Shown: positions 1-64,000 of the stretch, piece after piece
How the letters are laid out: the number at the start of each line of letters is the position of its first letter
How positions within the stretch are numbered: the first letter of the stretch is position 1
Virus record (IMG/VR): IMGVR_UViG_3300029610_000240
DNA: 64,000 nucleotides
Origin: a virus
Taxonomy: Duplodnaviria > Heunggongvirae > Uroviricota > Caudoviricetes
Strand: one strand, 5' to 3'
The notes under the pieces: generated by a model
Database searches by the model: none
Seen by the model: the letters and a program-made list of their open reading frames with translations, nothing else
Told to the model about the DNA's origin: nothing
Position numbers and translations under genes: made by a program

Positions 1-2
1 AA

Positions 3-3000
3 GCAACAAAAAAAGTTGCCGATACGATCACAACGAATACGGAAGGATATGCAGAATCCAAAGAACTGGATCCGGGAACATATTATGTTCATCAGATCGA
101 AGGAACTCCAAACTATAAATTTAGTGAGGATTCCGCAGATATCAAGATCGAGAATGGAGATACAGGAAAATACAATCACAATGTTGTATTAAAGAACTAT
201 GGTTCCACAAAACTTCGTATCATCAAGAAGATGAGTAAGAATAAACGAAGCAAGGCAGAAGTTGGAGCTTCCTTTACGGTTCTGGATGCATCTTATACCA
301 AAGATATTGAAAAACAGGATCTTGGAAATGCACAAAAAAGAATCGACTATATCAATTCCCTGGACAAAAAAGCAATCCTTGGAGAGATCGTAACGAACAA
401 AGAGGGAAAAGCTGCCCTGATGTTAGACAAATACAGTAAGAAGAATGGATTTGTCGTTATTCAGACCATGGGAGCTGACGGATATGATCTGATGGGAATC
501 TACTATTCCAAAGATCATAACCCAAAGACGGAAAAAGGACAGGATGTTTATGAGATCGAGGCATCTGATCCATACTCTGATTCCGGATGGGTAGAAATCT
601 ACAAGCAAAAGAGAGTCGCAGCGGATGAATATGTACCAGAAGTCGGAGCGAAGTTTGAGTTAAAAGAAGCGGATGGACATGTCGTAGAAACACTGACGAT
701 CGGAAAGGACGGAAAAGCAAAGACCAGCGAAAAAGTAGCACTGGGAGCTTATATCCTGCATCAGGTAGCCGGTGAAAATGGCTGCACAAAAGAACAGGAT
801 AAGCATGACTGGATCGAAGATCAGGATATCGTCTTAACAAAAGACAACAAAAATAAGACTGTCAGCTATTCTTACGATGATAATGAAAAACCGATCGAAG
901 TAGAACTTGTCAAACAATCCTCTGAAACAAAAAAACTGTTAAACGGAGCTGTCTACAAAGTCTATGACAGTGAAAAGAATCAGGTGGCAACATTAACAAC
1001 AGGAACGACCTCTGACGGGAAAGCATCCTGCAGACTGCCATATGGAACTTATACGATCAAAGAAACAACTGCACCGGATGGTTACAATCTTGATACAGAA
1101 CAAAGAACCTTTACCTTAAGTGAAAAGTCTGACAGTATCAAGATCAAATATGACAATGCCGGAAACGGAAAAGCAACCTTAAACGAGACAGATACACCGG
1201 TCATGGGTTCGATCTCCTTACAGAAGAAAGGAGAGTATCTGACAGGGCATGATGGAGATGTAGGATTCACATATGAAGATGATAACATCAATGGAGCTGT
1301 TTACGGCTTGTTTGCCAAAGAAGATATCACAAAAGATGATGGAACCGTTGTATGGAAAGCGGGAACAAAGATCGATGAAAAGACAACAAGCAAAGACGGA
1401 CCAGTGATTTTCACAAGAACAGGCAGCGATGGAAAACAGACGACTAATTTCTATCAGGGCCACTATTATGTCAAAGAACTTTCCGGTCCAAACGGATATA
1501 CCATTGATAAAGAAGAGCATGAAGTCAATATCACATGGGATACGAAACCAGATGCTATGAACAATCTGAATAAAAACAATACAACGCCGGATGTGGAAGA
1601 TCCAATGGGAAGTGAAGATGCGAAACCATCAACAGGGATCTATGTTCTGGAAGAAGGCGAAACTTTAAACAAAGAATTTGCCAATGCAGAGACGATCACG
1701 TTTACATGGGAAAAGGCAGCAGACGGAGTCCAGACAAAAGACGTTTCCCAGAACAAGGACGGAAGTGTTGTTTTATGGAAAGATGGAAACAACTATTATG
1801 TATCCACACAGAGAGCCGGACAGGTCATCTACATGAACGCTGTATCAAGTAAGATGTTCTTAAACTGTACAGCACTGACAACGATCAAATTTAAAAACAT
1901 TGATACTTCACAGACCGTGGATATGTCTGAGATGTTTGCCGGATGCGGAGCATTAAAAGAACTCGACTTATCAAGTTTCAACACATCTAATGTGGAAGAT
2001 GTATCCAAAATGTTTTACGGATGTTCTGAACTAAAGACAACCTATACACAGGATCAGAAGTTACAGATCACGGATGATTACGTGGCAGCAAAAGGATTAC
2101 AGATCACAGCTTCTCCAAAAACAGACTTTATGTTAGGAGATAAATACAAAGCCAGTGATTTTGACTTCTCTATGCTCTATGATGATAATGGAGAGGAAAC
2201 ACTGGAAGATGTGACGGACGCAGATGTCAGCTTCAATCCAACCTATGCAGATATGTCTGGAAAACAGAAAGTTCAGATCAGCTTTAAGTCATCCAGTAAA
2301 TATGCAAAATACCAGACGATTGAAACAACAGTCAAAGTCATCGATCCTGATGATACGAGTGATGTATCCTTAGATACGGCAAAACATGTAAACATCGACC
2401 TGAACCTGACTGATAAGCTTCAGAAATACAGCATTCAGTTTATCAAAACAGACAACAAAGGAAATATGTTACCGGGTGCGAAGTTTGCATTAAAAGCAGC
2501 CTGTGAGATCGTGGACCGCAATGGAAAGACGATCTTTAAGAAAGGTGATACGATCGCAACAACTGTTTCCGGAGATGATCAGTTTGGTTATCTGGAATTC
2601 TTCGGACTGCCAACTGGTATTTATGCAAAAGACGGTGTTGGCAAAGAAATGTATACGGTGGAAGAGATCGAAGCACCACTTGGATATAATAAGTCCGATG
2701 AAAAGCTGACATTTGGCGGAGAAGTATTAAACAATACGGCTGCGGACTTTATCCATGACGTGGCATCCCAGGGAAATACCAATACCGATGAAACAACTTA
2801 CAAACATGATTCCAAGACAATTGTCAACACTCCATCAGATTATGTGCAGGTGAAGAAGTACTGGATTGATGATAACAACTCCATGAACACAAGACCTGTA
2901 TCAGTGACCATCAAAGCCGAAAATAAGAATACACATGAAGTGAAGACTTATGTTCTGAACAAAGATAACAACTGGGCAATGCAGACAGATATCAAGCGTG

Positions 3001-4673
3001 GTGAGGAAAAGAACTATACGTTTAGTGAAGTTTGTAATGCAGCAGGTTACACAAGAGTTAGTGAAGCAAGTGGCGATTGGGATGAAAAAACATATACTTT
3101 ATCTTATACAAACAAATATGATAAGAATGATAAAGTACGGATTGTTGTCAAGAAAAACTGGAATGACAGTAATAATAGTGATGGTATTCGCCCAGATTCT
3201 GTTGTTGTGAGAGTTTATCAAAATGGTACAGAAATAAATCATAAAACATTAGATGCGAGCAATAACTGGACTGCAGAATTTAATAACCTCAATAAGACTG
3301 ATCCTGTTGGAGAAGATTACGAATATGAAGTGAAAGAAGATTCATCCTCTGTTGTTAACGGAAATGCAAAAACAGGTTATGAAGTGGCATATGAAGTAAA
3401 GAAATCAACGGATAAATCTACAGGTATCACAACGATCTCAACAGATATCACAAACACACATAGTCCAGATTCAACGACCAAATCCATTCAGAAGAAATGG
3501 AGTGATAACAACGATTCCGATGGCATCCGCCCAGATTCTGTCAAGTTCAATCTTGTCGGAAACGGAAAAGTCGCAGATACCGTAACCTTGTCTGAAAAGA
3601 ATGGATGGAAAGCGACATCCAAGCTCGTTCCAAAGAAAGAAAATGGAAAAGCGATCACTTATACATGGCAGGAAGTACAAGAAGGTGTGGTCACAGGAGA
3701 GAGTCAGATCGGATATAAGGCAACTTATACAACCGATAAAGATGATCCTGATACAACGATCGCAACCAATACCCATACACCGGGAAGAGGAAAGGTAACG
3801 ATCACGAAAGAGATCGATCCATCTAACTTAAACATGGATATCGGAAGTGCGAAATTTACGTTTACACTGAAAGGAACCGATGCTTATGGAAAGAAACATA
3901 CGTACAAGGAAGAGGTTGAATTCAGCAAGGATGAAGTAGCAAAACAGTTAAAAGCTCATCCGGGAGAAAGGATCAAACTTTCTGCAACCTTCGATGATCT
4001 GATCTACGGTACTTATACATGCAGCGAGAGTGGTGGAGAGAAATACTTTAAGCTCCTGACACTTACATCTGACAGCACCAATGCAACGGTTGACCAGAGC
4101 AAAGGAACTGTAACATTTAAGATCGGACCAGAAGGAACTATGGGAAATGCGAAACTGACAGCAGATGCAACTTTCGTTAACCAGATGATCCGTGGATCCG
4201 TAAAATTAGTTAAGAAAGATTCCTCCGGAAAACGATTAAAAGGTGTGGAATTTACGATCGAAGATTCCGATGGAAACAAGATCGCCAGTGACACAACAAA
4301 CGAGAATGGAGAGATTAAGTTTGATGGATTACTGCCAGATAAGTATAAGATCACAGAGACAAAGACACAGAGCGGTAAGACACTGTTAAAAGAACCAATC
4401 GATGTAACGATCCCAATGACAGTGACACAAAGCGAAGTGAACGATCAAAATATCGATGTGAGCAATGCGATCAAGCAGGGAAATAACTATTATTTCTATC
4501 ACTTAACTTATGAGGTGAGCAATGATTCCACACTGAACCTGCCATCAACTGGTGGATTCAGTAATATCAAGACTTACCTTCCACTGATCGGTGGATTCGT
4601 ACTGATCTTAGCAGCAGGATTCTATTATCTGAAAAAGAAAAAGGGTATGAAAATCCTGAAGAAGAAAAAATAA
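3..4673 (+). CDS. LPXTG cell-wall-anchored adhesin, 5' partial (frame open to window start). Repeated Cna-B/SpaA-type modules (TGxYxxKExxAPxGY-like) and a BspA-like leucine-rich module. C-terminal LPSTGG sorting signal, hydrophobic span and K-rich tail.
   Basis: ORF 231..4673 stays open in frame back to nt 3. The C-terminal sorting signal 'LPSTGGFSNIKTYLPLIGGFVLILAAGFYYLKKKK' is a classic sortase substrate. 'KETTAPDGYNL' and 'YVKELSGPNGYTI' are Cna-B-like motifs. 'MFAGCGALKELDLSSFNTSNVEDVSKMFYGCSELK' matches a BspA-type leucine-rich repeat. Confidence 0.8.
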   Translation, partial: ATKKVADTITTNTEGYAESKELDPGTYYVHQIEGTPNYKFSEDSADIKIENGDTGKYNHNVVLKNYGSTKLRIIKKMSKNKRSKAEVGASFTVLDASYTKDIEKQDLGNAQKRIDYINSLDKKAILGEIVTNKEGKAALMLDKYSKKNGFVVIQTMGADGYDLMGIYYSKDHNPKTEKGQDVYEIEASDPYSDSGWVEIYKQKRVAADEYVPEVGAKFELKEADGHVVETLTIGKDGKAKTSEKVALGAYILHQVAGENGCTKEQDKHDWIEDQDIVLTKDNKNKTVSYSYDDNEKPIEVELVKQSSETKKLLNGAVYKVYDSEKNQVATLTTGTTSDGKASCRLPYGTYTIKETTAPDGYNLDTEQRTFTLSEKSDSIKIKYDNAGNGKATLNETDTPVMGSISLQKKGEYLTGHDGDVGFTYEDDNINGAVYGLFAKEDITKDDGTVVWKAGTKIDEKTTSKDGPVIFTRTGSDGKQTTNFYQGHYYVKELSGPNGYTIDKEEHEVNITWDTKPDAMNNLNKNNTTPDVEDPMGSEDAKPSTGIYVLEEGETLNKEFANAETITFTWEKAADGVQTKDVSQNKDGSVVLWKDGNNYYVSTQRAGQVIYMNAVSSKMFLNCTALTTIKFKNIDTSQTVDMSEMFAGCGALKELDLSSFNTSNVEDVSKMFYGCSELKTTYTQDQKLQITDDYVAAKGLQITASPKTDFMLGDKYKASDFDFSMLYDDNGEETLEDVTDADVSFNPTYADMSGKQKVQISFKSSSKYAKYQTIETTVKVIDPDDTSDVSLDTAKHVNIDLNLTDKLQKYSIQFIKTDNKGNMLPGAKFALKAACEIVDRNGKTIFKKGDTIATTVSGDDQFGYLEFFGLPTGIYAKDGVGKEMYTVEEIEAPLGYNKSDEKLTFGGEVLNNTAADFIHDVASQGNTNTDETTYKHDSKTIVNTPSDYVQVKKYWIDDNNSMNTRPVSVTIKAENKNTHEVKTYVLNKDNNWAMQTDIKRGEEKNYTFSEVCNAAGYTRVSEASGDWDEKTYTLSYTNKYDKNDKVRIVVKKNWNDSNNSDGIRPDSVVVRVYQNGTEINHKTLDASNNWTAEFNNLNKTDPVGEDYEYEVKEDSSSVVNGNAKTGYEVAYEVKKSTDKSTGITTISTDITNTHSPDSTTKSIQKKWSDNNDSDGIRPDSVKFNLVGNGKVADTVTLSEKNGWKATSKLVPKKENGKAITYTWQEVQEGVVTGESQIGYKATYTTDKDDPDTTIATNTHTPGRGKVTITKEIDPSNLNMDIGSAKFTFTLKGTDAYGKKHTYKEEVEFSKDEVAKQLKAHPGERIKLSATFDDLIYGTYTCSESGGEKYFKLLTLTSDSTNATVDQSKGTVTFKIGPEGTMGNAKLTADATFVNQMIRGSVKLVKKDSSGKRLKGVEFTIEDSDGNKIASDTTNENGEIKFDGLLPDKYKITETKTQSGKTLLKEPIDVTIPMTVTQSEVNDQNIDVSNAIKQGNNYYFYHLTYEVSNDSTLNLPSTGGFSNIKTYLPLIGGFVLILAAGFYYLKKKKGMKILKKKK

Positions 4674-4683
4674 CAACCAATAA

Positions 4684-4716
4684 TGATCTCACAGTCTTTG
4701 GGCTGTGGGATCGTTT
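4684..4716 (+). terminator. Hairpin terminator after the adhesin gene (stem cacag/ctgtg, weak U-tract)
   Basis: 'gatctcacagtctttgggctgtgggatcgtttctg' lies directly after the stop at 4673. It belongs to the same hairpin family seen at 11273 and 12155. Confidence 0.45.
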
Positions 4717-4740
4717 CTGTAAAAAAAGGAGAAGAACAAG

Positions 4741-5031
4741 ATGGAAAAATGTTTCGATGAAAAGAAAATAGCAAAACTTACAGGAACCGCAGTACAGGAT
4801 GATGAAACATTTAAAGCAGAAGGTGGATTTGTTCCTGAAAGAGATCAGTTTTATTTTGAGATGAAGCAGGGAGATTATGTTTTTATGGTTGGATTTAAAG
4901 AGCTGCTGATATGTCTGCGACTACTTGAAAAGATGGATGAAATCCCAGAGATCGGTGAAAAATGGTGGCAGCAGATGGCAACACTTTATGGGAATGATAT
5001 TTATATGCTAAAATATGATGAAGCAAAATAA
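4741..5031 (+). CDS. hypothetical protein (96 aa)
   Basis: ORF with upstream 'aaaggagaag' Shine-Dalgarno. No recognisable motifs. Confidence 0.4.
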   Translation: MEKCFDEKKIAKLTGTAVQDDETFKAEGGFVPERDQFYFEMKQGDYVFMVGFKELLICLRLLEKMDEIPEIGEKWWQQMATLYGNDIYMLKYDEAK

Positions 5032-5054
5032 AATCATATACAGGAGACGATGTC

Positions 5055-5174
5055 ATGAAAGAAATTAAGTTTGTCACAGGCGGATGGACTGATTATTTTC
5101 CACTTGCAGGAGGAATCATTCTGATTGTAGGAGGATTGTTTGTATATTACAGAAAGAAAAGGAGAAAGATGTGA
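5055..5174 (+). CDS. Small membrane peptide (39 aa): hydrophobic span followed by RKKRRK tail
   Basis: ATG at 5055 preceded by 'caggagacg'. Protein MKEIKFVTGGWTDYFPLAGGIILIVGGLFVYYRKKRRKM. Below the 60-aa ORF-track cutoff. Confidence 0.3.
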   Translation: MKEIKFVTGGWTDYFPLAGGIILIVGGLFVYYRKKRRKM

Positions 5175-5398
5175 AGAAAAACCAAGATGAAGAGATTAAT
5201 AAAGAAATTGTAAAATCAGTAATCAGTCGAGGAATCCCAGTTGAAAAGTTCTTTGAGCTTGGTGGAGAAATAATAAAGTTAGACCCAAGCCCTAACTCAA
5301 CACATGTTAATGTGTTTGAGATGGCAGGGATCGATCCAAAGAAAGTGGAAGAAAACACGAAACTGATTAATGACCTGATTAATTCTATGAAAGAATAA
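5171..5398 (+). CDS. hypothetical protein (75 aa)
   Basis: ORF track only. GTG start overlaps the preceding small ORF. Confidence 0.3.
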   Translation: MKKNQDEEINKEIVKSVISRGIPVEKFFELGGEIIKLDPSPNSTHVNVFEMAGIDPKKVEENTKLINDLINSMKE

Positions 5399-5509
5399 CG
5401 AAAAGAGTCCAGATACACGAAAGAGATAAATCGAAAGACGGTACGCATGTTGATTGGTGGATATACGAGGAATCAGATCCTCAAAATTATTTTAAGGAGG
5501 TAAAAGAAA

Positions 5510-5920
5510 ATGAGTAATTTATATTTCAATAATGTAGAAAAAGTTGGCCAATTATATTTAGAATATGTTTTTTTTGAATTTGAAAGCGAGCCAATACTAT
5601 TTATATGCCACGATCAATTAAATCAAACATATCTTTGTTTATGTTCCGATATTCGATATGGCCAAAAATGGATAATTACTAAGTGTGATACGAAAATATT
5701 AAGGGCTTTAATTACTGCAGAAATTGATATTGTGACTGCCTTTTTAAAACATCAAAAAGCAATAGTTATAGATATGGATATGGAAGGAACGGAAAAAAGT
5801 TATGAAATAAATACCGAGGAAATTGATCCTTTAGATTTACCTAAACCTGGAACTTTTATTAGATGTAATAAGGAAAAAGCTCAAAATTATTTATTACAAT
5901 TGGAAACAAACTCTGAGTAG
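5510..5920 (+). CDS. hypothetical protein (136 aa), paralog of 5944..6417
   Basis: RBS 'aaggaggtaaaagaaaatg'. Shares the pattern YL-h-h-E--PI-h-C-D----YL-LC--I--G with the next ORF. Very AT-rich. Confidence 0.45.
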   Translation: MSNLYFNNVEKVGQLYLEYVFFEFESEPILFICHDQLNQTYLCLCSDIRYGQKWIITKCDTKILRALITAEIDIVTAFLKHQKAIVIDMDMEGTEKSYEINTEEIDPLDLPKPGTFIRCNKEKAQNYLLQLETNSE

Positions 5921-5943
5921 CTTTAGAATTATGGAGAATAAAA

Positions 5944-6417
5944 ATGAATAAAGAATTGTGTTTTATTTTGGAAAATAAAAATGTATATTTAGATCATATA
6001 TTAGTTGATTATGAATATGTTCCAATTTTTTTATTATGTAAAGACGATGAGTGTCAATATTATTTGGCATTATGTACGAATATAGAAAATGGAGAATATA
6101 TTGTTGTAAAGATATCTTTATTAAGTGTTTATAACTTATTACATGGAAATATTGCAATGAGGGATGTAATCTTAAATCAGAAAATGTTTTGGAAAGTTGT
6201 TTCTGGTGACGAAATAAAAAATGATATTATAAATCAATATCCAATTAATCATATAAATGATCAAGATTTACCAGAGAAGGATGTAAAGTTTAAAATCCTT
6301 CAGAAACATATAAAAGAGTATGTGCAAAAATTTGATAAAGAGTTTTTTGCATTGGAACAATATAATAAAGAAGAGTGGTGGAGAGAAATACTTCAAACTC
6401 TTAGCACTGACATCTGA
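5944..6417 (+). CDS. hypothetical protein (157 aa), paralog of 5510..5920. Its 3' end runs into the adhesin-gene fragment.
   Basis: Paralogy is seen by eye. The C-terminal residues '...EWWREILQTLSTDI' are encoded by the relic adhesin sequence. Confidence 0.4.
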   Translation: MNKELCFILENKNVYLDHILVDYEYVPIFLLCKDDECQYYLALCTNIENGEYIVVKISLLSVYNLLHGNIAMRDVILNQKMFWKVVSGDEIKNDIINQYPINHINDQDLPEKDVKFKILQKHIKEYVQKFDKEFFALEQYNKEEWWREILQTLSTDI

Positions 6418-6545
6418 CAGCACCAATGCAACCGTTGATCAGAGCAAAGGAATTGTGACGTTCAAGATTGGACCGGAAGAAACCAAGATTGCAAAAGATA
6501 CAACTAATGAAAACGGAGAAGTTAAGTTATGTAAGAGAAAATAAA
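6375..6545 (+). pseudogene. Relic fragment of an adhesin paralog, matching the Cna-B region of the 3..4673 gene with an internal ~130-nt deletion
   Basis: 6375-6545 is about 80% identical to 4027-4160 plus 4290-4318 ('ggtggagagaaatac...gacagcaccaatgcaac...gaccagagcaaagga'). Translated: SGGEKYFKLLALTSDSTNATVDQSKGIVTFKIGPEE...TTNENGEVK. Confidence 0.65.
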
Positions 6546-6641
6546 ACAAATAGAATTAAAAAACAATACATTGACAATGATTAATATAACCATAAATGCT
6601 GATTATGATCATATACATACATATGGCAAGGAGGATTTAAC

Positions 6642-6950
6642 ATGATAATACAATTAAAATCATTTACAAATGATGCAGCATCAAGAACAAAAGGATTACA
6701 GTTGAAAACAAAGTTGGAACATGCTATAAAAGAAGAAAGGAATATATCTGTTGATTTTGATGGTATTGACAAATTTGCTTCTCCATTTTTTAACAATAGC
6801 TTTTCTGCACTTGGAATTCAATATGGTTTTGAAATAATAGAAAAAATTGAATTATTAAATATTTCCGATAATGGCAAATTAGTATTTGATTCTTCAATAG
6901 AAAATGCAAAATTTTTAACAGACCATAATGATCAAAAAACTGATAAATAG
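6642..6950 (+). CDS. hypothetical small protein (102 aa); a STAS-like/DUF4325-like fold is possible but tentative
   Basis: RBS 'aaggaggatttaacatg', followed by a clean terminator. The family assignment is from memory only. Confidence 0.4.
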   Translation: MIIQLKSFTNDAASRTKGLQLKTKLEHAIKEERNISVDFDGIDKFASPFFNNSFSALGIQYGFEIIEKIELLNISDNGKLVFDSSIENAKFLTDHNDQKTDK

Positions 6951-6989
6951 TTCTGTGGAAAGATAAACAAAATACCAGAAATTTAATTA

Positions 6990-7026
6990 TCCTCCAGTCC
7001 AATTTCGGATTGGATGATTTTTTTTG
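6990..7026 (+). terminator. Rho-independent terminator (tccaat/attgga stem plus T8)
   Basis: 'cctccagtccaatttcggattggatgatttttttt'. Confidence 0.7.
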
Positions 7027-7039
7027 AACATTTTGATAT

Positions 7040-7495
7040 ATTGTAGCTGTATAACTTGCAAACAGCTACATACTTGTGCTATAATAAAAGTATGAAAAGA
7101 GAATATAAAGTTACAAAAACAACAACATCACTGATCAAGTATCATTTCGTTTTTTGCCCAAAGTATCGAAGAAAGATATTTCTGATCCATGGGGTAGAAG
7201 AACGAATGAAAGAATTGACAAAGGAACAGTGTGAAAAGGATCAGATCGAGATTCTTGAGATGAAATGTGATGTGGATCATGTATATTTATATGTAAGAGC
7301 ATATCCACAGACAACAATAACAAGGATCATGGGGAGCATCAGAGAGTACACATCAAAAATATTAAGAAAGGAATTTAAAGAACTATCAAAAATGAGTTCT
7401 CTTTGGACTAGATCTTATTTTGTTAGCACAGAAGATTTTATTAGTCTGGATACGATCAAATGGTATGTTGAGCAGCAAAAAACTAGAGGGTAAGT
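7040..7495 (+). mobile_element. IS200-like remnant: left-end hairpin plus tnpA, with no room for a right end
   Basis: Imperfect palindrome 'tagctgtataacttgcaaacagcta' at 7043-7069. tnpA stops 20 nt before the RBS of the next gene, so there is no downstream subterminal hairpin. Confidence 0.5.
7092..7493 (+). CDS. tnpA: IS200/IS605-family Y1 (HuH) transposase TnpA, probably degenerate (HuH motif reads H-V-Y)
   Basis: 'YHFVFCPKYRRKIF' is the TnpA N-terminal signature. 'DVDHVYLYV' replaces the canonical HxH. 'YFVST...IKWYVEQQ' is the catalytic-Tyr region. ATG 7092 is preferred over the TTG at 7056. A 'tgctataat' -10-like element lies just upstream. Confidence 0.7.
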   Translation: MKREYKVTKTTTSLIKYHFVFCPKYRRKIFLIHGVEERMKELTKEQCEKDQIEILEMKCDVDHVYLYVRAYPQTTITRIMGSIREYTSKILRKEFKELSKMSSLWTRSYFVSTEDFISLDTIKWYVEQQKTRG

Positions 7496-7512
7496 AAAAT
7501 TGGAGGTAGATT

Positions 7513-10500
7513 ATGAGTAAGGTAAAAAAAGGAAAACGAGTGGCAGCAGCTGCGATGGCTGTTGCGTTATCTATGGCTACGGTAACGACTGGTGTGTTAC
7601 CGAACACAACGGTTCATGTACATGCAGAAGAAGATGGAAGTGTATATAAAAAGATTGCTGATTCAAGCGTAGATGGATTCTATTACGAGCAAAATGTATG
7701 GGGATATGTACAATGTACAACAGACAAAACATTGGAATATTCTTCTTATGATGAAATGATAAAAAAACTTTCAGCAATTACAAAAAAAATCGTTCAGGAA
7801 AATGCTTATGATCGGTATAGTTTTAGTTTTCCTATAAAGATCAGTTCTGCTGCAAAGGATGAAAGATTTGAAAATGGTCAAGTTAATAAAGATTTAAAAA
7901 ATGAAATATATAAAGAAACAGGAGATCCAAAGGGTGGACATACAATGATTGCTATGGGCGGTGGATCGACACAAATTTATGATATAAGTTATTCTGAGTC
8001 TGAAAAAGCATATGTAGGTGAAGTATCTGGAAGTGGTGGATATGGAGAAAAACGAAATAGATATCAAGAAGCTACAAAGAAATTAGATGAAGTTATCAGA
8101 TCATTGAATCTTGATGGAAAATCTGATTATGATAAATTTAAAGCAGTCACGAATTGGATTGTTTCAAATGTGCGATATGACGATGATAATGAAACAAAAT
8201 ATCAGCACGACCTAACAGGAGCTGTCTTAGATGGATTGGCCGTTTGCGATGGATACGCAGGAACTTTTTATTATATGGCAAATGCAGTTGGATTAAATGC
8301 TTTGTTTGAGGATGGTATAGATAATGATAATAGAATTCGACATGCATGGAATCTGGTACAGATTGATGGAATTTACTATTATGCAGATCCTACAAATGCA
8401 TATTTTAAAGAGGATGGAGAACCAGGAAGTGAAGTATTATATGGACAGAAACACTTTTTTTCTCTGGACACACCAGACAGTACTACGATAGAAGATACCT
8501 ACAAAAATATATCACAGGATGACTACTTGAAAGAGCATTCTGTATGTAAAGGAAATCACAATCTTCGAGAAAATGGAGGAAAATCTGCTCAATGTACAAC
8601 ACCTGCTACAATACATTATGAATGTACAAACCCTGGCTGCCTATATGAATACGATGTAGAATCATCCCCAGCTTTAGGACATGCATGGGATGAAGGCAAA
8701 ATCACACAGGAACAATCCTGTGATAATCCAGAAATTACAACATATACATGTACCAGAAGTAATTGTAAAAAGAAGAAACAGGTAGAAACCAAACCCGCAC
8801 TTGGTCATACATGGGATGAAGGAAAGATCACAAAAGAAGCTACCTGTTCCGAAACAGGAGTTAAGACTTATACATGTAGTCGCTGCGGTGGAACAAAGAC
8901 TGAAGAGATCCCAAAAACAAAACATGACTATAAAGAGCATGTAGTAAAAGCTCCTACTTGCACAGAAAAAGGTGTTAGCTACTATGTATGTAAAAACTGT
9001 GGACTTACAACATCAAGACATCAGACACCTGCGACTGGGCATATCCATACAGAAGTACGGAATCAAAAGGATGCAACATATAAGGAAAATGGGTACACCG
9101 GAGATACTTACTGCAAAGATTGTGGTAAGAAACTGGAAACAGGAACCGTGATCCCAAAATTGGTAGAGAAAGAACATGATTACGGCGAATGGGTTCTTGA
9201 TCAGGCTCCAACGTGCAAAAAATACGGGGCAAGGCACAGAATCTGCAAGAACTGCGGAGATCGAGAGGTCGATGTGCTTGACAAGGTCGATCATTCATGG
9301 GAACTTGTCTCAACGACACCTGCTACATGCACCATTGGAGAAATCCAACATTATAAGTGCAGCGTTTGTGGAGAGACAAAAGATGTGACATTAAGTAATC
9401 CATTAGGAGAACATTCCTGGGATAACGGAAAGGTAACCAAAAAAGCTACCTGTACGGAAGATGGAGAAAAGACTTATACCTGTACTGTCTGCAATACGAC
9501 AAAAACGGAAGTCATTTCTGCTACCGGACATCAGCACAAAGAAGTGAGAAACGCAAAGAAAGCTACCTGTACCGAAGATGGTTATACAGGAGATACTTAC
9601 TGCAAGGACTGTGGAGAAAAGCTAGAAACAGGTTCTGTGATCAAAAAGCTTGGTCACACATGGGATAACGGAGTGATTACAAAAGAAGCAACAGAAACCG
9701 AGGAAGGTGTTAAGACTTATACTTGTAAAACATGTGGAGAAACAAAGACAGAGAGTATTCCAGTCACATCTCACCACTGGGATCAGGGAACGATCACAAA
9801 GAAAGCTACTTGTACAGAAAACGGAGAAAAGACGTACCGTTGTACGGATGCAGACTGTGATAAAACATATGTAGAGACAATTCCTGCCACTGGACATCAG
9901 CATACAGAAGTCCGTGATAAAAAGGATGCCACATGCGAGAAAGATGGTTACAGCGGAGATACCTACTGTAAAGATTGTGGTCAGCTGATCAGTAAAGGAG
10001 CAATAGTGAAAGCCACTGGACATTCTTGGGATGATGGAAAAGTGACCGAAGCAGCGACCTGCAAGAAAGAGGGAATAAAAACCTACACCTGCAAGAACTG
10101 TGGAGAGACAAAGACAGAATCCATTCCAAAAACAGAACATCAGTGGGATAACGGTAAGGTTACAAAAGAAGCTACCTGCAAAGAAGAAGGAAGCAAAACC
10201 TATACCTGCAGCATTTGTGGTGACACGAAAACAGAAGTAATTCCAAAGAAAGACCACACATGGGATGAAGGAAAGGTAACCAAAAAAGCAACCTGTACCG
10301 AAGATGGCTTAAAAGTCTACACTTGTAAGTCTTGTGGAGAAACCAAAGAAGAGGCACTAAAAGCAACAGGGCATCAGTATACAGAACTCCGCAATGAAAA
10401 GAAAGCGACCTGTACGGAAGAAGGTTACACAGGAGATACTTACTGTACCGACTGCGGCGAGCTGATCAAAAAAGGTTCTGCGACAGAAAAAGCCAATCAT

Positions 10501-11232
10501 AACTGGGAAGTAACCAGTGAAGAGAAAGCTACTTGTGAAAAAGATGGTTCTAAGACATACACTTGTGCAGACTGCAAAGAAACAAAGACAGAAACGATTC
10601 CTGCCACTGGACACAAGTTTAGTGATTGGCAGACCGTAACAACACAAAGTGTCTTTACTGGCGGGGTACAGAAACGAATTTGTAGTATCTGTGGAAAAGA
10701 AGAAACCAGAAATGTGGGCAATCAGCTGAAAGCTACGATCAAAACCAATGCATCATCCTTAAAGCTGAAACGCAAACAGGCAACAAAGAAATTTGTGGTA
10801 AGTGGACTTGCAGCGGGAGATTCTGTAAAATCTTGGACAAGCAGCAATCAGAAGATTGTAAAAGTTTTCGGAAGTAGAAACGGAGCGTGTACGATCAAAG
10901 CAGGAAATAAGACTGGAAAAGCTAAGATCACGATTACACTGGTATCAGGACTGAAAAAGACGATCAATGTAACCGTTCAGAAAAATGCGGTTGCTTGTAC
11001 ATCCATTAAAAATGTACCGAAAAAAATAACATTAAATGCGAAAAAATCTTATCAGTTGAAACCAGTGATCAATCCGATCACATGCACTTACAAAGCGATA
11101 TATAAGACTTCTAACAAAAAGATCGTAAAAGTGACATCAAGAGGAAAAATCACAGCTGTAAAGAAAGGGAAAGCAAAGATCACAGTTATGGTAGGTAAAA
11201 AGAAGTTTGTATGCACTGTAACAATCAAATAA
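7513..11232 (+). CDS. Secreted multidomain surface protein: signal peptide, transglutaminase-like cysteine-protease core, about 17 alternating Cys-rich zinc-ribbon-like repeats, and two C-terminal Big_2 Ig-like domains
   Basis: Signal peptide 'MSKVKKGKRVAAAAMAVALSMATVTTG'. TGase-like Cys-His-Asp context 'GLAVCDGYAGTFYYMANAVG ... HAWNLVQIDGIYYYADPTNAY'. Repeats 'GHxWDxGKVTKxATCTEDGxKTYTCxxCGxTKTExIPATGH' alternate with 'HxEVRNxKxATCTExGYTGDTYCKDCGxxLxxG'. Big_2-like 'VVSGLAAGDSVKSWTSSNQKIVKVFGSRNGACTIKAGNKTGKAKITI'. Confidence 0.7.
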   Translation: MSKVKKGKRVAAAAMAVALSMATVTTGVLPNTTVHVHAEEDGSVYKKIADSSVDGFYYEQNVWGYVQCTTDKTLEYSSYDEMIKKLSAITKKIVQENAYDRYSFSFPIKISSAAKDERFENGQVNKDLKNEIYKETGDPKGGHTMIAMGGGSTQIYDISYSESEKAYVGEVSGSGGYGEKRNRYQEATKKLDEVIRSLNLDGKSDYDKFKAVTNWIVSNVRYDDDNETKYQHDLTGAVLDGLAVCDGYAGTFYYMANAVGLNALFEDGIDNDNRIRHAWNLVQIDGIYYYADPTNAYFKEDGEPGSEVLYGQKHFFSLDTPDSTTIEDTYKNISQDDYLKEHSVCKGNHNLRENGGKSAQCTTPATIHYECTNPGCLYEYDVESSPALGHAWDEGKITQEQSCDNPEITTYTCTRSNCKKKKQVETKPALGHTWDEGKITKEATCSETGVKTYTCSRCGGTKTEEIPKTKHDYKEHVVKAPTCTEKGVSYYVCKNCGLTTSRHQTPATGHIHTEVRNQKDATYKENGYTGDTYCKDCGKKLETGTVIPKLVEKEHDYGEWVLDQAPTCKKYGARHRICKNCGDREVDVLDKVDHSWELVSTTPATCTIGEIQHYKCSVCGETKDVTLSNPLGEHSWDNGKVTKKATCTEDGEKTYTCTVCNTTKTEVISATGHQHKEVRNAKKATCTEDGYTGDTYCKDCGEKLETGSVIKKLGHTWDNGVITKEATETEEGVKTYTCKTCGETKTESIPVTSHHWDQGTITKKATCTENGEKTYRCTDADCDKTYVETIPATGHQHTEVRDKKDATCEKDGYSGDTYCKDCGQLISKGAIVKATGHSWDDGKVTEAATCKKEGIKTYTCKNCGETKTESIPKTEHQWDNGKVTKEATCKEEGSKTYTCSICGDTKTEVIPKKDHTWDEGKVTKKATCTEDGLKVYTCKSCGETKEEALKATGHQYTELRNEKKATCTEEGYTGDTYCTDCGELIKKGSATEKANHNWEVTSEEKATCEKDGSKTYTCADCKETKTETIPATGHKFSDWQTVTTQSVFTGGVQKRICSICGKEETRNVGNQLKATIKTNASSLKLKRKQATKKFVVSGLAAGDSVKSWTSSNQKIVKVFGSRNGACTIKAGNKTGKAKITITLVSGLKKTINVTVQKNAVACTSIKNVPKKITLNAKKSYQLKPVINPITCTYKAIYKTSNKKIVKVTSRGKITAVKKGKAKITVMVGKKKFVCTVTIK
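8640..10700 (+). repeat. Intragenic tandem repeat array encoding two alternating ~45-aa Cys-rich module types, a likely recombination hotspot
   Basis: Recurring nucleotide blocks such as 'ggttatacaggagatacttactgcaaggactgtgg' and 'aaagctacctgtaccgaagatgg' appear at intervals of roughly 135-270 nt. Confidence 0.75.
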
Positions 11233-11272
11233 GGACTATTTGCCGAGTAGTTCACGAAAATAGAGCACCAGA

Positions 11273-11303
11273 GATATCCACAGTCAATTTGACTGTGGAT
11301 ATC
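11273..11303. repeat. Perfect 13-bp inverted repeat hairpin (gatatccacagtc...gactgtggatatc) between two genes; no U-tract
   Basis: 'gatatccacagtcaatttgactgtggatatc'. The stem core ccacagtc/gactgtgg recurs at 4690 and 12156. Confidence 0.6.
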
Positions 11304-11324
11304 TAACAAAGGAGAATAATTTTT

Positions 11325-12146
11325 ATGAAAATAATAAAGTACCTCACAGTATTTTGCATGATGATATGTATGATCATGCAATTAAATATAAATGTTTCAG
11401 CAAATGAAAATAATATATGTTATGTCGCTCACAGAGGATATACGAAATATGCACCAGAGAATTCAATTCCTGCATTCGAAGCCGCAGGAAAAGAAGGTTT
11501 TCAAGCAGTTGAGTGTGACATTCATGAAACTGCCAAGGATAAAAAGGGAAAACGTAGATTTGTGATCATGCACGATCAAACATTAAATCGTATGTGTGGA
11601 TTATCTGGAAAAAATATATATCAAAAGAAATTAACATATCAAAAGATTCGAAGCAAATATCATATCAAAACAGGAAACAATATTGAATCATATACAAAAA
11701 AACAATTAAGGATACCGTCTCTTGAGGAATATTTAAGTATTTGCAAAAGATATCATATGAAGCCTGTGATCGAGATCAAACAAAAGATGAAAAAAGATAC
11801 GATCAAACGACTGTATCAAAGTCTAAAAAAAGCAAAAATGCAAAATCAGGCAGTCGTTACTTGTAAATACAAACAACAGCTTACTTATATGAGAAAATAC
11901 GCACGTAAAATGCCATTAGAATATGTTAGGCATGATTTTACTCAGAACGATCTCTCATGGATGAAGAAGTATCATATTAATGTAAGTATTAACAAAAATA
12001 TCTTGTCGGATGATATGATTCAGTTATTTGAAGCAAATAATATAAAGATTAATATCTGGACGATCAATAATAAAGATCAATTATATAATTTTACCAACAA
12101 AGGAATAAAAATTGTAACAAGTGATGATGCTTTGTGGAAAGAGTAA
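11325..12146 (+). CDS. Secreted glycerophosphodiester phosphodiesterase (GDPD family)
   Basis: 'YVAHRGYTKYAPENSIPAFEAAGKEGFQAVECDIHETAKDKKGKRRFVIMHDQTLNRMCG' matches the GP-PDE catalytic signature (HRG...EN...E.D...HD). N-terminal signal/TM segment present. RBS 'aaaggag'. Confidence 0.8.
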   Translation: MKIIKYLTVFCMMICMIMQLNINVSANENNICYVAHRGYTKYAPENSIPAFEAAGKEGFQAVECDIHETAKDKKGKRRFVIMHDQTLNRMCGLSGKNIYQKKLTYQKIRSKYHIKTGNNIESYTKKQLRIPSLEEYLSICKRYHMKPVIEIKQKMKKDTIKRLYQSLKKAKMQNQAVVTCKYKQQLTYMRKYARKMPLEYVRHDFTQNDLSWMKKYHINVSINKNILSDDMIQLFEANNIKINIWTINNKDQLYNFTNKGIKIVTSDDALWKE

Positions 12147-12154
12147 GAAGGATG

Positions 12155-12186
12155 ATTCCACAGTCTTTTGGCTGTGGGATTTTTGT
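12155..12186 (+). terminator. Rho-independent terminator (ccacag/ctgtgg stem plus T-run)
   Basis: 'ttccacagtcttttggctgtgggatttttgtat'. Confidence 0.7.
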
Positions 12187-12332
12187 ATATCTTTAGAATT
12201 TTAGAATAATTTCATAAAATACGCATAAAATAAAAAATATGACACATATTGATAAAAAATATGATTTTTAGTATAATAAAGGAGTGTTATTTCGTGAATT
12301 ACGAATTTAAAATTTCAAGGGGGAAAGAGAAA

Positions 12333-13451
12333 ATGATAGTGATGGATGTTAAAATCAATAATTTTTATGCGTTTAAAGATTTTCATATGAACATGTCATA
12401 TCCAAAAAAAATAGTGAATTCATACATTCGAGATGAACATTTAAAAGAACGTCCGAATTTCAGATACAAAAAAGTAAATATCATAATGGGAGCAAATGCA
12501 ACAGGAAAGACATCGTTTGGTCAAATGTTGATGTCCGTATTTAACTTTATTCATAAAAAAGAGACTGCATATTTGATAAATCGTATTTGTGATGTGAAAA
12601 AAGAAGCAAATTTTTCGATAGATTTTGTCATGAATAGATTTACTTTATATTCTATGCAGATAATTATACATCCAGTGAACGACGATGATTATACGGAAAA
12701 CAATATAGAAGTAAAGATTGATAAGATAAAAATAAATAAAAATGATAGTTATGAAAGTTGCAAGAAGCGTATGGAAAGCAAAAATAACCTTTCAGAATAC
12801 ACAGCAAGTTATGTAGAGGAATTAGATAAGTTGAGCAGATTATCATGGCTGTTTGTTTCTCCAGAAAAAGAAGAAAAATTTAAATTTCCAAAAGGAGATT
12901 TTAAGAAAATTTATATTACAGTTTTAGAAAAGACATTAAAAGCATTAGATCCTTCCATAGAAAAAGTAGAAGAACTAAACGATATTGATGATTCTTATGT
13001 AATACGCATGAAATCAAAAAATGTGATTATTCAGGAAGGATCAATTGTAAATGAAAGTATTTTATCAAGTGGTACGAAAGCAGGACTTGAAATCGCTAGG
13101 ATCGTTGCTTCAATCCTGACAAATAGAAATCAGTTTTATTATTGTGACGAAAAATTTTCTTACGTGCATAGTGATATTGAAAAAGCTTTTCTATCAATCA
13201 TGATTGACAAGCTGGGGGAAAATGAACAGTTATTTTTCACAACGCATAACATGGATATTCTGGATTTAACATTGCCTAAACACTCATTCATATTTATGAA
13301 AAAAGATATTTATAATGAAAAGATGCCAATAAAATGTATCAGTGCAGACGAAATATTAAAAAGAAATACAGATTCTCTAAAATCAGCAGTTGAAAATGAT
13401 TTATTCTGTACCGCACCAAGTGTAGATTGCGTATATGATATCATTTCGTAA
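12333..13451 (+). CDS. ABC-type AAA_21/AAA_15 ATPase of RloA/AbiLi/AriA type (Walker A plus C-terminal TTHN H-loop); candidate defence ATPase
   Basis: N-terminal 'MDVKINNFYAFKDF' resembles the usual 'IxIxNFKSF' start. Walker A 'GANATGKTS'. C-terminal 'LFFTTHNMDILD'. ATG 12333 with RBS 'gggggaaagagaaaatg' is preferred over the track's 12249. Confidence 0.7.
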   Translation: MIVMDVKINNFYAFKDFHMNMSYPKKIVNSYIRDEHLKERPNFRYKKVNIIMGANATGKTSFGQMLMSVFNFIHKKETAYLINRICDVKKEANFSIDFVMNRFTLYSMQIIIHPVNDDDYTENNIEVKIDKIKINKNDSYESCKKRMESKNNLSEYTASYVEELDKLSRLSWLFVSPEKEEKFKFPKGDFKKIYITVLEKTLKALDPSIEKVEELNDIDDSYVIRMKSKNVIIQEGSIVNESILSSGTKAGLEIARIVASILTNRNQFYYCDEKFSYVHSDIEKAFLSIMIDKLGENEQLFFTTHNMDILDLTLPKHSFIFMKKDIYNEKMPIKCISADEILKRNTDSLKSAVENDLFCTAPSVDCVYDIIS

Positions 13452-13465
13452 AAGGGGATAAAACA

Positions 13466-13969
13466 ATGGCTACAAAATATTATTTATATTATGTTGAAGG
13501 AGAAGATGAAAAGAAGGTTGTTGATACATTAAAAAAAGATATGAAGTTAATCAGACCTGGAGTTTCGCAAGTATTTAATGTTGTAGAAAATGAATTGACA
13601 AATGCTAGACTTATGACAATTAAGGAAAATACAACCGTTGTGCTGATTTTTGATACAGATACAGGAAATACAGAAAAAGTCAGGAAAAATATCGAGCTTC
13701 TAAAAAAAGCTAGAAATGTGAAAGAGATTGTATGTATTACACAAGTAAAAAATTTGGAAGATGAATGGGTTCGAAGCTGCGATGTGAAGAAACCTCAAGA
13801 ATTAACTGGAAGTGATTCCTTAACTAATTATAAAAGAGCATTAAGAAAAATCACAAATCTTGATAAAAAATTAAAAGAACATCATTTTGATTTTCAAAAG
13901 TTTTGGAAAAAATCAGATCCTGTGTATGAAGATATAAAAAATGAATCAGATAAAATTCGATTAAAATAA
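13466..13969 (+). CDS. Small TOPRIM-like protein (RloB/AbiLii-like), partner of the upstream ATPase
   Basis: 'YYLYYVEGEDEKKVV' resembles the xEGExxE TOPRIM glutamate motif of RloB/OLD-type proteins. 'VVLIFDTDTG' is a DxD motif. It lies 14 nt after the ATPase stop. Family assignment is from memory. Confidence 0.5.
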   Translation: MATKYYLYYVEGEDEKKVVDTLKKDMKLIRPGVSQVFNVVENELTNARLMTIKENTTVVLIFDTDTGNTEKVRKNIELLKKARNVKEIVCITQVKNLEDEWVRSCDVKKPQELTGSDSLTNYKRALRKITNLDKKLKEHHFDFQKFWKKSDPVYEDIKNESDKIRLK

Positions 13970-13984
13970 AGGAGTTTATTGCTA

Positions 13985-15370
13985 ATGTTGCGTACAATCG
14001 AAATGTGCACAAATGAATACAAAGATACAACACAAAAGGAAATCCGAAAGAAAAAAGGACAGTTTTTTACACCGGCAGAGGTTTCGATGAGAATGGCTGC
14101 TGTAGAAAATAAATATCCGAAGAATCAATTAATAAGGGTGTTAGATCCAGGAGCAGGAAACGGTATTTTATCTTTTGCCATGATTGATAAATTACTAAGA
14201 AGTGGGTATAAACGGCTTGATATTACACTGATTGAAACGGATACAGAGATTTTACCAGTCTTAGAATATACAATCACTAAAATTAGACAAATCTGTGAAT
14301 CATATCATGCAGAATGTACTATCCATTATATTGATCAAAATTTCGTGTTATGGGAATCCTCCTGTTTATATGATATCGTCATATGTAATCCTCCATATAT
14401 GAAAGTAAGAAAAGATTCTATCGAAGCAACGGCAATGAAGGCATATGTATATGGACAGCCTAACCTATATGGATTGTTTATGGCAAAAGCAGTAGAATTA
14501 TTGCGTGATAATGGACAGTACATTTTTATTACTCCCCGTTCGTGGACTTCTGGAAAATATTTTACGAAAGTACGGAGCTTCTTACAAAAAGAATTGAACA
14601 TAAAAGAAATCGACCTTTTTTCAAGTCGTGATGAAGTTTTTCAGGGAGAGAAAGTTCTTCAGGAGACAATGATCTTATATGGAGAAAAAGGACAGATTCA
14701 AAATGAGAAAATTAAAATTAATATTCTTAAAGACGGAACTTTAGATACAGGAAACAGTTTTTGGGCAGCAGCAGATCAGATTAAGTTTAAAGGATCAGAA
14801 CAATATCTGCTTTTACCAGAAAATGAAAATGATCTTAAAATTATAGATATAATGTCTGATATGACAGATTCTTTTGAGTCCAGTGGATATCACTTCAAAA
14901 CGGGACCAGTTGTAGAATTTCGAAATTTAGATCATATTCATAAAATATATCAAACTGGAGATATCCCAATGTATCGTTCGATACATATACAAAATGGAAC
15001 TCTGCAGTTTCCTGCCGATACTCAAAAAGCACAATATGTTAGTGCGGATGAAGAATCCTTGTTGATCCCAAAGCAAAATACTATTTTAGTTCGTCGGTTG
15101 AGTATGAAAGAAGATTTAAAACGTATTCAGGCTTGCAAATATTTTGCAGATGAAAATACAGACTTAAATACAGAATTTATGACTGTTGAAAATCATGTAA
15201 ATTATCTAACACGTAAAGATGGTATGGAAATGACCAGAAATGAAATAGATCAGCTGTTTGATATTTTAATGTCAGATATGTATGAACGTTATATCCGATT
15301 GATCAACGGAAGTACACAGATAAATGCGGGAGAACTTAATAAATTACCATTACAGAGGATTGAACGATGA
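13985..15370 (+). CDS. N6-adenine DNA methyltransferase (gamma-class, type II)
   Basis: Motif I 'VLDPGAGNGIL' and motif IV 'ICNPPYMK'. The large C-terminal part is a presumed target-recognition domain. ATG 13985 with RBS 'aaaggag' is preferred over TTG 13979. Confidence 0.85.
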   Translation: MLRTIEMCTNEYKDTTQKEIRKKKGQFFTPAEVSMRMAAVENKYPKNQLIRVLDPGAGNGILSFAMIDKLLRSGYKRLDITLIETDTEILPVLEYTITKIRQICESYHAECTIHYIDQNFVLWESSCLYDIVICNPPYMKVRKDSIEATAMKAYVYGQPNLYGLFMAKAVELLRDNGQYIFITPRSWTSGKYFTKVRSFLQKELNIKEIDLFSSRDEVFQGEKVLQETMILYGEKGQIQNEKIKINILKDGTLDTGNSFWAAADQIKFKGSEQYLLLPENENDLKIIDIMSDMTDSFESSGYHFKTGPVVEFRNLDHIHKIYQTGDIPMYRSIHIQNGTLQFPADTQKAQYVSADEESLLIPKQNTILVRRLSMKEDLKRIQACKYFADENTDLNTEFMTVENHVNYLTRKDGMEMTRNEIDQLFDILMSDMYERYIRLINGSTQINAGELNKLPLQRIER

Positions 15371-16359
15371 AAAGAAATGTAGAAAAATATGATTATCAGG
15401 TATTGAATGATGCAAAAAATATTCTTATGGAAATTGATATGCCAAAAGAACTTTATAATCCAAGGTGTGTTATGATATTTTGTGCATGTGCCCAGATGAT
15501 AGATGGAAAATCATGGAGGCATATATCAGAAGAATATATGAGTGTCCATGATATTATCAAATATGTAAATGATGTATTTCCTAATAAAGCAGGTTTGGAT
15601 AAAAAAGGATATCAGGAAAATAGCAGGGAAACATTTCGGGATGAAACTCTAAAACGTTGGGTAAGTGCAGCAATCATTGAATCTAAAGCAGGACTGGCAG
15701 CCAATGATAGAAACAATGGATATCGTTTTACTTCCGCTTTTGCCGCATTGGTAAGAACTTATGGAAGTGATCAGTGGGAAGATTCCCTGTCAGCATTTAT
15801 GGAAACTTATGAAAGCTATAGTAAAAAATTAAAACAAGTAAAATCCCTGCCGAAAGGATATGATGTGACTTGCGGAAATATTACAGTTAAATTAGGATTA
15901 TCCGCACATAATAAATTACAAAAACAGATTTTAGAAGAGTTTGTTCCCAATTTTGCATCTGGAGCAGAATTATTATATATAGGCGATACATCCGATCGTA
16001 CATTACAAAGAGATGACAAACGATTATCAGAATTAGGAATTAAAATCCTAGAAGATACTTCAAAACTTCCAGATATTATTTTATATGATTCTGATAAAAA
16101 TCGAATCATATATGTGGAAGCGTACTCCAGTACCGGAGAATTTAATAAGGATCGAGTCGATTATATTAATACATATTGCTCATATAAAAATGATATTGAA
16201 GTGGCATTTGTAACAGCATTTGCAACAACAAAAAAGATGCTTCAGGTTTATCCAAAGATTGCATGGGACACAGAGATCTGGATTGCCGAAGAAGCAACAC
16301 ATCTGACTCATAAAAACGGAGATAGATTTATGGGAAGGAATCCCGAAGAGTTTTTATAG
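15367..16359 (+). CDS. Putative cognate type II restriction endonuclease (about 330 aa, BsuBI/PstI-like size and context)
   Basis: Its start overlaps the methyltransferase stop (ATGA). No detectable similarity to the other families seen here. The call rests mainly on context. Confidence 0.45.
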   Translation: MKRNVEKYDYQVLNDAKNILMEIDMPKELYNPRCVMIFCACAQMIDGKSWRHISEEYMSVHDIIKYVNDVFPNKAGLDKKGYQENSRETFRDETLKRWVSAAIIESKAGLAANDRNNGYRFTSAFAALVRTYGSDQWEDSLSAFMETYESYSKKLKQVKSLPKGYDVTCGNITVKLGLSAHNKLQKQILEEFVPNFASGAELLYIGDTSDRTLQRDDKRLSELGIKILEDTSKLPDIILYDSDKNRIIYVEAYSSTGEFNKDRVDYINTYCSYKNDIEVAFVTAFATTKKMLQVYPKIAWDTEIWIAEEATHLTHKNGDRFMGRNPEEFL

Positions 16360-16843
16360 AAATACTTTGATTGGTATAGAATTCTTTTTGTGGTTGTGAT
16401 AATATAATATGAAAGTTGTGTTTGCGAACGCAAGACACTGGCAACAAGGCAAAAAGTTGTAGTCCATACAGAGGACTTCCGAAATCTGTAACGTAATACA
16501 CATTTTTAGAATGTGTGATCCCGGTGACTGGGCGATAAGTCATAACCCATATGGAGGGTTTCCAAAATCCATAACTGAATAGCTCATCTACCATTTACTA
16601 GGAAGAAAGAGAAACCCTACCTGTGTTATTATATAGGTAGGGTTTGTTATAAATTTGTGGCGAAAACCCACACGCTTGCGTGTGGGATGAAAGCTACATT
16701 TCACTTGACATATACATAGATTAAATATATATATTAAAATACAGAAAGAAAACAGACCATGAGTAAGAGCAACTATGATATAAACACGCATACAACACAA
16801 AATAATGCTACACAATATCATTCAAGTCGTGGAGGAAAAAATA

Positions 16844-17023
16844 ATGGCACAAACTAAAAGTGACAATGTACAAATAAATATTTCTATTCCTACTGGATGG
16901 AAAACAGAACTTGAAAATCTTGCTCGTATCTATTCTGTTGAAGAAGGAAAAACCATCACTTTTCTTGACTTAATGCGTAGAGGTATTCAGGAAAAATATC
17001 AATTAGGAGAAAAAAGGCAGTGA
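16844..17023 (+). CDS. Small protein (59 aa) inside the IS, possibly a ribbon-helix-helix-like DNA binder
   Basis: RBS 'ggaggaaaaaataatg'. Protein 'MAQTKSDNVQINISIPTGWKTELENLARIYSVEEGKTITFLDLMRRGIQEKYQLGEKRQ'. Fold guess only. Confidence 0.4.
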   Translation: MAQTKSDNVQINISIPTGWKTELENLARIYSVEEGKTITFLDLMRRGIQEKYQLGEKRQ

Positions 17024-17433
17024 GTGAGGAACAATATCATAGTGCTTCACATTGTAAATATTTGATACAGTATCATATCATTTGGTGTCCCAAGTTCAGA
17101 TTTTCAGTATTACAAGGAAATGTCGATATCATTCTTAAACAGATATTACAGAAAATTTGTAATGATTATAAATACAAGATCAAAGCACTCGAAGTGATGC
17201 CAGATCATATACATATTTTCATAGATGTTCCGCAGACAGTTGCTCCTTGTGATGTTGTAAGAACTCTCAAAAGTATCAGTGCTATCGAATTATTTAAAGT
17301 ATTTCCAAAATTAAAACAGTTCTATGCGAAATGCGGAGTATTATGGCCAAGAGGATACTTTGTATCTACTGTCGGACATATAAGCGAAGCTACAGTAATT
17401 AAGTATATTGAGGAGCAGAAAAATGATAAGTGA
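17020..17433 (+). CDS. tnpA: IS200/IS605 Y1 HuH transposase TnpA (intact)
   Basis: 'YLIQYHIIWCPKFR', HuH 'MPDHIHIFI', and catalytic Tyr in 'GYFVSTVGHISEATVIKYIEEQ'. Confidence 0.85.
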   Translation: MSEEQYHSASHCKYLIQYHIIWCPKFRFSVLQGNVDIILKQILQKICNDYKYKIKALEVMPDHIHIFIDVPQTVAPCDVVRTLKSISAIELFKVFPKLKQFYAKCGVLWPRGYFVSTVGHISEATVIKYIEEQKNDK

Positions 17434-19036
17434 TAAAGAATATAAAAAACTTTTAAAACAATTTCATAAACTTTCTGACAGGCATATCTTGGTTGTAGAA
17501 ACCGATATGCCATCTTCTGATGTACAAAAGGTTGTGATTCTTTCTGATAAGATCAGAAAAGCAGGTAATGAGCTTGTTGGTCTTATGAGAAAGAATTATG
17601 ACCAACTTATGCGTACTAAAAAATATCGCAAGTTGCTAAAACTCTATGGTTCTACCAACGATAAAAAGAAACACAGAGATCTAGCAAATCAGCTCAATGA
17701 AATGCAAAAACAGTACAATGTCACATGGGATCATTGCAGAAACGCTATGATACATATAGGTAAGAAATATAGTATTGATGCCGTATTTGCCCTTACAAAA
17801 GCTGAAGATATATGGCGTGGTATTGAAAAATGTCTTTATAACAATGGTAAAACTATTCATTTTTCTAAATATGGTGAGTTGCCTTGTATCAGGGCAAAAC
17901 AGATAAATCGTGGCATTTCAATGTCTGTTAAAGATAATGAATTAAAATTCAAATTAAAGGGAAATGTATTTGGGATACAGGTTAAAGATAGATTTCAAAC
18001 AGATGAAGTTTGTGCGGTTTTAGAATATTTATCAAGATCAGAGATCATAAATGATAAAGCAATAAATAAATTTTTAGATAAAGCATACTGTATTGATACA
18101 TACAGACCTTGCTATGCTACTCTTGTACCTAAATTTATTCGTGGAAAATATAGGGTGTATTTGCATCTTACTATTGAAGGTAAGGCGAAACCTAAATATG
18201 ATAGGTTTGGTAATCCAAGACATAAGTTTGGCAAAGGTATTATAGGCGCAGATATTGGTACACAGACTGTTGCGTATACATCAAATACTGAGGTGGGCTT
18301 GAAAAATCTTTCAGAGCGTGGTAACAGTATTCAGACTTCTGAAAGAAGAGAACGTCTGCTTTACCGTGCGATGGACAGGTCAAGACGTGCAACTGATCCG
18401 CAAAACTATAATGATGATGGTACTGTTAAAAAAGGCCGCAAAACTTGGAAATATTCTAATCATTATAAAAAGCTAAAAGCTAAACACTCTGAACTATGTC
18501 GTATCAATGCTATAAACAGACAGCTTGCAATAAATGAAGACGCTAACCATTTAAGAAGTCTTGGAGATGTATTTATCACGGAACCTAAAAATGCAAGTAA
18601 ACTTATGAAACGAACTAAAGATACTACGGTCAATAGTAAAGGTAAGTTTCATAAGAAAAAGCGTTTTGGAAAATCCATAAAGAACAGATGTCCTTCTGGG
18701 TTTCAAACTACTGTAGAGCGGAAATTTAAGGTATCAGGTGGTATATATATTGAAGTACCTAATAATTACAGAGCAAGTCAATATGACCATACAGCAGATG
18801 ATTATATCAAGAAAAAGCTGTCTGATAGAATATATAAACTTACTGACGGAACATTGGTACAAAGAGATTGGTATTCATCATTCTTATTATACTGTTACGA
18901 TTACAGAACTAAAGATATAGATAAAAACAAATGTATTTCTGAATTTGATAAGTGTTACAACAAAGAAAAAGCTCTGATCGAATGGATCAAGGCTAACAAG
19001 ATCAAAATATTAAATAGCGGAATTAAGATATCGTAA
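17423..19036 (+). CDS. tnpB: TnpB-like RuvC-fold protein (IS605 OrfB family), unusually long, with the canonical CxxC...CxxC zinc finger replaced
   Basis: RuvC-I 'GADIGTQTVAYTS' and RuvC-II-like 'DVFITEPKN'. 'VPNNYRASQYDHTADDY' sits where TnpB has '...yTSQ.C..CG'. RuvC-III-like 'QRDWYSSFLL' (compare RDxNAAxNI). RBS 'gaggag' before ATG 17423. Confidence 0.6.
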   Translation: MISDKEYKKLLKQFHKLSDRHILVVETDMPSSDVQKVVILSDKIRKAGNELVGLMRKNYDQLMRTKKYRKLLKLYGSTNDKKKHRDLANQLNEMQKQYNVTWDHCRNAMIHIGKKYSIDAVFALTKAEDIWRGIEKCLYNNGKTIHFSKYGELPCIRAKQINRGISMSVKDNELKFKLKGNVFGIQVKDRFQTDEVCAVLEYLSRSEIINDKAINKFLDKAYCIDTYRPCYATLVPKFIRGKYRVYLHLTIEGKAKPKYDRFGNPRHKFGKGIIGADIGTQTVAYTSNTEVGLKNLSERGNSIQTSERRERLLYRAMDRSRRATDPQNYNDDGTVKKGRKTWKYSNHYKKLKAKHSELCRINAINRQLAINEDANHLRSLGDVFITEPKNASKLMKRTKDTTVNSKGKFHKKKRFGKSIKNRCPSGFQTTVERKFKVSGGIYIEVPNNYRASQYDHTADDYIKKKLSDRIYKLTDGTLVQRDWYSSFLLYCYDYRTKDIDKNKCISEFDKCYNKEKALIEWIKANKIKILNSGIKIS

Positions 19037-19391
19037 AACATATTTAGGAAGATTGACTATACTTCCTTACGAAAGTAGAAATTTACCGTCAATGTGGTCG
19101 TTGGACTGCTTGGTAATGAAAGCTCTGATTCAAATAGACTTACACTTGTAACTCCAAAGTCTGAAAATGATGTACGATTACAAGCTACACTTGATAATCA
19201 GAACCCCACGGGCTTGCCCGTGGGAGTAGTCAGATATAAAATTATATTTATTGTTTTGAATAAAAAATAAATTTTTTATCAAGATACACAAATGATATAA
19301 TTTGTGCTATAATTTATATCATGAGTTGTTGTATCAAAAGGCAACTTTTTATTAGAAAATTGGATATAAGGACAGTTTATGTCAAGGAAAT

Positions 19392-19424
19392 AGAGATATT
19401 CAGAGAAATATCTCTATTTTTTTA
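19392..19424 (+). terminator. Rho-independent terminator
   Basis: 'agagatattcagagaaatatctctattttttt'. Confidence 0.7.
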
Positions 19425-19460
19425 TCATTTTTTGCTTTAGTGGAGAAAGGAGACGTGCAA

Positions 19461-19772
19461 ATGAAACAGTATATCGGAATAAAGGTTGTTGCTGCGAGAC
19501 CAATGACAAGAGGTGACTATAATATCTTTCGAGGATGGCAGATTCCGGCAGACGAAGATCCTGCCGATGAAGGATATGTGATGAAATACGAGAATGGACA
19601 TGTGCAATGGTTGCCAAAGGATATGTTTGAGTCTGACTATAAAGAATATGACGAGAGTACCCTGCCGGCAACAGCTATTGGTATGGTAAGTTCAGATTAC
19701 AAAGAATGTTTTCAGGCAGAGTACAAGCAGCTCAGAATTCGTTATGAAAAATTGAAGAGAATGCGTCAATAA
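19461..19772 (+). CDS. hypothetical protein (about 103 aa)
   Basis: RBS 'gaaaggagac' before ATG 19461. No motif recognised. Its 3' end abuts the IscB element left end. Confidence 0.45.
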   Translation: MKQYIGIKVVAARPMTRGDYNIFRGWQIPADEDPADEGYVMKYENGHVQWLPKDMFESDYKEYDESTLPATAIGMVSSDYKECFQAEYKQLRIRYEKLKRMRQ

Positions 19773-19799
19773 CCCCGACCTACAGTAATAACTGTTGAG

Positions 19800-20044
19800 G
19801 TCGGAGCTTGTAAAAGCTCATATTGACTAGCCTAAGTTCTTCGAGAACTACGTTGTTTATGTTATCACACCTGCGAATGATACCATAGTTTGCAGCCTTG
19901 TGTAGGCTCTGTAAAAGTTCTGTGAGGTAGGAACGGTCAACCTAGTATGTTCGATCACGACAAGCATTTACAACATTGGCGAAGGGTAACAAACTTTCAA
20001 AAGAAAGGGACAGCACTTGAGAGTAGCTGTCAAAGGTAAAAACT
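19800..20044 (+). ncRNA. Putative IscB omega-RNA scaffold (structured, about 240 nt, immediately 5' of iscB)
   Basis: No ORF. Multiple local stems, for example 'gagcttgtaaaagctc' and 'ctgtaaaagttctgtgagg...'. The position matches the known IscB omega-RNA location overlapping the left end. Confidence 0.55.
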
Positions 20045-21319
20045 ATGAGAGTATTTGTATTCAATATGCGTGGCAGACCATTAATGCCATGCTCACAAAG
20101 AAAAGCCAGATTACTCCTAAGGGAAAATAAGGCTATGATTTATAAATATCATCCATTTACGATTCAGCTGACTTATACAACTGGAGAAACAAAGCAGGAC
20201 TGTCATATAGGTATAGACACAGGTTCTAAATATATAGGAGCTGCTGTCAGATCAGAGGATAAGGTTTTTTGGAAAGGCGAAATCGAGCTTCGACAGGATA
20301 TCAGGTCAAATCTTGATACGAAACGTATTTATCGCAGAAGCAGACGAAATCGTAAAACAAGATACCGAAAACCAAGGTTTTTAAATCGTAAGAGAAGAGA
20401 TGAATGGCTTCCACCTAGCTTGCAAAGCAGGATAAATCATACGTTTCATTGGATTGACACATTGAGTAGTTTGGTTCCAAACCCCATTCTTCACATAGAA
20501 GTCGGTAAGTTTGATGTAGCAAAGATGATAAATCCTGAAATCCATGGAGTTGACTATCAACATGGTCAGACATATGGTTTCTTCGATGAAAGGTATTTTG
20601 TTTTTGCAAGAGATAACTACACTTGTCAGTGCTGTGGAAAGTCAAAAAATAAGATTTTGAACACACATCATATCATCTACCGCAGTAATGGCGGAACAAA
20701 CAGAGTTGATAATCTTATTACAGTTTGCACAGATTGTCATACATCGCAGAATCACAGGAAAGGTGGAATATTCTATCAATGGCAGGAGCAGCATAAAAAG
20801 GTAAAACAATACAAAGAACCGCCGTTCATGAATACCTTACGTAAGAGGATATTTGTAGCGTATCCAGATGCTGAGATCACATATGGATCTGAAACAACAC
20901 CAAAACGTAAGGCGATGAAATTGGATAAGACGCACTATAATGATGCGATTGTCATTAGTGGTATCAATGAAATTAAAGAAAATCCTGAAGAATGGTTACT
21001 GATAAAACAATTCCGCAAAAAGAAACGCTCTTTACACGAGGCTACCGCCCGTAAGGGAAGAAAAAAGCCAAACAGAAATCAGACGCGTAACAGTAAGAAT
21101 ACGCCTTATTATAAAGGATTTTATCTTAACGATAAGGTTTCAGTTTTTGGAAAGAGTGGATATATTACAGGATTTACGAGCAATGCGGCATATATAAAAG
21201 ATGAGAACAATGACTATATTACTCTGCCAAACAAAACCTATAAACAGGTCAGCATCAATAAAATGAAGTTGGAATGTCATAACAACAATTGGCAGTACAT
21301 AATAAAAAATGCTGTGTAA
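20045..21319 (+). CDS. iscB: IscB, an RNA-guided nuclease ancestral to Cas9 (PLMP domain, split RuvC, HNH)
   Basis: PLMP motif 'RGRPLMPCS'. RuvC-I 'IGIDTGSKYIGAAV'. HNH 'CQCCGKSKNKILNTHHIIYRSNGGTNRVDNLITVCTDCH'. Length 424 aa. Confidence 0.85.
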   Translation: MRVFVFNMRGRPLMPCSQRKARLLLRENKAMIYKYHPFTIQLTYTTGETKQDCHIGIDTGSKYIGAAVRSEDKVFWKGEIELRQDIRSNLDTKRIYRRSRRNRKTRYRKPRFLNRKRRDEWLPPSLQSRINHTFHWIDTLSSLVPNPILHIEVGKFDVAKMINPEIHGVDYQHGQTYGFFDERYFVFARDNYTCQCCGKSKNKILNTHHIIYRSNGGTNRVDNLITVCTDCHTSQNHRKGGIFYQWQEQHKKVKQYKEPPFMNTLRKRIFVAYPDAEITYGSETTPKRKAMKLDKTHYNDAIVISGINEIKENPEEWLLIKQFRKKKRSLHEATARKGRKKPNRNQTRNSKNTPYYKGFYLNDKVSVFGKSGYITGFTSNAAYIKDENNDYITLPNKTYKQVSINKMKLECHNNNWQYIIKNAV

Positions 21320-21386
21320 TCCGCAATTCATCCCACCACCTATAGAGGTGGGGGACTTCTTGCTCACGGCGTGTTAAATAATTTCC

Positions 21387-21878
21387 ATGAAAGAGAGGTT
21401 TTTTATGCAAAAAAGATATCAATACTGTATGTCAGGTATGTTTGCTGCGACAGATCAAAATTATTACGAAATTAACATCCCATCTCCGCATACATATGAG
21501 ACGGAAGAAGAAGCTATGGCAGATGGAGCTTTTGGATATCGTTTTGTTTTATTGCCTGGTGGTAAAGGACCACAAGTAGTTATATTTGAAGGATCTGGCT
21601 TTCGTCTGGTTTGTGATGGAAAAGAAAATTATATAAAAGACTGGGTTGAAGGAGATATTGTCGGAATATATGATTTCGATGAATTTACAAAAGCTGGTGG
21701 CTATATCCGCTTACTAAATCCAGAACTGGGAGACGATGTTTGTATTATTGAAGATTCAGACTTTTTGGACACAGATAAAACGTTTGCGGATATTTTCCCT
21801 AATATGGAACATCTAAAGCTGTATTATATCGATAATCTTGCATATTCCATTGATGAAATAACAGAAGGAGATAAATAA
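21387..21878 (+). CDS. hypothetical protein (163 aa)
   Basis: ORF only. Confidence 0.4.
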   Translation: MKERFFMQKRYQYCMSGMFAATDQNYYEINIPSPHTYETEEEAMADGAFGYRFVLLPGGKGPQVVIFEGSGFRLVCDGKENYIKDWVEGDIVGIYDFDEFTKAGGYIRLLNPELGDDVCIIEDSDFLDTDKTFADIFPNMEHLKLYYIDNLAYSIDEITEGDK

Positions 21879-22399
21879 TGGCAAAAACAGAAGAAACATT
21901 GATCATTGAAGATGTCTTATATCAAAACCTGTTTGGATCCAACCCATGCCTTGCAAGAGAGTATGGAACAAAGGAAGTTACCGTAACTCTTCTCAAGGAG
22001 AAAAAAGTAAAGGAAATCGTTGATTTTCTAAGCTATAACGCAAAAAAAGATGAATTTCGATGCTATGAGATTAAAGTCAGCATGGCCGATTTTAAGAGTA
22101 AGGCTGCCAAAACATGGATTGGAAATTATAATTATTTGGTTATTCCAAGAGAGTTATATTTAAAGCAATCCTTGTATGAATGGAAAGAACAGATTCCATA
22201 TTACGTGGGTATTATCGTTGTAAACGTAGAGCGTAGATCGAAATGGGTTGCTAAAAGACCTTCACCAATGGAAGTATCTGCAGGAATGAAGTTTATGTTA
22301 AGACAGAGTCTAATCAGAACTTTATTTTATCAAAATGATAAATTAAAAAAGAATAGTGCTGCTAAAATAGAGCAGATCTGTCAAGAGACAGAAAAGTAA
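21878..22399 (+). CDS. hypothetical protein, possible PD-(D/E)xK nuclease fold
   Basis: 'VDFLSYNAKKDEFRCYEIKVSMADFK' contains a D...E-I-K arrangement. Weak evidence. Confidence 0.35.
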   Translation: MAKTEETLIIEDVLYQNLFGSNPCLAREYGTKEVTVTLLKEKKVKEIVDFLSYNAKKDEFRCYEIKVSMADFKSKAAKTWIGNYNYLVIPRELYLKQSLYEWKEQIPYYVGIIVVNVERRSKWVAKRPSPMEVSAGMKFMLRQSLIRTLFYQNDKLKKNSAAKIEQICQETEK

Positions 22400-22434
22400 C
22401 TGTTAAGTATCAAATAAAGAAAGGAATTTAAATT

Positions 22435-23001
22435 ATGGAAAAAATCTTGAATTTACAGAGAGGATGGAAATCCAGACTATGGTTTGGAGAAAAAGCATTT
22501 GCATTATGTTTTGTGATATTTACAGCATTTACTGGTTTAGTAAGTGTTAATGCAGGACCTGGAGCCTTGTATGAATCTCATACATTTCGTACAATTTTAA
22601 ATGTCATGTTGACTGCTGCTGCATATGTAATCGCAATTGATCTTGTGTATAACATGATGTTTAATTTTTCCCAACGTTTTTATCAGTCAATCGTCATAGA
22701 AGAAGCAATCGCTATCATTCCATTTATCGTTGGATTGATTATTTTATATGTATTTTCCTGCGGAAAAACAGTGGCAGATTTAATGTATTTTAAGACATAT
22801 GAGCATTTATGGGTGACATTTGTAATTGCTGCATGTATGATTCATGTGGTTTGCAGCTTTGTATTTCGTATGATCCGAAAGGATTACTATAAAAAACATC
22901 CAGAAGAAGAACCACATTATGGCACCATGTATGTATATGATCTTAATAAAAGTAAGAATGATGAAGGAGGAGATGTAGATGAAAAAAGGGAAAGTGATTA
23001 G
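22435..23001 (+). CDS. Integral membrane protein (4-5 TM helices)
   Basis: Hydrophobic segments throughout. RBS 'aaaggaatttaaattatg'. Confidence 0.5.
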   Translation: MEKILNLQRGWKSRLWFGEKAFALCFVIFTAFTGLVSVNAGPGALYESHTFRTILNVMLTAAAYVIAIDLVYNMMFNFSQRFYQSIVIEEAIAIIPFIVGLIILYVFSCGKTVADLMYFKTYEHLWVTFVIAACMIHVVCSFVFRMIRKDYYKKHPEEEPHYGTMYVYDLNKSKNDEGGDVDEKRESD

Positions 23002-23446
23002 AGTAGAAAATGATATTGTAACGATCGGGATGAACAATGGTTCCATTAAAGAAGTTCGAAGATGTGATCTTGGATTTGATCCTGTTCTTGGAGATTTGGT
23101 GGAAATTTTCGAGAATGAAGATCAGATCATTGTGACAAAGGCAAAAAAAGAGCCTGAGAATCACAACGATGCTGGAATCAATATTAACATGACAAACAGT
23201 ATTAACAATGCATCTGATGTGGCAGCAGGAAATGGAAAGAAAGTAGTGAATAAAGTAGCTTACTGCTTACTGGCACTTTTCCTTGGTGGTTTCGGTGCTC
23301 ATAAGTTTTACAGTGGAAAGACTGGGATGGGAATCCTCTATATTGTGTTTTGTTGGACAGCGATTCCAAGTTTTGTTGCATGGGTAGAATTGATCATTGC
23401 TGTATTTACCAAAAAAGCCGATGCAAACGGAAACATTGTTATGTGA
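22979..23446 (+). CDS. TM2-domain protein (soluble N-terminal domain plus C-terminal TM2 double-helix module)
   Basis: 'AYCLLALFLGGFGAHKFYSGKTGMGILYIVFCWTAIPSFVAWVEL' matches the TM2 'GxHRFYxG' signature. Confidence 0.7.
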   Translation: MKKGKVIRVENDIVTIGMNNGSIKEVRRCDLGFDPVLGDLVEIFENEDQIIVTKAKKEPENHNDAGININMTNSINNASDVAAGNGKKVVNKVAYCLLALFLGGFGAHKFYSGKTGMGILYIVFCWTAIPSFVAWVELIIAVFTKKADANGNIVM

Positions 23447-23449
23447 CAT

Positions 23450-23600
23450 CCTCTCCCATCTATAGAGGTGGGAGCTTCCCTAACCTCGGCAGGTTTGGTT
23501 CTCGTTCGATAGCACCAATGTGCTAAGCTTAAGCGAGCTAACCCCGTGTGTCCCACGGTTGTATTATGTGAAATTGTGGTTATGCAGTTACTATCCGCAT
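23450..23600 (-). ncRNA. Putative TnpB omega-RNA (reRNA) region overlapping the tnpB 3' end and the right-end hairpin
   Basis: Structured, ORF-free segment immediately 3' of tnpB on the minus strand. Local palindromes 'gcttaagc' and 'ccgtgtgtcccacgg'. Placement follows the known TnpB reRNA organisation. Confidence 0.45.
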
Positions 23601-24698
23601 TCCCTCATTTCTGATATTGATCGCTGCATTTACATCTCTGTCGTGATGGATTCCACACTGCGGACAATCCCACTGCCTGAGTGCAAGATCCTTTGTTTTC
23701 GCATTCTTGTAACCACAGGCAGAACACATCTGACTGCTTGCAAAAAATCTGTCCACTTTCACAAGTTTTTTCCCTTGTTCCTCAAGTTTATACTTTAGAA
23801 AGGCTGTGAACATTCCCCATCCATTATCCGAAACGGATTTTCCCAATTTCAACGACCGAGACATTGCTTTCATATCCAGATCCTCTATACATACACAATC
23901 ATAGGCATTGGTTATCTGTCTTGACTGCTTATGCAGAAAATCTTTTCGCTGATTGGAAACTTTTTCGTGAAGTTTGGCTACCTTGATTCTCTGTTTCCTG
24001 CGATTGTTCGAACCTTTCTGCATCTTGGAAAGTCTGCGTTGTTCTCTTGCTAATCTTTTCTCTGCGTTCCGGTAATATCCTGGATATGCCGGTTCATTGC
24101 CATTACTGTCACGATATAATCCGTGCATGGAAAAGTCCAGACCTAAAAAACTGTGCATCTCCTTTTCTGGTATCTGATCTTCATACTCAAAAAGGATACT
24201 TGCATAGTATCTTCCGCCTGGTGTCTGGCTGATCGTCACTGATTTCAACCTGTATCCCTTTGGAACAGATCTGTGCTGCTTTAATCGGACTTGTCCGATC
24301 TTTGGCAGTTTCAGATACCCATCCGATATGGTGATGTTGCCATTGATACATATGGTTGAATAGCTGTTTTTATGATTCTTTTTTGATTTGAACCTTGGAA
24401 ATCCTGTTTTCGGCCGTTTGAAAAAGTTCTGAAATGCTGTATCAAGGTGTCGGAGTGATTGCTGTAAGGATATACTATCGACTTCCCGCAAAAATGCGTA
24501 TTCTTCCGTTTTCTTCATTTCAGCCATTTCTTTCGCACAGACAGTATATGTTATATTTGTCTTGTTCTTCTTATACTGCCTGATCCTTCGATTAAGCCAA
24601 TGGTTGTACACCATTCTGACACAGCCGAAAGTCCTGGCAAACAGAATCATCTGCTCATTATTGGGATATATTCTGAATTTATATGCTCTGTTTGCCAT
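23580..24698 (-). CDS. tnpB: TnpB RNA-guided endonuclease (IS605 OrfB), with intact RuvC and zinc finger
   Basis: 'AYKFRIYPNNEQMILFARTFGCVRMVYNHWL' is the canonical TnpB N-terminus. RuvC-I 'LGLDFSMHGL'. Zinc finger plus RuvC-III 'CSACGYKNAKTKDLALRQWDCPQCGIHHDRDVNAAINI'. Confidence 0.9.
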   Translation of the reverse strand: MANRAYKFRIYPNNEQMILFARTFGCVRMVYNHWLNRRIRQYKKNKTNITYTVCAKEMAEMKKTEEYAFLREVDSISLQQSLRHLDTAFQNFFKRPKTGFPRFKSKKNHKNSYSTICINGNITISDGYLKLPKIGQVRLKQHRSVPKGYRLKSVTISQTPGGRYYASILFEYEDQIPEKEMHSFLGLDFSMHGLYRDSNGNEPAYPGYYRNAEKRLAREQRRLSKMQKGSNNRRKQRIKVAKLHEKVSNQRKDFLHKQSRQITNAYDCVCIEDLDMKAMSRSLKLGKSVSDNGWGMFTAFLKYKLEEQGKKLVKVDRFFASSQMCSACGYKNAKTKDLALRQWDCPQCGIHHDRDVNAAINIRNEGMRIVTA

Positions 24699-25220
24699 GG
24701 TATCACTCCCTTAGTTTTCTGCTTGTGTTTTTGATCATTTTAACAATTTATTATATTTTATCATTTCTTTATTATTCTTTTAAATATATTATACTATGAT
24801 CAGAATACAATATCAAGTGCTTAACAGACGCAATTCATCTCTCACCTTAGAGGTCGGAGTCTTCTTGCTGGAAGAAGATAAAGTATAAGAATAAAAGCCC
24901 CAAAATCTTAACGGATAACGGGGCTTATTTTTTTGTTTAGAAGTTGGAATAAATTATAAATAATAATTTAAAATATGTAATATTCCCATATAATTATAAT
25001 GTTATTCTTGAAATATGTTCAAATAAAGCTAAAAAATATGGGAGCGTTACATATTTTTGCTTGTAATTTGTCAAGGTTATTGTATAATTAAATTATAACG
25101 AACGTTCGTACTAATTAATTTTGAAATGGAACAAAATGTGATTAGAAAGGTAACATTTTTACATGAATTTGGAAAAACAAAAAGAAAATTTCAAGAATCA
25201 TAGGGCAATATTTAAAGATC

Positions 25221-25451
25221 TTGGAAATAAGGAAGGAGTTGATTTTAATGTTTGAAACTATATCTCACTTTGTTTTGGGTGTTGTTGCAATAGCTATTTT
25301 GCATATAGCTCTCACTTATGGTATGAGCGATAAAACAAACGACAATCCAAAGATAAGATTCTTAAAAACTGTGTGTTTTGTGGGTGCTTTTGTGGGTGCA
25401 AATATAATGATCATATTTTTCATTTATATTATTGTTAGGAGTCCATTATGA
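25221..25451 (+). CDS. Small membrane protein (76 aa, 2 TM)
   Basis: RBS 'aaggaaggagttgattttaatg' with hydrophobic content. Confidence 0.4.
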   Translation: MEIRKELILMFETISHFVLGVVAIAILHIALTYGMSDKTNDNPKIRFLKTVCFVGAFVGANIMIIFFIYIIVRSPL

Positions 25452-25992
25452 TATTGATTTTGCAAAAGGAGGAACAAGAATGAGAATGGAAACTTTTTAC
25501 AAAATAATACTTGGAATAAGAGAGTTTCCCGGCTGTGCAGACTTGTTGTTAACTTATGATGATCAAGAAATTTTGCATCAATTATATAATCAGAATCACA
25601 TTGGAATACACATTATAGGTAGAAATTATAGTTGCCGCCGGTAAAATAGAGAAAATTATGTGAAGGAGAACGTTTATGACAATAGCACAGCAGATTGCAC
25701 ATGACTTTTTAGCGAGTATAGAAAAAGTATGTGTCGAAAATAAAATAGATATTGGGTCATTAGAAACAAGTATTATTTATGACAAAGGAGCACAAGCAGG
25801 AATAGCAGTAAAAGATGCACAAGCAGGAATAATTATTGCATCTCTATTTTATGCCTTTTATTTTTCCCATATAAGAGAAATCCTTTTTATGATCTGCAAA
25901 AAGATGGAATAGATATGATGGAAAAGGATTTCGGAAGTTTTTTGGACAAGTAGATCATATAGGCAGATATAAACGAATTGATCACAAGTTAA

Positions 25993-26667
25993 ATGAAAGA
26001 GGTTTTGAAGAAAATGAAAATAAAATGTAGTAAAAAATTAAAGAAAACGCATTTGAGTGATGGTGCTTATAATTTGCTAATCGAAGCTATTGTACTATAC
26101 GGCTTATTAATCAATCTTATAACATGTGCATTTTTTGCGGATTATGTAGCTATGATTCCATTAAGAGCATTGGTGATTGGATACCTGCTCATTTCAATTA
26201 TTGGAATAGTAATGTTAACCAGATATAAGGCTGTCCTTGTAAAATTTGTTGGATATAACATGATTGTGATTCCATGTGGAATAACATTATCAACCATCAT
26301 CAGTGATTATGCTGGTAGATCTGATCTTGTATTGCAAGCATTGATCATTACAACTATGATCACTTTTTGTATGATTACTCTTAGTTGCATATTCCCAAAG
26401 TTTTTTGTAGGTATTGGGAAAATGCTTTTTGTAGCATTAGTAGGAGTTGTTATTGCATATGTCGTATGCTATTTTGTCGGATTAAATACAGGAATTATAG
26501 CATGGATTTCGGCAATTATTTTTTCCTTATATATTGGATACGATTTTGTTTCAGCACAGCAGGCTAAACATACAGTTGCAAACGCAATTATTTACGGGGC
26601 TGATATTTATTTGGATCTGGTCAATCTTTTTGTTGAGATTTTAAGAATTTTAAAAGATAACGATTAA
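25993..26667 (+). CDS. Multi-pass membrane protein, possibly of the Bax-inhibitor-1/YccA family
   Basis: About 7 predicted TM helices, about 220 aa, C-terminal 'IIYGADIYLDLVNLFVEILRIL'. Family assignment tentative. Confidence 0.45.
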   Translation: MKEVLKKMKIKCSKKLKKTHLSDGAYNLLIEAIVLYGLLINLITCAFFADYVAMIPLRALVIGYLLISIIGIVMLTRYKAVLVKFVGYNMIVIPCGITLSTIISDYAGRSDLVLQALIITTMITFCMITLSCIFPKFFVGIGKMLFVALVGVVIAYVVCYFVGLNTGIIAWISAIIFSLYIGYDFVSAQQAKHTVANAIIYGADIYLDLVNLFVEILRILKDND

Positions 26668-26703
26668 TCATTATATGTCAAAATAAGATAGGAGAGAAAG
26701 ATT

Positions 26704-26913
26704 ATGAGTCAAAATACGAATAAGCAGCATCGAGAAATAAAAGTAGTTGTGAGGGATTTTACGCAGCAGGGAGAAAGAGATAAAGTAAGGGATGAACTAA
26801 TTAAAAGTGGCTATAAAGTAGTTGTGAAAAATTTTACAAAGGAAGAGAGTCACGGAGAGTTTCGAATGCCTGAAAATGAAGATGTAGACATTGACTCAAA
26901 AAGATTTATCTGA
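26704..26913 (+). CDS. Small protein with an internal duplicated 'VVV(R/K)(D/N)FT' module
   Basis: RBS 'aggagagaaagattatg'. Contains 'KVVVRDFTQQGE...KVVVKNFTKEESHGEFRM'. Confidence 0.45.
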   Translation: MSQNTNKQHREIKVVVRDFTQQGERDKVRDELIKSGYKVVVKNFTKEESHGEFRMPENEDVDIDSKRFI

Positions 26914-26946
26914 TTACGAAAATGAAGTTCTTATAGGAGAAAATTT

Positions 26947-27978
26947 ATGAAAATGAGAAAGAAAGAAGTCGTTAAAATGTTAAAAGAAATGCAAAAAACT
27001 GTATATAATTCTGTTATGTTTGAAAAAGCCGGACCCCAGCAGAAATGGATTATTGAAAACCTGCTTGGAAGTGCAATCGCAGAGTTAGATGAGTATCCAT
27101 ATGCGATTGGACTCAAAAATAAGAATTTGATCGAGTCTAAAGTGGTTCATCCAGAAAGCGAATATGATTACGTTGATAGATTTGATGATGATGAAACGGA
27201 CTACTTAGATTATGATTGCAGGTATTCACTTTTTGAACCAAATACGAAAGAATCAAAGAATATTTCTGCAAAACAGGAATGCATGAAAGAAGGTATCGTA
27301 AAAAAGATTCCTTTTCTGCTCACAAAGGAAATAATCGCTGTATGTATCAATCACTCAAATACTACATACGCCAAATTCATCTATGAAAAAACGGATGATG
27401 GAAAGACCAAAGTAATTTTATATCCAGGCAATGTAAGCTTCGTGGTCGAAATAGAATCATTATCTATGTCATCTGATATTAGAAAAGCAAAAATTATATT
27501 TTCTTCTCTAAAAGCACAGTATAAAGACATGAATGAAGAATTATTTAATGAAATTCAGGAACGGATTATTGAACGATATATCAGGCTTATGGCATGGGAA
27601 GAAATCGAAAAAATAAGTACCTTAAATTTTCATGTAAGAATGCGAGAATGTGATCTGCTAAAATTATATCAATATTATATTTTTGATCGTAGCCGGCAGC
27701 GTCTAATAGTAAATGCGAAACCCTATGATAATGATCAATTATATGTCAATATCCTTGGAAATAGAATTAATTTGAATGATATATTAATCGGAGATCACTA
27801 TAAGTGGAATCCTGAAAAATTTCCAAAAATTTATGATGGATCATTTAAAGATTTTTTAGAATCATTTGATTTTGAAGCAAACGGAATTTGTCGTGTTCAT
27901 GATTCTATATATGCAAGTGATGAAAATGACATTCTTATTGGAAGAAAAATGAAATCTGTAATTGATAAATTATTCTAA
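26947..27978 (+). CDS. hypothetical protein (343 aa)
   Basis: ORF with RBS 'taggagaaaatttatg'. Confidence 0.5.
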   Translation: MKMRKKEVVKMLKEMQKTVYNSVMFEKAGPQQKWIIENLLGSAIAELDEYPYAIGLKNKNLIESKVVHPESEYDYVDRFDDDETDYLDYDCRYSLFEPNTKESKNISAKQECMKEGIVKKIPFLLTKEIIAVCINHSNTTYAKFIYEKTDDGKTKVILYPGNVSFVVEIESLSMSSDIRKAKIIFSSLKAQYKDMNEELFNEIQERIIERYIRLMAWEEIEKISTLNFHVRMRECDLLKLYQYYIFDRSRQRLIVNAKPYDNDQLYVNILGNRINLNDILIGDHYKWNPEKFPKIYDGSFKDFLESFDFEANGICRVHDSIYASDENDILIGRKMKSVIDKLF

Positions 27979-28027
27979 AAAGAGAAATCAAAGAAGAAGT
28001 TGTTTTCAAAAGAAACAGCTACAAAAT

Positions 28028-28090
28028 AGTTGTAAGAGATTTTACAAAGAAAGAGAATCACGGAAGGATTTGCGTGTTTGAAAAGGAGTG
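28028..28090 (+). repeat. Partial direct repeat of the 3' part of gene 26704..26913, giving a duplicated flank around gene 26947..27978
   Basis: 'atagttgtaagagattttacaaagaaagagaatcacggaaggatttgcgtgtttgaaaagga' resembles 26818-26880 'gtagttgtgaaaaattttacaaaggaagagagtcacggagagtttcgaatgcctgaaaatga'. Confidence 0.55.
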
Positions 28091-28648
28091 ATGATAGTGA
28101 ACAATGCACAATTAATGAGAGAATTGAAAGAATCTGAGGAAATTAAGCAAGTTATTAACCATTTAACTCAAGATATTATTGATCTGTATCATATCCAGAT
28201 ACCAATTCAGGATATTGATGAAGCAGTTAAGATGTTTGGCGGCCGCGTGGAAGAAGATCGAGAAAAATACTGTAAATATTGCGATTTTATCAGCAAAGAG
28301 AGAGATTCTTTTGCAATTTATATTTCCCCATATTATAAATCTGAACGGAGAAAAATGATTATTGCTCAACAGTTAGGTCATTTGTTCTTGCATATGGGGT
28401 ATCAAACGAATCATGATCTTTGGAATCATCAAAAAGAAGGGCGGTTCCAAGAGAAGAACGATCCTGAACAGGCACGGCAGGCAAATAGTTTTGCATTTGC
28501 ATTGCTTATGCCGGAAAAAGAGTATCGAAAAATGATTGATCTTAATTCCGAAGGATTGCTAGTACAAACGAAAAATATTGCAGAGTATTTTGGAGTATCC
28601 CTGGCTGCTGCCGCTCAAAGAGGTAGAGGACTTAATATTTTAACATAA
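28088..28648 (+). CDS. ImmA/IrrE-family (DUF955-like) protein with a degenerate HExxH: HELGH reads QQLGH, so it is probably non-catalytic
   Basis: 'RRKMIIAQQLGHLFLHMGY ... QANSFAFALLMPEKEYRKMI ... IAEYFGVSLAAAAQR' follows the ImmA/IrrE layout, but both the His and the Glu of the zinc motif are Gln. Confidence 0.55.
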   Translation: MMIVNNAQLMRELKESEEIKQVINHLTQDIIDLYHIQIPIQDIDEAVKMFGGRVEEDREKYCKYCDFISKERDSFAIYISPYYKSERRKMIIAQQLGHLFLHMGYQTNHDLWNHQKEGRFQEKNDPEQARQANSFAFALLMPEKEYRKMIDLNSEGLLVQTKNIAEYFGVSLAAAAQRGRGLNILT

Positions 28649-28698
28649 TACTAGCAGAAAAACTCCGTTTGTAAAACGTAAAAAGGAGAATCGTATTT

Positions 28699-28992
28699 AT
28701 GAGTGAATTCATTAAAACATTATTTGAAGAAAAAGAAAAGCTTGACGAAATATGCCATATTGAAGAGCAACAACGAAAGAAAATCCAGAAACATCTGGAT
28801 ACATTAACTGATGATCAGGTTAGGGAAATGTCATTTGAGGATAAAGTATTATTAAAAGAAAAATATGGATTTTTTATTGATACTAAATTAGTCAATCTTT
28901 TACATAGAGAAATCAAAAATGGATTAATTAAAGCAAAAGGACCTGCCATTCATTATCCTTTCTTGAAAGGACTTGTTTTTTTAACTGAATAA
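28699..28992 (+). CDS. hypothetical protein (97 aa)
   Basis: RBS 'aaaaggagaatcgtatttatg'. Confidence 0.45.
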   Translation: MSEFIKTLFEEKEKLDEICHIEEQQRKKIQKHLDTLTDDQVREMSFEDKVLLKEKYGFFIDTKLVNLLHREIKNGLIKAKGPAIHYPFLKGLVFLTE

Positions 28993-29215
28993 TCTGGTGC
29001 TAATTGATCCATCTGTCCGGTGTAAAGTGAGCCACTTCATTTACAATTGTTTTTTCTACAGCTAGGGTATGAGATTGAACACATCTTATAAAGCCTGCTA
29101 TCGCACCGCTGTGGCGGCAAGGGCTTGACAAGATATGTCCACTCTCATAAATAGCACCTAAGCAAAATCAAAGTGGATTAATGTTAGCCGGAATACCGGC
29201 TCACTCAACACCGGA

Positions 29216-29698
29216 ATGATGGCTCTCGCGAGGCAGAATCTCCATTTAACAAAAGAACAGATTTATGATTTAGATGAATTCGTTAATCAAATGAGAAACT
29301 TAAATGCTTTAACTCAAAGTCTGGCAAACAGAAAATTGAATGACACATTAAAAGAAACGGCAGAATATGAGAACATAGAATATAAAGAAATGACATTAAC
29401 AGATGAAAAATGGAAGCAGATTGTTGATTTACTTGTACAGCATAAGATTGGAAAATGTATGTTGCATATAGCTGTTAATGACTGTGGCGATACATGTTGG
29501 ATTGATCGCAAACAATATGAGAAAGTAAAATCTGGAAAAGCTTCCGAAGACGAAAAAGAAGAATTGTATGATCAAATTTGGGGTAATACCTGTGGATATT
29601 GTGAAATATCTACAAATTGTCAAGATTTAGAATATTGTAATTTTATGAAACAAATTAAGATTTGTGGTTTTTCCTTCATAAAAAATGATGTCAATTAG
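29216..29698 (+). CDS. hypothetical protein with a Cys-rich C-terminus; start uncertain
   Basis: ORF track. 'CGDTCWIDRKQYEKVKSGK...CGYCEISTNCQDLEYCNF'. No convincing RBS at the annotated start. Confidence 0.3.
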   Translation: MMALARQNLHLTKEQIYDLDEFVNQMRNLNALTQSLANRKLNDTLKETAEYENIEYKEMTLTDEKWKQIVDLLVQHKIGKCMLHIAVNDCGDTCWIDRKQYEKVKSGKASEDEKEELYDQIWGNTCGYCEISTNCQDLEYCNFMKQIKICGFSFIKNDVN

Positions 29699-29752
29699 CT
29701 CGTATTAAGCATGAATCATAGAGATTGAATTAGAAAGAAGGATTTCTTATTT

Positions 29753-30253
29753 ATGACGAACAAACAACAGTATGTGGAACGAAAGAAATATAAAAAAGAG
29801 CAGATTTATGATGCAATCGCAAAAAGAATTAGAGAAATTTGCGATCTTACTGATTCAGTAACTTCTGCAGAGTGTCTTAAAAATACACTGCTTAGAATGG
29901 GTTATGAAATAATCTGTACGAATGATATAAGCAGATACAATGATCGCTATGAATTAATACCAAAGTTTGATAAAACTTATCAAATTAAGGTTCCATTTGT
30001 ATCGAGAGAAAAAGAAAATATGCTGCTTGCACGAGCTTTGTGTGAAATACAAACAGGTATACATAATGATATGGAATGTAAGATTATAGCAAGAAGATTA
30101 TTGATGCCAAAACAAGAGTTTTTAGATCAAATCAAAAAAAATGAAGATGTTTCTGGACGAGTTAATCTTACCAATATTGCCAGACATTTTTGTGTAGATG
30201 AATCAGTTGTATCGTCATTGGGTGTGGACCTTAATCTTTTAAGTATTTTTTGA
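29753..30253 (+). CDS. Second degenerate ImmA/IrrE-like (DUF955-like) protein; the zinc motif is replaced by 'ARALCE'
   Basis: 'REKENMLLARALCEIQTGIHND...KIIARRLLMPKQEFLDQI...NIARHFCVDESVV' aligns by eye to the same layout as 28088..28648. Confidence 0.4.
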   Translation: MTNKQQYVERKKYKKEQIYDAIAKRIREICDLTDSVTSAECLKNTLLRMGYEIICTNDISRYNDRYELIPKFDKTYQIKVPFVSREKENMLLARALCEIQTGIHNDMECKIIARRLLMPKQEFLDQIKKNEDVSGRVNLTNIARHFCVDESVVSSLGVDLNLLSIF

Positions 30254-30297
30254 TCAATAACAAAAGGACTTCAACCAAATAGTCAAAGTCCCTTTGC

Positions 30298-30498
30298 TTA
30301 ATCCGGAATGATCTCTATAACATCCTCTATTTTACAATTGAGATAGAGACAGATTTTGTCAATTGTCTCTAAAGAAATGTATTCTCCCTTAGACATTTTT
30401 GCGAGTGCATTTGTCCCAAATCCAATGTTTTTTCTAAGTTCGGTTTTTGTCATTCCTTTTTTAGTTAACGTTGTAAATAATGGTGTATAACTTACCAT
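30298..30498 (-). CDS. XRE-family helix-turn-helix transcriptional regulator (66 aa)
   Basis: 'LTKKGMTKTELRKNIGFGTNALAKMSKGEYISLETIDKICLYLNCKIEDVIEII' is a canonical HTH_26/XRE pattern. Confidence 0.8.
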   Translation of the reverse strand: MVSYTPLFTTLTKKGMTKTELRKNIGFGTNALAKMSKGEYISLETIDKICLYLNCKIEDVIEIIPD

Positions 30499-30674
30499 AA
30501 TGCAACCTCCTATGTTTGTATTATAGCATATTTTATTTCAAAATCAAAATAAAATATCTCGAAAAGCAAATATTTCTATTGACTTAATATCTCGAAAGTG
30601 ATACATTATATTTAGAAAAGCAAATAATTTATCTCGAAACAGAGATATATATTTATGAGTAAGGAGAATGTAAA

Positions 30675-31259
30675 ATGAGCGAAATTGAAGTAAAAATTAG
30701 AGACGATAAAGCAATGTTATATACACCATATAATCCAGAGTTTGTTAAAAGGATTAAAAAATTTTCAGATGCGAGATGGAATTCGGGCGAAAAATGTTGG
30801 ACGATTGATGAATCAAATCTGGATGCTGCCAGAGTGATTATGAAAGAAATCTACGGATATGCAGATAATGAAATTAATGAAAAGGTCACACTCAAAATTC
30901 ATGTAAAGGAATCTGTAAGTAAAAAACATGGTGACGTAATCCTCTTTGGAAAAATCTTAAGTCATGCAACAGGTCGAGACAGTGGAGCACATCCCGGCAG
31001 TGACGTAGCCTATATTCATGGATCAGCTTACAGCGGTGGAAGTGCTAAGAACTGGGAGAGTGTAGTTAGTGAAGATAGTGAGATCTTATTACATAATGTC
31101 AATAAAAATCTTTATGAGGAATATCTTGAGAATCCGCAGGAAGAGTATGAGATAGAAGTTGTAACAGACAGTATTGACTCTGCTGCCTTGAAGCAAGAAA
31201 AGGAACGTTTATTAAAAAGAATCAAAGAAATTGATCATGTATTGAATTGTGAGGGATAA
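30675..31259 (+). CDS. hypothetical protein (194 aa)
   Basis: RBS 'aaggagaatgtaaaatg'. Confidence 0.5.
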   Translation: MSEIEVKIRDDKAMLYTPYNPEFVKRIKKFSDARWNSGEKCWTIDESNLDAARVIMKEIYGYADNEINEKVTLKIHVKESVSKKHGDVILFGKILSHATGRDSGAHPGSDVAYIHGSAYSGGSAKNWESVVSEDSEILLHNVNKNLYEEYLENPQEEYEIEVVTDSIDSAALKQEKERLLKRIKEIDHVLNCEG

Positions 31260-31261
31260 AA

Positions 31262-31765
31262 ATGAGAAAGACATTTGTAGTATTTATAGCATTTATAATG
31301 CTGTACGTTGTAGTAGATCAATATGATACTTGGATGAGCTATAACGAAATAAAACAATATTATACGGATAATTATACTTTTATCTATAAGCAGAAAACTC
31401 TTTCAAAAAGTCTTACAAAGCAGTTTTTGCAACAATTAAAAGGACAGTCACATATCCATGGATCTAAAGATAAAGATATGGTTTTGCATCAATTTAATGA
31501 TTCTGAATCCGATGATTTTGGACAAATTATAATTCAAATTGATAAAAAAACGAAAACCATTTATGCATTTAGAGTGAAATCAGGATCTAAAGAATATATA
31601 GGTACACAGATTGCTTATCAGCGTGGATATAAGATATTTCATAACGATAAAGAACTTTCTTCAAAGAAAGACGTAAATAAAGTTTTAGATAAAATGGAAG
31701 ATGCTGATAACTATATGATTGAAGCGAATGACAAAAATAAAACACTAAATATCATAGATCCATAG
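31262..31765 (+). CDS. hypothetical membrane-anchored protein (N-terminal TM)
   Basis: 'MRKTFVVFIAFIMLYVVV' N-terminal anchor. Confidence 0.45.
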   Translation: MRKTFVVFIAFIMLYVVVDQYDTWMSYNEIKQYYTDNYTFIYKQKTLSKSLTKQFLQQLKGQSHIHGSKDKDMVLHQFNDSESDDFGQIIIQIDKKTKTIYAFRVKSGSKEYIGTQIAYQRGYKIFHNDKELSSKKDVNKVLDKMEDADNYMIEANDKNKTLNIIDP

Positions 31766-31825
31766 AGAAATCATGGAAAGTAGTATTTGGTGTATGACAT
31801 TTATGGTAGAAATGGAGAAAAGATT

Positions 31826-32218
31826 ATGTTGTTAGATGAATTAAAGATTGAGCAGGATGATTTAAAAGTTGGAGATGTTGTATATACATCACATCATCCT
31901 AATATTGGAGTATGGGTAAGTTTCCGGTATTCAAAAATGCGAAAAGAAGTGATTCAACGGATCACTCCGAAACGAACAAAAATTGTAACGGACTATGGAG
32001 AATATACGAATCGTGATCATTTTTATAAAATGACTGATGAATTGAAGAAACAGTCGGAAATTGCAGAGGCAGCAGAAAACATCTGTGATGATCTTGCTAA
32101 AATTGATCAATTTATTAAGAAACACAGTTATAAAGGGATTCGTGATGAAGATATGCTAAATATCAAAGATCATATGAATGCTGTTCGTAAAATATTAGAC
32201 TCATATGAGCAAGAATAA
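31826..32218 (+). CDS. hypothetical protein
   Basis: Internal ATG with RBS 'ggagaaaag' is preferred over the GTG at 31787. Confidence 0.4.
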   Translation: MLLDELKIEQDDLKVGDVVYTSHHPNIGVWVSFRYSKMRKEVIQRITPKRTKIVTDYGEYTNRDHFYKMTDELKKQSEIAEAAENICDDLAKIDQFIKKHSYKGIRDEDMLNIKDHMNAVRKILDSYEQE

Positions 32219-32224
32219 CAGAAG

Positions 32225-32467
32225 ATGAAGCATATGATTATAAACACATTGATCATTATATTTTGGTTACTTGTAATTATTTACATACTTATAGAAAGTT
32301 ATATCTACGGCCCATTAACAGTACTATGTGGATGTGTTTTGGCAAGCATAATAGTAATTGCCGGCATAAAAATAGTAACGGGAATAGCCCCTAAAGGATG
32401 GATTAAAACATATACAACCGTAGCGACTGTATCAAAAAAATATACAAAAGATGATAAATATGGATAA
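32225..32467 (+). CDS. Small two-TM membrane protein
   Basis: Hydrophobic 80-aa ORF. Confidence 0.4.
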   Translation: MKHMIINTLIIIFWLLVIIYILIESYIYGPLTVLCGCVLASIIVIAGIKIVTGIAPKGWIKTYTTVATVSKKYTKDDKYG

Positions 32468-32904
32468 GGTACCACAATAAGAGGGAAATATGAAATAACA
32501 GGTGTTCTACTATGTAGAAAATATTATATTGTTTTAAATGAGAATGGGAAAGATCATACATTTGAGATTCCTAAAAGCCAATACAATTCAATAAAGCTGA
32601 ACAGTCGTGTATTGTGTAAGATAAATTATAAAGAAAATAAAATTACAAAAATTAAAATGATCGATAAATCAAGAATTTTATATAATCCTTTCGTTCAAAA
32701 ACTTAGATAACGTAACTATAAAGAGATTCATGATGATGACTTAATTGATGATTTAAGACAAAGTTTTAAAAATATGTAACAGATATATGTAAAAACAAAT
32801 GGCAGTTACATAATGCGTAAGAATAAGAATGTATCGAATAAGTCTATATAAGTAGAATCTACCAGGTGGTAGAAAATATTAAAACTAACAGGAGATAATA
32901 TTTC

Positions 32905-33267
32905 ATGGACACAGAAGATTTAATTGAAAAAAAGGTAAATATCATGATTTTACTATGTATCATGATGATAATGTTGGCTATGCTTCCCCGTATGGTTAAC
33001 CAGGTAATAAAAATTTGTAACTATAAACAAACAGCTTCTCTAAATGTGGATGATAAATATTACCAAAATTCTCGCTGGGGAAACAGCTATAAAATTGTTA
33101 TTAATTGTCATGATGAAGAAAAAGAAATTGCAGTTTCAGAAAAAGAATTTCACGCAATTAAAATCGGAGATAAAGTATTGTGTAATGTATATCGTTCAGC
33201 AAATCAAGTTGTAACTGTAGAATTAAATGAACATTGGAAAGACGCAGGTGACAAGTATGATAACTAA
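32905..33267 (+). CDS. hypothetical membrane-anchored protein
   Basis: RBS 'aggagataatatttcatg' and an N-terminal TM helix. Confidence 0.45.
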   Translation: MDTEDLIEKKVNIMILLCIMMIMLAMLPRMVNQVIKICNYKQTASLNVDDKYYQNSRWGNSYKIVINCHDEEKEIAVSEKEFHAIKIGDKVLCNVYRSANQVVTVELNEHWKDAGDKYDN

Positions 33268-33730
33268 TTCAAAAAAATGGAACGATCCTGATTATTATGA
33301 AGAAAATTTCGTAAATATCATTTACGACAAACTTACAGAAGGAATGGGTTTGTCAAAAGATGAAAGAAAAAGCCTTTTGGATTTGCTTCTTAATCAAAGA
33401 CACGATCCGATGTATTATGACATTATTTGCCAAGAGTTTAAAAATCATTTATTTAAAGAGGAAGTAAGAACTATTTTTAGACTGAATGGTAAGTATTTTG
33501 AGATTCGTTGGATTCGCAAAAATGAATCTTTTGATGAACCAGATGAATTCCCTAATGATCCAATAGAGGTAGTAAAAACAACAAGGGTTGTAAAGGAATG
33601 GGTTGCAAAATCTGATCAGTATAATTTTGATCCCGTTCTTTTAAAGGAGCAAAAAGCAAAATTGCAAAAATATCTAAAAAAAATTGATTGTATTTTGGAT
33701 ATATTAGAAATGGAAAAAATGGATTACTAA
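33227..33730 (+). CDS. hypothetical protein, paralog of 33806..34147
   Basis: Shared 'DYY(E/D)E(N/H)F...I(I/M)YDK(L/I)TEGM.L...KYFEIRW...(E/S)EFPNDP(I/V)EV' blocks. Confidence 0.5.
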   Translation: MNIGKTQVTSMITNSKKWNDPDYYEENFVNIIYDKLTEGMGLSKDERKSLLDLLLNQRHDPMYYDIICQEFKNHLFKEEVRTIFRLNGKYFEIRWIRKNESFDEPDEFPNDPIEVVKTTRVVKEWVAKSDQYNFDPVLLKEQKAKLQKYLKKIDCILDILEMEKMDY

Positions 33731-33805
33731 AGCAGACTGAAAAAAATTAGTCATTTATTAGTTTGTAATAATACAAAATAAGATAATTGAAAGGAGAAGC
33801 AGCTA

Positions 33806-34147
33806 ATGATAACAGATCAGGGAAGATGGGACGATAGAGATTACTATGATGAACATTTCTATGACATCATGTATGACAAGATTACGGAAGGAATGAAATT
33901 AACAGTAGATGAAATGGACAACCTTGTAAGTGCAGGATTATTTGATAAGGAAATTGTTCCGCATGAAGAATACTTAGAGGTTAATGATAATAATCAGAAG
34001 ATGAGAACCATTGTTAAGCTTCATGACAAATACTTTGAGATCCGTTGGACTCAATGGACACACAAAGATTCGGAATTTCCAAATGATCCAGTGGAAGTAA
34101 GAAAGAAACCTAAAATTATAGATGACTGGATTCCAGTAGAAAAATAA
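33806..34147 (+). CDS. hypothetical protein, paralog of 33227..33730
   Basis: RBS 'aaaggagaagcagctaatg'. See the previous entry. Confidence 0.5.
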   Translation: MITDQGRWDDRDYYDEHFYDIMYDKITEGMKLTVDEMDNLVSAGLFDKEIVPHEEYLEVNDNNQKMRTIVKLHDKYFEIRWTQWTHKDSEFPNDPVEVRKKPKIIDDWIPVEK

Positions 34148-34328
34148 GAGGGGGTTATTTATGAATGAATTAACATTGCTTTCTATTGCAGTGACATTAT
34201 TTGTTATTATTTTGGTGATTGCAGGAGTTTTTACTTTTTTAAAATCAATCGTGCATAGATTAGATGGCGATATATATACAACAGCTGGTATCGTTGCTTT
34301 ATCCATTATGATGGAGAGGAGTGAATAA

Positions 34329-35135
34329 ATGAGTTTAGGAATCTACGATGCATTTATTTTTGATAGATCTTACACTATGGAAGAATTGACAAAAAAGATT
34401 GATATTCTAAGAAAAGATGTAAAAAAAACTATTGATATTCAATTACACAAATATGTACTGGAAAAGTTTTTATATTGCTATTTTTTGAGAGAAAATCTCA
34501 GCACCGATGAAATTTTAGAAATAGCGAAGAAAGAAACAGATTATGATAGGAAAATGTGGTTACAAGATACTGCTCAAGGGCAATGGAAATCATTATATCG
34601 AAACATTGTTCTGTATATTCGTGGTAAAGTCAGAAATCAAACAAGGGATAATTTGTTAGAAAGCTTGGATTATAATTATCGAGCTGTCTTGTTTTTGTTT
34701 GCTGTAGAAGGAAAAATACTTTGCGTTTACAGTGGAAATTCGAGTATTATTCCAATTTTGGAACAGCAAAAGTATCTAAGTGATTTTCAATATTGGAACA
34801 ATACAGATCGACCGAAAGAAATTTCAGAAAAAGACTGGGAAAAAAGATATTATCTTTGGGAAAAGGCAATTGGACCAGAGTATTTTCTACCAGATCATGG
34901 TTTCATGGTGAATCTTTATGATACTTCTATGGAATTATTTCGGTCAAATTTTCCATTTTATAAAGAATCTGTTCCAGATTATGATGATATTTTATACCGC
35001 TTAATGAACACGCTATATCCAGATATTGAAGGTGATCAATGGGAAGATAAATGGAATAAGCTAAAAAGGAATTGCCCAAAGATGGATATGGATGGGATTG
35101 GTCAGATTTTTGATCTTACTGAAAGGAGAAGCTAA
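34329..35135 (+). CDS. hypothetical protein (268 aa)
   Basis: ORF with RBS 'gagaggagtgaataaatg'. Confidence 0.5.
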   Translation: MSLGIYDAFIFDRSYTMEELTKKIDILRKDVKKTIDIQLHKYVLEKFLYCYFLRENLSTDEILEIAKKETDYDRKMWLQDTAQGQWKSLYRNIVLYIRGKVRNQTRDNLLESLDYNYRAVLFLFAVEGKILCVYSGNSSIIPILEQQKYLSDFQYWNNTDRPKEISEKDWEKRYYLWEKAIGPEYFLPDHGFMVNLYDTSMELFRSNFPFYKESVPDYDDILYRLMNTLYPDIEGDQWEDKWNKLKRNCPKMDMDGIGQIFDLTERRS

Positions 35136-35137
35136 CC

Positions 35138-36085
35138 ATGAGTATTAAAGATGCGATATACAAAAAAATTATTTTTCATATTATCAATGATAATAGTTTT
35201 TTGTATAAACAAGCCATAAAAGAGTATGTATCACATAAGACTTTATCATTGGTTCAGAAAAGTATTCAGGACAAAAACATGAGTTCTATTATCTTAGATT
35301 ATGATTGGCAGATTTATAATGTTGTGGAAAATAAACAGATCCTTGATCAAACAAATATTCAGATTTTAAATTTTACACAACAATTAAATCCGAAAGCCGA
35401 AAATGAGGAATTTATTGGATATAATCCCTTTGATTATATTCATAGTAATTTAGAAATCAAAGAAGCCATTGATAATATAATTATCCGTAAAGATTCTGTG
35501 AACGATGTATGTGAAAAAATTTTGCTAGAAAAAATATTCCAAAACATGATGCAAGAACCTGTTCCAAAACGTAACTTTACTTTTGTTTTAGATGTTCTAA
35601 ATAATTGGGAAAAACATGGAATGCCTCATTTTGATTGGGGCTTTGGTCGGGAAAAACATGATGTATTTGAGGTACTTGATTTTACTACAGTAAATAATTT
35701 GATCGAAGATATTAAAATATTTTGTGATGATAAAATCGAATTTGTTGACAAGGAAAAACTTGAGATTGGTATGTTAAGAAAAGAAAAAACTACATTATTT
35801 ATAGAAATTCCGTCAGAGAATAATACGTATGATGCAATTATACGCATATTAATTCAACAATTATGGCAGGAATTAGCTTTAAATCAATACGATAATTATG
35901 GAAACGATGAATTCCCACATTTTGTAAGAATGATAACTCCATTATTTGAGGAAACGACAGTTAATATAAGAGATGGGTTGCTGCCAACATATGAACAATT
36001 ATTTCGATGGGCTCATTTCACGAGACGGCCGGAAGATTATAATTTAAATATTTCGGTAGTCTCAATGTATGATAATGCATTTTAG
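35138..36085 (+). CDS. hypothetical protein (315 aa)
   Basis: ORF with RBS 'aaaggagaagctaaccatg'. Confidence 0.5.
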   Translation: MSIKDAIYKKIIFHIINDNSFLYKQAIKEYVSHKTLSLVQKSIQDKNMSSIILDYDWQIYNVVENKQILDQTNIQILNFTQQLNPKAENEEFIGYNPFDYIHSNLEIKEAIDNIIIRKDSVNDVCEKILLEKIFQNMMQEPVPKRNFTFVLDVLNNWEKHGMPHFDWGFGREKHDVFEVLDFTTVNNLIEDIKIFCDDKIEFVDKEKLEIGMLRKEKTTLFIEIPSENNTYDAIIRILIQQLWQELALNQYDNYGNDEFPHFVRMITPLFEETTVNIRDGLLPTYEQLFRWAHFTRRPEDYNLNISVVSMYDNAF

Positions 36086-36133
36086 TAAACTTGTCTTTAA
36101 AAAGGAAATAATCATAATAGAAATGAACCAACT

Positions 36134-36279
36134 GTTTTGTAATCGTGTAAAAGCACTTAAATATGCTGTAGAAGATGTTTTGTTACTGTGCAACGGAAAT
36201 ATGTCTAAATGATTTAATTTATTACTACTTTTTATTCCTTTGTTTTGTAACCGTGTAACGGAGACATGTCTAAATGGTC
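36134..36279 (+). CRISPR. Mini CRISPR array U0: three 38-nt 'GTTTTGTAACCGTGTAACGGAGACATGTCTAAATGGTC'-type repeats (the first two degenerate) with one clear 27-nt spacer
   Basis: Repeats at 36134-36171, 36177-36214 and 36242-36279. Spacer 'taatttattactactttttattccttt' at 36215-36241. Confidence 0.6.
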
Positions 36280-36356
36280 AAATTATTTTGCACGGTGCGT
36301 AAAAATAAGAAATTATCGAATAGGCTCGTTAAAACGAGAGCTGCCGTGTGGCAGTA
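36280..36356 (+). ncRNA. tracrRNA-like module cognate to U0 (anti-repeat, 'AAAAATAAG' nexus, two hairpins)
   Basis: 'aaattattttgCACGGtgcgtaaaaataagaaattatcgaataggctcgttaaaacgagagctgccgtgtggcag'. CACGG pairs with the repeat's CCGTG. The nexus and hairpins are SpCas9-tracr-like. Confidence 0.6.
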
Positions 36357-36499
36357 AATCTAAGCTACATCAATTTCAAGATTATAATTTGGGAGGAGAA
36401 AATGTTTGGGAAAATTAATGTTTTTTATTTATTGTTGGCTATATATTTGTATTATTTGTTATATTCTTGCAGCCAAGAACAAGAAAGAAGGTGTAGTGT

Positions 36500-37183
36500 A
36501 TGATTAATTTTTCAGTAGTTCATAATTCTTTATTCATTTTGCTTAGTATCATCTTTATATTATCTACAATAAATCCGCTCAAACATCGCTACGAACCAAT
36601 CATAGATATTGAGCCGCAGATCATAAAAATTAAAGATGGAAAATATGTAAAAATTGATTATATCATATACTCTCAGATTATAGATTCAAAATTGTATCGT
36701 AAGAAAAAGAATGAAAATATAATGAAATTAATGAGGATGAAATCATTATATATATTAGAACGTATTATTCGAAATATGCCATACAAAACAATTGTTGATC
36801 AAAGAGAATATATCGAAAATAATCTACAGACACAATTAAATGATAGTTTAAGAAAATATGGAATTGGAGTAGAACGTGTTGCTTTAAAAAATATTTTGGA
36901 AGATTCAGTTCTTGTATCTTGTGTAGATAAAAGCTCGAATGAAACTCATAAATGTACTTCCGAAGAAGTAGGAGATATTCCAAGTTATGTTGATGATCAT
37001 GTACGGACAGATTATATATCTATTTTTCAATATAATGATCAGATAATCAAATCAAGAAATAAAGATATTTATGATCAAGTAGAAGTTGGGAAAAAATACA
37101 ATGCTAGAATTAAGATTCTAATACATAATGATCAAACAGAAAATTATGATGTGGCAGAAATTATATCCGGAATTAAAAAATGA
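36500..37183 (+). CDS. hypothetical membrane-anchored protein (227 aa)
   Basis: N-terminal TM 'FSVVHNSLFILLSIIFILSTI'. Confidence 0.45.
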   Translation: MINFSVVHNSLFILLSIIFILSTINPLKHRYEPIIDIEPQIIKIKDGKYVKIDYIIYSQIIDSKLYRKKKNENIMKLMRMKSLYILERIIRNMPYKTIVDQREYIENNLQTQLNDSLRKYGIGVERVALKNILEDSVLVSCVDKSSNETHKCTSEEVGDIPSYVDDHVRTDYISIFQYNDQIIKSRNKDIYDQVEVGKKYNARIKILIHNDQTENYDVAEIISGIKK

Positions 37184-37201
37184 GGAAGGGAGCAAAAGAA
37201 A

Positions 37202-38038
37202 ATGTCAAACAAAAAACTTATACTTTGTAAGTTTATATTTTTTATAGGAATGTGCATTTTATATTCATGTTCCTGGCAAGGACTTGAACTATATTTTTAT
37301 GGAAAAATTACTACAGAGGATTTTGATACAATACGGTGCATTACCATGTTGCCGGTATTCTGGAAGTTGACAAATTATTTTGCTACTTCGTTTATACAAA
37401 AGATTCACATTATACCACTTCCTGGGCAGGAAAGAGAATTTTCTCACAAACGATTAGAAGTTTTTGCTACAAGATGTGCTACATATTTAGGTATTTGGGC
37501 TTTGTTAGAGGTAATGTTTTTCAAGAGTTATAAACATCAGATTGTAGAATTAATAATGCTTTTCGTTTTTGGCGGTTTAGTTTGGATTGTATCAAAATAT
37601 AGCCTTCTATCAGCAATCATGGGAAGTGCTAATACAGGTAAATCAAATCTTGTGAATAGATTTAATAAATTGAATCTAAGAGATATTTATATGATTTATA
37701 AAGATCATAACGAATATTCAATGTATATATATGATCCGAAAGATAAAGATGACGAATTTATTGGATTCCAGATTGCTTATTTCCGTTTTGAGTTTTTAAA
37801 TCTTACTAAAACGCAAAGGAATATCATTCAAGAAGTGCTTGATCGAGCATACAGTGATCATTCATTTGAGCTAGTTGAAATTATCATGGCTCTACGTAGT
37901 ATTCATATTGCTTATTATCTGACTTTTGCCCCAACATCGGATATGTCAGGAGAAGTAGCTGTGTATACTTATGCTTCATCATTTCTTCCATTTTATAAAC
38001 GATGCATTGAAGCAAAATTATATAAACCGATAAGATGA
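37202..38038 (+). CDS. hypothetical integral membrane protein (278 aa)
   Basis: Several TM segments. RBS 'gaggaagggagcaaaagaaaatg'. Confidence 0.45.
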   Translation: MSNKKLILCKFIFFIGMCILYSCSWQGLELYFYGKITTEDFDTIRCITMLPVFWKLTNYFATSFIQKIHIIPLPGQEREFSHKRLEVFATRCATYLGIWALLEVMFFKSYKHQIVELIMLFVFGGLVWIVSKYSLLSAIMGSANTGKSNLVNRFNKLNLRDIYMIYKDHNEYSMYIYDPKDKDDEFIGFQIAYFRFEFLNLTKTQRNIIQEVLDRAYSDHSFELVEIIMALRSIHIAYYLTFAPTSDMSGEVAVYTYASSFLPFYKRCIEAKLYKPIR

Positions 38039-38611
38039 TAATATAAAGAGGTGTAAAGATGTTTATGTTAGGAACTGGATTTTTCTTTTTTGTTTTCTGA
38101 TTGCAATTGGATATTTTTTGTACAAGTATTTTTCTCATTTTGGAGTTAACATACTTTCTGTAACGTTTCTAATTGTTATGTCCATTTTTTATTATTTCTT
38201 CATTTGTTTTGCCAAAACTTTGGAATGCCGGAGTTAATTCACCAGAACAATTTGTATTGGAATGCCAGAATGAAAAATAAATATCAGAAGAAATAACCTT
38301 TATATTTTTTTGAAATATGATATAATATAGTTGTATTTTTTATTAGATTTTAGAATTCCTATTAGAAGGATTCTGGACTTTATTAGACTTTGGAAATTCC
38401 ATTAGGGAAGTGCTGAACTTTTTAAAGAAAAACTTAAATAGAAACTTAATAACCAATTTAGGATGTAAATTTAGCAATTACTTTAGTATTGCGTATTTTT
38501 ACATCCTTTTTTATTTTACAAAGGAGGAAAATAAATGTAAAACATAATGGATAAACGTGTAATGTTGCGTATTTTTTAACAGTATGCTACTCTAAAAGAA
38601 AGGAAATAACG

Positions 38612-39127
38612 ATGGACATAATAAATAAATTAAACAAGAAAGGCAATGTTACTATGGAAGATATTTTATATCATGGAAGTAAAATGATTGTTTCTGAGCC
38701 AGAAATAAGAAAATCACGATTTACAAAAGATTTTTCGTGGGGATTTTATTGTACTAATCGAAGGAAACAAGCTGAAATTTGGTCAGTTCGTCATTGCGAA
38801 ACAGGATACGTCAGTGTTTATAAATTTCATAAGAGAAATGATTTAAAAATCAAAGTCTTTTCTACGACAGATGCAGAATGGTTAGATTTTGTTGCAAAAT
38901 GCAGAAATGGAGATATTCATGAATATGACATTGTAGAAGGCCCTATGGCGGATGATACTATTTACAATTATGTAGAGGATTATCTTGATGGGAAAATTTC
39001 GAAAGATGATTTTTTACAGTTGGCAAAATTCAAACATCCAACACATCAAATATCTTTTCATACCATTAAAGCATTGTCTTGTCTTGAATTTTTAAATGCA
39101 GAGGAGGTGCATGATGAAGGTCAATGA
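38612..39127 (+). CDS. hypothetical protein (171 aa). A 'LYHGS...GFYCT' motif resembles small DUF3990-type/ART-like proteins, but this is tentative.
   Basis: 'EDILYHGSKMIVSEPEIRKSRFTKDFSWGFYCTNRRKQAEIW'. Family recall only. Confidence 0.35.
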   Translation: MDIINKLNKKGNVTMEDILYHGSKMIVSEPEIRKSRFTKDFSWGFYCTNRRKQAEIWSVRHCETGYVSVYKFHKRNDLKIKVFSTTDAEWLDFVAKCRNGDIHEYDIVEGPMADDTIYNYVEDYLDGKISKDDFLQLAKFKHPTHQISFHTIKALSCLEFLNAEEVHDEGQ

Positions 39128-39539
39128 AAATGATTTATTTTATATTTGTTCTTTGATTGAGTCTGTATCGAGAAAATCCGGAAATAGTAAGGCTGATATT
39201 GTTGATACACTTGGAGAAAAAAAGCTTCGACGTTTGTATCGATTTGCCAATATCAATCACTGTTTGCCAATAGAACAGGTTACACAAGAAGTAATTGAGG
39301 ATAATCAGATTGTATGTCAAGAAAAGATTTCTCAGAGTCGCAAGCAATCCGTATGGGATTCTGGTCATATATATCAAAGATTGATTGTAGATACGATGAA
39401 TGGGAATGATTGGCTATCAAAAATGAAAGAGATATATCATTCCTGGATCTGCAAATATTTAGACAACGATAAGAAGCCTATCTACTGGCAACCTCGCAGC
39501 TATATACGAGAATGCTATTTACAGCAGAAAATTTTGTAA
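39111..39539 (+). CDS. hypothetical protein, overlapping partner of 38612..39127
   Basis: ATG 39111 with RBS 'gaggagg'. It overlaps the upstream gene by 17 nt. Confidence 0.4.
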   Translation: MMKVNENDLFYICSLIESVSRKSGNSKADIVDTLGEKKLRRLYRFANINHCLPIEQVTQEVIEDNQIVCQEKISQSRKQSVWDSGHIYQRLIVDTMNGNDWLSKMKEIYHSWICKYLDNDKKPIYWQPRSYIRECYLQQKIL

Positions 39540-39804
39540 TAATAGTGGAACTTAAGAATCATTGATGATTCAGTGTATTCGGGTAAAATGGAGTCCATGT
39601 TAGGATATCCCAAGGAACCCCTCTGTACGGCAATACGGAGGGGTTTATTTTTGTATTATAATAAAATGATATGCAAATGTTATAATTTATGTTATAATAT
39701 ATATAGTGAGTTCGTGCATATATTAATATGTACGAACTTTTTGTATATGGGCATTCTGTATAAACAGAGTGCCTTTTTTCATGTCTAAAATTAGGAGGAT
39801 AACA

Positions 39805-40899
39805 ATGAGAAAAAGAAGAATTGCAGTAGAGTTGTTTGCAATGATGATCGCGGTTACCGGTGTATTTCATGGAAGTATGAATGTTAATGCAGCGACAAAA
39901 AAGATTACCGTAGATCAAACATATGAAAATGCAACGAAAATCAAGGGAAAAACCAAAAAGGGATGTGTTGTTAAGGTAAAAATCGGGAAAAAGACATATC
40001 AATCCAAAGTAAACAAGAAAGGAAACTATAGTGTTAAGGTTTCTAAATTAAAACTTGGAAAGAAATATACTATGACTGCATATCAGAAGAAAAAGGTATA
40101 TGCGAAAAAGAGTTTTTATGCAGAAACAAAGAATATCAAAGTAAATGCATTTACAGAAAATGATCATATTTTTTCTGGATATGCTCCATCCAAAGCATAC
40201 ATTGTATTAAAATGCAGCGGAAAATCATATACGACAACAGCCAGCGTATCAGGATATTGGAAAATTGATACGAAAAAGCCGCTTGGAAGAAATCGTATTG
40301 AAATGAAAGTTTATAAAAAAGGAAAAGTTATTGCGAAGTATTGGAAAGAATATCAGAAAGAATCATCCGTAACGGATAAAAATGATGATCAAAACAATGC
40401 AGCATCCGCTGTACATAAGCATTTATATAATATTCCTGTATATAAAACCGTTCATTTTGATGAAGCAGGTCATTATGAGACAATCATAAGCTCAGGATCT
40501 TATTATGAAAAAGAAGTTTCTCACGACATCTGTGATACATGTGTGAAAGATCTTACGCAGGAATATATCAATGGGATAAAAGATGGGACTTATAAAAAAG
40601 TTGAGATTCCAAAGAATGATGAGAATACAAGTAGCTCTAAAAGTCGAGACATTCTTGACGATTATAAAGAAATTCGATGGAGTAATGATATGCCACTATA
40701 TGAAGATTTTATCGCATATGGTGGATGGAATCATACATGTTCCGATCATAAACTAACAGAGCAAACAGAAACAATTATGGCGTATTTTCCTGGGGCTATT
40801 CGTAAGGATTGGATTGTGGATCAGAAAGCTCATGATGAGCAAGTTGTAATCGGATACCAATGTAGTTGTGGAGACATCCATAAAGTAGAAAATAATTAG
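39805..40899 (+). CDS. Secreted protein with signal peptide and beta-rich Ig-like repeats
   Basis: RBS 'ttaggaggataacaatg'. Signal 'MRKRRIAVELFAMMIAVTGVFHGSMNVNA'. Confidence 0.55.
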   Translation: MRKRRIAVELFAMMIAVTGVFHGSMNVNAATKKITVDQTYENATKIKGKTKKGCVVKVKIGKKTYQSKVNKKGNYSVKVSKLKLGKKYTMTAYQKKKVYAKKSFYAETKNIKVNAFTENDHIFSGYAPSKAYIVLKCSGKSYTTTASVSGYWKIDTKKPLGRNRIEMKVYKKGKVIAKYWKEYQKESSVTDKNDDQNNAASAVHKHLYNIPVYKTVHFDEAGHYETIISSGSYYEKEVSHDICDTCVKDLTQEYINGIKDGTYKKVEIPKNDENTSSSKSRDILDDYKEIRWSNDMPLYEDFIAYGGWNHTCSDHKLTEQTETIMAYFPGAIRKDWIVDQKAHDEQVVIGYQCSCGDIHKVENN

Positions 40900-41067
40900 A
40901 ATATTAACATATTAAAAAAGGCATTCCGCTTATTGAACGGAGTGTCTTTTTTTGTGCGTAGACTTATTTAGAAGGACTCAATAATAATGATAAAAATGGG
41001 ATTTAATAAGGGATTTGTTAACGATAAATGTAAAAAGGAGCATAACAAGAAATTTAAGTGTTTGTTT

Positions 41068-43065
41068 ATGGGAATGAAAAAAATTGCTGTAGTAAATCTG
41101 GCTGCTGCCGGAGCAATGATCACAATTCCTGGACTATTTTCAGATTGCAATGTTATGGCCAATCAAAAAGTAAAATTATCCATAGGGAAAAATAAATTGG
41201 TCAATAAATCTAAATACGGTTATCTTCAAGTAGCCACACAGAAAAATTCAAACAGTCAAGGTTATCGTTCAGTAAATAGCAGAAAAATGACAACAGCTTA
41301 TCATTTACCTTCATCTTATGGTTCTACATCAAAAGCTGTAAAAAATCAGCTGCCTTGGGGAACATGTTGGATATTTTCAGCTATCGGCACAATGGAATAT
41401 ACTGCAGATAAGAAGGAATCATCAGATCATATCTTTTCAGAAGAAGAAATGCTTCGTTCATTTACAAAGAAATCAAATGTCGGATGGCAATTAACGAATA
41501 AAAATGATGGTGGTAACGAAGAGATGTCCGCGGGATATCTTGTATCGCACGGAGCTGTTAGCAGTGATATTCCATATGATACGAAAAATGTATTGATGGA
41601 ATTGACATATATAAGTCATGAGCAAAGCCAATCTGCGTATCGAGCTACAGATATAAAGTTTTTTCAAAAGAATTATAATCAGGATCAAACATTAACTGAT
41701 AATTATATCAATGAGGTAAAGCAGGCAGTTTATAACAACGGCAGTGTTTTAACTCTTGCAAATTGGAATTATCTTTATATCAAAGGTAATTCTATGAACA
41801 GTATTAATAGCAATGCTAGGGATAACCTTAATCATGCCGTTGTAATCGTTGGATGGGATGATAATTATGATAAATCGAACTTCTTGCAGAAGCCTAAAAA
41901 TAATGGTGCCTTCCTCGTTCGAAACAGCTGGGGAACTAATGATCATGGATATTACTGGGTATCTTATGAGGATAAATCAATTGTACCAACATATACAATT
42001 CAAGATTATGAAAAAACAGCATCAAATGAGAGAATTTATAATTTAGAAGAAGGTGCTTTATGTTCTACAGTAGCGATCAATAAAAAAACGGCCGGATTTG
42101 TAAATATATTTTCATTAAAGGGAAAAGAACAACTTGATAAAATAAGTTTTTATACGTCTAATGTTGGAGCAGAGTATCAGATATATTATGTTCCTTTAGA
42201 TCAGGATGGAAATTTGGATCTGAATGGTATGAAAGCAATTTCTGAATCTGGAACAGTGAATTATGAGGGATATTATACGAAACAAATCAAATCACCGATT
42301 ATTAAGCAGGGAAAAGTTGCGATTATGGTTGTAATTAAATCTTCTGGAAAAAATACATCAATGGGTGCTGAGGGAACGTATGATGCTGCATCCGCAAAAT
42401 ATTATGTTCCATCTATTTCTAAAGGAGAATCCTATTTAGTTACCGATTATGGTTCTCAGGATTCATATAAAGAAAATTATGGGAATTGGACGATTAAGCT
42501 AACAACACGAAATGCAAATGATAAATCAGTAACACAAGATAACAAAATACAGAATATAAAGAAAGAGATTACGGAGAAAGATTTAGGACTTCATTCAACC
42601 TCTGATTTAGAGCTTGATGCTGGTAATGTTGTGTATAACGGAAAAAGTAAAAAGCCCAATACGATTGTAACAACAGATAATGATGAATTATTAGATTTAA
42701 ACGATGATTATTATGCGGTATATAAAAATAATAAAAATATAGGATTGGCTACAGTTACAATTAAAGGCAAAAGTTTTTTTGTTGGTTCTAAGACAAAAAA
42801 GTTCTGGATTCATCCAGATAAGGTTAAATCCTTAAAAGTAAAACAAAAAAGAAACATAACCACAATTCGATTCAGAAAGAATAAAGGCGGAGTTACTGGT
42901 TATAGAATTAAGTATTCTACAAGAAGAGATATGAAACATTGCAAATATATTATGACGAAGAAGAATGTCTGTAAGATTAAGAATCGTCACAAATTATATG
43001 TTAGAGTTAAAGCTTATAAACAGGTTGGAACGAAAAAGGTATATTCTGTTAAATGGGCAAAATGA
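41068..43065 (+). CDS. Secreted papain-family (C1) cysteine peptidase with C-terminal Ig-like/FN3-like domains; start uncertain
   Basis: Catalytic Cys context 'QLPWGTCWIFSAIGTMEY'. His 'NHAVVIVGWDDNY'. Asn/Trp 'VRNSWGTNDHGYYWVSYED'. Signal 'MKKIAVVNLAAAGAMITIPG'. Confidence 0.8.
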   Translation: MGMKKIAVVNLAAAGAMITIPGLFSDCNVMANQKVKLSIGKNKLVNKSKYGYLQVATQKNSNSQGYRSVNSRKMTTAYHLPSSYGSTSKAVKNQLPWGTCWIFSAIGTMEYTADKKESSDHIFSEEEMLRSFTKKSNVGWQLTNKNDGGNEEMSAGYLVSHGAVSSDIPYDTKNVLMELTYISHEQSQSAYRATDIKFFQKNYNQDQTLTDNYINEVKQAVYNNGSVLTLANWNYLYIKGNSMNSINSNARDNLNHAVVIVGWDDNYDKSNFLQKPKNNGAFLVRNSWGTNDHGYYWVSYEDKSIVPTYTIQDYEKTASNERIYNLEEGALCSTVAINKKTAGFVNIFSLKGKEQLDKISFYTSNVGAEYQIYYVPLDQDGNLDLNGMKAISESGTVNYEGYYTKQIKSPIIKQGKVAIMVVIKSSGKNTSMGAEGTYDAASAKYYVPSISKGESYLVTDYGSQDSYKENYGNWTIKLTTRNANDKSVTQDNKIQNIKKEITEKDLGLHSTSDLELDAGNVVYNGKSKKPNTIVTTDNDELLDLNDDYYAVYKNNKNIGLATVTIKGKSFFVGSKTKKFWIHPDKVKSLKVKQKRNITTIRFRKNKGGVTGYRIKYSTRRDMKHCKYIMTKKNVCKIKNRHKLYVRVKAYKQVGTKKVYSVKWAK

Positions 43066-43252
43066 TTGTTATTATAACAGATAAAATATAACATTATATC
43101 ATAATTCAAATAAAAAAATTCGGTTTATAAAACCCATTTTTTTCGATAAAAATCATAAACAATAAATAAAGGTCCGGTATCACAGACGGAATTCTCATGG
43201 ATGAGAAATGTAACCATCAATATGCAGATTAGAAATAAGAAAGGACAGAAGT

Positions 43253-43600
43253 ATGTCAGGAATTAACATGGAGACAATCAAAACATTAGAAATGATCAAT
43301 ATGCTTGTACAAAAAGCAAAAAATGGAGTAAAGCCATTTTCAGAAGCCACATTAGAAAATATGGATAACTATATTTTTTATGATGAAAAAGCCGAAACTG
43401 AAAATGGATTCCCGATTGTACATGGCATGATGGTGGATGAAGATCATCATGATGTACTGTCAACATTAGACCAGTATATCAACAGTGACGATGAATATAC
43501 TGTCAGAGTAAGATTCGATGAAGACGATTACATGTACATCGAATTTCAGTTAGATGATGGCATCATTGAGATCGATGAAAATGGATGGTATGTTGCCTAA
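43253..43600 (+). CDS. Small, highly acidic protein (115 aa)
   Basis: RBS 'agaaaggacagaagtatg'. D/E-rich, for example 'MMVDEDHHDVLSTLDQYINSDDEYTVRVRFDEDDYMYIEFQLDDGIIEIDENGWYVA'. Confidence 0.5.
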   Translation: MSGINMETIKTLEMINMLVQKAKNGVKPFSEATLENMDNYIFYDEKAETENGFPIVHGMMVDEDHHDVLSTLDQYINSDDEYTVRVRFDEDDYMYIEFQLDDGIIEIDENGWYVA

Positions 43601-43802
43601 ATCTAAAAAAAGATAGTGTTTAATATTTTTAGACAGATTCATTGGATGTATAAGAAATGTAAATAATCATCCGTTATTATCCATATCATATACAAAATGT
43701 GTATTTTGTGTAAAATGTGTTAAAAACATAATTGCCACAAATGATGATATGTGATACAATTTCATGGTAACATATGAATTGCACTCTGATGCAACGTAGT
43801 AT

Positions 43803-43880
43803 GTGATAAAGTTATGCTCGCATGAGACGAGATCTGCCGGGTGGCAGAGGTAAAAAGGCCAGAGAATATCTGGTCTTTTT
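43803..43880 (+). ncRNA. Orphan tracrRNA-like module with no adjacent repeats, plus a terminator
   Basis: 'gtgataaagttatGCTCGcatgagaCGAGatCTGCCgggtGGCAG' has the same double-hairpin tail as the other tracr modules. The terminator 'aaaaaggccagagaatatctggtcttttt' follows. Confidence 0.45.
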
Positions 43881-44159
43881 ACTTAAAAATAGAGTATTAT
43901 TTATTAGCATTTTCTGATATAATATAAGCAGTGTTAGAGAGATATATGTAACACCATCGTTTATTAGAAAAGAATATACAGGGAAATTGCATCATTTTAT
44001 ACAATTTCTAAAGCGAGAGGTATTCATATATCTCTCGTTTTTTTTATGTGAAGAGTATTCGATTGAATGCTCTTTTTTCTTTGTAATAATCTAAACGATT
44101 TGTTACAGATCATCTCCTGGCATGAGTAACAAAAAGCTAATATGAAAGGAAGATGCTCT

Positions 44160-45038
44160 ATGATGAAAGAAAAAGGACAATTCAAGAAAAAGTTTGTACA
44201 GAAGATTGCTACAATTATGATGGCAGCAGCTATGGTTGTGAGTGGTGGATTTGGAGTTGCACCAGCAGCGGATCATTCAGTATCCGTATATGCAACAGAT
44301 AATGCATATCGTGGTTATCATGTAACTTCTACGAAGACGGAAAAGAAACCTGCGACCTCATCTACAAAGAAAAGCAAGTTGTCAAAAAATCATGCAAACA
44401 AAACAACAAAAACAGTAACAACTACGACAACTAGCACAGGTTACAAGCATGTTGTTGCAAAAGACACGAAAACTGTAACAAAGACTGTCGTAACTACAAC
44501 AAAGGTATATTACAAAAAGACCTTAACAACAACTGTAAAAAAACAGGTAACTGTAACGACAACAACGATCAATTATCTGAGAAGCGGTAATCCAGATTAT
44601 ATGAAATTAATGGGAACAGTAAATACTCAGATTCCTACAAAGGTGGGGAATGCAATGAAAGCAGATGGATTAAAAGTAGTCCTGAATCCTAATTTATCTT
44701 ATGATGGAGTATATTCTGCTTCCAGAAATTCCATTGAAATGAAAAATAATGTAGATTATGGTTTTATGCATGAAATTGGACACTATGTGGATCGTAAGAC
44801 AGGATATGTTTCAGGCAGTACAGAATTTAAAAATATCTTTAATTCTGAAAAATCCAAATACAAAGGATTTTATTCTGACTGGAATTTAGATAGTGGAAAT
44901 TATGCAAGAACAAGCACTTCTGATTATTTTGCAGAATGTTTTAGAGATTACTACTTTAGTGCAAACTCCAGAAGCAAGTTAAAAGCAAATTGTCCTAAAT
45001 CTTATAGTTTTATTCAGAAAACAATCAATAAGTTCTAA
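44160..45038 (+). CDS. Secreted HExxH zinc metallopeptidase-like protein, paralog of 45132..45959
   Basis: Signal/TM 'IATIMMAAAMVVSGGFGVAPAA'. 'FMHEIGHYVDRKTG...STEF'. Conserved C-terminus 'NCPKSYSFIQK'. Confidence 0.5.
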   Translation: MMKEKGQFKKKFVQKIATIMMAAAMVVSGGFGVAPAADHSVSVYATDNAYRGYHVTSTKTEKKPATSSTKKSKLSKNHANKTTKTVTTTTTSTGYKHVVAKDTKTVTKTVVTTTKVYYKKTLTTTVKKQVTVTTTTINYLRSGNPDYMKLMGTVNTQIPTKVGNAMKADGLKVVLNPNLSYDGVYSASRNSIEMKNNVDYGFMHEIGHYVDRKTGYVSGSTEFKNIFNSEKSKYKGFYSDWNLDSGNYARTSTSDYFAECFRDYYFSANSRSKLKANCPKSYSFIQKTINKF

Positions 45039-45131
45039 ACAATCAATATTAATTTATCTCAGGAGTCAGTAAGCAGATGCTTACTGGCTCTTTTAGTATA
45101 CAGAAAAAAATGAGGAGAAGAACACGAAACA

Positions 45132-45959
45132 ATGGAAAACAAAAATAACATAAGCAAGTTAACAAAAATCTTATTTGTTGCACTAGCAATGGGAATGATC
45201 TTGATTTCCCCATATCAATTATGCAATGTGGCAGCAGCTGATAAATACTATGGATACCAGAAGAAAACAAAGAGTGTAAAAACAAAGATAACAGCATCTA
45301 AAAAGAAAGTACGTATAAAAAAGAAATATAGAGGAACAAGAACCACAAAAAATGTTGAAAGCAAATGGTCTGATTCTTATAAATATACATATGGAGATGC
45401 AAAAAAGATACATATAAAGACAGTTATAACCACTCAAAAAACATATCACGGATATTTTATTACGACAAAGCGAAATATTAAAACGACAACTACAGAAAAT
45501 AAAATCAATTTTGTTCGCAATCAGAAGAAAGTTAGTTTTAATGGCCGAATTCCAAGTAATGTACAGAAACAATTGAATAGTGAAAAAATACAGATCGTCA
45601 TAAATCCAAAATTGAAACATAATGGAATCTTTTCTCTGAAAGATAAGAAAATATCCATAAAATATAACTCCGACTATGTTTTATTACATGAAATAGGACA
45701 TTTTGTAAATTACAAAAATGGTGATGCTGCACATAGTTCAGAATTTTATAATATCTACTTAAAAGAAAGAAGTAAATATCGTGGATTCTATAACGATTAT
45801 TATGAAAAGTTAGACCTTGGAAAATATGAAAGAACTACTCCTGCGGAATATTTTGCCGGAGCATATCGGGATTATTATTTTAGCAAAGATTCTCGGAATC
45901 GATTAAAAAAATATTGTCCAAATACTTATAATTTTATTACTAAATACCATTTTATTTAA
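45132..45959 (+). CDS. Secreted HExxH zinc metallopeptidase-like protein, paralog of 44160..45038
   Basis: 'LLHEIGHFVNYKNGDAAHSSEF'. C-terminus 'YCPNTYNFITK'. RBS 'tgaggagaagaacacgaaacaatg'. Confidence 0.5.
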   Translation: MENKNNISKLTKILFVALAMGMILISPYQLCNVAAADKYYGYQKKTKSVKTKITASKKKVRIKKKYRGTRTTKNVESKWSDSYKYTYGDAKKIHIKTVITTQKTYHGYFITTKRNIKTTTTENKINFVRNQKKVSFNGRIPSNVQKQLNSEKIQIVINPKLKHNGIFSLKDKKISIKYNSDYVLLHEIGHFVNYKNGDAAHSSEFYNIYLKERSKYRGFYNDYYEKLDLGKYERTTPAEYFAGAYRDYYFSKDSRNRLKKYCPNTYNFITKYHFI

Positions 45960-46126
45960 AATATTGTAATTTTGTAATAAATATATATTAATGTGGGGGC
46001 ATTACATAAATAATGAAATAAAAAGGCGTATTATATTGAAAAAAGTATCAAAAAGTGTTAGCATATTACATATAGACAAGAGAATTCAGAAAAACAAAAT
46101 GTGTATTTTATAAGGAGGATACTTAC

Positions 46127-49100
46127 GTGCAGAATGGATTTTTAGGAATAACTGTTAGTAGTGAACAGGTTGGTTGGGCAGTTACAAATCCCAAATATGA
46201 GTTAGAACGTGCATCTCGAAAAGATTTATGGGGTGTAAGGCTTTTTGATAAAGCAGAAACAGCGGAAGATCGAAGAATGTTCCGTACAAACAGACGATTA
46301 AATCAGAGAAAAAAGAACAGAATACATTATCTTAGAGATATTTTCCATGAGGAAGTAAATCAAAAAGATCCTAACTTTTTTCAGCAATTAGATGAAAGCA
46401 ATTTCTGTGAAGATGATCGTACTGTAGAGTTTAATTTTGATACTAATCTTTATAAGAATCAGTTTCCAACAGTGTATCATTTAAGAAAATATCTAATGGA
46501 AACAAAAGATAAACCAGATATTCGTCTGGTATACTTAGCTTTTTCAAAATTTATGAAAAATCGAGGACATTTCTTATACAAAGGAAATCTTGGAGAGGTT
46601 ATGGACTTTGAAAATTCCATGAAAGGCTTTTGTGAAAGTTTAGAGAAATTTAATATTGACTTCCCTACATTATCAGATGAACAGGTAAAAGAAGTCCGAG
46701 ATATCTTATGTGATCATAAAATTGCTAAAACTGTGAAAAAGAAAAACATCATTACTATTACAAAAGTAAAAAGTAAGACAGCAAAAGCATGGATTGGACT
46801 GTTTTGTGGTTGCAGCGTTCCTGTTAAAGTATTATTTCAGGATATCGATGAAGAAATTGTAACGGATCCAGAAAAAATCTCATTTGAAGATGCTTCTTAT
46901 GATGATTGTATTGCAAATATTGAAAAGGGTGTCGGTATTTATTATGAAGCTATTGTTTCTGCAAAGATGCTTTTTGACTGGTCTATCCTGAATGAAATTT
47001 TAGGTGACCATCAGTTATTAAGTGATGCAATGATCGCAGAATACAATAAGCATCATGATGATTTAAAGCGTTTACAGAAGATCATTAAAGGAACTGGCAG
47101 TAGAGAATTATATCAGGATATCTTTATTAATGATGTTTCTGGAAATTATGTATGCTACGTTGGTCATGCAAAAACAATGAGTAGTGCAGATCAGAAACAG
47201 TTTTATACATTTTTAAAAAATCGATTAAAAAATGTGAATGGTATTTCATCAGAAGATGCAGAATGGATTGATACAGAGATTAAAAACGGTACTTTACTAC
47301 CAAAACAGACAAAACGTGATAACAGTGTTATTCCGCATCAATTACAGTTAAGGGAATTTGAATTAATTCTTGATAACATGCAGGAAATGTATCCATTCTT
47401 AAAAGAAAACAGAGAAAAATTATTAAAAATCTTCAATTTCGTTATTCCTTATTATGTAGGTCCGCTAAAGGGCGTTGTAAGAAAAGGAGAGAGTACAAAC
47501 TGGATGGTGCCTAAAAAAGATGGTGTGATTCATCCATGGAATTTCGATGAAATGGTAGACAAAGAAGCGTCTGCGGAATGTTTTATTTCCCGAATGACAG
47601 GAAATTGTAGTTATTTATTTAATGAAAAAGTTCTTCCAAAGAATTCTCTTCTTTATGAGACATTTGAGGTATTAAATGAGCTAAATCCATTAAAGATCAA
47701 TGGAGAACCTATCAGCGTGGAATTAAAACAGAGAATTTATGAACAGCTTTTCTTGACAGGGAAAAAAGTTACAAAAAAATCTCTGACAAAATATCTTATC
47801 AAGAATGGCTATGACAAAGATATTGAATTATCAGGTATTGATAATGAATTTCACAGCAATCTAAAATCTCATATTGATTTTGAGGATTACGATAATCTAT
47901 CTGATGAAGAAGTTGAACAGATTATTCTTAGAATTACAGTATTTGAAGATAAGCAGCTGTTAAAAGATTATTTAAATCGCGAGTTTGTAAAGCTCTCTGA
48001 GGATGAGAGAAAACAGATTTGCTCATTATCTTATAAAGGATGGGGAAACTTATCAGAAATGCTATTAAACGGTATTACTGTAACAGATTCCAATGGTGTA
48101 GAAGTTTCTGTAATGGATATGCTGTGGAATACAAACTTAAATCTGATGCAGATCTTAAGTAAGAAATATGGATATAAAGCAGAAATCGAACATTACAATA
48201 AAGAACATGAAAAAACCATTTATAATCGTGAAGATTTGATGGATTATTTAAATATTCCACCGGCTCAGCGTAGGAAGGTAAATCAGCTGATTACGATAGT
48301 AAAATCTCTCAAAAAGACATATGGAGTTCCAAATAAGATTTTCTTCAAAATAAGCAGAGAACATCAGGATGATCCAAAGAGAACTTCATCCAGAAAAGAA
48401 CAGCTAAAATATTTATACAAATCCTTAAAATCAGAAGATGAAAAACATCTTATGAAAGAGCTTGATGAATTGAACGATCATGAATTATCCAATGATAAAG
48501 TTTATCTTTATTTTCTACAGAAAGGACGCTGCATTTATTCTGGCAAGAAATTAAATCTTTCAAGATTAAGAAAATCTAATTATCAGAATGATATTGACTA
48601 CATTTATCCATTATCTGCAGTAAATGATCGTTCTATGAATAATAAGGTATTAACGGGAATCCAGGAGAATCGAGCAGACAAGTATACCTATTTTCCAGTT
48701 GATTCAGAAATTCAGAAAAAAATGAAGGGATTTTGGATGGAACTGGTTCTGCAGGGATTTATGACAAAGGAGAAATACTTCCGATTATCCAGAGAAAATG
48801 ATTTTTCAAAGAGCGAACTTGTTAGCTTTATTGAACGTGAAATTTCAGATAATCAGCAAAGTGGAAGAATGATTGCTTCTGTATTACAGTATTATTTCCC
48901 TGAATCAAAGATTGTATTTGTAAAAGAAAAGCTGATTTCTTCCTTTAAGAGGGATTTCCATTTAATTAGTAGTTATGGTCACAATCATTTACAAGCTGCA
49001 AAAGATGCTTATATTACGATTGTAGTTGGAAATGTATATCATACAAAATTTACAATGGACCCAGCAATCTATTTTAAGAATCATAAGAGAAAAGATTATG

Positions 49101-50065
49101 ATCTGAACCGATTATTCTTAGAAAATATCAGCAGAGATGGACAGATTGCATGGGAAAGTGGTCCATATGGGTCAATTCAGACGGTTCGAAAAGAATATGC
49201 TCAAAACCATATTGCTGTTACAAAAAGAGTCGTGGAAGTAAAAGGCGGCTTATTTAAGCAGATGCCATTAAAAAAAGGACATGGCGAATATCCATTAAAA
49301 ACCAATGATCCTAGATTTGGCAATATCGCACAGTATGGAGGGTATACGAATGTCACAGGTTCCTATTTTGTATTAGTAGAATCAATGGAGAAAGGGAAAA
49401 AACGTATTTCTTTAGAATATGTTCCAGTATATCTTCATGAGCGTTTAGAGGATGATCCTGGACATAAACTGTTAAAAGAATATCTGGTTGATCACAGAAA
49501 ACTTAATCATCCAAAGATTTTACTTGCAAAAGTAAGAAAAAACTCATTACTTAAGATTGACGGTTTTTATTATCGTTTAAATGGTCGAAGTGGAAATGCT
49601 CTTATCCTTACAAATGCAGTGGAATTGATCATGGATGACTGGCAGACAAAAACAGCAAACAAGATTTCTGGATACATGAAACGCAGAGCTATTGATAAGA
49701 AAGCAAGGGTTTATCAAAATGAATTCCATATTCAGGAATTAGAACAGCTTTATGATTTTTATTTAGATAAATTAGAGAATGGTGTTTATAAAAATCGTAA
49801 GAATAATCAGGCTGAATTAATTCACAACGAAAAAGAACAGTTTATGGAACTCAAGACAGAAGATCAGTGTGTATTATTGACTGAGATTAAAAAGCTTTTT
49901 GTATGTTCTCCAATGCAGGCAGACCTTACATTGATTGGTGGCAGCAAACACACAGGAATGATTGCTATGTCAAGCAATGTTACAAAAGCAGATTTTGCAG
50001 TCATTGCGGAAGATCCTTTAGGACTTAGAAACAAAGTAATTTATTCTCATAAAGGTGAGAAGTAA
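46127..50065 (+). CDS. cas9: Type II Cas9 homolog (1312 aa) with substituted catalytic residues in RuvC-I (Asp to Thr), RuvC-II (Glu to Lys) and HNH (His to Tyr); predicted nuclease-dead
   Basis: N-terminal 'FLGITVSSEQVGWAV' (compare 'IGLDIGTNSVGWAV'), 'TVYHLRKYL', 'DIRLVYLAFSKFMKNRGHFL'. RuvC-II 'KIFFKISREHQ' (compare 'NIVIEMARENQ'). HNH 'NDIDYIYPLSAVNDRSMNNKVL' (compare '[21 protein letters not shown]'). RuvC-III region 'SYGHNHLQAAKDAYI'. RBS 'aaggagg' before GTG 46127. Confidence 0.9.
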   Translation: MQNGFLGITVSSEQVGWAVTNPKYELERASRKDLWGVRLFDKAETAEDRRMFRTNRRLNQRKKNRIHYLRDIFHEEVNQKDPNFFQQLDESNFCEDDRTVEFNFDTNLYKNQFPTVYHLRKYLMETKDKPDIRLVYLAFSKFMKNRGHFLYKGNLGEVMDFENSMKGFCESLEKFNIDFPTLSDEQVKEVRDILCDHKIAKTVKKKNIITITKVKSKTAKAWIGLFCGCSVPVKVLFQDIDEEIVTDPEKISFEDASYDDCIANIEKGVGIYYEAIVSAKMLFDWSILNEILGDHQLLSDAMIAEYNKHHDDLKRLQKIIKGTGSRELYQDIFINDVSGNYVCYVGHAKTMSSADQKQFYTFLKNRLKNVNGISSEDAEWIDTEIKNGTLLPKQTKRDNSVIPHQLQLREFELILDNMQEMYPFLKENREKLLKIFNFVIPYYVGPLKGVVRKGESTNWMVPKKDGVIHPWNFDEMVDKEASAECFISRMTGNCSYLFNEKVLPKNSLLYETFEVLNELNPLKINGEPISVELKQRIYEQLFLTGKKVTKKSLTKYLIKNGYDKDIELSGIDNEFHSNLKSHIDFEDYDNLSDEEVEQIILRITVFEDKQLLKDYLNREFVKLSEDERKQICSLSYKGWGNLSEMLLNGITVTDSNGVEVSVMDMLWNTNLNLMQILSKKYGYKAEIEHYNKEHEKTIYNREDLMDYLNIPPAQRRKVNQLITIVKSLKKTYGVPNKIFFKISREHQDDPKRTSSRKEQLKYLYKSLKSEDEKHLMKELDELNDHELSNDKVYLYFLQKGRCIYSGKKLNLSRLRKSNYQNDIDYIYPLSAVNDRSMNNKVLTGIQENRADKYTYFPVDSEIQKKMKGFWMELVLQGFMTKEKYFRLSRENDFSKSELVSFIEREISDNQQSGRMIASVLQYYFPESKIVFVKEKLISSFKRDFHLISSYGHNHLQAAKDAYITIVVGNVYHTKFTMDPAIYFKNHKRKDYDLNRLFLENISRDGQIAWESGPYGSIQTVRKEYAQNHIAVTKRVVEVKGGLFKQMPLKKGHGEYPLKTNDPRFGNIAQYGGYTNVTGSYFVLVESMEKGKKRISLEYVPVYLHERLEDDPGHKLLKEYLVDHRKLNHPKILLAKVRKNSLLKIDGFYYRLNGRSGNALILTNAVELIMDDWQTKTANKISGYMKRRAIDKKARVYQNEFHIQELEQLYDFYLDKLENGVYKNRKNNQAELIHNEKEQFMELKTEDQCVLLTEIKKLFVCSPMQADLTLIGGSKHTGMIAMSSNVTKADFAVIAEDPLGLRNKVIYSHKGEK

Positions 50066-50106
50066 GTTTTCATATTTGTTCGGAAAATTCATAATCATAT
50101 CGAACG

Positions 50107-50259
50107 GCTTTGGAACTGCGTAGAACATGATATGTCTTATGGCTAAAAGAATTACAGGTGCATATTTTGAACTGTGTAAAACATGGCATATGGGAGAATT
50201 GGCAACGACTGGAACAGAACACAGTTTTGAAACTGTATAAAACATGACATGTCTTATGG
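50107..50259 (+). CRISPR. Mini CRISPR array U1: 3 repeats (consensus GTTTTGAAACTGTATAAAACATGACATGTCTTATGG) and 2 spacers (22 and 29 nt), immediately 3' of cas9
   Basis: Repeats at 50107-50142, 50165-50194 (degenerate) and 50224-50259. Spacers 'ctaaaagaattacaggtgcata' and 'agaattggcaacgactggaacagaacaca'. Confidence 0.7.
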
Positions 50260-50385
50260 TTCAAATTATTTATACAGTACGTGAAAATAAGAAATTATCG
50301 AATAAACTCGTTTAGACGAGAACTGCTAGAGGCAGTAATTGCAGAAAATGTCATGAACCCCAAGCGACTTCGTCGGCCGGGGGTT
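50260..50385 (+). ncRNA. tracrRNA-like module cognate to U1, plus a terminator
   Basis: 'ttcaaattatTTATACAGTacgtgaaaataagaaattatcgaataaactcgtttagacgagaactgctagaggcag'. TATACAGT is an exact complement of the repeat's ACTGTATA. Terminator 'ccccaagcgacttcgtcggccgggggttt'. Confidence 0.7.
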
Positions 50386-50448
50386 TACGCACCAATTTGA
50401 TAATATTTCTAATCATATATTACCTTATATGATTAATGGAGAAAATAG

Positions 50449-50598
50449 ATGTTTCAAGTAAAAAATAAAGAAACTGGGCAAGAATATACCGTATATGCTG
50501 TCGGGGATGAATATCTGACAAAATTTCTGATTTATGAAGATGGACATTGGAAATGGCAGACTATAGATGATTTTGTTCCAGTGATTGTAGATTAAGAA
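50449..50598 (+). CDS. Small protein (49 aa)
   Basis: RBS 'aatggagaaaatagatg'. Protein 'MFQVKNKETGQEYTVYAVGDEYLTKFLIYEDGHWKWQTIDDFVPVIVD'. Confidence 0.35.
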
Positions 50599-50612
50599 AG
50601 CGAGAAATTCAC

Positions 50613-50957
50613 ATGAAGATTACAAGAACGATTAAATTTAAAGAATATATCCTCGGATATTTAGAAAAATTAGAGGTTCATGAAGTTCGACGCATTGAAA
50701 AAGCCGGACGATTAAGCCGTGACATTATCAAAGAGGAATCTGAAAAATGCGGACACAAATTAATGATTCTTGATACGATTGAAAAAGAAAGACGTTATGA
50801 ATGTTCATTAGAAGATTTCTTATCCGTTGCAAGAGAGATTCCACTAAAAAATCAGGAGACTGTTAATACAGAAGAAAAAAATGTTCAGGAAGATAATTCA
50901 GAGGATTCTAAGTCTAAGTTAGGCGATTCTGACTGTGCCCCTTGGATTGAAGATTAA
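50613..50957 (+). CDS. hypothetical protein (114 aa) lying between guide modules U1 and U2
   Basis: ORF with RBS 'aagaaagcgagaaattcacatg'. Confidence 0.45.
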   Translation: MKITRTIKFKEYILGYLEKLEVHEVRRIEKAGRLSRDIIKEESEKCGHKLMILDTIEKERRYECSLEDFLSVAREIPLKNQETVNTEEKNVQEDNSEDSKSKLGDSDCAPWIED

Positions 50958-50958
50958 T

Positions 50959-51117
50959 GTTATTTTGAGAAATGATTGCAAATGTGATCGTAGCGTACCT
51001 TACTTCACAGCTTAGTTTTGGAACTATGTAAAATCAAATGATTGCAAATGGGCAGAGAGAAAATTTGAAAAATTGTCTGTGTTTTGGAACTATGTAAAAT
51101 CAAATGATTGCAAATGG
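50959..51117 (+). CRISPR. Mini CRISPR array U2: degenerate repeat plus 2 perfect 37-nt repeats 'GTTTTGGAACTATGTAAAATCAAATGATTGCAAATGG', with 2 spacers (28 and 29 nt)
   Basis: Repeats at 50959-50986 (3' half only), 51015-51051 and 51081-51117. Spacers 'atcgtagcgtaccttacttcacagctta' and 'gcagagagaaaatttgaaaaattgtctgt'. Confidence 0.75.
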
Positions 51118-51191
51118 TCAAAGTAATTGCATGGCGTGTAAAAATAAGAATTTATCGAAATAATTTGCTCCGGCGAAATCTGCAAGATGCA
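51118..51191 (+). ncRNA. tracrRNA-like module cognate to U2
   Basis: 'tcaaagtaattgCATGGcgtgtaaaaataagaatttatcgaaataatttgctccggcgaaatCTGCAagaTGCAG'. Confidence 0.65.
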
Positions 51192-51285
51192 GAAATCAAG
51201 CTGATCGATGCTTTACATATTTATCTATTTCAATATTTCTTCAACCATATACATTGATCAGCTTTAATAAAAAGAATTAAAATTA

Positions 51286-51446
51286 CGAAAATAAAATTGA
51301 ATGATTCCAATGGATAGTCGAAAAAGAATTGGATAGTCGACGGGTTTTAGAATAGTGTAAAATTGAATGATTCTAAGGGTTAGATACTCCACTAGATAGC
51401 AAAGTACTTGTTTTAGAATAGTGTAAAATTAAATGATTCTAAGGGG
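51286..51446 (+). CRISPR. Mini CRISPR array U3: degenerate repeat plus 2 repeats 'GTTTTAGAATAGTGTAAAATTGAATGATTCTAAGGG(G)', with 2 spacers (30-31 nt)
   Basis: Repeats at 51286-51313 (3' half), 51344-51379 and 51410-51446. Spacers 'atagtcgaaaaagaattggatagtcgacgg' and 'ttagatactccactagatagcaaagtactt'. Confidence 0.75.
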
Positions 51447-51527
51447 TCAAATAGATTCTATACAATGCGTGAAAATAAGAAACTTATCGAACAAACCTGT
51501 GTAGGAAACAGGAACTGCCGAGGGCAG
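51447..51527 (+). ncRNA. tracrRNA-like module cognate to U3
   Basis: 'tcaaatagATTCTAtacaatgcgtgaaaataagaaacttatcgaacaaaCCTGTgtaggaaACAGGaaCTGCCgagGGCAG'. ATTCTA pairs with the repeat's TAGAAT. Confidence 0.65.
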
Positions 51528-51575
51528 TAAAAATAAAAAGCATATTTTTATTATGTTTTATTTTATGATGAAGAG

Positions 51576-51794
51576 GTGGATGATGGTTCTATCTCTGTTT
51601 TTGAGAAAATGGATGCATTGCAAAATGCAACAATCTTAGAAGTACAAATACATATTGATGACTTAAAAGATAAATTGGAAGAAGTAAAATTTACTCTTAA
51701 AATATCAGGTTTGTATTTGAAGAAGATAATTTTATGGATTCTTATTATAAATCTTATACGTTACCGATTGTATATCACAAAAACTATTTATTAA
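51576..51794 (+). CDS. Small hypothetical protein (72 aa)
   Basis: ORF track only; weak. Confidence 0.25.
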   Translation: MDDGSISVFEKMDALQNATILEVQIHIDDLKDKLEEVKFTLKISGLYLKKIILWILIINLIRYRLYITKTIY

Positions 51795-51823
51795 GTATTA
51801 ACAATGATAAGGAATAACAATAA

Positions 51824-53755
51824 ATGGAAATAGATTACAGAAAAGAATTAAATAAGAGTCAATATGAAGCTGTTACAACGACAGAAGGACCAGTCCTAAT
51901 CCTTGCCGGTGCCGGAACTGGCAAAACTCGTTGTATGGTATATCGTGTGGCATATCTGATTGAAAAAGGCGTGTCACCCAATAATATCTTATTATTGACC
52001 TTTACAAATAAAGCAGCAAATGAAATGAAGCAAAGGGCAGCAGATATGCTTGATGAACGATGTAGTCAAATTACTGCATGTACATATCATTCATTCTGTG
52101 CAAAGATGCTTCGCAAATATTCACAACTGATTGGAATTCAATCAGATTATACAATTATTGATCCGGGAGATTGTGCAGATATCATATCGATCATCGAAAC
52201 AGAACACGGTATGGATAAAGTAAAAGATTTTCCAAGATCATCTCAACTGGTATCAGCACATAGCAAAGCCTTAAATACGAATCAGTCATTAGAGGATACT
52301 TTGTTTGATATGCTCGGTAAATGGAAGTATATGGAAATCGAAAGATTCATTCCAGATATAAAGAAAATCTTAGCGGATTATCAATCATACAAAAAACAAA
52401 ACAACATGATGGATTATGATGATTTGCTAATCAATTTTATATCTGTATTGAAAAGAAACCCTTCTATAAAGAATAAATTAGCTGATATTTATCAGTATAT
52501 TATGATCGACGAATATCAGGATTCTAATTATTTACAGGAAAAGATTATTTTTATGTTACGTGAAAAGAATCGTAACTTAGCAGTGGTAGGTGATGATTAC
52601 CAATGCATCTATGGATTTAGAGGAAGTATGGTAGAAAATATCATTAATTTTCCACAAAAGATGTCCGGATGTAAAGTTGTTTACTTAACACAGAATTATC
52701 GCAGCAATCAAGAGATCATGGATTTATCCAATATTGTTATGAAAAAACATTCACTGGAAGGTTTTTTTAAAAAGCTTGTCGCAACTCATGTGGCCAATAT
52801 TCAGCCATTGCTAGTTCGATCAGAGGACGAGGGCGAAGAAGCTTCTTATATTTTAAATAAGATTATGGCATTACATGATGAAGAAGAGATTCCGTATCAT
52901 GAAATTTGTGTTCTTGAAAGAAGTTCTTATCATTCTGTAAGACTAGAAGCACTTTTAAATAAAATGAAAATCCCATATGACAAATATGGTGGAATGAAGT
53001 TTTTTGATTATGATCATATCAAAAACTTCTTATGCTTTTTGCGATGTCAGATAAATCCACATGATGAAATTGCGTGGTTTCGACTATTAAAGTTATTTGA
53101 TGGTATTGGAAATGTTTATGCCAGAAATATCGCAGCAACATGTAAAACTCTTGGATTAGAGGGACTTGTTCAACACAAATACATAAAAAGAAAATTTCAG
53201 CCGGATCTTGAAAATTTAAAGAGTTTTATTGAAAAGCTTAATGATCAAGATTTTCAGATCGAATTGCAAAGCATTAAATCATTTTATTCACGTTTAATGG
53301 ACATTACATTAATGCTGATGAAAACATCGGAGAAGAAACGTAGGGAGCTTGCTAGAGCAAATAAACAAGCGGTCCGCGATTTTGATACACTGATTGAAAT
53401 GGCAGATGGATATGATTCTCCAGTGACATTTCTGGAAGAAATAATGCTTGAAGCCAGTCCTCAGAAAGAGGAAGAGGAAGATCGAATGGTTATATCTACA
53501 ATTCATTCCGCAAAAGGCTTAGAGTTTCACTCTGTTTTTGTTATGAACTGCGTAGATACAATGTTTCCATCTACAGATAAAGATCAGATTGGAACAGTAG
53601 AAGATAACGAAGAGTTGAGATGCTTCTATGTGGCAATAACACGGGCAAAAGAACGATTATTTTTAATGGCACCGAAATATATAGCCAAATTTGGATGTGT
53701 TGAAGAGGGAATTATCTCCCATTTTATTAGTGATGTTTTTCAAGTAAAGGAGTAA
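51824..53755 (+). CDS. UvrD/PcrA/Rep-family superfamily-1 DNA helicase
   Basis: Walker A 'ILAGAGTGKT'. Motif IV 'QNYRSNQEI'. Motif VI 'VISTIHSAKGLEFHSVFVM'. 'VGDDYQCIYGFRG' is motif III-like. Confidence 0.85.
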   Translation: MEIDYRKELNKSQYEAVTTTEGPVLILAGAGTGKTRCMVYRVAYLIEKGVSPNNILLLTFTNKAANEMKQRAADMLDERCSQITACTYHSFCAKMLRKYSQLIGIQSDYTIIDPGDCADIISIIETEHGMDKVKDFPRSSQLVSAHSKALNTNQSLEDTLFDMLGKWKYMEIERFIPDIKKILADYQSYKKQNNMMDYDDLLINFISVLKRNPSIKNKLADIYQYIMIDEYQDSNYLQEKIIFMLREKNRNLAVVGDDYQCIYGFRGSMVENIINFPQKMSGCKVVYLTQNYRSNQEIMDLSNIVMKKHSLEGFFKKLVATHVANIQPLLVRSEDEGEEASYILNKIMALHDEEEIPYHEICVLERSSYHSVRLEALLNKMKIPYDKYGGMKFFDYDHIKNFLCFLRCQINPHDEIAWFRLLKLFDGIGNVYARNIAATCKTLGLEGLVQHKYIKRKFQPDLENLKSFIEKLNDQDFQIELQSIKSFYSRLMDITLMLMKTSEKKRRELARANKQAVRDFDTLIEMADGYDSPVTFLEEIMLEASPQKEEEEDRMVISTIHSAKGLEFHSVFVMNCVDTMFPSTDKDQIGTVEDNEELRCFYVAITRAKERLFLMAPKYIAKFGCVEEGIISHFISDVFQVKE

Positions 53756-53789
53756 TTTATAGTGAAATGCTTAAATTATGTTGTCAATG

Positions 53790-53965
53790 TGGATTTGAAT
53801 CCATGTAAAAATGTAAAGCAAATGATTCCAAATGGCAATCTTCTCGAATTGTCGTGTAGGCAAAGTTTTGAAACCATGTAAAAAAATGATTCCAAATGGG
53901 TATGCATTGGTGTTTGAAGCGTTTGTGTGTTTTGGAACCATGTAAAAGCAAATGATTCCAAATGG
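53790..53965 (+). CRISPR. Mini CRISPR array U4: 3 repeats (consensus GTTTTGGAACCATGTAAAAGCAAATGATTCCAAATGG; first degenerate) and 2 spacers of 29 nt
   Basis: Repeats at about 53790-53835, 53865-53899 and 53929-53965. Spacers 'caatcttctcgaattgtcgtgtaggcaaa' and 'gtatgcattggtgtttgaagcgtttgtgt'. Confidence 0.75.
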
Positions 53966-54043
53966 TTAAAAGCAGATTACATGGTGTGTCAAAATAAGAA
54001 CTTATCGAATAGATCTATATAAATGGAATCTGCCAGGTGGCAG
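53966..54043 (+). ncRNA. tracrRNA-like module cognate to U4
   Basis: 'ttaaaagcagattaCATGGtgtgtcaaaataagaacttatcgaatagatctatataaatggaatCTGCCaggtGGCAG'. CATGG pairs with the repeat's CCATG. Confidence 0.65.
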
Positions 54044-54051
54044 AAAAAAAC

Positions 54052-54128
54052 TGAAAAAGCTGATCAATAATAACTGTTGTTACCATAATATTAATTTATG
54101 TTTTTGTATTTTGTCTATTGATCAGCTT
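54052..54128 (+). terminator. Long-stem terminator after module U4 (16-bp inverted repeat 'aaaaagctgatcaata ... tattgatcagcttttt')
   Basis: Inverted repeat at 54052-54067 and 54113-54128, followed by a T-run, directly upstream of the next gene. Confidence 0.5.
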
Positions 54129-54133
54129 TTTGC

Positions 54134-55411
54134 ATGAAAATGAAAGTTATAAATATGGCAATGAAGAAAGTCGGTGATGATAAATTGAGAAGAAAAGTAG
54201 TCAGTTTTTTACTTGTTACACTTATGATGGCAACGATCACTCCTGTACATGCAGATGAGGTGTCAGAACCAACAACTGCTGCGACAGAAGTTACAACAAC
54301 AGAAACGAAGCCGACTACGACAGAAAAAAAAGAAACAACTCATCATAAGGAAAAAACAGTAAAAAAAGATAAGAAAACAAAAAAGAAAAATACTAAAAAA
54401 GATGGGAAAAAGAAAAGTAAACAAAAAGAAAAATCTAAAAAAAAGGAAAACAAAAAATCAACAATTCCGATGCCTAAACGGGCTGTAAAGAAAAAAGGTT
54501 GTGATACTGTACAAAAGAAGATTGTAAAAATGCAATCAAAGATTAAAAAGTTGCAGAAAGAACAAAAAAATATCCGAAAAGAGATCAAAAAAGAAAATAA
54601 TAAAAAAGAAGCACTGCAGCGATTTTATCAGCAATATCCTACAGAGCGTGAAGCAACTATGAAACTGCGAGGACAAAAGATTACACCTCTTACTAAGATT
54701 TCAGAGGAAGACGATGCATTAAGAAATAGATTATTCAGTTTAGCTAATACATTTCATGACGATCAACTACGTAAAATTGCCTCTGAGTACGTCTTTGGCG
54801 TAAGAGATCTTAATTTTGAAGACCTGTTAAACGAGGATGATACCATTGACCTTAATACATATTTAAAAGGCAAATATATTGCTCCAACGCAGAATATGCA
54901 GATAGGAATTAAAAATAAGGATCAAGAAATTCAAAAATTAAAGAAACAGATCAAAGAGGAAAAGAAAACCAGATTTTTTGATCCGAAAAACGTAAATTCT
55001 ATTAGCAATATTACAGTTGATGATGCTAAAAAGATGTTGTCTGGAACGCAATTATATCCAGAAGCAGAAGCTTTTGTTAAAGCAGAAAGAATTCATCATG
55101 TAAATGCAGTCTTTTTAATGGGAATTGCTGCACATGAAAGTGCCTGGGGAACAAGCCGGCGTGCCAGAGAAGATAATAATTTAACTGGATATGGAGTTTA
55201 CTCAGATAGTGCAAAGGGCATCAATAAGACAAGCAAAGAAGAAGGATTATTAGCCACCGCTGAGACATTGCACGAACGATACTTAACCCCTGGAGGCAGC
55301 TATTACGAAGGAACTTCCGTTGCTGATGTAAATAAACATTATTGTGTCGGAAATGAATGGGCCGGAGCGGTAGTTGGTTATGCTTATCAATTAATGAATA
55401 AACTAAATTAG
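54134..55411 (+). CDS. Secreted GH73 N-acetylglucosaminidase-like cell-wall hydrolase with an N-terminal K-rich, low-complexity region
   Basis: Signal 'VVSFLLVTLMMATITPVHA'. The glucosaminidase signature 'GIAAHESAWGTSRRAREDNNLTGYG' matches the FlgJ/AcmA 'ESGWG...NNxFG' motif. Confidence 0.7.
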   Translation: MKMKVINMAMKKVGDDKLRRKVVSFLLVTLMMATITPVHADEVSEPTTAATEVTTTETKPTTTEKKETTHHKEKTVKKDKKTKKKNTKKDGKKKSKQKEKSKKKENKKSTIPMPKRAVKKKGCDTVQKKIVKMQSKIKKLQKEQKNIRKEIKKENNKKEALQRFYQQYPTEREATMKLRGQKITPLTKISEEDDALRNRLFSLANTFHDDQLRKIASEYVFGVRDLNFEDLLNEDDTIDLNTYLKGKYIAPTQNMQIGIKNKDQEIQKLKKQIKEEKKTRFFDPKNVNSISNITVDDAKKMLSGTQLYPEAEAFVKAERIHHVNAVFLMGIAAHESAWGTSRRAREDNNLTGYGVYSDSAKGINKTSKEEGLLATAETLHERYLTPGGSYYEGTSVADVNKHYCVGNEWAGAVVGYAYQLMNKLN

Positions 55412-55537
55412 ATATCATCAAAGAGGTTTTGGTTAACTAAAGGTTGATTATCGGTATATCATTGTTCGGTGTCTGTAGACAGCATTTTTTCAAATCTATA
55501 GTTGTTATAAAATAAGAGACACTTTCATGTATAGTGG

Positions 55538-55594
55538 AGTTTAGTTTCAGAAGTTTATAAAAACAGATAACTATTAATGATTATCTGTTTCATG
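55538..55594 (+). repeat. Single extended CRISPR-like repeat of module U5 (related to the U6 repeat, carrying an internal palindrome AACAGATAA/TTATCTGTT)
   Basis: 'gtttagtttcagaagtttataaaaacagataactattaatgattatctgtttcatgg' against the U6 repeat 'gctttagaagtctataaaacagaatcattgtcaatgg'. Confidence 0.45.
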
Positions 55595-55658
55595 GATTGT
55601 GTAAAAATAAGCAAATTAGCGAATATGCTCGTTGAAACGAGAGCTGTTAGATAACAGC
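55595..55658 (+). ncRNA. tracrRNA-like module U5; the second hairpin is a variant (GCTGTTAGATAACAGC)
   Basis: 'attgtgtaaaaataagcaaattagcgaatatGCTCGttgaaaCGAGaGCTGTtagatAACAGC'. Confidence 0.5.
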
Positions 55659-55710
55659 TAAAAATGTAACTATATAAATTAATTTGTAAATTATAGGGAG
55701 GACTATTTTA

Positions 55711-55869
55711 GTGAAACACGGTAAAGTTCCAACAAGAAATCAAAAAGAACTTATGTTAAAAAATAATCTTAATCCGAAAGAATGGCTGGTTGTAAAGAAA
55801 ATGGCGGATGGATTTGAGATTGTTAATAGAGAAAATGAAGCAGATCGTAAATTTCTGTATTGTTAAGGT
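55711..55869 (+). CDS. Small protein (52 aa, GTG start)
   Basis: RBS 'tagggaggactattttagtg'. Protein 'VKHGKVPTRNQKELMLKNNLNPKEWLVVKKMADGFEIVNRENEADRKFLYC'. Confidence 0.35.
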
Positions 55870-55875
55870 GAAATA

Positions 55876-56091
55876 ATGATGGATATTTACACAAGATTAT
55901 TGATGATGGATATTATGATATCGGCAGTAGCTATTATGGTAAATATCTTAGAAAATTGTCCGATTAACGGTAAAATACACAATATTTCAAGAATTTTAAT
56001 CATATCTAGTATTGCTGCAGACATTATCTTACTTTTAGGAATTGTCAATACGTTCATCTCATACAGTATCCTGTATTCTTATTTTAAATAA
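55876..56091 (+). CDS. Small membrane protein (71 aa, 2 TM)
   Basis: Hydrophobic ORF. Confidence 0.35.
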   Translation: MMDIYTRLLMMDIMISAVAIMVNILENCPINGKIHNISRILIISSIAADIILLLGIVNTFISYSILYSYFK

Positions 56092-56250
56092 GATACAGAA
56101 GAATCATTGTCGATGTTAAACATATTATGTGAAACATTATTGTCAGGCTTTAGAAGTCTATAAAACAGAATCATTGTCAATGAGATCAAATTCTTTATGA
56201 CAACGCAATACAGCTTTAGAAGTCTATAAAACAGAATCATTGTCAATGGT
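56091..56250 (+). CRISPR. Mini CRISPR array U6: degenerate repeat plus 2 repeats 'GCTTTAGAAGTCTATAAAACAGAATCATTGTCAATGG', with 2 spacers of 30 nt
   Basis: Repeats at 56091-56116 (3' half), 56147-56183 and 56214-56250. Spacers 'ttaaacatattatgtgaaacattattgtca' and 'agatcaaattctttatgacaacgcaataca'. Confidence 0.75.
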
Positions 56251-56325
56251 CAAATAAGCAGACTGCGTAAAAATAAGAATTTTATCGATATTGCTCGTGT
56301 AGTCGAGAACTGCCAAGTGGCAGCA
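56251..56325 (+). ncRNA. tracrRNA-like module cognate to U6
   Basis: 'tcaaataagcAGACTgcgtaaaaataagaattttatcgatattGCTCGtgtagtCGAGaaCTGCCaagtGGCAG'. AGACT pairs with the repeat's AGTCT. Confidence 0.65.
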
Positions 56326-56352
56326 ACATTTATAATAAAAAGGAGGAATTAT

Positions 56353-57006
56353 ATGCGAAAACAAGTTTTTGCAACGATTGGTTGTGCTATCTTTTTACTG
56401 ATCGTAGTAGGTTTCCTGATGATGGCATATTCTTCTTATACAAAACATCAAGAGGAAATTGCTGAACAAAAATTAATAAAGCAGGAAAGAAAAGAATCAC
56501 GAAAAACACTTCAATCATCAGAAGAAAGGGAATGGAATCTGGACTGCCTGTGGGAGCATGTTATCGAAATTGATGGTACAGAAATTGAAGTACCAATTAA
56601 ATACAATGATCTGATCAAGACACTTGGAAACAAAGTGAAAGAAGCTAAAGATAAAAAAATCATGCTACAAAATGGACAGGTTTTATGGCTGAATTGTACA
56701 AAAGATGAAAAAGACTCTATGAATAATGGAAAAGATAAAGCAATGGTTTATGGTATATCTACACAACAGGACGCTAAAGATTCTTGTGTTACAATTCAGA
56801 AAATCAAAACTGGAATGTCTTATGATAAATTAAAGGAATATTATGAGACTCCAGTTACGAAAGATGATTCCCAAAGTATTTCTGTACTGCAATATGCTGA
56901 TCCGAAATCTGATTTAGATATCACACAGCAGAATGTGACTGTTTATCTGGATAACAATACAGTGGTTGGATTAGGTATATATTATGACGGAAGTAAGGAG
57001 GAATAG
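56353..57006 (+). CDS. Membrane-anchored extracytoplasmic protein (N-terminal TM)
   Basis: RBS 'aaaaggaggaattatatg'. Anchor 'ATIGCAIFLLIVVGFLMMAY'. Confidence 0.5.
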   Translation: MRKQVFATIGCAIFLLIVVGFLMMAYSSYTKHQEEIAEQKLIKQERKESRKTLQSSEEREWNLDCLWEHVIEIDGTEIEVPIKYNDLIKTLGNKVKEAKDKKIMLQNGQVLWLNCTKDEKDSMNNGKDKAMVYGISTQQDAKDSCVTIQKIKTGMSYDKLKEYYETPVTKDDSQSISVLQYADPKSDLDITQQNVTVYLDNNTVVGLGIYYDGSKEE

Positions 57007-57007
57007 G

Positions 57008-57238
57008 ATGGAAAATAAAAATAAACCAAACCAAGAATTATTAACTATTAAAGAAACGGCAAAATTATTAAAAGTAAATCCACATAGAGTATATGACTTA
57101 GTGAGAATGGGAATTTTGCCAGCACTAAAATTAGGAAGCCTGAAAATACGAAGACAGGCATTAAATGAATTCCTTGAAGAATATGAAGGGATGGATCTGA
57201 CAGATTTAAATGAGATCAAAAAATTAGAAGTTAAATAA
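57008..57238 (+). CDS. xis: Excisionase/HTH_17-like DNA-binding protein
   Basis: RBS 'aaggaggaataggatg'. 'LLTIKETAKLLKVNPHRVYDLVRMGILPALKLG' is the Xis/MerR-type HTH. Confidence 0.65.
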   Translation: MENKNKPNQELLTIKETAKLLKVNPHRVYDLVRMGILPALKLGSLKIRRQALNEFLEEYEGMDLTDLNEIKKLEVK

Positions 57239-57660
57239 AAAGGAGCTGTTATGTCGGGATAATCTGATATAATAGCTCTTTTTTTGTAGCAAATTCTAAA
57301 TACTAATTAACAAATTAACTATATTATAAAGGATAATTTGATGATGGTAAATAATGAAGTCCCACGTCAGGCCCACGGAGAGTGCGGCACGAATAAGCAC
57401 GTATATGCATAATATACATAAAAATAGCATGCGTGATACGTTCTGGTTGTGAAAAATATACGAAAAAAGCACAAAATAACACGATATAACATAGGTAGTC
57501 ATTCGCAGTTGGGTTGGGTAACAACCCAATGGTAGGAGCTACAGTAGCTGTAGCTGTATCTATTGAGGAAGCTGCTAAAGCAGGTAAATTCTAGGAAACC
57601 ACGTATTTAAGCGGTTTTTTGAGGGTGTTAGAAGTGGTAAAAAGTAGTGAAATGTAGACA

Positions 57661-57706
57661 ATCTCTATATTATCTCTACACTATCTCTATACCACATCTC
57701 TACACT
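57661..57706 (+). repeat. Four direct copies of ATCTCTA(C/T)A between xis and the int 3' end; candidate arm-type recombinase binding sites
   Basis: 'atctctatattatctctacactatctctataccacatctctacac'. Confidence 0.5.
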
Positions 57707-57769
57707 CAAAAATGTGAATAAGAAGAGAGAGCCAATTAATTTTGACTCTCTTTTTTTCTTCGTTTTATT

Positions 57770-59011
57770 TTATTTTATTTTCATGATCTCGGCCATTAGC
57801 CACTCTGGTTTTCGTTTTGTGTAAGTAGCTTCTGTGATATCGTTGATCTTGTGACCCATCATATATTTTAATGCATATTCATCTACTTTATCTCTTTTTG
57901 CCATCGTGGAAAACTGAATCCTTGGATCATGAGCTCTGTGATCTGGATTGAGCTCTAATTTCTTAACAATCTTTTCGAATCGATGTCTATATTTATCATA
58001 CGTCATTTTTAAGCTACTTCGGTGTGTTTTTGTATCAGTGCAGTTGATTAAATAATCACTTCCAAGATTTATTGCTTCCTGGTATCGATGCTTGACTAGA
58101 TCACGAATCCGTGGATGGATTGGAACCAAGCGATCTTTACCTGCGTCAGTCTTCATACCGCCGATAAAAAACCAATTTTCCAGATCTACATTTTTTAATT
58201 CAATTAGACCCAATTCTTGTGGTCGCCATCCAGAGTAGCATTGGATCAGAATCACATCCACATAATCAGTATCATACAAATGATCCCATAATTTTTTTAT
58301 TTCTTCATCCGTAAAATCAATATGGTCCTTCTTCGCTTCTTTAACATCTTTAATAACATCATCAGACAAATTAAAGGTCCTTGCATAATTCTTGTCTACT
58401 AATTCATACTCTAGCGCATAATCCAACATTAAGTTGAATAGAGATTTTATCTTTGTCTTTGTAGTAGGAGATGCGTGTTTTTCTTTACCATCGACTACAT
58501 ACGTTCCATCTTCCATACAACCTTTAATATGTCGGGCACGTAAATCTTTTGCACGCATATCATAAACAGCAGAGCAGTAGTTCCAGGCAGATTTAATTGT
58601 ACGTTCACTTGAAGGACTTGACAGGGATTCAAAATATTTATCAGTCCACTTTTCGTATAATTGCTCGACTGTCAGATCAGAGTCAAGATCATACGGATTT
58701 TTATGATATTCAAGTAATGCAGCGTAAGCATCATTATAGGTTTTGAAATATGTTTCTGGTTTCAATGATTTATAAATAGGTTTTCCATAAAAATTTTTTC
58801 CAACACAGACTAATGCACGAAAAGGCTTTCTAAGATTTTGATTTTTTAATTCGGATATAGTGCCAAATCCATTTGGAAGACGTTTTCGTTTATTAGTTTT
58901 TCTTTGTTGTTGTTTAATAACTTTTGTATCTAGAGGATAACCGCAGTGAGGACAAGTTATTGCCTTATCACTTACCTGCAATTGACATTCTGGACATTTG
59001 ATCAGTGCCAT
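57770..59011 (-). CDS. int: Tyrosine recombinase/integrase with an N-terminal zinc-ribbon
   Basis: C-terminal catalytic region 'RAHDPRIQFSTMAKRDKVDEYALKYMMGHKINDITEATYTKR' (R...HxxR...Y). N-terminal 'CPECQLQVSDKAITCPHCG'. Confidence 0.85.
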   Translation of the reverse strand: MALIKCPECQLQVSDKAITCPHCGYPLDTKVIKQQQRKTNKRKRLPNGFGTISELKNQNLRKPFRALVCVGKNFYGKPIYKSLKPETYFKTYNDAYAALLEYHKNPYDLDSDLTVEQLYEKWTDKYFESLSSPSSERTIKSAWNYCSAVYDMRAKDLRARHIKGCMEDGTYVVDGKEKHASPTTKTKIKSLFNLMLDYALEYELVDKNYARTFNLSDDVIKDVKEAKKDHIDFTDEEIKKLWDHLYDTDYVDVILIQCYSGWRPQELGLIELKNVDLENWFFIGGMKTDAGKDRLVPIHPRIRDLVKHRYQEAINLGSDYLINCTDTKTHRSSLKMTYDKYRHRFEKIVKKLELNPDHRAHDPRIQFSTMAKRDKVDEYALKYMMGHKINDITEATYTKRKPEWLMAEIMKIK

Positions 59012-59177
59012 ATATCATCATTCCTTTCTAAAAAAGGGTACAAAAAATACACCCTTATCAATTTGTAATTTTGCAGGATGTATGATATAATTCTGGTGTT
59101 CAGGCAGAGATTACATCAATCACCCATGATTGATAATTTCTGAAATTCCGTCCAGTTGGTAGCTGGGCGGTTTTCTT

Positions 59178-59864
59178 TTATTGTAAATTACTTACATTAT
59201 CAAATAATTTCCAGATATAGTTAGAATATTTTTGATACGGAAAATAATAATTACTTTTTGGAGTAGGAGTTCCGTTTTTGTCAAGGATATTCTTCAGTCG
59301 AACAGTTTCAGCGTCAAGCTTTTCCCAAGTCTTTTTGAATTTAGAATAATGTTTACCTTGTACAGAATAAACAAATTTATTCCAAGAATTTCTTTTTTTA
59401 TAATTTTTATTTAAGTCGGAAATGGTTTTATCAATATTTAATTTGTTTCCGCAAGAGTCGGTTCCATCTTCTATATAGTGATATATATCACAGTATCCAT
59501 TGTTCCAAATATCTTCACACTGCCAGTCATAAGCATCCCATAATTTATTAGTTATTGATTTATGACTACGAACAGATACTTCACATTTTAATGTTTGACC
59601 ATTAACTTTTGCAGTAATATAAGCAGTTCCAGATTTTTTAGCAATAACCTTTCCAGACTTTGTAACTGCTACAACTTTCTTTTTACTAGAACTCCATTTA
59701 ACTTTCTTTTTCGTTCCTTTAATTTTTAGCGTATAGCTATTTTTCTTTGGTAAAGTTATGAATGTTTTATTTATTGTTGTATTCTGTTTTGCGTGTATCG
59801 GTACAGCAGGTAATAGCATCATTGCAGACAATGCAACGCATAAAAACTTTTTTTTCATACGCAT
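59178..59864 (-). CDS. Secreted protein with signal peptide and a Big_2 Ig-like domain
   Basis: 'MRMKKKFLCVALSAMMLLPAVPIHA' plus 'KKKVKWSSSKKKVVAVTKSGKVIAKKSGTAYITAKV'. Confidence 0.6.
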   Translation of the reverse strand: MRMKKKFLCVALSAMMLLPAVPIHAKQNTTINKTFITLPKKNSYTLKIKGTKKKVKWSSSKKKVVAVTKSGKVIAKKSGTAYITAKVNGQTLKCEVSVRSHKSITNKLWDAYDWQCEDIWNNGYCDIYHYIEDGTDSCGNKLNIDKTISDLNKNYKKRNSWNKFVYSVQGKHYSKFKKTWEKLDAETVRLKNILDKNGTPTPKSNYYFPYQKYSNYIWKLFDNVSNLQ

Positions 59865-59932
59865 TTCTCCTTCTTTATTTTAATAATAAAAACGACAATT
59901 CGAGATTATATCCCATTAAGTCATTTAGATAA

Positions 59933-60550
59933 TTATTTCACAGTAGTTTTTGAAACATTTAGATAATCAATAATGTAACCATCTGATGCCCAGATACTAA
60001 AAACACCTGCGAAAGAAGTACATTCAGGATTTTTAATTTTAGCTTTTAAAATAAAATTTCTAGTGTCTTTTGAAGCAATATACGGAGAAGTGGTCATTTC
60101 ATCTGGTTCGTAATCCGTATCGTTCAATTTAAAATATTCACAGTCAAACTTAAATAAGGAATCTGTTTTATTATATACTGAAAACGCAATTTCAGAAGAA
60201 GTTGTATATGCCAACTTTATCTGAAGTTTATCGTTATCCAAAATAATTCTATTATATGTATAATTTTTAACAGTAGGAGCTGAAGGGGTTTTAACAACTT
60301 TCTTTTTGATAGTCATTTTGCTCCGATAAGTCTTTTTACCGATCTTAGCTTTTATATAAGCTGATCCAACTTTCAGCCCTTTGATAGTTGCATATTTGTT
60401 ATTTTTGTTCACTATTCTTATTTTATTATTAGATACTGTCCATTTTACTTTAGTTTTATTGTTCTGTAAATTAATTTTACAAGTCTGGTTAATATAAATA
60501 GTCTTTTTTAATGGTGTAATACTTACTTTAGATTTTATCCATGATTGAAG
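59933..60550 (-). pseudogene. Big_2-domain paralog of 59178..59864 lacking the signal-peptide N-terminus; probably 5'-truncated
   Basis: Homologous from 'ITPLKKTIYINQTCKINLQNNKTKVKWTVSNNKIRIVNK...'. Upstream ORF sequence has no signal peptide and overlaps plus-strand gene fragments. Confidence 0.35.
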
Positions 60551-60682
60551 TATTTGAAAATGTGATCCCGATGTCTGTAAAAGCTGCTGAGACCAGTGCA
60601 GAGGGAAAAAGCATCTACATGCATTGTCCGAAAGGAAAGGTTGCAGAGGCCTATATGAACTTAACACAGGAGGTTTTGAAGA

Positions 60683-60823
60683 ATGAAAAATAGAAGTGGC
60701 GAAAAGATTAAACTGGCAAGCATTGATGAACTGCTTGGTGTGGTAAATGAAGAATCTGCAATGGAGATAGAAATTAGTAAGATCCATCCGTTTAAAATTG
60801 TGCGCCCAGATAAGGGCGAGTAG
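60683..60823 (+). pseudogene. ParB/Spo0J N-terminal fragment (46 aa), a relic
   Basis: 'MKNRSGEKIKLASIDELLGVVNEESAMEIEISKIHPFKIVRPDKGE*' matches the ParB N-terminal box and then stops. Confidence 0.5.
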
Positions 60824-60988
60824 TCTAGCAGGTGGAATGCCTGTCTGGTAAGGTCTAACCAACCGCCAGTAGCGAGTCTTGGGTCTTCCATAGTCTGCGC
60901 CATACCAGCGTTTATGAAGAAAAAATCAAAGGCTCTTGACTTGGAGTTAACTTCAAGTAGTATACTAATCGAAACAGGAGGTAAAAAG

Positions 60989-61486
60989 ATGAAGAAATTA
61001 CTGATTATATATTATTCATGGTCAAATGGAAACACGGAAAGAATTGCAAAAATGCTGCAGAGTGAGACTGATAGCGATATTCTAAAAATAGATACCGTAG
61101 TTCCATATTCTGGCAGTTATGATGATGTGGTAAATCAGGGACAGAATGAAGTGCAGCGCGGATACGAACCTGAAATTAAACCGCTGGATATCAATATTGC
61201 AGATTATGATGTCATCGCAGTTGGGACACCTACATGGTGGTACACAATGGCTCCGGCTGTAAAAACATTTCTGCACCAACAGGATTTTACCGGAAAGACA
61301 GTAGTACCTTTTATGACAAATGGTGGCTGGCCAGGGCATGTAATAAAGGATATGAAAGTAGCCTGCAAAGGCGCAAATGTGGTTTGCGATATGCAGATAC
61401 AGTTTGATTCTACAGGTGGAAGTAATATGGAGACACCTCAGGAACAAATTAATGAATGGATACAGAGTGTGAAAAATCTTCTTTAA
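60989..61486 (+). CDS. Flavodoxin-like protein
   Basis: 'MKKLLIIYYSWSNGNTERIAK' and 'DVIAVGTPTWW'. RBS 'aggaggtaaaaagatg'. Confidence 0.75.
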   Translation: MKKLLIIYYSWSNGNTERIAKMLQSETDSDILKIDTVVPYSGSYDDVVNQGQNEVQRGYEPEIKPLDINIADYDVIAVGTPTWWYTMAPAVKTFLHQQDFTGKTVVPFMTNGGWPGHVIKDMKVACKGANVVCDMQIQFDSTGGSNMETPQEQINEWIQSVKNLL

Positions 61487-61502
61487 ATTGTGGAGGAAGA
61501 AT

Positions 61503-61886
61503 ATGACAATAAAAGAAGTGTCAGAAAAATATGGTATTTCACAGGATACCCTTCGTTATTATGAGAGGGTTAATGTGATTCCTAAAGTTACAAGAACATC
61601 CGGAGGAATTCGGGATTACCAGGAAGAAGATCTTAGATGGGTTGAGCTTGCAGTATGCATGAGAAATGCAGGACTTCCCATAGAAAGTCTGATTGAATAT
61701 CAAAGGCTATTTAGGGCGGGAGATTCTACAATACCTGCGAGACTTGAGTTGTTGAATGAGCAGATGGATATTCTTCAGAAGCAAAAAGAGCAGATAGAGG
61801 AAACTATGGACAGGCTTTCTTATAAGATATCACGGTATGAAGAAGCAGTGAAAACAGGAAAACTGGTATGGACAAAGGAGGAATAG
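61503..61886 (+). CDS. MerR-family transcriptional regulator
   Basis: 'MTIKEVSEKYGISQDTLRYYERVNVIPKVTRTSGGIRDY'. Confidence 0.85.
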   Translation: MTIKEVSEKYGISQDTLRYYERVNVIPKVTRTSGGIRDYQEEDLRWVELAVCMRNAGLPIESLIEYQRLFRAGDSTIPARLELLNEQMDILQKQKEQIEETMDRLSYKISRYEEAVKTGKLVWTKEE

Positions 61887-61891
61887 TACAA

Positions 61892-62398
61892 ATGGCAAAG
61901 CTGGTAGCATTTTATTCAAGAGCAGATGAAAATTATTTTGGCGGTTCCATGAAATATATTCAGATTGGCAATACTGAGAAAGCTGCAAAAATGATAGCTG
62001 ATATGACAGGAGCAGACCTTTTCAAAATCGAGCAAAAGATTCCCTATGCCGCTGATTATAATACCTGCATTGCACAGGCAAAAGAGGATAAACAGACAGG
62101 AAAACGACCAGAGATACTAAATCTGCCACAGGACATAGATCAATATGACGAGATTTATCTTGGATACCCGAATTACTGGGGAACCATGCCAATGGCTGTA
62201 TATACTTTTCTGGAAAGTTATGATTTTACAGGAAAGAAAATTCATCCATTCTGTACGCATGAAGGAAGCGGATTGTCAAATACGGAGAGTGATATTAAAA
62301 AAAGTGCAAAAGGTGCAGTGATTGAGAAAGGCATTGCGATACATGGAAGCGGCGTAGATCAAGCGAAAGATGTACTTGAAAGATGGATACAGAAATAG
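61892..62398 (+). CDS. Flavodoxin-like protein (second copy)
   Basis: 'MAKLVAFYSRADENYFGGSMKY...GYPNYWGTMP'. RBS 'aaaggaggaatagtacaaatg'. Confidence 0.7.
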   Translation: MAKLVAFYSRADENYFGGSMKYIQIGNTEKAAKMIADMTGADLFKIEQKIPYAADYNTCIAQAKEDKQTGKRPEILNLPQDIDQYDEIYLGYPNYWGTMPMAVYTFLESYDFTGKKIHPFCTHEGSGLSNTESDIKKSAKGAVIEKGIAIHGSGVDQAKDVLERWIQK

Positions 62399-62409
62399 AG
62401 GTTAGAAAA

Positions 62410-62964
62410 ATGGAATGCAAGGAAATACGTGTTGATGTAAGAACTGCGTCAATAAAAGAAAGTACAGAAGGGCAACGCCAGACAAAAATATTATTTCAGA
62501 TTAATCATACAATGCCTTTTACTGATGAATATAATCATTTATTAAAGGAATTGTTTGGAAATAACCTAGGAGATGGGAGTATGATATCACCACCGCTTAA
62601 TGGAGCATGTGTTGGAAGCGTAAAGATTGGCAGGAATGTATTTATCAATTCTAATCTTCTTGCAATGGCAAGAGGTGGAATAACGATTGAAGACAATGCT
62701 ATGATTGCTGCAAATGTACAGCTTATTTCCAATAATCATGATCCATATGATTTGTGTACTCTGACTTGTAAGCCTGTTCTGATAAGAGAATATGCCTGGG
62801 TAGGAGCTGGAGCTACGATACTTCCGGGAGTATGTATCGGAAGACACGCAATTGTGGGAGCTGGATCTGTAGTGACAAAGGATGTACCGGATTATGCAGT
62901 AGCAGTTGGAAATCCGGCAAAAGTAATAAAAATGCTTGATAAAGAAAAATTTCAGGAGGACTAA
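62410..62964 (+). CDS. Hexapeptide-repeat (left-handed beta-helix) O-acetyltransferase of the maltose/galactoside acetyltransferase type
   Basis: 'IGRNVFINSNLLAMARGGITIEDNAMIAANVQLI...VGAGATILPGVCIGRHAIVGAGSVV'. Confidence 0.75.
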   Translation: MECKEIRVDVRTASIKESTEGQRQTKILFQINHTMPFTDEYNHLLKELFGNNLGDGSMISPPLNGACVGSVKIGRNVFINSNLLAMARGGITIEDNAMIAANVQLISNNHDPYDLCTLTCKPVLIREYAWVGAGATILPGVCIGRHAIVGAGSVVTKDVPDYAVAVGNPAKVIKMLDKEKFQED

Positions 62965-62968
62965 AAAG

Positions 62969-63808
62969 ATGGAAAATATGAAGTTGAATAACAATTTGGA
63001 ATGTCCAATGCTTGGACTAGGAACTTTTATGTTATCACCAGAGGATGCCTACACAAGTACATTAGAGGCATTAAAAATGGGATATTCCCTAATTGATACA
63101 GCAAATGCTTATGTAAATGAGCGTGCAGTTGGAAGAGCAATCAAGGATAGTGGAATTGACAGAAAAAATATATTTCTATCAACAAAAATATGGGCTAGTG
63201 AATATGAAAATGAGAATACTGTAGAAGAAACTCTAGAAAGACTTGGTGTTGATTATGTGGATTTACTTTATATACACCAGCCTGCAGGCAACTGGCTTGC
63301 CGGATACAGAATGCTTGAAAAAGCGTATAGAGAGGGCAAAGCAAAATCCATTGGTATCTCGAATTTTGAAGGAAAATATATGGAAGAGTTGGAAACAAAG
63401 TGGGAAATTGTACCTCAGTTTATTCAGGTGGAAGCACATCCATATTTCACACAGAAAGAAATGCGTGTAACTTTAGACAAATATGGAATTAAGCTTATGA
63501 GCTGGTATCCGCTGGGACATGGAGATACAGCATTAATGAATGAGTTGGTATTTGCAGGACTTGGCAAAAAATATGGAAAAACACCTGCACAGGTTATTCT
63601 CCGTTGGCATACTCAGATGGGATTTGTTGTAATTCCTGGAAGTAAAAATGCAGAACACATTAAGGACAATATGGATATCTTTGATTTTGCATTAACAGAT
63701 GAAGAAATGGAACAGATTGCAAAGCTGGACAAGAATGAAAGATATTATCACCGCACGGATGAACAGCTTGTACAGTTTGCAAACTGGAAACCAGAGTTTG
63801 AAAAATAA
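62969..63808 (+). CDS. Aldo/keto reductase (DkgA/YvgN-like)
   Basis: 'LGLGTF...GYSLIDTANAYVNE...IHQPAG...' AKR signature. RBS 'aggagga'. Confidence 0.85.
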   Translation: MENMKLNNNLECPMLGLGTFMLSPEDAYTSTLEALKMGYSLIDTANAYVNERAVGRAIKDSGIDRKNIFLSTKIWASEYENENTVEETLERLGVDYVDLLYIHQPAGNWLAGYRMLEKAYREGKAKSIGISNFEGKYMEELETKWEIVPQFIQVEAHPYFTQKEMRVTLDKYGIKLMSWYPLGHGDTALMNELVFAGLGKKYGKTPAQVILRWHTQMGFVVIPGSKNAEHIKDNMDIFDFALTDEEMEQIAKLDKNERYYHRTDEQLVQFANWKPEFEK

Positions 63809-64000
63809 TATGGAGAAAATAGTATGAGCAAAAATGATGTATGGCTTAATCAGTAAAATGGGGAAGTACGGAGCAACTGCTTCCATCTTTTTATCTAGAA
63901 GTAGCAGTAAGTAAATCCGAGTAAAATATGGTCAAAAAATCATCGACATCCGACCTACAGCACGTTATAATATAGTTAATCTAATAAGAAAACCAAGTGA

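Follow-up and report, generated by a model that had tools for sequence, protein, structure and literature searches.

A probable non-autonomous IS200/IS605-family transposon of Anaerostipes hadrus encoding IscB and its omega-RNA

Results

Locus and element boundaries

The window analyzed here is a stretch of 64,000 nucleotides (one strand) from a virus of the Caudoviricetes (IMG/VR record IMGVR_UViG_3300029610_000240). Positions 19765..21373 are occupied by a non-autonomous IS200/IS605 (ISC-type) element of 1609 nt, which consists of an omega-RNA scaffold (19765..20035, plus strand) and an iscB gene (20045..21319, plus strand; 424 aa in the ORF list). IscB is a small RNA-guided DNA nuclease, ancestral to Cas9. 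The transposase-defined top strand of the element is the minus strand of the window. Upstream lies the target gene (19440..19772, plus strand). This phage-type gene encodes a crAss001_48-related domain and is truncated in the insertion allele, where its last codons (CGT CAA TAA), stop included, are supplied by the element. An earlier reading of the letters without database searches (hereafter, the sequence-only reading) had proposed an IscB element without a transposase at this place. The element is real and carries only iscB and the omega-RNA, with no tnpA of its own; its limits, however, had been put at 19780..21372 and are corrected here by homology with three other copies.

These copies and the one under study stand in four different contexts, and the similarity among them runs from GTCAATAACCCC (19765) to a point just before TTAAA (21374). 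One copy (L059) differs from that in the window by a single SNP, a second (L062) has 86% DNA identity to it, and the third (L001) has 76% protein identity and is a pseudogene, flanked by two small ORFs that are, by eye, antitoxin-like and toxin-like.

Subterminal hairpins of the IS200/IS605 type, which the sequence-only reading had noted, are present at both ends of the element, there are no terminal inverted repeats, and the hairpins are kept in L001 and L062. The right end (RE; 19765..19810, minus strand) has its hairpin at 19775..19804 (z = -5.4 when folded as single-stranded DNA) and the terminal motif TTGAC on the top strand, read as GTCAA at 19765-19769 on the plus strand; it can be aligned with the RE of L001 and with that of a neighboring TnpB element. 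The left end (LE; 21320..21373, minus strand) has a hairpin at 21332..21354 (z = -3.8 as single-stranded DNA) in which a T bulges out on the top strand; the conserved ATGAATTGCG comes after this hairpin. The LE is alignable with the left ends of L001 and the TnpB element and, in part, with that of a neighboring TnpA element. The same LE, recognized by an 18-nt end motif, recurs at 8-10 further viral-contig loci. One of them, L166, is autonomous, with tnpA and tnpB placed after the LE. This order identifies the end after the iscB stop as the LE; the active strand is accordingly the minus one, and it is the RE that borders on the omega-RNA. Meers et al. (2023, 10.1101/2023.03.14.532601) likewise describe the RNA upstream of iscB as bounded by the RE.

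Directly beyond the LE stands the flank motif TTAAA (21374..21378, plus strand), which is the TnpA target TTTAA when read on the top strand. It follows all four independent IscB insertions (as TTAAAT, TTAAAA, TTAAAA and TTAAAG), and no target-site duplication was found in the flanks of the four sites. Among the further loci with this type of LE, TTTAA precedes the LE on the top strand in 7 of 8, the exception being L168 with TTTTTA. We also considered TTAAC as the flank motif and rejected it, as the empty allele and the four flanks read TTTAA/TTAAA. TTAAA is also the predicted target-adjacent motif of IscB, placed 3' of the target.

The IscB protein

Judged by its sequence, the 424-aa protein is an IscB with all catalytic residues intact, for which RNA-guided cleavage itself is predicted. 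The NCBIfam equivalog for 'RNA-guided endonuclease IscB' (NF040563, guided_IscB) matches it with 371.5 bits against a cut-off of 175, and Pfam detects RRXRR at residues 3-174 (2.9e-61) and HNH at residues 194-237 (4.8e-10). The PLMP motif, split RuvC and HNH on which the sequence-only reading had based its assignment are all borne out: PLMP occupies residues 12-15, the RuvC domain is split by the inserted HNH, and the HNH string quoted in that reading, HHIIYRSNGGTNRVDNLITVCTDCH, corresponds to residues 208-232. RuvC-I contributes D58, RuvC-II E152 and RuvC-III H297/D300 within the motif HYND (residues 297-300), with an arginine-rich bridge helix at about 96-118 between the first two. The HNH domain (194-237) has the zinc cysteines C194/C197/C228/C231 as well as H208/H209, N223 and H232, and a C-terminal domain takes up residues ~305-424.

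In a search against solved structures, the best matches were TbaIscB, HfmIscB and OgeuIscB (4e-38 to 1e-25), and the alignment places D61, E193, H247, H340 and D343 of OgeuIscB on D58, E152, H209, H297 and D300, respectively. Among 68 aligned homologues from viral contigs, D58, E152, H208/H209, N223, H232, H297 and D300 are invariant, the four zinc cysteines are invariant or nearly so, and PLMP is kept in 66-68 of the 68. The median length of these homologues is 418 aa, which makes 424 aa a normal size for the clade; the sequence-only reading had called the element 'compact', but the protein is not unusually so. No Pfam match to Cas9_REC was obtained with the protein, and 424 aa leave no room for a Cas9-type REC lobe.

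An identical protein is present on at least 1000 public contigs, and its NCBI entry is named 'RNA-guided endonuclease IscB [Anaerostipes hadrus]'. The 90% identity cluster of this IscB also lists members of 923 aa, which we considered as possible N-terminally extended IscBs and rejected: they are GH3-type glycosidases, and their membership is a clustering artefact.

Omega-RNA and guide

The segment upstream of iscB, described by the sequence-only reading as stem-rich and free of ORFs, is a HEARO/omega-RNA whose structure is conserved, with covariation. It holds no ORF of 50 aa or more (19773..20044), and a covariance-model search with Rfam HEARO (RF02033) matches 19765..19994 over the whole model (positions 1-211 of 211) with 112.4 bits, above the gathering score of 83 (E = 2e-22). 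The HEARO family was later recognized as the omega-RNA of IscB (Meers et al. 2023). The 280 nt 5' of iscB fold with z = -3.96, better than 200 of 200 shuffles, and the pseudoknot and the P1 helix of HEARO are conserved, the latter pairing 19765-19771 with 19821-19827. HEARO was also found 5' of the IscB homologue at 17 of 20 related genome loci. From a MAFFT alignment of 16 related RNAs, which was not fitted to structure, RNAalifold predicted 39 pairs, with compensatory changes on both sides in 27 of them. Neither of the two outcomes named by the sequence-only reading as refuting it, a lack of conserved omega-RNA structure or mutated catalytic residues, was observed.

The Rfam model ends at 19994, and the RNA here adds a 3' hairpin (20009..20031) just before the ribosome-binding site, like the RNAs refined by Meers et al. 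The pairing of this hairpin is kept in L001 through a double change (GACAGC/GCTGTC to GATAGC/GCTATC). The first hairpin of the L001 omega-RNA is 12 nt shorter than that of the window copy, which has a 12-nt insertion. A literature search for RAGATH-30 found no paper.

One might instead read the protein as a conventional phage HNH homing endonuclease that recognizes DNA by protein contacts, next to an unrelated structured segment. The PHROG families that match it are annotated simply as 'HNH endonuclease', and the neighboring genes are phage-like. However, an HNH inserted in a split RuvC, together with a PLMP domain and a bridge helix, is the architecture of IscB, the upstream RNA is a full-length, covarying HEARO that recurs at most related loci, and the mobile unit is bounded by IS605-type hairpins. 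We regard this explanation as barely credible.

As the scaffold starts at 19765, the predicted guide is the preceding stretch at 19749..19764 (plus strand), AAATTGAAGAGAATGC, which lies in the flank, outside the RE of the transposon; its length of 16 nt is our assumption, taken over from OgeuIscB. The sequence-only reading had placed the guide in the roughly 16 nt upstream of 19783, which the scaffold start contradicts. The guide stretch is different at each of the four insertion sites. In the empty allele AAATTGAAGAGAATGC is followed by TTAAAA, that is, by the predicted guide match plus motif, and in the occupied allele by GTCAA. A promoter-like site lies at 19285..19313, upstream of the target gene, and the target-gene promoter may drive the omega-RNA.

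Neighboring elements and the source of TnpA

Two further IS605-related elements lie close by. About 2 kb downstream is a non-autonomous TnpB element (23443..24877, minus strand; flank motif TTTAT) whose termini are homologous to those of the IscB element, the ends being linked by repeat families D1, D16 and D17. Its tnpB (23580..24698; NCBIfam IS200_TnpB, 441 bits) is antisense to iscB, and the element is precisely absent in L050, L051 and L052. The sequence-only reading had called the presence of an IscB and a TnpB in one stretch notable; in Table 2 of Kapitonov et al. (2016, PMC4810608), their co-occurrence is the rule (62 of 63 ISC-positive genomes).

Upstream lies an autonomous IS605-type element (16655..19219, plus strand), absent in L050, with a TnpA (17020..17433; Pfam Y1_Tnp, 6e-37) and a TnpB-like nuclease of 542 aa (17408..19036). 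The latter is divergent: BLASTP of the 542-aa ORF against the TnpB of the window gave no match, and the relationship to TnpB appears only in profile and fold searches. Both the TnpA and the TnpB element are precise insertions without duplication.

The sequence-only reading had suggested that the TnpA at 17020..17433 could act on the IscB element in trans. We rejected this candidate as unsupported. The hairpins of the TnpA element (CCCACACGC.../CCCACGGGC...) are unlike those of the IscB type in their body, the flank motif is also different, and what the element has in common with the IscB LE is limited to the stem base CCCAC/GTGGG and the 3' flank ATGAA. Moreover, the Y1 TnpA that natively accompanies the IscB-type LE, in L166, shares only 27% identity with the TnpA at 17020. 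A second Y1 TnpA is encoded at 7056..7493, and each of the two TnpAs of the window is ~26-27% identical to that of L166; no cognate TnpA of the IscB terminus type was found in the window. Cross-reaction of the 17020 TnpA with the ends of the IscB element is possible. A search for homologues of the L166-type TnpA returned thousands of gut-metagenome matches, the sole named one being from Lachnospiraceae.

Presence/absence polymorphism and mobility

To compare alleles, we scanned viral and metagenome contigs with the 25 nt left of the element as the query and retrieved 24 contigs of the locus. The IscB element is present in 20 of these and absent in 4, the empty alleles being L052/L141, L147, L150 and L158. 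Of 16 occupied contigs, 12 have a copy of 1609 nt; the occupied metagenome copies differ from the window copy by 1-5 substitutions, and a few have 1-nt indels or a 72-nt internal deletion. Among GenBank phage records, a megablast search with 19300..21800 gave no match.

Presence of the IscB element varies among genomes that are otherwise >99% identical, and the TnpA and TnpB elements are likewise independently present or absent among the same near-identical contigs. Together with the single-SNP copy at a second locus (L059), this polymorphism points to recent movement, and the IscB element is probably still mobile. Decay also occurs in the lineage, as seen from the indels and the 72-nt deletion in some copies and from the pseudogene in L001.

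These observations bear on the possibility that the element is a stranded fossil, in which IscB and the omega-RNA look intact in a host that has no compatible TnpA, with neither movement nor a role in transposon maintenance. Such a fossil would account for the lack of a tnpA inside the element and of an IscB-type TnpA in the window, and the L001 pseudogene and the indels of a few metagenome copies would fit it. The recent movement argues against it, as do the intact termini and hairpins, and TnpAs of the type natively linked to the LE abound in gut metagenomes, one match being named Lachnospiraceae. We consider a stranded fossil unlikely.

Target gene and the loss of 132 nt

In the empty alleles, the target gene is 44 codons longer and encodes a complete crAss001_48-related domain. 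The full-length L052 allele matches Pfam PF21825 (1.2e-17) over profile positions 1-60 of 61, and the window copy retains positions 1-25 only. The difference lies in a segment of 132 nt, flanked by two TTAAA motifs, which is missing from the target in every one of the 16 occupied contigs in which both junctions can be seen. Among the 24 contigs there was no allele that lacks both the 132 nt and the element, nor one in which the flanks are simply joined, and the predicted clean empty site, GAAGAGAATGC+GTTAAATAATTTCC, is absent from viral contigs. An intermediate allele, with the 132 nt kept, would read the element joined to ...TTAAAAAATGTGATG.

The polymorphism is not a clean pair of empty and filled sites, and the standard IS605 mechanism does not predict a loss of 132 nt.

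Two accounts of the loss are the simplest. The element may have inserted at the proximal TTTAA, with later slippage between the 9-nt near-repeats ATTATTTAA and ATTTTTTAA (top strand), or a one-step replacement may have used both TTTAA sites. A more far-reaching idea is that the loss is part of how the element spreads, either by RNA-guided allele conversion or by one-step TnpA replacement between TTTAA sites 132 nt apart, and not an unrelated accident. Since the empty full-length allele retains the guide match and TTAAAA, IscB from an occupied genome could cut that allele. If so, repair from the occupied allele would copy the element in and delete the 44 codons together, in effect an allele conversion guided by RNA in which a phage-type gene is truncated. 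We hold this idea to be unlikely. The linked target deletion might also be informative on imprecise IS605 integration.

Discussion

Proposed explanation

We propose to read 19765..21373 as an 'ISC' transposon of Anaerostipes hadrus, a non-autonomous member of the IS200/IS605 family that carries only iscB and its omega-RNA and depends on a TnpA encoded elsewhere. We put the probability of this reading at roughly 0.88; within it, we infer the guide length, the motif that is read and the homing role. The individual steps below follow the mechanism that is established for this family (Altae-Tran 2021; Meers et al. 2023).

A Y1 TnpA acting in trans would excise the top strand, here the minus strand, in single-stranded form. 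Its cuts would fall 3' of TTTAA (LE) and 3' of TTGAC (RE), and the element would be reinserted on the 3' side of a further TTTAA. Read-through from the co-oriented upstream gene would probably produce the omega-RNA; because this RNA starts in the flank, its first ~16 nt (AAATTGAAGAGAATGC) would be the guide. IscB with its omega-RNA would recognize this sequence when TTAAA is next to it, which would be the case only at an empty site or an excision joint. In the occupied site GTCAA is next to the guide match, so the element would be spared. IscB would then cut both strands, with HNH and RuvC, and recombinational repair from an occupied sister copy would reinstate the element. Such repair would keep the element from being lost and could also spread it to empty alleles. 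Several components of this scheme have precedents. In the account of Meers et al. (2023), the adjacent motif is common to TnpA and IscB, iscB points in the same direction as the gene upstream of it, and linkage of iscB to tnpA is rare (~1.5%). ISC elements have termini in common with antisense TnpB elements, according to the cited passages of Kapitonov et al. (2016).

A different role would be co-option of IscB by the host or prophage, e.g., for RNA-guided repression or defence, instead of transposon maintenance. Nuclease-dead relatives of TnpB have been co-opted for such roles. The element also sits within a phage-type gene cluster, and a phage-type gene is permanently truncated in most of the sampled genomes. 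Here, however, the nuclease residues are all intact, the guide is mere flanking sequence that changes with every insertion site, the termini are intact and movement appears recent, and co-option seems to us very improbable.

Significance

IscB elements, omega-RNAs, termini common with TnpB elements and the homing role have all been described already, and nothing about the element is novel. With the biology published and the exact protein already named IscB in NCBI, the element is real but ordinary. Its value is practical: it offers an intact 424-aa IscB, a defined omega-RNA, defined boundaries and a predicted TTAAA motif, and with its natural occupied and empty alleles in human-gut metagenomes it lends itself directly to tests of IscB homing in a gut commensal. 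A use of this IscB as a compact editor is also possible.

Comparison with known systems

The closest general precedent is the set of ISC transposons of Kapitonov, Makarova and Koonin (2016, PMC4810608). In the cited passages of that paper, these are likewise short, IscB-only elements (1341-1707 nt there versus 1609 nt here) with subterminal hairpins, site-specific insertion and no target-site duplication, and their termini too are shared with an IS605 element that has only TnpB, encoded on the opposite strand. They differ in their targets, which are GT|GG or N|ATGA there and an AT-rich, Geobacillus-like TTTAA here, and these passages do not mention the A. hadrus family.

The IscB element of Geobacillus stearothermophilus (ISGst; Meers et al. 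2023) has the same non-autonomous layout, its omega-RNA likewise adjoining the RE, and its TnpA and IscB have one AT-rich 5-nt motif in common (TTCAT there versus a predicted TTTAA here). Its dead mutant, D58A/H209A/H210A, concerns nearly the same positions as D58 and H208/H209 here, and it coexists with TnpB elements with related ends, as does the element in the window. It differs in host and motif.

OgeuIscB (7xht, 7utn, 8csz) has the same order of domains, the same catalytic residues, a HEARO-type omega-RNA with a 5' guide, and an origin in the human gut. The similarity between the two proteins is nevertheless remote (E = 1e-25, in two stretches): the IscB described here is ~70 aa shorter, and its C-terminal, motif-reading domain is not alignable with OgeuIscB.

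Target-gene deletion and neighboring IS605-family elements

Every allele occupied by the IscB element (19765..21373) lacks 132 nt, or 44 codons, of the target gene (19440..19772, plus strand), with junctions at 19764/19765 and 21373/21374. In L052, a near-identical contig that carries an allele without the IscB element, the missing segment corresponds to positions 486..617 and has a TTAAA motif at each boundary. None of the 24 contigs of the locus has the 132-nt deletion without the IscB element.

Two further elements, the TnpB element (23443..24877, minus strand) and the TnpA element (16655..19219, plus strand), vary among the near-identical contigs L049-L052. These contigs are otherwise > 98% identical, and the two elements are present or absent independently of one another, so that three IS605-family elements are segregating within 9 kb. 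Both insertions are precise and without duplication, and in either case the gene just upstream has a stop codon that the element provides or overlaps. We also found a second IS200-type Y1 transposase gene at 7056..7493 on the plus strand (Pfam Y1_Tnp, 5e-32), directly upstream of a gene for a 1239-aa transglutaminase/Big_2 surface protein; the sequence-only reading does not list this transposase.

Relatives of the IscB element

The closest relative of the IscB element in the genome collection lies at 2732..4266 of L001, a locus of Candidatus Enterococcus stercoripullorum, with 76% protein identity. This copy has lost ~ 62 nt and is a pseudogene. It sits between two small ORFs that, by eye, appear antitoxin-like and toxin-like. 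We considered whether the 923-aa proteins in the 90%-identity cluster of IscB, among them the cluster representative, could be an extended form of IscB, and rejected them: they are unrelated glycoside hydrolases, and their membership is a clustering artifact of the protein collection.

Cas9 homologue and RAGATH-30 motifs

A 1312-aa Cas9 homologue is encoded at 46127..50065 (plus strand), with Pfam matches to the REC, PI, bridge-helix, and HNH_4 domains. It has GITVS in place of the Cas9 RuvC-I motif GLDIG, which means that the catalytic Asp of RuvC-I appears to be replaced by Thr, and no D-x-D-H/N motif is present in the protein. Both features are consistent with the “dead Cas9” proposed for the window in the sequence-only reading. 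Several copies of the Rfam RNA motif RAGATH-30 flank the region of this gene. The eight copies (each ~ 59 nt, at 32817, 36299, 50281, 51138, 51469, 53988, 55601, and 56267) are dispersed in intergenic positions, all on the plus strand, and score 65-79 bits, above the gathering threshold of 59.5. A literature search returned no paper mentioning the motif.

A divergent TnpB-like protein beside TnpA

Within the TnpA element, a 542-aa ORF (17408..19036, plus strand) adjoins TnpA and has no match in Pfam, NCBIfam, or PDB sequences. Its family is very large (1905 representatives at 50% identity) and unannotated, its named members being “hypothetical protein” only. D282, E392, and D487, invariant or nearly so among relatives, resemble a RuvC triad; a zinc finger is absent. 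The AlphaFold model of the protein (pLDDT 91.5) matches structures of TnpB and Cas12f, the best being ISFba1 TnpB (E = 5e-13). A 183-nt non-coding tail (19037..19219) extends to the right end of the element and occupies the position expected for a TnpB-type guide RNA. We conclude that the ORF encodes a divergent TnpB-like predicted nuclease missed by current annotation.

Follow-up and report, generated by a model that had tools for sequence, protein, structure and literature searches.

The IscB and TnpB elements of the window (the whole 64-kb stretch of phage DNA analysed here, to which all positions refer) are very probably non-autonomous members of the IS200/IS605 family that inserted independently into a ~200-kb gut phage, with both nuclease genes in normal orientation. 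The initial annotation had offered three scenarios, namely two separate insertions of related elements, a single composite running from hairpin B to hairpin D, and an inversion. The separate insertions are the correct one. Its gene calls (tnpB, iscB and the four ORFs between them, the last with a TM2 domain) are correct as well. The apparent anomaly in strand is removed, since IscB and TnpB elements with common ends are expected to encode their nucleases on opposite strands. The features are listed in Table 1.

Table 1. Positions of the two elements, their parts and the genes between them
Feature	Position	Strand	Remarks
IscB insertion sequence, 1609 bp, non-autonomous	19765–21373	−	Right end 19765, left end 21373; absent from L087
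Predicted 16-nt IscB guide AAATTGAAGAGAATGC	19749–19764	+	Directly 5' of HEARO model position 1
IscB guide-RNA scaffold (HEARO RNA), from right end	19765–20044	+	Includes hairpin A, 19775–19804
Hairpin A	19775–19781 / 19798–19804		Arms CCGACCT / AGGTCGG
iscB, 424 aa	20045–21319	+	Pfam RRXRR (2.9e-61) and HNH
Left end of IscB element	21320–21373	−	Hairpin B, 21333–21354
Hairpin B	21333–21341 / 21346–21354		Arms CCACCACCT / AGGTGGGGG
IscB target/TAM TTTAA (plus strand: TTAAA)	21374–21378	−	Outside element; in all 5 contexts and in empty L087
Native phage gene	21387 (or 21405)–21878	+
Native phage gene	21878–22399	+
Native phage gene	22435–23001	+
Native phage gene	22979–23446	+	TM2 domain
TnpB insertion sequence, 1435 bp, non-autonomous	23443–24877	−	Left end 24877, right end 23443
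Predicted 16-nt TnpB guide ATAACAATGTTTCCGT	23427–23442	−	Directly 3' of right-end boundary on tnpB strand
Right end and TnpB guide-RNA scaffold	23443–23672	−	Structured core 23443–23561; hairpin C, 23453–23474
Hairpin C	23453–23461 / 23466–23474		Arms CTCCCATCT / AGGTGGGAG
tnpB, 372 aa	23580–24698	−	Pfam OrfB_IS605, Cas12f1-like_TNB and HTH_OrfB_IS605
Promoter-like site TTGATA-17-TATAAT	24788–24816	−	In element upstream of tnpB; 11/12 positions, consensus match only
Left end of TnpB element	24821–24877	−	Hairpin D, 24840–24858
Hairpin D	24840–24847 / 24851–24858		Arms TCTCACCT / AGGTCGGA
TnpB target/TAM TTTAT (plus strand: ATAAA)	24878–24882	−	Kept in empty sites

Empty sites and element boundaries

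Comparison with empty sites, as the initial annotation had suggested, was carried out and sets the exact boundaries of both elements (Table 1). The TnpB element is absent, with the exact empty site 23442/24878, from the near-identical phage contigs L084, L086, L087 and L107. L087 also lacks the IscB element (19765–21373). Contigs with and without the elements are ~99.5% identical, and different combinations of three IS elements coexist among them. On the tnpB strand the TnpB empty sites read TTTAT/ATAACAATGTTTCC. Homologues of the TnpB element in other contexts stop at identical bases, and the sequence beyond the right end (...GTCAC) is unrelated from copy to copy. The identical 1609-bp IscB element is found in at least five sequence contexts; it starts with GTCAATAAC each time, and TTAAA follows. 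Insertion takes place 3' of a short target without target-site duplication, and the TnpB empty site keeps TTTAT once.

Hairpins and the transposase-active strand

All four hairpin-bearing ends described initially are confirmed by the positions of their arms. The common flanks of hairpins B and D are borne out too: CGCAATTCATC occurs in exactly two copies in the 64-kb window, at 21322 and 24829, and CTTCTTGCT lies at 21356 and 24861, plus one unrelated site. The flank common to A and C is present as GGT(C/G)GGAGCTT at 19799 and 23467, although its string had been slightly mis-spelt. Both elements belong to one end family and have the same end orientation, as had been proposed. The left ends (B and D) show strong similarity, and the likeness of the right ends (A and C) is confined to the hairpin arms, AAGCT and the 10-nt spacing. 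The left end of the IscB element, from AGCAAGAAG to GATGAATTGCG, is near-identical to those of tnpA-tnpB elements such as L147. Most of the other IscB loci in viral contigs have different ends and hence give no further test of the end family.

Each end of both elements has a subterminal imperfect hairpin; the hairpins are on one strand, terminal inverted repeats are absent, and the hairpin arms are conserved across copies. Folded as single-stranded DNA, hairpins A and B are each better than 200 of 200 shuffles. Hairpins C and D fold weaker in the present copy, with z of −0.85 and −2.06 in the shuffle test. The left- and right-end sequences are found again beside tnpB in dozens of independent loci, and this conservation is the strongest argument against a chance occurrence of the ends.

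The transposase-active (top) strand of both elements is the minus strand of the window. On this strand, the distance from the left cleavage site to the foot of the hairpin is 18 nt in the TnpB element and 19 nt in the IscB element, and in both, 10 nt separate the right hairpin from the right boundary on its 3' side. In IS608 the left cleavage site lies 19 nt 5' and the right one 10 nt 3' of the hairpins (PMC3201880). Both elements show the asymmetric geometry of the IS200/IS605 family, with the left cleavage site outside the IS and the right cleavage site inside it. TTTAT or TTTAA stands beside the left end in ~50 tnpB loci. In these loci the final target base changes together with the one immediately 5' of the left hairpin region (TTTAA with T, n = 26; TTTAT with A, n = 23; one exception), as predicted by the pairing of guide and cleavage site in IS608. 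The end geometry and the target motif together identify the minus strand as transposase-active, so that the right ends are A and C and the left ends B and D.

Orientation of the nuclease genes and their guides

The tnpB gene had been regarded as encoded on the wrong strand for its ends, a claim that came from taking the direction of iscB as defining left and right. The order is in fact the canonical one, from the left end over a promoter-like site, tnpB and the guide RNA to the right end. In a set of 80 independent bacterial tnpB loci, 48 have the left end in tnpB sense and none has it antisense; for the right end (...GAGGATGTCAC) the corresponding counts are 57 and one. Both ends are detectable at the expected spacing in 34 bacterial loci, in the order left end, tnpB, right end. 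In 33 of 80 related tnpB loci, a tnpA on the tnpB strand separates the left end from tnpB. Three phage or plasmid copies (L001–L003) show the layout of the TnpB element in the window. The initial annotation had called this organisation atypical and had named independent copies with the same tnpB-to-end orientation as evidence that would make it normal; L001–L003 and the bacterial loci are such copies.

For iscB, reading from the right end to the left end is the published norm (Meers et al. 2023, 10.1101/2023.03.14.532601). The IscB scaffold comes from the right end, and the external guide is adjacent on its 5' side (Meers et al. 2023, 10.1101/2023.03.14.532601). iscB is opposite in direction because its guide RNA is built from the right end. 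Given the same orientation of the ends, nuclease genes on opposite strands are thus the normal organisation.

Both proteins score above the curated cutoffs of their families. IscB scores 371.5 bits with NCBIfam guided_IscB (cutoff 175) and matches solved IscB structures, and TnpB scores 441.3 bits with NCBIfam IS200_TnpB (cutoff 425). These assignments agree with the RuvC and zinc-finger domains expected of TnpB and, for IscB, with a RuvC domain that holds an HNH insertion plus an N-terminal RRXRR/PLMP region. The Rfam model RF02033 matches the IscB scaffold with 112.4 bits (gathering score 83), model positions 1–211 covering 19765–19994. Position 1 of this HEARO model, 19765, is also the first base common to all copies. 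The predicted IscB guide is external to the element and falls within the 3' end of an upstream phage ORF (19440–19772, same strand as iscB), which has a promoter-like site at 19285–19313 by consensus match and from which transcription may enter the element. L087, empty at this site, has the guide sequence AAATTGAAGAGAATGC uninterrupted and with TTAAA after it; the guide length of 16 nt is inferred from the literature (10.1101/2023.03.14.532601). The predicted TnpB guide is likewise external to its element and runs antisense to the TM2 gene at its 3' end. In a consensus fold of the TnpB 3' region from 31 copies, compensatory changes occur at 16 of the 22 pairs; Rfam gave no match for the TnpB guide RNA. 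The promoter-like site upstream of tnpB is the best consensus match within 19200–25100.

Each element inserted 3' of TTTAA or TTTAT on the minus strand and left the target unduplicated. In the mechanism we propose, each nuclease would take its scaffold from the right end and its guide from the DNA just beyond. The TnpB RNA would continue beyond tnpB on its 3' side and across the right end, and tnpB accordingly reads from left end to right end. The IscB RNA would begin outside the right end and enter the element ahead of iscB, so that iscB is read from the right end towards the left. Guide-RNA transcription and nuclease activity of both systems are predicted from sequence. Both predicted guides and the target motifs match the empty-site alleles; these alleles would be cut by the nuclease and the element then copied back.

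The four genes between the elements

The four genes between the elements are resident phage DNA and are cargo of neither element. They have PHROG matches and are collinear both in L087, from which the two elements are missing, and in L084 and L086, from which the TnpB element is missing. Their GC content is 34.5%, compared with 33.3% for the window and 38–40% for the two elements. The 173-aa gene is found in the present phage lineage only.

Capture of the four genes as cargo by a single composite transposon with IscB- and TnpB-type ends is therefore extremely unlikely. The elements do stand in direct end orientation, and the outer pair of ends, D (24877) and A (19765), would in principle be usable together. 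However, the span from B to D has two left ends, which is an invalid pair, and the IscB element occurs alone in at least four other contexts. The four genes, phage-like in GC and including the lineage-limited 173-aa gene, are in place in L087 without any element and in L084, L086 and L107 without the TnpB element, so the B-to-D capture suggested initially is refuted by the empty sites. The other scenario, an inversion that turned tnpB around relative to its ends, is less probable still, to the point of being negligible. Its sole support is the earlier expectation that tnpB should follow the direction of iscB. Against it, the order of left end, tnpB and right end recurs in L001–L003 and in the 34 bacterial loci, antisense left ends are absent, and the tnpB strand carries the guide-RNA structure as well as the promoter-like site. 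The independent copies and the empty sites refute this scenario as well. Two separate insertions with normally oriented nucleases account for the locus.

Transposase source and mobility

Neither element has tnpA, which makes both non-autonomous; Tnp-less members of the IS605 family are a recognised class (Meers et al. 2023, 10.1101/2023.03.14.532601). Because their left ends are of one family and their right ends are related, both elements can probably be moved by one type of Y1 transposase (TnpA) acting in trans. Such a TnpA would presumably be a cognate encoded by the host. No close cognate TnpA is present in the window, and a pattern-limited search of phage contigs for a cognate gave 80 viral matches, none of them in the present phage lineage.

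The window does encode two intact Y1 transposases (17020–17433 and 7092–7493), and all three IS elements are polymorphic in one phage population, as might be expected if one of these phage enzymes, not a host-encoded cognate, moved the elements. We consider this rather unlikely, since the 17020 gene belongs to an element with other hairpins (CCCACACGC.. and CCCACGGGC..) and the window TnpAs are a mere 26–31% identical to the TnpA within autonomous elements bearing the same ends. More doubtful again, and quite improbable in our judgement, is that at least one of the elements has lost the ability to transpose, as an immobile relic or a domesticated nuclease. No cognate TnpA lies in cis, the exact TnpB element is known from one context, and the right-end hairpin is gone from the related copy L001. 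However, the ORFs, ends and guide-RNA regions are intact, presence or absence of the elements varies among nearly identical contigs, and the identical IscB element occurs in at least five contexts. A search of viral contigs for the exact TnpB left end found it solely in the same phage, so for the TnpB element recent mobility rests on presence or absence at a single site.

Deletion beside the IscB element and a third IS

The IscB site is not clean. Relative to L087, the sole contig in which this site is empty, there is a 129-bp deletion beside the IscB left end, which spans exactly one TTAAA to the next. The deletion truncates a phage gene. An intermediate in which the IscB element occupies the first TTAAA and 124 nt are kept (junction CGGCGTG/TTAAAAAATGTG) is absent from 23 contigs, and the excised donor joint of the IscB element (GAATGC/TTAAATAATTTCC) was not found in viral contigs. 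We tentatively suggest, while thinking it somewhat unlikely, that the machinery of the element made the deletion, by a TnpA cut at a second nearby target or by repair of an IscB cut, and that the elements could act as RNA-guided gene drives during co-infection. The latter idea comes from the presence and absence alleles together with guides that match the empty alleles. If the machinery made the deletion, such elements would erode phage genes besides interrupting them.

The third polymorphic IS carries an unannotated ORF of 537 aa. Nothing was found for it in Pfam, NCBIfam, a PDB sequence search or BLASTP against TnpB; a profile comparison reached 2% probability only, and its AlphaFold model, with a pLDDT of 40, is too poor to use. 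A near-identity search of phage and plasmid records returned tnpB-element homologues only and no close relative of the phage.

Significance and comparison with known systems

The locus is a clean natural example of modest value, with base-exact empty sites, TTTAA/TTTAT motifs and predicted guides. It could supply a compact IscB/TnpB pair with defined target motifs. Three elements segregate independently in a human-gut phage population, in which homing or gene drive during phage co-infection could be studied.

The TnpB of ISDra2 (PDB entries 8bf8, 8h1j and 8exa) shows full-length homology to the window TnpB (E 3e-83) with the same domain order. However, the ISDra2 target is TTGAT, while that of the TnpB element is TTTAT, and ISDra2 encodes tnpA. 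The HEARO/OgeuIscB guide RNA (RF02033; PDB entries 7xht and 7utn) has the same place, upstream of iscB on the same strand, and the full Rfam model is matched; the differences are at sequence level only. IS608 and IS605 of Helicobacter pylori resemble the present elements in having subterminal hairpins, no inverted repeats, no target duplication and insertion 3' of the target. IS608 recognises its target through a guide sequence on the 5' side of the hairpin (PMC3201880), and the target of IS605 is likewise TTTAA (PMC13565253). IS608 and IS605 have tnpA in cis, whereas the two elements of the window are without it.

ISGst1-5 of Geobacillus stearothermophilus are likewise non-autonomous IS605-family elements with TnpB or IscB and similar ends (10.1101/2023.03.14.532601). 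The ISGst IscB and TnpB elements of one genome have common ends and share one TnpA in trans (10.1101/2023.03.14.532601). The ISGst TnpB guide RNA passes through the right end, and the guides aim at the vacated donor site (10.1101/2023.03.14.532601). The present elements differ from ISGst1-5 in residing in a human-gut phage of ~200 kb and not in a bacterial chromosome, in their end sequences, in the TTTAA/TTTAT target and in being known here from sequence.

Boundaries and independent insertion of the elements

The hairpins of the four termini A–D and their shared flanking strings lie where the initial annotation placed them, and its description of iscB, tnpB and the four ORFs in between is equally borne out (table below). 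CGCAATTCATC has two exact occurrences in the whole window, one at B and one at D. CTTCTTGCT is found at B, at D and at one unrelated window site, while GGT(C/G)GGAGCTT is common to A and C. The window is part of a ~200 kb phage, which several IMG/VR and ENA contigs represent at ~99.5% identity. In four of these (L084, L086, L087 and L107), position 23442 is joined directly to 24878 (...cattgttat/ataaagtataag..., joint at the slash), which defines the TnpB element. L087 is without the IscB element too. The identical IscB element is present in four further sequence contexts, and its bounds follow from a start that is always GTCAATAAC and a TTAAA that always comes directly after its end. The third element is missing from contigs L084, L006 and L101. 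Contigs carry all three elements together, the IscB and tnpA elements without TnpB, IscB only, IscB and TnpB but no tnpA element, or neither IscB nor TnpB. Since these combinations coexist, the three elements are independent insertions.

Features of the IscB, TnpB and neighboring elements
Feature	Coordinates	Strand	Remarks
Hairpin A (right end)	19775-19804
Hairpin B (left end)	21333-21354
Hairpin C (right end)	23453-23474
Hairpin D (left end)	24840-24858
IscB element	19765-21373		1609 bp; bounds from L087 and four other contexts
iscB	20045-21319	plus	Pfam RRXRR and HNH; NCBIfam guided_IscB 371 bits, cutoff 175
Four ORFs between iscB and tnpB		plus	last one with TM2 domain
TnpB element	23443-24877		1435 bp; without target duplication; bounds from empty sites
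tnpB	23580-24698	minus	NCBIfam IS200_TnpB 441 bits, cutoff 425
Third element, IS200/IS605-type	~16652-19231	plus	tnpA (17020-17433) and 537/542-aa ORF
RAGATH-30 matches	32817, 36299, 50281, 51138, 51469, 53988, 55601, 56267	plus	RF03055

In the third element the hairpins differ, and the 537/542-aa ORF sits in the tnpB position. This ORF has no match in Pfam, NCBIfam or PDB. It has ~1400 homologues annotated as 'hypothetical'. A profile comparison aligns it weakly, and in collinear order, to the C-terminal motifs of TnpB, where it has other residues in place of the zinc-finger cysteines.

Orientation of the ends

Geometry, independent copies and covariation all point to the minus strand as the top strand of the transposase. 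On this strand, TTTAT is followed by 18 nt and hairpin D of the TnpB element, then by tnpB and by hairpin C with 10 nt ending in GGATGTCAC; at the IscB element, TTTAA is followed by 19 nt and hairpin B, then by hairpin A with 10 nt ending in GGTTATTGAC. Both match IS608: its target is external, 19 nt away from the left hairpin on the 5' side, and cleavage at the right end falls within the element, 10 nt beyond the right hairpin on the 3' side (PMC3201880). The plus-strand reading chosen in the initial annotation inverts this geometry.

Independent copies were compared at 80 bacterial tnpB loci, chiefly from Lachnospiraceae and other Clostridia. In 48/80 loci the left end (AGCAAGAAG-N-hairpin-GATGAATTGCG) is upstream of tnpB in sense orientation, and in none is it antisense; the right end (...GAGGATGTCAC) is downstream in sense in 57/80 and in antisense in one. 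Both ends occur at the expected spacing in 34 of the 80, and in 33 the left end is followed first by a Y1 tnpA and then by tnpB, both genes being on one strand. These tnpA-bearing loci are the autonomous form of the element family. Phage and plasmid copies (L001-L003) have the same layout and terminate at the same bases. At ~1490-1520 of L001 (MT835477, another phage record), a related TnpB element has lost the right-end hairpin (GTGACATCCTCCCC--AACCTCGG) and is probably immobilised.

The final target base and the base that comes after AAGAAG, just 5' of the left hairpin, covary (TTTAA/T in 26 loci, TTTAT/A in 23), with one exception among ~50 left ends (bacterial loci L113-L192; window 21355 and 24860). 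This is consistent with a position that would belong to a DNA guide for the cleavage site, as known from IS608, and the covariation explains why B (..GGGGGACTTCTTGCT) and D (..CGGAGTCTTCTTGCT) differ by a single base.

The tnpB orientation relative to its ends, earlier regarded as atypical, is thus the one shared by independent copies, and the conserved layout also refutes an inversion. Capture of the four intervening genes in a composite from B to D is refuted by contigs in which these genes are in place with neither element (L087) or without TnpB (L084, L086 and L107). The genes match phage protein families and have a phage-like GC content of 34.5%, versus 38-40% for the elements. Both bounds of the B-to-D span would moreover be left ends. 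Two separate insertions, also among the proposals of the initial annotation, is the correct scenario.

Opposite orientation of iscB and tnpB

With 112 bits (gathering score 83), the Rfam HEARO model (RF02033) aligns to 19765-19994 of the plus strand. Its position 1 is the exact element boundary, and hairpin A falls within the RNA structure. The IscB guide-RNA scaffold comes from the right end and the guide is external and 5'-adjacent, therefore transcription must come in from outside the element (Meers et al., preprint 10.1101/2023.03.14.532601). Where IscB and TnpB elements occur in one genome, their ends are highly similar and they share a TnpA (same preprint). The guide of both nucleases is thus the right-end flank, placed at the RNA 3' end for TnpB and at the RNA 5' end for IscB, so tnpB reads from left to right and iscB from right to left. 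The IscB left end shows 2-3 differences over ~43 nt, counted by eye, from tnpA-tnpB left ends such as that of bacterial locus L147, so that iscB runs against the direction in which tnpA and tnpB are read in its own end family. Judged by this sequence likeness, the antisense placement holds independently of the literature.

Guide RNAs and proposed mobilization

Genes, ends and guide-RNA regions of both elements are intact. The TnpB guide-RNA region has 22 conserved pairs, 16 of them with compensatory changes among 31 copies; no Rfam family was found for it. Upstream of tnpB, at 24816-24788, the TnpB element contains a strong promoter-like site, and an upstream ORF on the same strand and a promoter-like site lie ahead of the IscB RNA. 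The predicted IscB guide AAATTGAAGAGAATGC matches the empty allele with TTAAA directly after, and the predicted TnpB guide ATAACAATGTTTCCGT matches it with TTTAT directly before. Elsewhere, RAGATH-30 RNA has eight matches, all above the gathering score, over ~24 kb of the phage.

Under the established model, TnpA supplied in trans would excise and reinsert the minus strand and the nucleases would then cut the vacated site, so that the element would be regained by recombination. TnpA probably comes from the host. A pattern-limited search found no cognate TnpA on the contigs of this phage, and TnpA of the autonomous relatives has only 26-31% identity to the two TnpAs of the window. The nearest TnpB relatives (85-87% identity) are in Anaerobutyricum, Anaerostipes, Blautia and other gut Clostridia. 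Because right ends A and C are alike only in part, shared mobilization of the two elements is no more than likely. The second, solitary IS200-type tnpA of the window (7092-7493, 133 aa, NCBIfam transpos_IS200) is directly upstream of a secreted-looking 1239-aa protein with many Cys-rich repeats (7513-11232).

Effects on phage genes

With the TnpB insertion, the TM2 gene ends in ..GTT ATG TGA instead of ..GTT ATA TAA, a new last codon and stop supplied by the insertion (23440-23446). The insertion also parts this gene from a hairpin and T-run at 24890-24935, terminator-like by eye and not listed by the terminator scan; with the putative terminator so separated, transcripts of the operon would continue into tnpB in antisense. 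Just past the TnpB element (25227-25844), gene content differs among contigs that are otherwise near-identical; the extra segments measure 0.7, 1.2 and 3.7 kb (L084 7916-11664; L086 7916-8658 and 9273-10497). The extra segment in L084 and L087 holds a different plus-strand tnpB (385 aa, 44% identical).

The insertion at the IscB site is not clean. L087 has 124 nt and a second TTAAA (494-622) between the flanks that meet the element in the window (19764/19765 and 21373/21374). Relative to L087, the only empty-site contig, the window has thus lost 129 bp, exactly from TTAAA to the next TTAAA. The deletion truncates the upstream protein, whose crAss001_48 domain is a full match in L087 (64 bits, model positions 1-60) and a fragment in the window (23 bits, positions 1-25). 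The deletion is present in every contig with IscB at this site; no intermediate state was found among 23 contigs, and no excised joint of the IscB element in viral contigs.

Comparison with known systems

The arrangement is the one already known from ISGst1-5, IS608/IS605, ISDra2 TnpB and HEARO/IscB. The particular elements, the target motifs TTTAA and TTTAT and the way the elements segregate in a gut phage add new instances of these systems, not a new kind.

Follow-up and report, generated by a model that had tools for sequence, protein, structure and literature searches.

A stretch of 64,000 nucleotides recorded in IMG/VR as a virus of the Caudoviricetes (IMGVR_UViG_3300029610_000240; the window in what follows) contains a cas9 gene together with short repeat-bearing units on the same strand, one of which, U0 (36134-36357, +), lies well upstream of the gene. 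The question raised by this locus is what U0 is, and what an RNA transcribed from it would be used for. A sequence-only reading had described U0 as a guide module of repeat, spacer, repeat and tracrRNA placed about 10 kb upstream of cas9 between the ORFs 35138-36085 and 36500-37183; both ORFs are present, and cas9 starts 9.8 kb downstream. Our analysis confirms that U0 is a mini CRISPR array joined in cis to its own tracrRNA, and we consider it highly probable that it works as a self-sufficient guide cassette, serving a Cas9 that binds but does not cut and that is turned against competing mobile elements.

Along the + strand U0 is arranged as R1deg-10nt-R2-spacer-R3-tracr (Table 1). The proposed architecture is therefore present but incomplete as it was described, since a degenerate R1 and a 10-nt remnant precede it. 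R2 and R3 recur with a period of 65 nt and share 82% identity across 44 nt. That U0 has a repeat variant of its own is borne out by the 38-nt string GTTTTGTAACCGTGTAACGGAGACATGTCTAAATGGTC of the R3 region, which has a single exact occurrence, at 36242-36279 (+), against a shuffle expectation of 0. The anti-repeat said to match this variant does so: in the minimum-free-energy fold TTGCACGGT (36288-36296) pairs with ACCGTGTAA (36250-36258) as an upper stem, and AAAAT (36302-36306) pairs with GTTTT (36242-36246) as a lower stem. The linker between the two halves carries in most cassettes a TCAAA-like motif. The tail that follows matches the Rfam family RAGATH-30 (RF03055) over model positions 1-59 of 59 with 78.6 bits (gathering score 59.5; E = 2.5e-13).

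Table 1. Positions of the parts of U0, of the other cassettes and of cas9 in the window
Feature	Coordinates	Strand	Remarks
Cassette 32732	32732..32875	+	31-nt guide; single repeat 32763-32798; anti-repeat; tail 32817-32875, 71.4 bits
Promoter-like site upstream of U0	36091..36118	+	TTGTCT-16-CATAAT; consensus match only
U0 R1	36134..36166	+	degenerate first repeat, GTTTTGTAATCGTGTAAAAGCACTTAAATATGC
U0 remnant between R1 and R2	36167..36176	+	10 nt, TGTAGAAGAT; invariant in all copies seen
U0 R2	36177..36212	+	36-nt repeat, family D12
U0 spacer	36213..36241	+	29 nt, TTTAATTTATTACTACTTTTTATTCCTTT
U0 R3	36242..36277	+	terminal 36-nt repeat; exact unique match
U0 linker, terminal repeat to anti-repeat	36278..36287	+	10 nt, TCAAATTATT
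U0 anti-repeat	36288..36306	+	upper stem TTGCACGGT, bulge GCGT, lower stem AAAAT; minimum-free-energy fold and covariation
U0 tracrRNA tail (RAGATH-30 match)	36299..36357	+	nexus-like AAAAATAAGAAATTATCGAA
U0 tail hairpins	36325-36338 and 36340-36355	+	
cas9	46127..50065	+	1312 aa; SpCas9-like domain layout; canonical catalytic residues replaced
Cassette 50105	50105..50338	+	directly 3' of cas9; three repeats, one truncated; tail 50281-50338
Cassette 50967	50967..51195	+	5'-truncated first repeat; two spacers; tail 51138-51195
Cassette 51292	51292..51530	+	5'-truncated first repeat; two spacers; tail 51469-51530
Cassette 53800	53800..54046	+	two spacers; spacer 53899-53928 with perfect protospacers in related loci L027 and L028; tail 53988-54046
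Cassette 55515	55515..55660	+	single guide of 29 nt, invariant in 12 copies; one repeat; tail 55601-55660
Cassette 56095	56095..56326	+	5'-truncated first repeat; two spacers; tail 56267-56326

The fold of U0 is no more stable than that of shuffled sequence (z = -1.15), and the structural argument therefore rests on covariation among the cassettes. With regard to transcription, the scan of the U0 region returned no more promoter-like sites than the shuffle expectation, and no terminator was found after U0. Read-through from or into the same-strand neighbour genes is as possible as transcription of U0 on its own. A CATAAT also stands in a similar position ahead of the first repeat of cassette 50105. 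An internal promoter of the type II-C kind within the 3' halves of the repeats was considered and set aside, as the hexamers found there (CTAAAT, GCAAAT, CCAAAT, GTCAAT) are poor -10 matches and were not called by the scan.

Eight cassettes with a RAGATH-30 tail

The sequence-only reading had counted U0 as the seventh module, and this number has to be revised: eight RAGATH-30 matches, all on the + strand, mark eight cassettes in the window, the additional one being cassette 32732, which is found in only three of ten related contigs. Its further claim that the modules extend over at least 20 kb holds, with a span of 23.6 kb (32732-56326), and shared anatomy, RAGATH-30 tail and covariation place U0 in one family with the units downstream of cas9. 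The cassettes are separated by protein-coding genes and so cannot be one array; their description as stand-alone transcription units is less secure, depending in U0 on a promoter-like match at shuffle level with no terminator behind it. All eight tails cover the full RF03055 model above the gathering score, and the tail of U0 scores highest.

Repeat bases 1-5 and 9-17 pair with the anti-repeat in the minimum-free-energy folds of six of the eight cassettes, U0 included. [quoted passage not shown] RNAalifold, applied to 14 cassettes that included other lineages and the short allele of U0, independently recovered the same four helices with compensatory changes in 14 of 22 pairs. Since each repeat varies in step with the anti-repeat of its own cassette, their match can be taken as beyond chance. 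Invariant positions make up the lower stem, bulge and nexus, and variable positions the upper stem and hairpins, a pattern expected of Cas9 guide RNAs and known from the modules of the SpCas9 single-guide RNA.

Rfam types RAGATH-30 only as "Gene; sRNA", with a model consisting of nexus and hairpins without the anti-repeat or the repeat. A literature search found no paper mentioning it, an absence that is not proof of absence, and the name does not occur in the main text of the paper that introduced the RAGATH motifs. This record would be compatible with an sRNA unrelated to Cas9 that adjoins the repeats by coincidence. We regard such a coincidence as extremely improbable, as all eight copies in the window are on the cas9 strand and immediately follow a CRISPR-like repeat, with a covarying anti-repeat in front of each, and every examined relative of the window cas9 has one to six RAGATH-30 copies adjoining the gene. 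The consensus, GUAAAAAUAAG...UAUCGAA, also has the layout of the nexus region of the SpCas9 tracrRNA. Its context here thus identifies RAGATH-30 as a putative tracrRNA tail.

The Cas9, its element and its targets

The Cas9 encoded in the window contains Pfam domains for SpCas9-type REC and PI, bridge helix and HNH. Comparison of the RuvC (D10, E762, H983, D986) and HNH (H840, N863) positions found neither active site intact: in SpCas9 equivalents the substitutions are D10T, E762K, H983A, H840Y and N863Y, and D986 alone is kept. At least seven distinct in-frame HNH deletions occur among Cas9 copies that are 96-99% identical, the domain being deleted in P0003-P0018, and the gene is under strong purifying selection with a dN/dS of 0.06-0.09. 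Judged from these residues, the protein appears to have lost both DNA-cutting sites, so that a "guide" would probably serve binding rather than cutting. Catalytic residues that are lost and an HNH domain that is often absent, in a gene that is nevertheless under purifying selection, point to a likely role in binding with silencing or blocking of the target, not in its cleavage. No report of a natural nuclease-dead Cas9 on conjugative elements was found in the literature search, which does not prove that none exists.

The system is carried by a large mobile element that is found integrated in the gut bacterium Anaerostipes hadrus. The identification of the window as a phage was considered and rejected: its PHROGs matches are only to transposases, methylases and an Ig domain, and the right end of its relatives carries a Tn916-type Xis/Int. 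This pair is present at one end in the related contigs L001, L003, L029-L034, L036 and L038; the window itself keeps only the position of the HTH_17 Xis-like gene and has a different integrase at 57770-59011 (-), for which L037 may be compared. No conjugation genes (type IV secretion ATPase, coupling protein, relaxase) were found in the inspected stretches, and the element is presumed to be conjugative. Neither the scanned ORFs of the window nor the Pfam lists of L001-L016, L029-L038, L043 and L044 contain cas1, cas2 or csn2; all three are present in L039, a canonical relative with 41% identity. Sortases, LPXTG/SpaA adhesins and a cell-wall hydrolase are also carried by the element, and a look-up of the 1480-aa LPXTG protein gave no record. 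A gene for a UvrD-like helicase (51824-53755) lies among the cassettes and is absent from L005 and L040. Megablast of window positions 32001-57000 against annotated plasmids and phages gave no match, and a Cas9-only search for related loci in GTDB genomes gave 15 pattern matches, none of which was confirmed. With regard to abundance, 2780 sequences belong to the cas9 cluster, and the SPFH gene neighbouring U0 is found in more than 10,000 collection blocks.

The cassette system as a whole is live. Sister cassettes hold 32 unique spacers across about 15 near-identical copies of the element; four of these cassettes turn their spacers over, with four to seven variants among 12 copies, and U0 shows no turnover. 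Invariant guides are also found in cassettes 32732 and 55515. Two of the cassettes contribute four different spacers that match, at 30/30 or 31/31 positions, a single small integrative element encoding Rep, an FtsK-like protein and a Tn916-type integrase. The flanks of the four protospacers (TAAAAT, TAAACC, TGAAAT, GAAAAT) share the motif N-R-A-A, and three of the four protospacers are in sense orientation. For the dCas9 of S. pyogenes, sense-orientation targets inside genes are weak roadblocks. No match to annotated plasmids and phages was returned by blastn with the 13 window spacers concatenated (E up to 1), nor were exact 20-mers of three spacers, that of U0 included, found in IMG/VR.

Spacer turnover and perfect protospacers with a flanking PAM resemble classical immunity, and the lineage P0020 retains the HNH histidine. 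The cassettes might on these grounds be thought to guide a catalytically active Cas9 that cleaves its targets in the ordinary way, its odd residues being compensated elsewhere. Against this, substitutions at three of four RuvC catalytic positions and at the HNH general base extend across a clade down to 71% identity, and many HNH-less copies, as in L001, keep arrays with perfectly matching spacers, which makes an active enzyme improbable to us. Binding-only action is what the residues by themselves would suggest.

Alleles of U0 and the role of the cassette

The upstream placement of U0 is preserved in relatives, where it occupies the same site in ten of ten related contigs with its tail 201 nt upstream of the SPFH gene. 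The window, L011 and L012 have the spacer, which eight of the ten contigs lack. The short allele has a single repeat that is a hybrid of R2 and R3, from which it follows that the spacer was lost by recombination between the repeats, and its only guide-like sequence is the 10-nt remnant with the 3' part of R1. Differences between the tails of the two alleles are confined to loop, unpaired or G-U-compatible positions. R1 is conserved in all ten contigs, only its 5' half being changed in L013.

U0 is the least array-like of the cassettes, and we have considered whether it is a decaying relic, a mini-array left functionless for want of working spacers, with the active cassettes lying downstream of cas9. 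Its degenerate first repeat followed by a 10-nt stump, the loss of its spacer in most related contigs, its lack of spacer diversity beside the variable sister cassettes, and its complete absence from the corresponding site of L001, a related element with an HNH-less cas9, are all in keeping with decay, as is the failure to find a target. Within the window the best candidate was a 13-nt 3' match at 12099-12127, which lacks the motif and is at about chance level. Self-targets with 23/29 (26014-26042) and 22/29 (46012-46040, upstream of cas9) matching positions were rejected, both having seed mismatches and being at chance level for an AT-rich 29-mer. Ten matches to a 20-mer of the U0 spacer in GTDB genomes were also rejected as chance, as they come from unrelated taxa, have three to eight mismatches in the other 9 nt and have no N-R-A-A. 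A relic would not, however, be expected to score highest of the eight cassettes against RAGATH-30, to retain the repeat:anti-repeat pairing and both tail hairpins in each of its alleles, or to persist at the same site in L013 despite a different upstream gene. On balance we consider decay unlikely, if somewhat less so than the other alternatives.

Another reading takes U0 and the fixed-guide cassettes 32732, 50105 and 55515 as regulatory guides of the tracr-L/scaRNA type, whose invariant guide (in U0, ...ATATGCTGTAGAAGAT) represses a conserved gene of the element or host. The 27 nt ahead of the first full U0 repeat are invariant in 11 of 11 copies, also where R1 differs in its 5' half, the guides of cassettes 32732 and 55515 are equally fixed, and a nuclease-dead Cas9 would suit regulation, for which tracr-L and phage single-guide RNAs silencing the cas9 promoter provide a precedent (bioRxiv 10.1101/2020.05.21.102756; 10.64898/2026.06.01.729453). 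This is countered by a search for the 3' 9-12 nt of the invariant guides beside NNAA, which found no match in the window or the related loci, the region upstream of cas9 included. A purely regulatory role is, in our estimation, a little less probable still than decay.

We return to U0 as a guide cassette for a binding-only Cas9. Weighing against this reading are the missing target and the missing turnover of U0, the spacerless allele of most relatives, a fold stability and a promoter match at the level of shuffled sequence, the absence of a terminator and of cas1, cas2 and csn2, and the sense orientation of three of the four protospacers. In a transcript running through the cassette the terminal repeat would fold onto the anti-repeat, so that lower stem, bulge, upper stem, nexus and two hairpins form, and the preceding spacer would take exactly the place that the guide has in engineered single-guide RNAs; the repeat and tracrRNA halves might or might not then be cleaved apart by RNase III. 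The RNA would then load the Cas9 encoded downstream and direct it to matches of about 30 nt followed by N-R-A-A in rival mobile elements, where Cas9 would bind and silence or block the target without cleaving it. Transcription of U0, its folding in vivo, the loading of Cas9, binding-only interference and any target of U0 are all presumptive steps of this scheme. U0 itself would be a "cold" cassette, of which a minority of copies retain a single old spacer and most have no spacer. As most copies lack the spacer, the present activity of U0 is the least certain step. More broadly, we see about an even chance that the A. hadrus element runs a natural dCas9 system of up to eight dispersed cassettes, each a mini-array with a RAGATH-30 tracrRNA, that gains spacers at the tracrRNA-proximal side without adaptation genes of its own and silences or blocks small integrative elements parasitising or competing with the host element, U0 being a dormant or fixed regulatory guide within it.

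Relation to known systems and significance

In several respects the system resembles the canonical type II-A system of S. pyogenes: the repeats are 36 nt long and start with GTTTT, the spacers are about 30 nt, the anti-repeat pairs with the 5' part of the repeat to give lower stem, bulge and upper stem, and a AAAAUAAG... nexus with 3' hairpins accompanies a Cas9 with SpCas9-type REC and PI. It differs in having no cas1, cas2 or csn2 nearby, in the replacement of catalytic residues in both nuclease domains, in being borne by a mobile element, and in its eight dispersed mini-arrays, each fused in cis to a covarying tracrRNA of its own. In common with tracr-L and the vsgRNAs, it would combine a crRNA-like repeat with a tracrRNA in a single transcript that has a fold like that of a single-guide RNA and an intervening loop (10 nt in U0), and vsgRNAs are likewise borne by mobile elements. 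The guides of tracr-L and vsgRNAs are 11-14 nt long and directed to the cas9 promoter, and the vsgRNAs, found on phages that lack cas9, serve as anti-CRISPR decoys (bioRxiv 10.1101/2020.05.21.102756; 10.64898/2026.06.01.729453). The cassettes described here, in contrast, have full 29-31-nt spacers, their own cas9, turnover and a target in another mobile element, and no match to the cas9 promoter, where the similarity of the U0 spacer at 46012-46040 has mismatches in the seed.

Other mobile elements offer further parallels. CampyICE1 of Campylobacter is an integrative conjugative element with a lone Cas9 and three short arrays against competing plasmids (bioRxiv 10.1101/2021.06.01.446523), and it is similar in the absence of adaptation genes, the several separate short arrays and the spacers against rival elements; CampyICE1 is, however, a type II-C system of a Gram-negative host, and is not reported to have one tracrRNA per array or an inactivated nuclease. 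The type IV-A3 systems of conjugative plasmids have no adaptation module and no effector nuclease, take part in conflict between elements, and acquire spacers with help in trans (bioRxiv 10.1101/2023.06.23.546257). They share with the present system a mobile carrier, the lack of nuclease and adaptation genes, and conflicts between mobile elements, and are set apart by a class 1 multi-subunit effector, by a DinG helicase where the window has the gene for a UvrD-like one among its cassettes, and by the absence of Cas9 and tracrRNA. A phage Cas9 of type II-C with an inactivated RuvC and a phage tracrRNA has been proposed to soak up host crRNAs as an anti-CRISPR sponge (PMC11656645). It too is encoded by a mobile element and has inactivated RuvC motifs and its own tracrRNA; no arrays that turn over are described for it, whereas the Cas9 of the window is altered at both nuclease sites and is accompanied by dynamic arrays belonging to the element.

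Read in this way, the cassettes and their putatively nuclease-dead Cas9 make up a novel type II CRISPR-Cas variant. The gain from U0 itself is more modest: with it the set of cassettes reaches further upstream, beyond cas9, and its short allele demonstrates that spacers can be lost from a cassette. If the reading preferred here is true, single-guide RNA, multiplexed guide cassettes and a nuclease-dead Cas9 would coexist in nature, on an element that is among the commonest in the human gut microbiome, the orphan Rfam family RAGATH-30 would gain a function as tracrRNA, and the nuclease-free type IV systems borne by mobile elements would have a counterpart in class 2. This raises the questions of how an element lacking cas1-cas2 gains its spacers, which apparently enter the array at the "wrong" end, and of how one Cas9 accepts eight different repeat:anti-repeat pairs. 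The orthogonal repeat and anti-repeat variants, together with the N-R-A-A motif, may in turn be of use in multiplexed CRISPRi.

Structure and kin of the U0 cassette

U0 is a genuine member of a cassette family, and the observation of a guide module at this site is confirmed far beyond chance. The 38-nt repeat string picked out by the sequence-only reading has a single exact occurrence, at 36242-36279, where shuffled sequence would be expected to yield none, and a full-length match to Rfam model RF03055, RAGATH-30, covers the tail (78.6 bits, E = 2.5e-13, gathering score 59.5). We take the RAGATH-30 consensus, GUAAAAAUAAG..UUAUCGAA with two hairpins, to be laid out like the part of an SpCas9-type tracrRNA that starts at the nexus. 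The described repeat-spacer-repeat-tracr elements are present, but the anatomy is slightly richer, with the degenerate repeat R1 and ten bases preceding the first full repeat; R2 and R3 are 82% identical with a 65-nt period.

RAGATH-30 matches above threshold lie in the window at 32817, 36299, 50281, 51138, 51469, 53988, 55601, and 56267, all on the plus strand, and a GTTTT-type repeat and anti-repeat precede each of the eight. The core of the earlier interpretation, that U0 is a Cas9 guide cassette, was right; its count of seven missed the cassette starting at 32732, which just three of ten related contigs contain. With this cassette included the set extends over 23.6 kb, in keeping with the claimed dispersal over at least 20 kb. 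The cassettes starting at 32732 and 55515 each comprise one guide, one repeat, and a tracr, and the other six have two or three repeats, the first being 5′-truncated or degenerate.

Features of the U0 cassette and of its surroundings in the window
Feature	Position	Strand	Remarks
IS200 Y1 transposase (second)	7056-7493	+	
HEARO RNA	19765-19994	+	RF02033, guide RNA of IscB; 112 bits
RRXRR+HNH (IscB-type) ORF	20045-21319	+	directly after HEARO RNA
TnpB gene	23580-24698	-	OrfB_IS605 and Cas12f1-like TNB domains
Eighth cassette, upstream of U0	32732-32875	+	31-nt guide; single repeat 32763-32798; matching anti-repeat; RAGATH-30 tail, 71.4 bits
U0 degenerate repeat R1	36134-36166	+	GTTTTGTAATCGTGTAAAAGCACTTAAATATGC
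U0 ten bases between R1 and R2	36167-36176	+	TGTAGAAGAT
U0 repeat R2	36177-36212	+	36 nt
U0 spacer	36213-36241	+	29 nt, AT-rich
U0 repeat R3	36242-36277	+	36 nt
U0 linker		+	10 nt, between R3 and anti-repeat
U0 anti-repeat	36288-36306	+	
U0 tail	ends at 36357	+	two hairpins; RAGATH-30 match
cas9 ORF	46127-50065	+	1312 aa; SpCas9-type REC, PI, bridge-helix, and HNH Pfam domains

The matching of each repeat variant to its own anti-repeat is borne out, as the pairing covaries cassette by cassette. In minimum-free-energy folds repeat bases 1-5 and approximately 9-17 pair with the anti-repeat in most cassettes, and a four-helix structure placed on the eight-cassette alignment is 93.4% paired, against 35-47% with slid partners. 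Of the 25 pairs, 13 show compensatory changes, and none of 500 shuffles did as well; in the upper stem of the repeat:anti-repeat duplex 4 of 9 pairs are compensatory. RNAalifold, given 14 cassettes that include other lineages and a short U0 allele, predicted the same helices unaided, with 14 of 22 pairs compensatory. Folded as a single sequence, U0 shows no unusual stability (z = -1.15), so the structural case is built on this covariation. Columns without variation lie in the lower stem, bulge, and nexus, which are the parts known to matter in Cas9 guide RNAs; the upper stem and hairpins hold the variable ones. The U0 RNA could adopt the form of a natural single-guide-like RNA to serve the element's Cas9.

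That U0 is transcribed independently, as had been proposed, is plausible as a candidate only. A promoter-like TTGTCT-16-CATAAT lies just 5′ of it at 36091-36118, with a counterpart ahead of the 50105 cassette; shuffles yield such matches at least as often, and no terminator was found 3′ of U0. Long inverted repeats follow two other cassette tails, at ~51199-51265 (AAGCTGATCGATG...CATTGATCAGCTT) and ~54057-54130 (AAAAAGCTGATCAATA...TATTGATCAGCTTTTT) on the plus strand, and these are possible bidirectional terminators; none comparable follows the U0 tail. Public annotation of some related contigs (L007-L010, L014-L016) calls a 94-aa ORF across U0 (9635-9919), almost certainly a spurious call on a non-coding RNA cassette.

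A Cas9 with altered nuclease sites

The Cas9 of the window is WP_044924278.1 of Anaerostipes hadrus, whose 90% cluster has 2780 members. Its catalytic positions, read from an alignment with canonical relatives and SpCas9, are replaced in RuvC-I (GLDxG to GITVS, SpCas9 D10T), RuvC-II (IEMARE to FKISRE, E762K), RuvC-III (HHAHDAY to LQAAKDAY, H983A with D986 retained), and at two HNH motifs (DVDHIVP to DIDYIYP, H840Y; SDNVP to YTYFP, N863Y). Both positions altered in laboratory dCas9, D10 and H840, are therefore altered here. Relatives down to 71% identity carry the same catalytic replacements, with one retaining the HNH histidine. Judged from these residues, the protein is very probably unable to cut DNA canonically.

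The HNH domain is absent altogether from 16 variants (P0003-P0018) that are 96-99% identical, such as that encoded at 10001-13471 of the related contig L001. These losses are in-frame deletions, corresponding to residues ~741-905 of the window protein, and their boundaries, of which there are at least seven, indicate recurrent independent loss. Pairwise dN/dS across the clade is 0.06-0.09, showing that Cas9 is maintained under purifying selection. Because its nuclease sites are altered, the system would most likely act by binding, through silencing or blocking, for which the closest analogies are the type IV-A3 plasmid systems and laboratory dCas9.

Spacer turnover, targets, and the apparent quiescence of U0

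Among twelve element copies with an identical UvrD-like protein (L001 and L029-L038 among them), spacer content varies in four cassettes, 50967-51195, 51292-51530, 53800-54046, and 56095-56326, with four to seven variants each; 32 unique spacers, mostly of 30 nt, were recovered in all. The 5′ spacer is usually common to the copies, the tracr-proximal spacer varies or is extra, and the 5′-most repeat is degenerate or truncated, a pattern which suggests that new units enter beside the tracrRNA, opposite to the usual leader-proximal polarity. In a 74%-identical lineage (L040) a seven-repeat array and tracr directly follow cas9, with two further tracr-bearing units.

In one metagenome scan, spacer 53899-53928 matched perfectly in two human-gut contigs, L027 and L028, at protospacers that no repeats flank. 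Three more spacers from other copies match the ~5-kb element that contains these sites, each in full (30/30 or 31/31). These four spacers come from two cassettes, and the protospacer regions are L028 7482-8964 and L027 270-1437. The 3′ flanks, TAAAAT, TAAACC, TGAAAT, and GAAAAT, suggest a PAM of N-R-A-A. Three protospacers are in sense orientation, and one is positioned 52-81 nt ahead of the start codon of rep. L001, with its HNH-less cas9, still has six cassettes with spacers perfectly matching the target. The targeted element encodes two small proteins, Rep, an FtsK/SpoIIIE-like protein, and a Tn916-type integrase, and adjoins DUF4130 and radical-SAM genes, a pair that recurs a few genes away from the integrase end in L003, an 89% relative. 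It has the look of a small integrative element, probably mobilisable, in competition with the large one or exploiting it.

Other guides are more constant. The second spacer of the 50105 cassette (50195-50223) differs among copies L029-L036 by point mutations only, mostly in its 3′, PAM-proximal part (CAGAACACA, CGGAGCATA, CTGAGCATA), and the guides of the 55515 and 32732 cassettes are invariant. These three look like fixed guides; no targets were found for them.

U0 keeps its place in related contigs: in each of the ten places listed, its tail is 201 nt upstream of an SPFH gene (10,016 collection blocks index this gene), even where the upstream gene differs. In L001 another gene occupies the site and U0 is absent. 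The long allele (R1, 10 nt, R2, spacer, R3, tracr) is found in the window, L011, and L012, and eight other contigs carry a short allele of R1, 10 nt, a single repeat, and tracr. This repeat joins R2 positions 1-21 to R3 positions 22-36; R2 and R3 therefore recombined, deleting the spacer, to give the short allele. Where the tails of the two alleles differ, the change is in a loop or is compatible with pairing through G-U, and the 27 nt upstream of the first full repeat are invariant across copies. U0 may serve this sequence as a fixed guide, may be dormant, or may be on the way out. With no turnover, frequent loss of its only spacer, and no detectable target, U0 is a cold cassette, the least active-looking of the system.

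The mobile element and a variant of type II CRISPR-Cas

The neighbours in the window include LPXTG/SpaA adhesins, a restriction-modification pair, two ATLF-domain proteins, a UvrD-like helicase, a cell-wall hydrolase, and IS200-family transposases with IscB and TnpB genes, so that with Cas9 three kinds of RNA-guided protein are present. Behind an IS200-type Y1 transposase gene at 17020-17433 comes an ORF of 542 aa that weakly matches a transposase. In relatives sortases lie upstream, and Tn916-type Xis and integrase genes close the block beside host genes. This integrase, present at the right end of most relatives, is missing in the window and in the related contig L037; a different zinc-ribbon tyrosine integrase lies on the opposite strand (57770-59011, minus, in the window). 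The right boundary varies between copies. "Conjugative" is only presumed, as no conjugation genes were seen in the parts inspected. The UvrD/REP-family helicase gene (51824-53755, plus strand) lies among the cassettes, is beside cas9 in L003, and is absent from the 73-74% relatives L005 and L040; it calls to mind, as a conjectural parallel, DinG, the helicase of the nuclease-free type IV-A systems.

The locus has the parts of type II-A but fails two of its defining features, adaptation genes and intact nuclease sites. No cas1, cas2, or csn2 was seen in the inspected window stretches or the flanks of relatives; by contrast, cas9-cas1-cas2-csn2 and a conventional array of eight repeats are present in a 41%-identical chromosomal relative (L039), which gave no RAGATH-30 match. 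Repeats fused in cis to a tracr have been described as tracr-L (bioRxiv 10.1101/2020.05.21.102756) and, more recently, as phage sgRNAs (bioRxiv 10.64898/2026.06.01.729453); their guides are short, are directed at the cas9 promoter, and have a regulatory or decoy role. A phage Cas9 with inactive RuvC is known (PMC11656645), a Campylobacter integrative conjugative element with a lone Cas9 and several short arrays has been described (bioRxiv 10.1101/2021.06.01.446523), and the nuclease-free type IV-A3 gains spacers in trans (bioRxiv 10.1101/2023.06.23.546257). Our literature search found no report of dispersed arrays with their own covarying tracrRNAs and a Cas9 lacking both active sites, nor any tying RAGATH-30 to tracrRNA, which is no proof of novelty because coverage was incomplete. 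We regard the system around U0 as a new type II CRISPR-Cas variant of high interest.

Follow-up and report, generated by a model that had tools for sequence, protein, structure and literature searches.

Introduction

In dissections of SpCas9 guide RNAs, binding to Cas9 depends chiefly on the repeat:anti-repeat duplex and on the nexus, with a smaller contribution from the 3' hairpins. In the canonical type II-A relatives of the system described here (L065 and L066), which have cas1-cas2-csn2, long arrays and a Cas9 with 42% identity to the one in our locus, cas9 is immediately preceded, in the same orientation, by the tracrRNA gene, which consists, in order, of its own promoter, an anti-repeat, a nexus, two hairpins and a separate terminator. 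A short-guide repressor, tracr-L, has a 5' guide of ~11-14 nt that matches the cas9 promoter, according to Workman 2021 as cited in Feussner et al. 2026 (10.64898/2026.06.01.729453). Viral single-guide RNAs (vsgRNAs) are documented to sequester Cas9 without any targeting (Feussner et al. 2026, 10.64898/2026.06.01.729453), and compact sgRNAs of mobile elements act mainly by sequestering Cas9 (10.64898/2026.06.01.729453). The scaRNA of Francisella, finally, is a mimic of a guide with its repeat and base-pairs with tracrRNA (10.64898/2026.06.01.729453).

Here we describe an orphan RNA gene located 2.2 kb upstream of the gene for a nuclease-dead Cas9 (dCas9) in a 64,000-nt stretch of DNA, referred to herein as the window. 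The parts of this gene and its presumed protein partner are as follows:

43732-43760, + strand: sigma-70-type promoter, TTGCCA-17 nt-TGaTACAAT, with an extended -10
43766-43815, + strand: lineage-specific 5' segment (50 nt), a hairpin at 43770-43804 and then GAUAAAGUUAU
43803-43880, + strand: segment defining the orphan RNA locus, with hairpins and terminator at 43816-43880; its sequence reads as the first-pass annotation of the window had quoted it
43816-43831, + strand: tail hairpin 1 (hp1), GCUCG-CAUGAGA-CGAG, homologous to the first hairpin of the RAGATH-30/tracr modules
between hp1 and hp2, + strand: AU linker
43833-43848, + strand: tail hairpin 2 (hp2), U-CUGCC-GGGU-GGCAG-A (CUGCC-GGGU-GGCAG at 43834-43847), with homology to the second tracr-module hairpin and separated from the terminator stem by AGGUAAAAA
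43852-43880, + strand: intrinsic terminator, A5-GGCCAGA-GAAUAU-CUGGUC-U5 (stem to U5, 43857-43880)
46127-50065, + strand: nuclease-dead Cas9 (1312 aa) with Pfam Cas9_REC, Cas9_PI, bridge helix and HNH_4, the presumed protein partner

Like the canonical tracrRNAs of L065 and L066, the orphan lies upstream of a cas9 homologue on the same strand and has its own promoter, two 3' hairpins and an intrinsic terminator. It differs from them in having no anti-repeat to any repeat of the element and a degenerate nexus, and in that its presumed Cas9 partner is nuclease-dead, while working tracr copies follow each array instead. Because the anti-repeat is missing, the orphan, judged from its sequence, is not a working tracrRNA. 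With tracr-L and the vsgRNAs it shares the form of a compact, stand-alone RNA that has a tracr tail and terminator and is encoded on a mobile element. In the window lineage it also has a predicted intramolecular stem where the repeat:anti-repeat duplex would be, but this stem is no better than shuffled sequence and is absent from the orphans of the related loci L009 and L012. Unlike these RNAs, however, it has neither an 11-14-nt guide nor a match to the cas9 promoter, and it is encoded beside the element's own dead Cas9 and not against a host nuclease. Since there is no guide and the stem is not conserved, the orphan as predicted is neither a tracr-L nor a vsgRNA; the closest mode of action, which we propose for it, is the sequestering mode of the vsgRNAs.

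The first-pass annotation had likened the orphan to scaRNA, and both are small RNAs of a type II locus for which a role in turning Cas9 towards gene regulation has been proposed. As scaRNA is crRNA-like and pairs with tracrRNA, the analogy does not fit an RNA that resembles the tracr tail, the opposite half, and in which no repeat-like or anti-repeat segment was found. The orphan is best described as a putative tracrRNA derivative without an anti-repeat.

The host element and its RAGATH-30 modules

The window covers the cargo region of a mobile element, of the integrative kind, from Gram-positive gut bacteria. This cargo includes an LPXTG adhesin, a restriction-modification system, IscB with a HEARO RNA, TnpB and an integrase. 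Close relatives of the element are classed as viral contigs in IMG/VR, and in other relatives a Tn916-type Xis and integrase form the end. The right end is a mosaic: homology to one relative, L048, stops at window position 57002, where L048 carries the Tn916-type Xis and integrase (L048 20290-21934); beyond this point the window has a different integrase, a zinc-ribbon tyrosine integrase (57770-59011, - strand). The HEARO (omega) RNA lies at 19765-19994 and the IscB gene at 20045-21319, and the TnpB (IS605 OrfB) gene is on the opposite strand (23580-24698, - strand). With IscB, TnpB and dCas9, three different RNA-guided protein families are found in one 64-kb window.

What the first-pass annotation had called tracr modules are eight full matches to the Rfam family RAGATH-30 (RF03055), with scores of 64.7-78.6 bits:

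32763-32875: RAGATH-30 array-tracr module 1
36134-36357: RAGATH-30 array-tracr module 2
50108-50338: RAGATH-30 array-tracr module 3
51015-51195: RAGATH-30 array-tracr module 4
51278-51530: RAGATH-30 array-tracr module 5
53801-54046: RAGATH-30 array-tracr module 6
55539-55660: RAGATH-30 array-tracr module 7
56080-56326: RAGATH-30 array-tracr module 8

In six of the eight, two or three 36-nt repeats come before the module; the other two have a single repeat there. The stretch immediately upstream of each RAGATH-30 match is an anti-repeat cognate to the module's own repeat, and by predicted pairing the last repeat of each module can fold onto it in the manner of a natural single-guide RNA. All eight modules are located in 5'UTRs, directly upstream of ribosome-binding sites, and have no terminator. 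When the tail hairpins of 16 modules were compared, they covaried strongly: 95.9% of cells were paired and 10 of 11 pairs had compensatory changes, and none of 500 shuffles was as good. RAGATH-30 appears to be a tracr tail, which would assign a function to an orphan Rfam family. Within an incomplete coverage of the literature, we found nothing on RAGATH-30 as a tracrRNA or on a natural dCas9 on mobile elements.

The orphan carries the tail of the tracr modules

The first-pass annotation had proposed that the orphan reproduces the double-hairpin tail of these modules, followed by a strong terminator. In Rfam, the orphan matched RAGATH-30 only at model positions 27-57 (43817-43848; 19.1 bits), below the gathering score of 59.5 bits, which applies to the full 59-nt model. 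As this match is not significant alone, a covariance model, R1, was trained on the hp1 and hp2 tails of 16 array-linked modules, a set that did not include the orphan. In an unfiltered search of both strands of the entire window, R1 matched 43814-43849 with 31.4 bits (E=1.5e-4), more than the score of one of its own training members. The best non-member in the window, at 22356-22393 (+ strand), reached 17.6 bits (E=0.12); it apparently lies within an ORF (21878-22399) and is probably a chance match. The orphan also shares 21 nt at 90% identity with the module at 36299, and its tail resembles the modules of its own element, while the tracrRNAs of the nearest canonical relatives were not matched. 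The resemblance of the orphan to the tracr modules is beyond chance, and together with the fold described below (z=-4.4) it bears out the proposed tail and terminator. For hp1, the support consists of the partial Rfam match, the R1 match and a stem that is invariant in L009 and L012 while the loop length varies.

Since the Rfam match is restricted to model positions 27-57, the half of RAGATH-30 that holds the nexus and anti-repeat (positions 1-26, unmatched) is missing or degenerate in the orphan, in agreement with the shortened nexus noted in the first pass. The nexus region of the orphans contains only short AU-rich mini-hairpins that are different in each lineage. A search for direct repeats and repeat-like sequence in 43500-43900 found none, and the absence of CRISPR repeats upstream was thus likewise upheld. 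Compared with RAGATH-30, the orphan has the same architecture of hp1 plus hp2 and much of the sequence, but not the invariant GUAAAAAUAAGAAuUUAUCGAA part. A promoter and a terminator of its own also set it apart from the modules, which sit in 5'UTRs and have no terminator. We consider it very likely that the orphan is a tracrRNA-derived RNA, the descendant of an ancestral tracrRNA gene minus its anti-repeat.

Tail-only copies are also found elsewhere. Units of hp1-hp2 alone occur in the 5'UTR of the peptidase-C1 gene in L012 (1013-1049) and L009 (196-232) and are absent at that place in the window, and in L007 a truncated tracr follows the DUF6906 gene (8034-8091; hp1-hp2 unit, 8057-8091). Such extra copies suggest either that modules often decay by deletion or that the two-hairpin unit has a role of its own. 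Were the latter the case, hp1-hp2 could be a self-standing structured module that does not depend on Cas9, for example the binding site of another protein of the element or a stabiliser, used in 5'UTRs as well as in the orphan small RNA. The recurrence of units without nexus or anti-repeat in gene 5'UTRs in these three loci is consistent with such a module, as is the position of every window module directly upstream of a ribosome-binding site with no terminator. Against it, the hairpins clearly form the tail of tracr modules, which have cognate anti-repeats, no candidate for an alternative protein was identified, and copies without an anti-repeat are explicable as deletion remnants. We therefore regard a Cas9-independent role as improbable.

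A predicted transcription unit conserved across lineages

The promoter of the orphan is the top-ranking + strand promoter-like site in 43550-44200 (10/12, TG present), and transcription is predicted to start at a G at ~43766-43767, giving an RNA of ~115 nt in the window and ~92-100 nt in two other lineages. The 117-nt RNA 43766-43882 has a folding energy of -40.6 kcal/mol (z=-4.4; 0/200 shuffles equally good), and its fold consists of hp1, hp2 and the terminator plus a 5' hairpin. Equivalent promoters with 17-nt spacing and TGn were found at the same place in L009 (2499-2527) and L012 (3194-3222), with only 59-60% identity between lineages over the 29-nt promoter block. The terminator stem covaries across lineages (GGCCAGA, GAGACUG and GGGACUG), with a matching 3' half each time. 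The orphan is thus predicted to form a transcription unit of its own, a small RNA gene complete with promoter and terminator.

The gene order around the orphan is conserved: a peptidase-C1/lectin gene, the orphan, a second leader, one or more ATLF metalloprotease genes and dCas9. The orphan is at the same syntenic site in L007-L011, L059 and L063, whose dCas9 is 74% identical, and in L012 and L013 (73%), and R1 recovered it in all of these loci with 30-36.8 bits. A metagenome scan for orthologues gave 15 human-gut contigs, representing only four lineages, and a scan of viral contigs gave two; contigs of the P0002 lineage stop 289 nt upstream of dCas9. A pattern scan of genome contigs for diverged orthologues returned only chance matches in high-GC genomes, and a search of annotated phage and plasmid records had no match.

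By hand count, the window and L009 agree at 24 of the 26 positions in the stems and hp2. In both L009 and L012, hp2 reads CUGCC-GAGU-GGCGG, in which the lone stem change converts U-A to U-G and leaves the pairing intact; the module L012c has the same hp2. No compensatory changes were found in hp1 or hp2 among the orphans themselves, which comprise only about four lineages. Identity around the orphan is 33-60% in the flanking non-coding blocks and 66-82% in coding genes, and variation in hp1 and hp2 is lower among the orphans than in the tails of the array-linked modules that lie immediately downstream of dCas9. A decayed pseudo-copy with broken stems in orthologous loci had been named in the first pass as an outcome that would count against a regulator. 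As promoter, hp1, hp2 and terminator are all kept where dCas9 is 73-74% identical, the orthologues are not of this kind. This conservation suggests that the RNA probably still has some function.

Part of the conservation is trivially explained, since the terminator is also needed by the upstream operon. In L012, the orphan terminator is the sole + strand terminator that the scan reports downstream of the peptidase gene, and in L009 the scan reports the orphan terminator stem on the - strand only and lists nothing else as a + strand terminator ahead of the leader. The window terminator, too, is reported on the - strand, and the symmetry of the stem makes it potentially bidirectional. These terminator data are among the points for a reading of the orphan as a near-vestigial relic, the ancestral tracrRNA gene made superfluous by the array-linked tracr copies. 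What is left of it would be kept mainly for a terminator that closes the peptidase operon and shields the attenuator leader and ATLF gene beyond, its RNA having no function in trans. The dispensability of other tail-only remnants, such as the peptidase 5'UTR copy that the window does not have, points the same way. A terminator role, however, leaves unexplained why the promoter has been retained in all lineages with its 17-nt spacing and extended -10 despite ~40% divergence of the block, and why hp1 and hp2 are near-invariant and have changed less than the array-linked tails just downstream of dCas9. On balance a relic is rather unlikely; it ranks just behind, and is almost as likely as, our low-confidence best guess of a guide-less ligand or competitor of dCas9, which is set out below.

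The 5' segment and the predicted loss of crRNA pairing

In the window, the 5' hairpin at 43770-43804 (ACAUAU-gaa-UUGCA-cucuga-UGCAA-cgua-GUAUGU) has a 6-bp lower stem, an internal loop and a 5-bp upper stem. Its shape resembles a miniature repeat:anti-repeat stem, and the downstream GAUAAAGUUAU a shortened, nexus-like remnant. The hairpin alone is nevertheless no better than shuffled sequence, and we rejected it as a significant sgRNA-like stem (z=-0.49); one metagenomic variant disrupts it. The 5' part of L009, L059 and L012 is only ~22 nt long (GUAAAUUUUGAUACACAAUCAG and similar) and has no 5' hairpin. It is colinear with the start of RAGATH-30, with a scrambled nexus and without an anti-repeat.

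Anti-repeat function was evaluated with RNAduplex by pairing the 5' segment with the repeats of its own locus. The energies of -5.1 kcal/mol in L009 and -3.1 kcal/mol in L012 were no better than those of shuffles, and in the window the best result was marginal (6/200 shuffles as good). For comparison, the anti-repeat and repeat of a module of the L009 lineage pair with -20 kcal/mol, and cognate pairs of the window with -5.9 to -16.2 kcal/mol. A stand-alone CRISPR repeat, of the solitary repeat unit type of RNA anti-CRISPRs, was not found in the orphan. The independent decay of anti-repeat and nexus across lineages and the lack of significance of the 5' hairpin are both in keeping with the relic reading, as is the failure to find a target for the 5' segment, described next.

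The first-pass annotation had taken 43741-43802 as a guide with partial complementarity to its targets. The first 20 nt of this stretch, however, are promoter, and the remainder, like the 5' segment, is 33-39% identical between lineages. A blastn-short search of the 64-kb window with the 5' segment or 43741-43802 gave only chance matches of 8-12 nt, and pairing of the 5' segment with the adjacent leader and with the dCas9 5'UTR in three lineages was no better than that of shuffles. The guide model, in which the 5' segment directs dCas9 to endogenous targets as in scaRNA or tracr-L, draws on the adjoining dead Cas9 and on the fact that tracr-L and scaRNAs do repress genes with short guides. Apart from the absence of conservation and of any above-chance match, whether within the window or to the promoter and 5'UTR of dCas9, it is at odds with a predicted start that leaves at most 4 nt 5' of the stem, with the absence of repeat-like or anti-repeat pairing, and with the orphans of L009 and L012, which have no duplex to position a guide. 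We judge this model highly unlikely. What stands of the original interpretation is a tracrRNA-derived, repeat-less RNA beside a dead Cas9; the scaRNA analogy and the proposed guide do not.

When the 28 distinct spacers of all loci were compared with the orphan, its promoter and the elements, none matched outside the arrays. Two window spacers gave partial similarities that are AT-rich, mismatched at the PAM-proximal end and probably due to chance: spacer 36213, with 22/24 nt at 26019-26042 (- strand), and spacer 53837, with 14 exact nt at 59892-59905 (- strand). A 16-nt sequence, ACAAAATGTGTATTTT, occurs at 43693-43708, upstream of the orphan promoter, and at 46095-46110, just upstream of the dCas9 ribosome-binding site; it was rejected as a shared operator, as it is not conserved upstream of dCas9 in other lineages. 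TGTG-rich repeats precede the orphan in L009 and L012.

A nuclease-dead Cas9 as the presumed partner

The first-pass annotation had placed the orphan next to a dead Cas9. In an alignment of the window Cas9 with SpCas9 and five canonical homologues, the window protein has the substitutions D10T, E762K, H840Y and H983A and retains the bridge-helix arginines, which corroborates that placement; the nearest canonical Cas9s have ~42% identity. The RuvC substitutions (D10T, E762K and H983A/S/Y) are present in all six aligned members of the clade (P0001, P0002, P0008 and P0019-P0021). H840Y is found in most of the clade, and H840 is retained in P0020. Proteins of the P0003-P0018 sublineage are ~1155 aa long; in its aligned member P0008 the entire HNH is deleted, and the others have no Pfam HNH_4 match. 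Together, P0001-P0021 form a small clade of naturally nuclease-dead Cas9. The related loci L007 and L012 have arrays with 5-6 spacers, and no cas1, cas2 or csn2 was seen there.

As the orphan tail is of the element's own type and unlike that of the nearest canonical systems, dCas9 and not a host Cas9 is the likely partner, and the retained bridge-helix arginines are a further point for dCas9. The same evidence bears on a possible anti-CRISPR decoy, a guide-less RNA like a viral sgRNA that would sequester the active Cas9 of the host when the element enters a new cell. The Cas9-sequestering compact sgRNAs of mobile elements (10.64898/2026.06.01.729453) provide a precedent for it, and the window lineage has a short stem resembling a repeat:anti-repeat duplex. 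This stem, however, is not significant and is missing in L009 and L012, the tail fits the modules that the element itself carries and does not match tracrRNAs from the nearest canonical systems, and no Acr genes were identified adjoining the orphan. A decoy directed against the host is accordingly quite improbable.

Probable origin and possible function

Because the tracrRNA of the canonical relatives has the same position, orientation and 3' architecture, the orphan most likely descends from an ancestral type II-A tracrRNA gene upstream of cas9. We propose that the Cas9 of this mobile-element family became nuclease-dead and that each mini CRISPR array gained its own downstream tracr copy, the present RAGATH-30 modules. 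The original tracrRNA gene would then have been redundant for crRNA pairing and could have lost its anti-repeat and most of its nexus, while retaining its promoter, the two Cas9-type tail hairpins and the terminator. If the orphan RNA is made and its tail hairpins still bind dCas9, it would be a guide-less ligand, unable to pair with a crRNA or to carry a guide. By competing with crRNA:tracr modules it might set the amount of dCas9 available for RNA-guided repression; alternatively, it might hold apo-dCas9. Transcription of the upstream peptidase operon would end at its terminator, too.

Selection kept the promoter, tail and terminator and not the parts that pair with crRNA, which suggests contact with dCas9 without guiding. 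The degeneration of the nexus, different in each lineage, disfavours a canonical Cas9 scaffold and weakens the assumption of binding, and the tail-only copies elsewhere (L007, and the peptidase 5'UTR in L009 and L012), apparent deletion remnants, also count against the model. A descendant of the tracrRNA gene that acts as a guide-less ligand of dCas9 is our best overall explanation, held tentatively and at somewhat less than even chances. The predicted mechanism by itself, that of a decoy or regulator acting as guide-less ligand or competitor of dCas9, is possible, and we put it forward with low confidence. The most specific version is unlikely: a dedicated guide-less scaffold with a separately regulated promoter that tunes the element's own natural CRISPRi, its tail occupying dCas9 so that repression by at least 8 array-tracr modules is released or buffered. 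Such a tuning scaffold, if real, would mean that one element encodes both a Cas9 and an RNA that antagonises it or serves as its rheostat, an arrangement of which we found no description in the literature.

Should the orphan be functional, a tracrRNA can be retained for its protein-binding tail alone, and the orphan would be the first regulatory handle on a naturally nuclease-dead Cas9 system of human-gut mobile elements. If it is a mere relic, its value is as evolutionary evidence. The orphan marks the site of the ancestral tracrRNA gene and so helps to reconstruct how an immune type II-A locus became a multi-module dCas9 system. The surrounding system of dCas9 and RAGATH-30 modules is more remarkable than the orphan itself.

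A second conserved unit downstream of the orphan

A second conserved unit lies between the orphan and the ATLF gene (43895-44075). It has an extended -10 promoter, TGATATAAT, at ~43914-43922, a leader of ~115 nt and tandem terminators at 44010-44041 and 44050-44075. In Rfam, the leader has only a sub-threshold match to L20_leader. Pairing is possible between its AGAGAGAUAUAUG and the 3' arm of the first terminator, which would give an antiterminator/terminator alternative, and three predicted pairs in the leader have compensatory changes between lineages.
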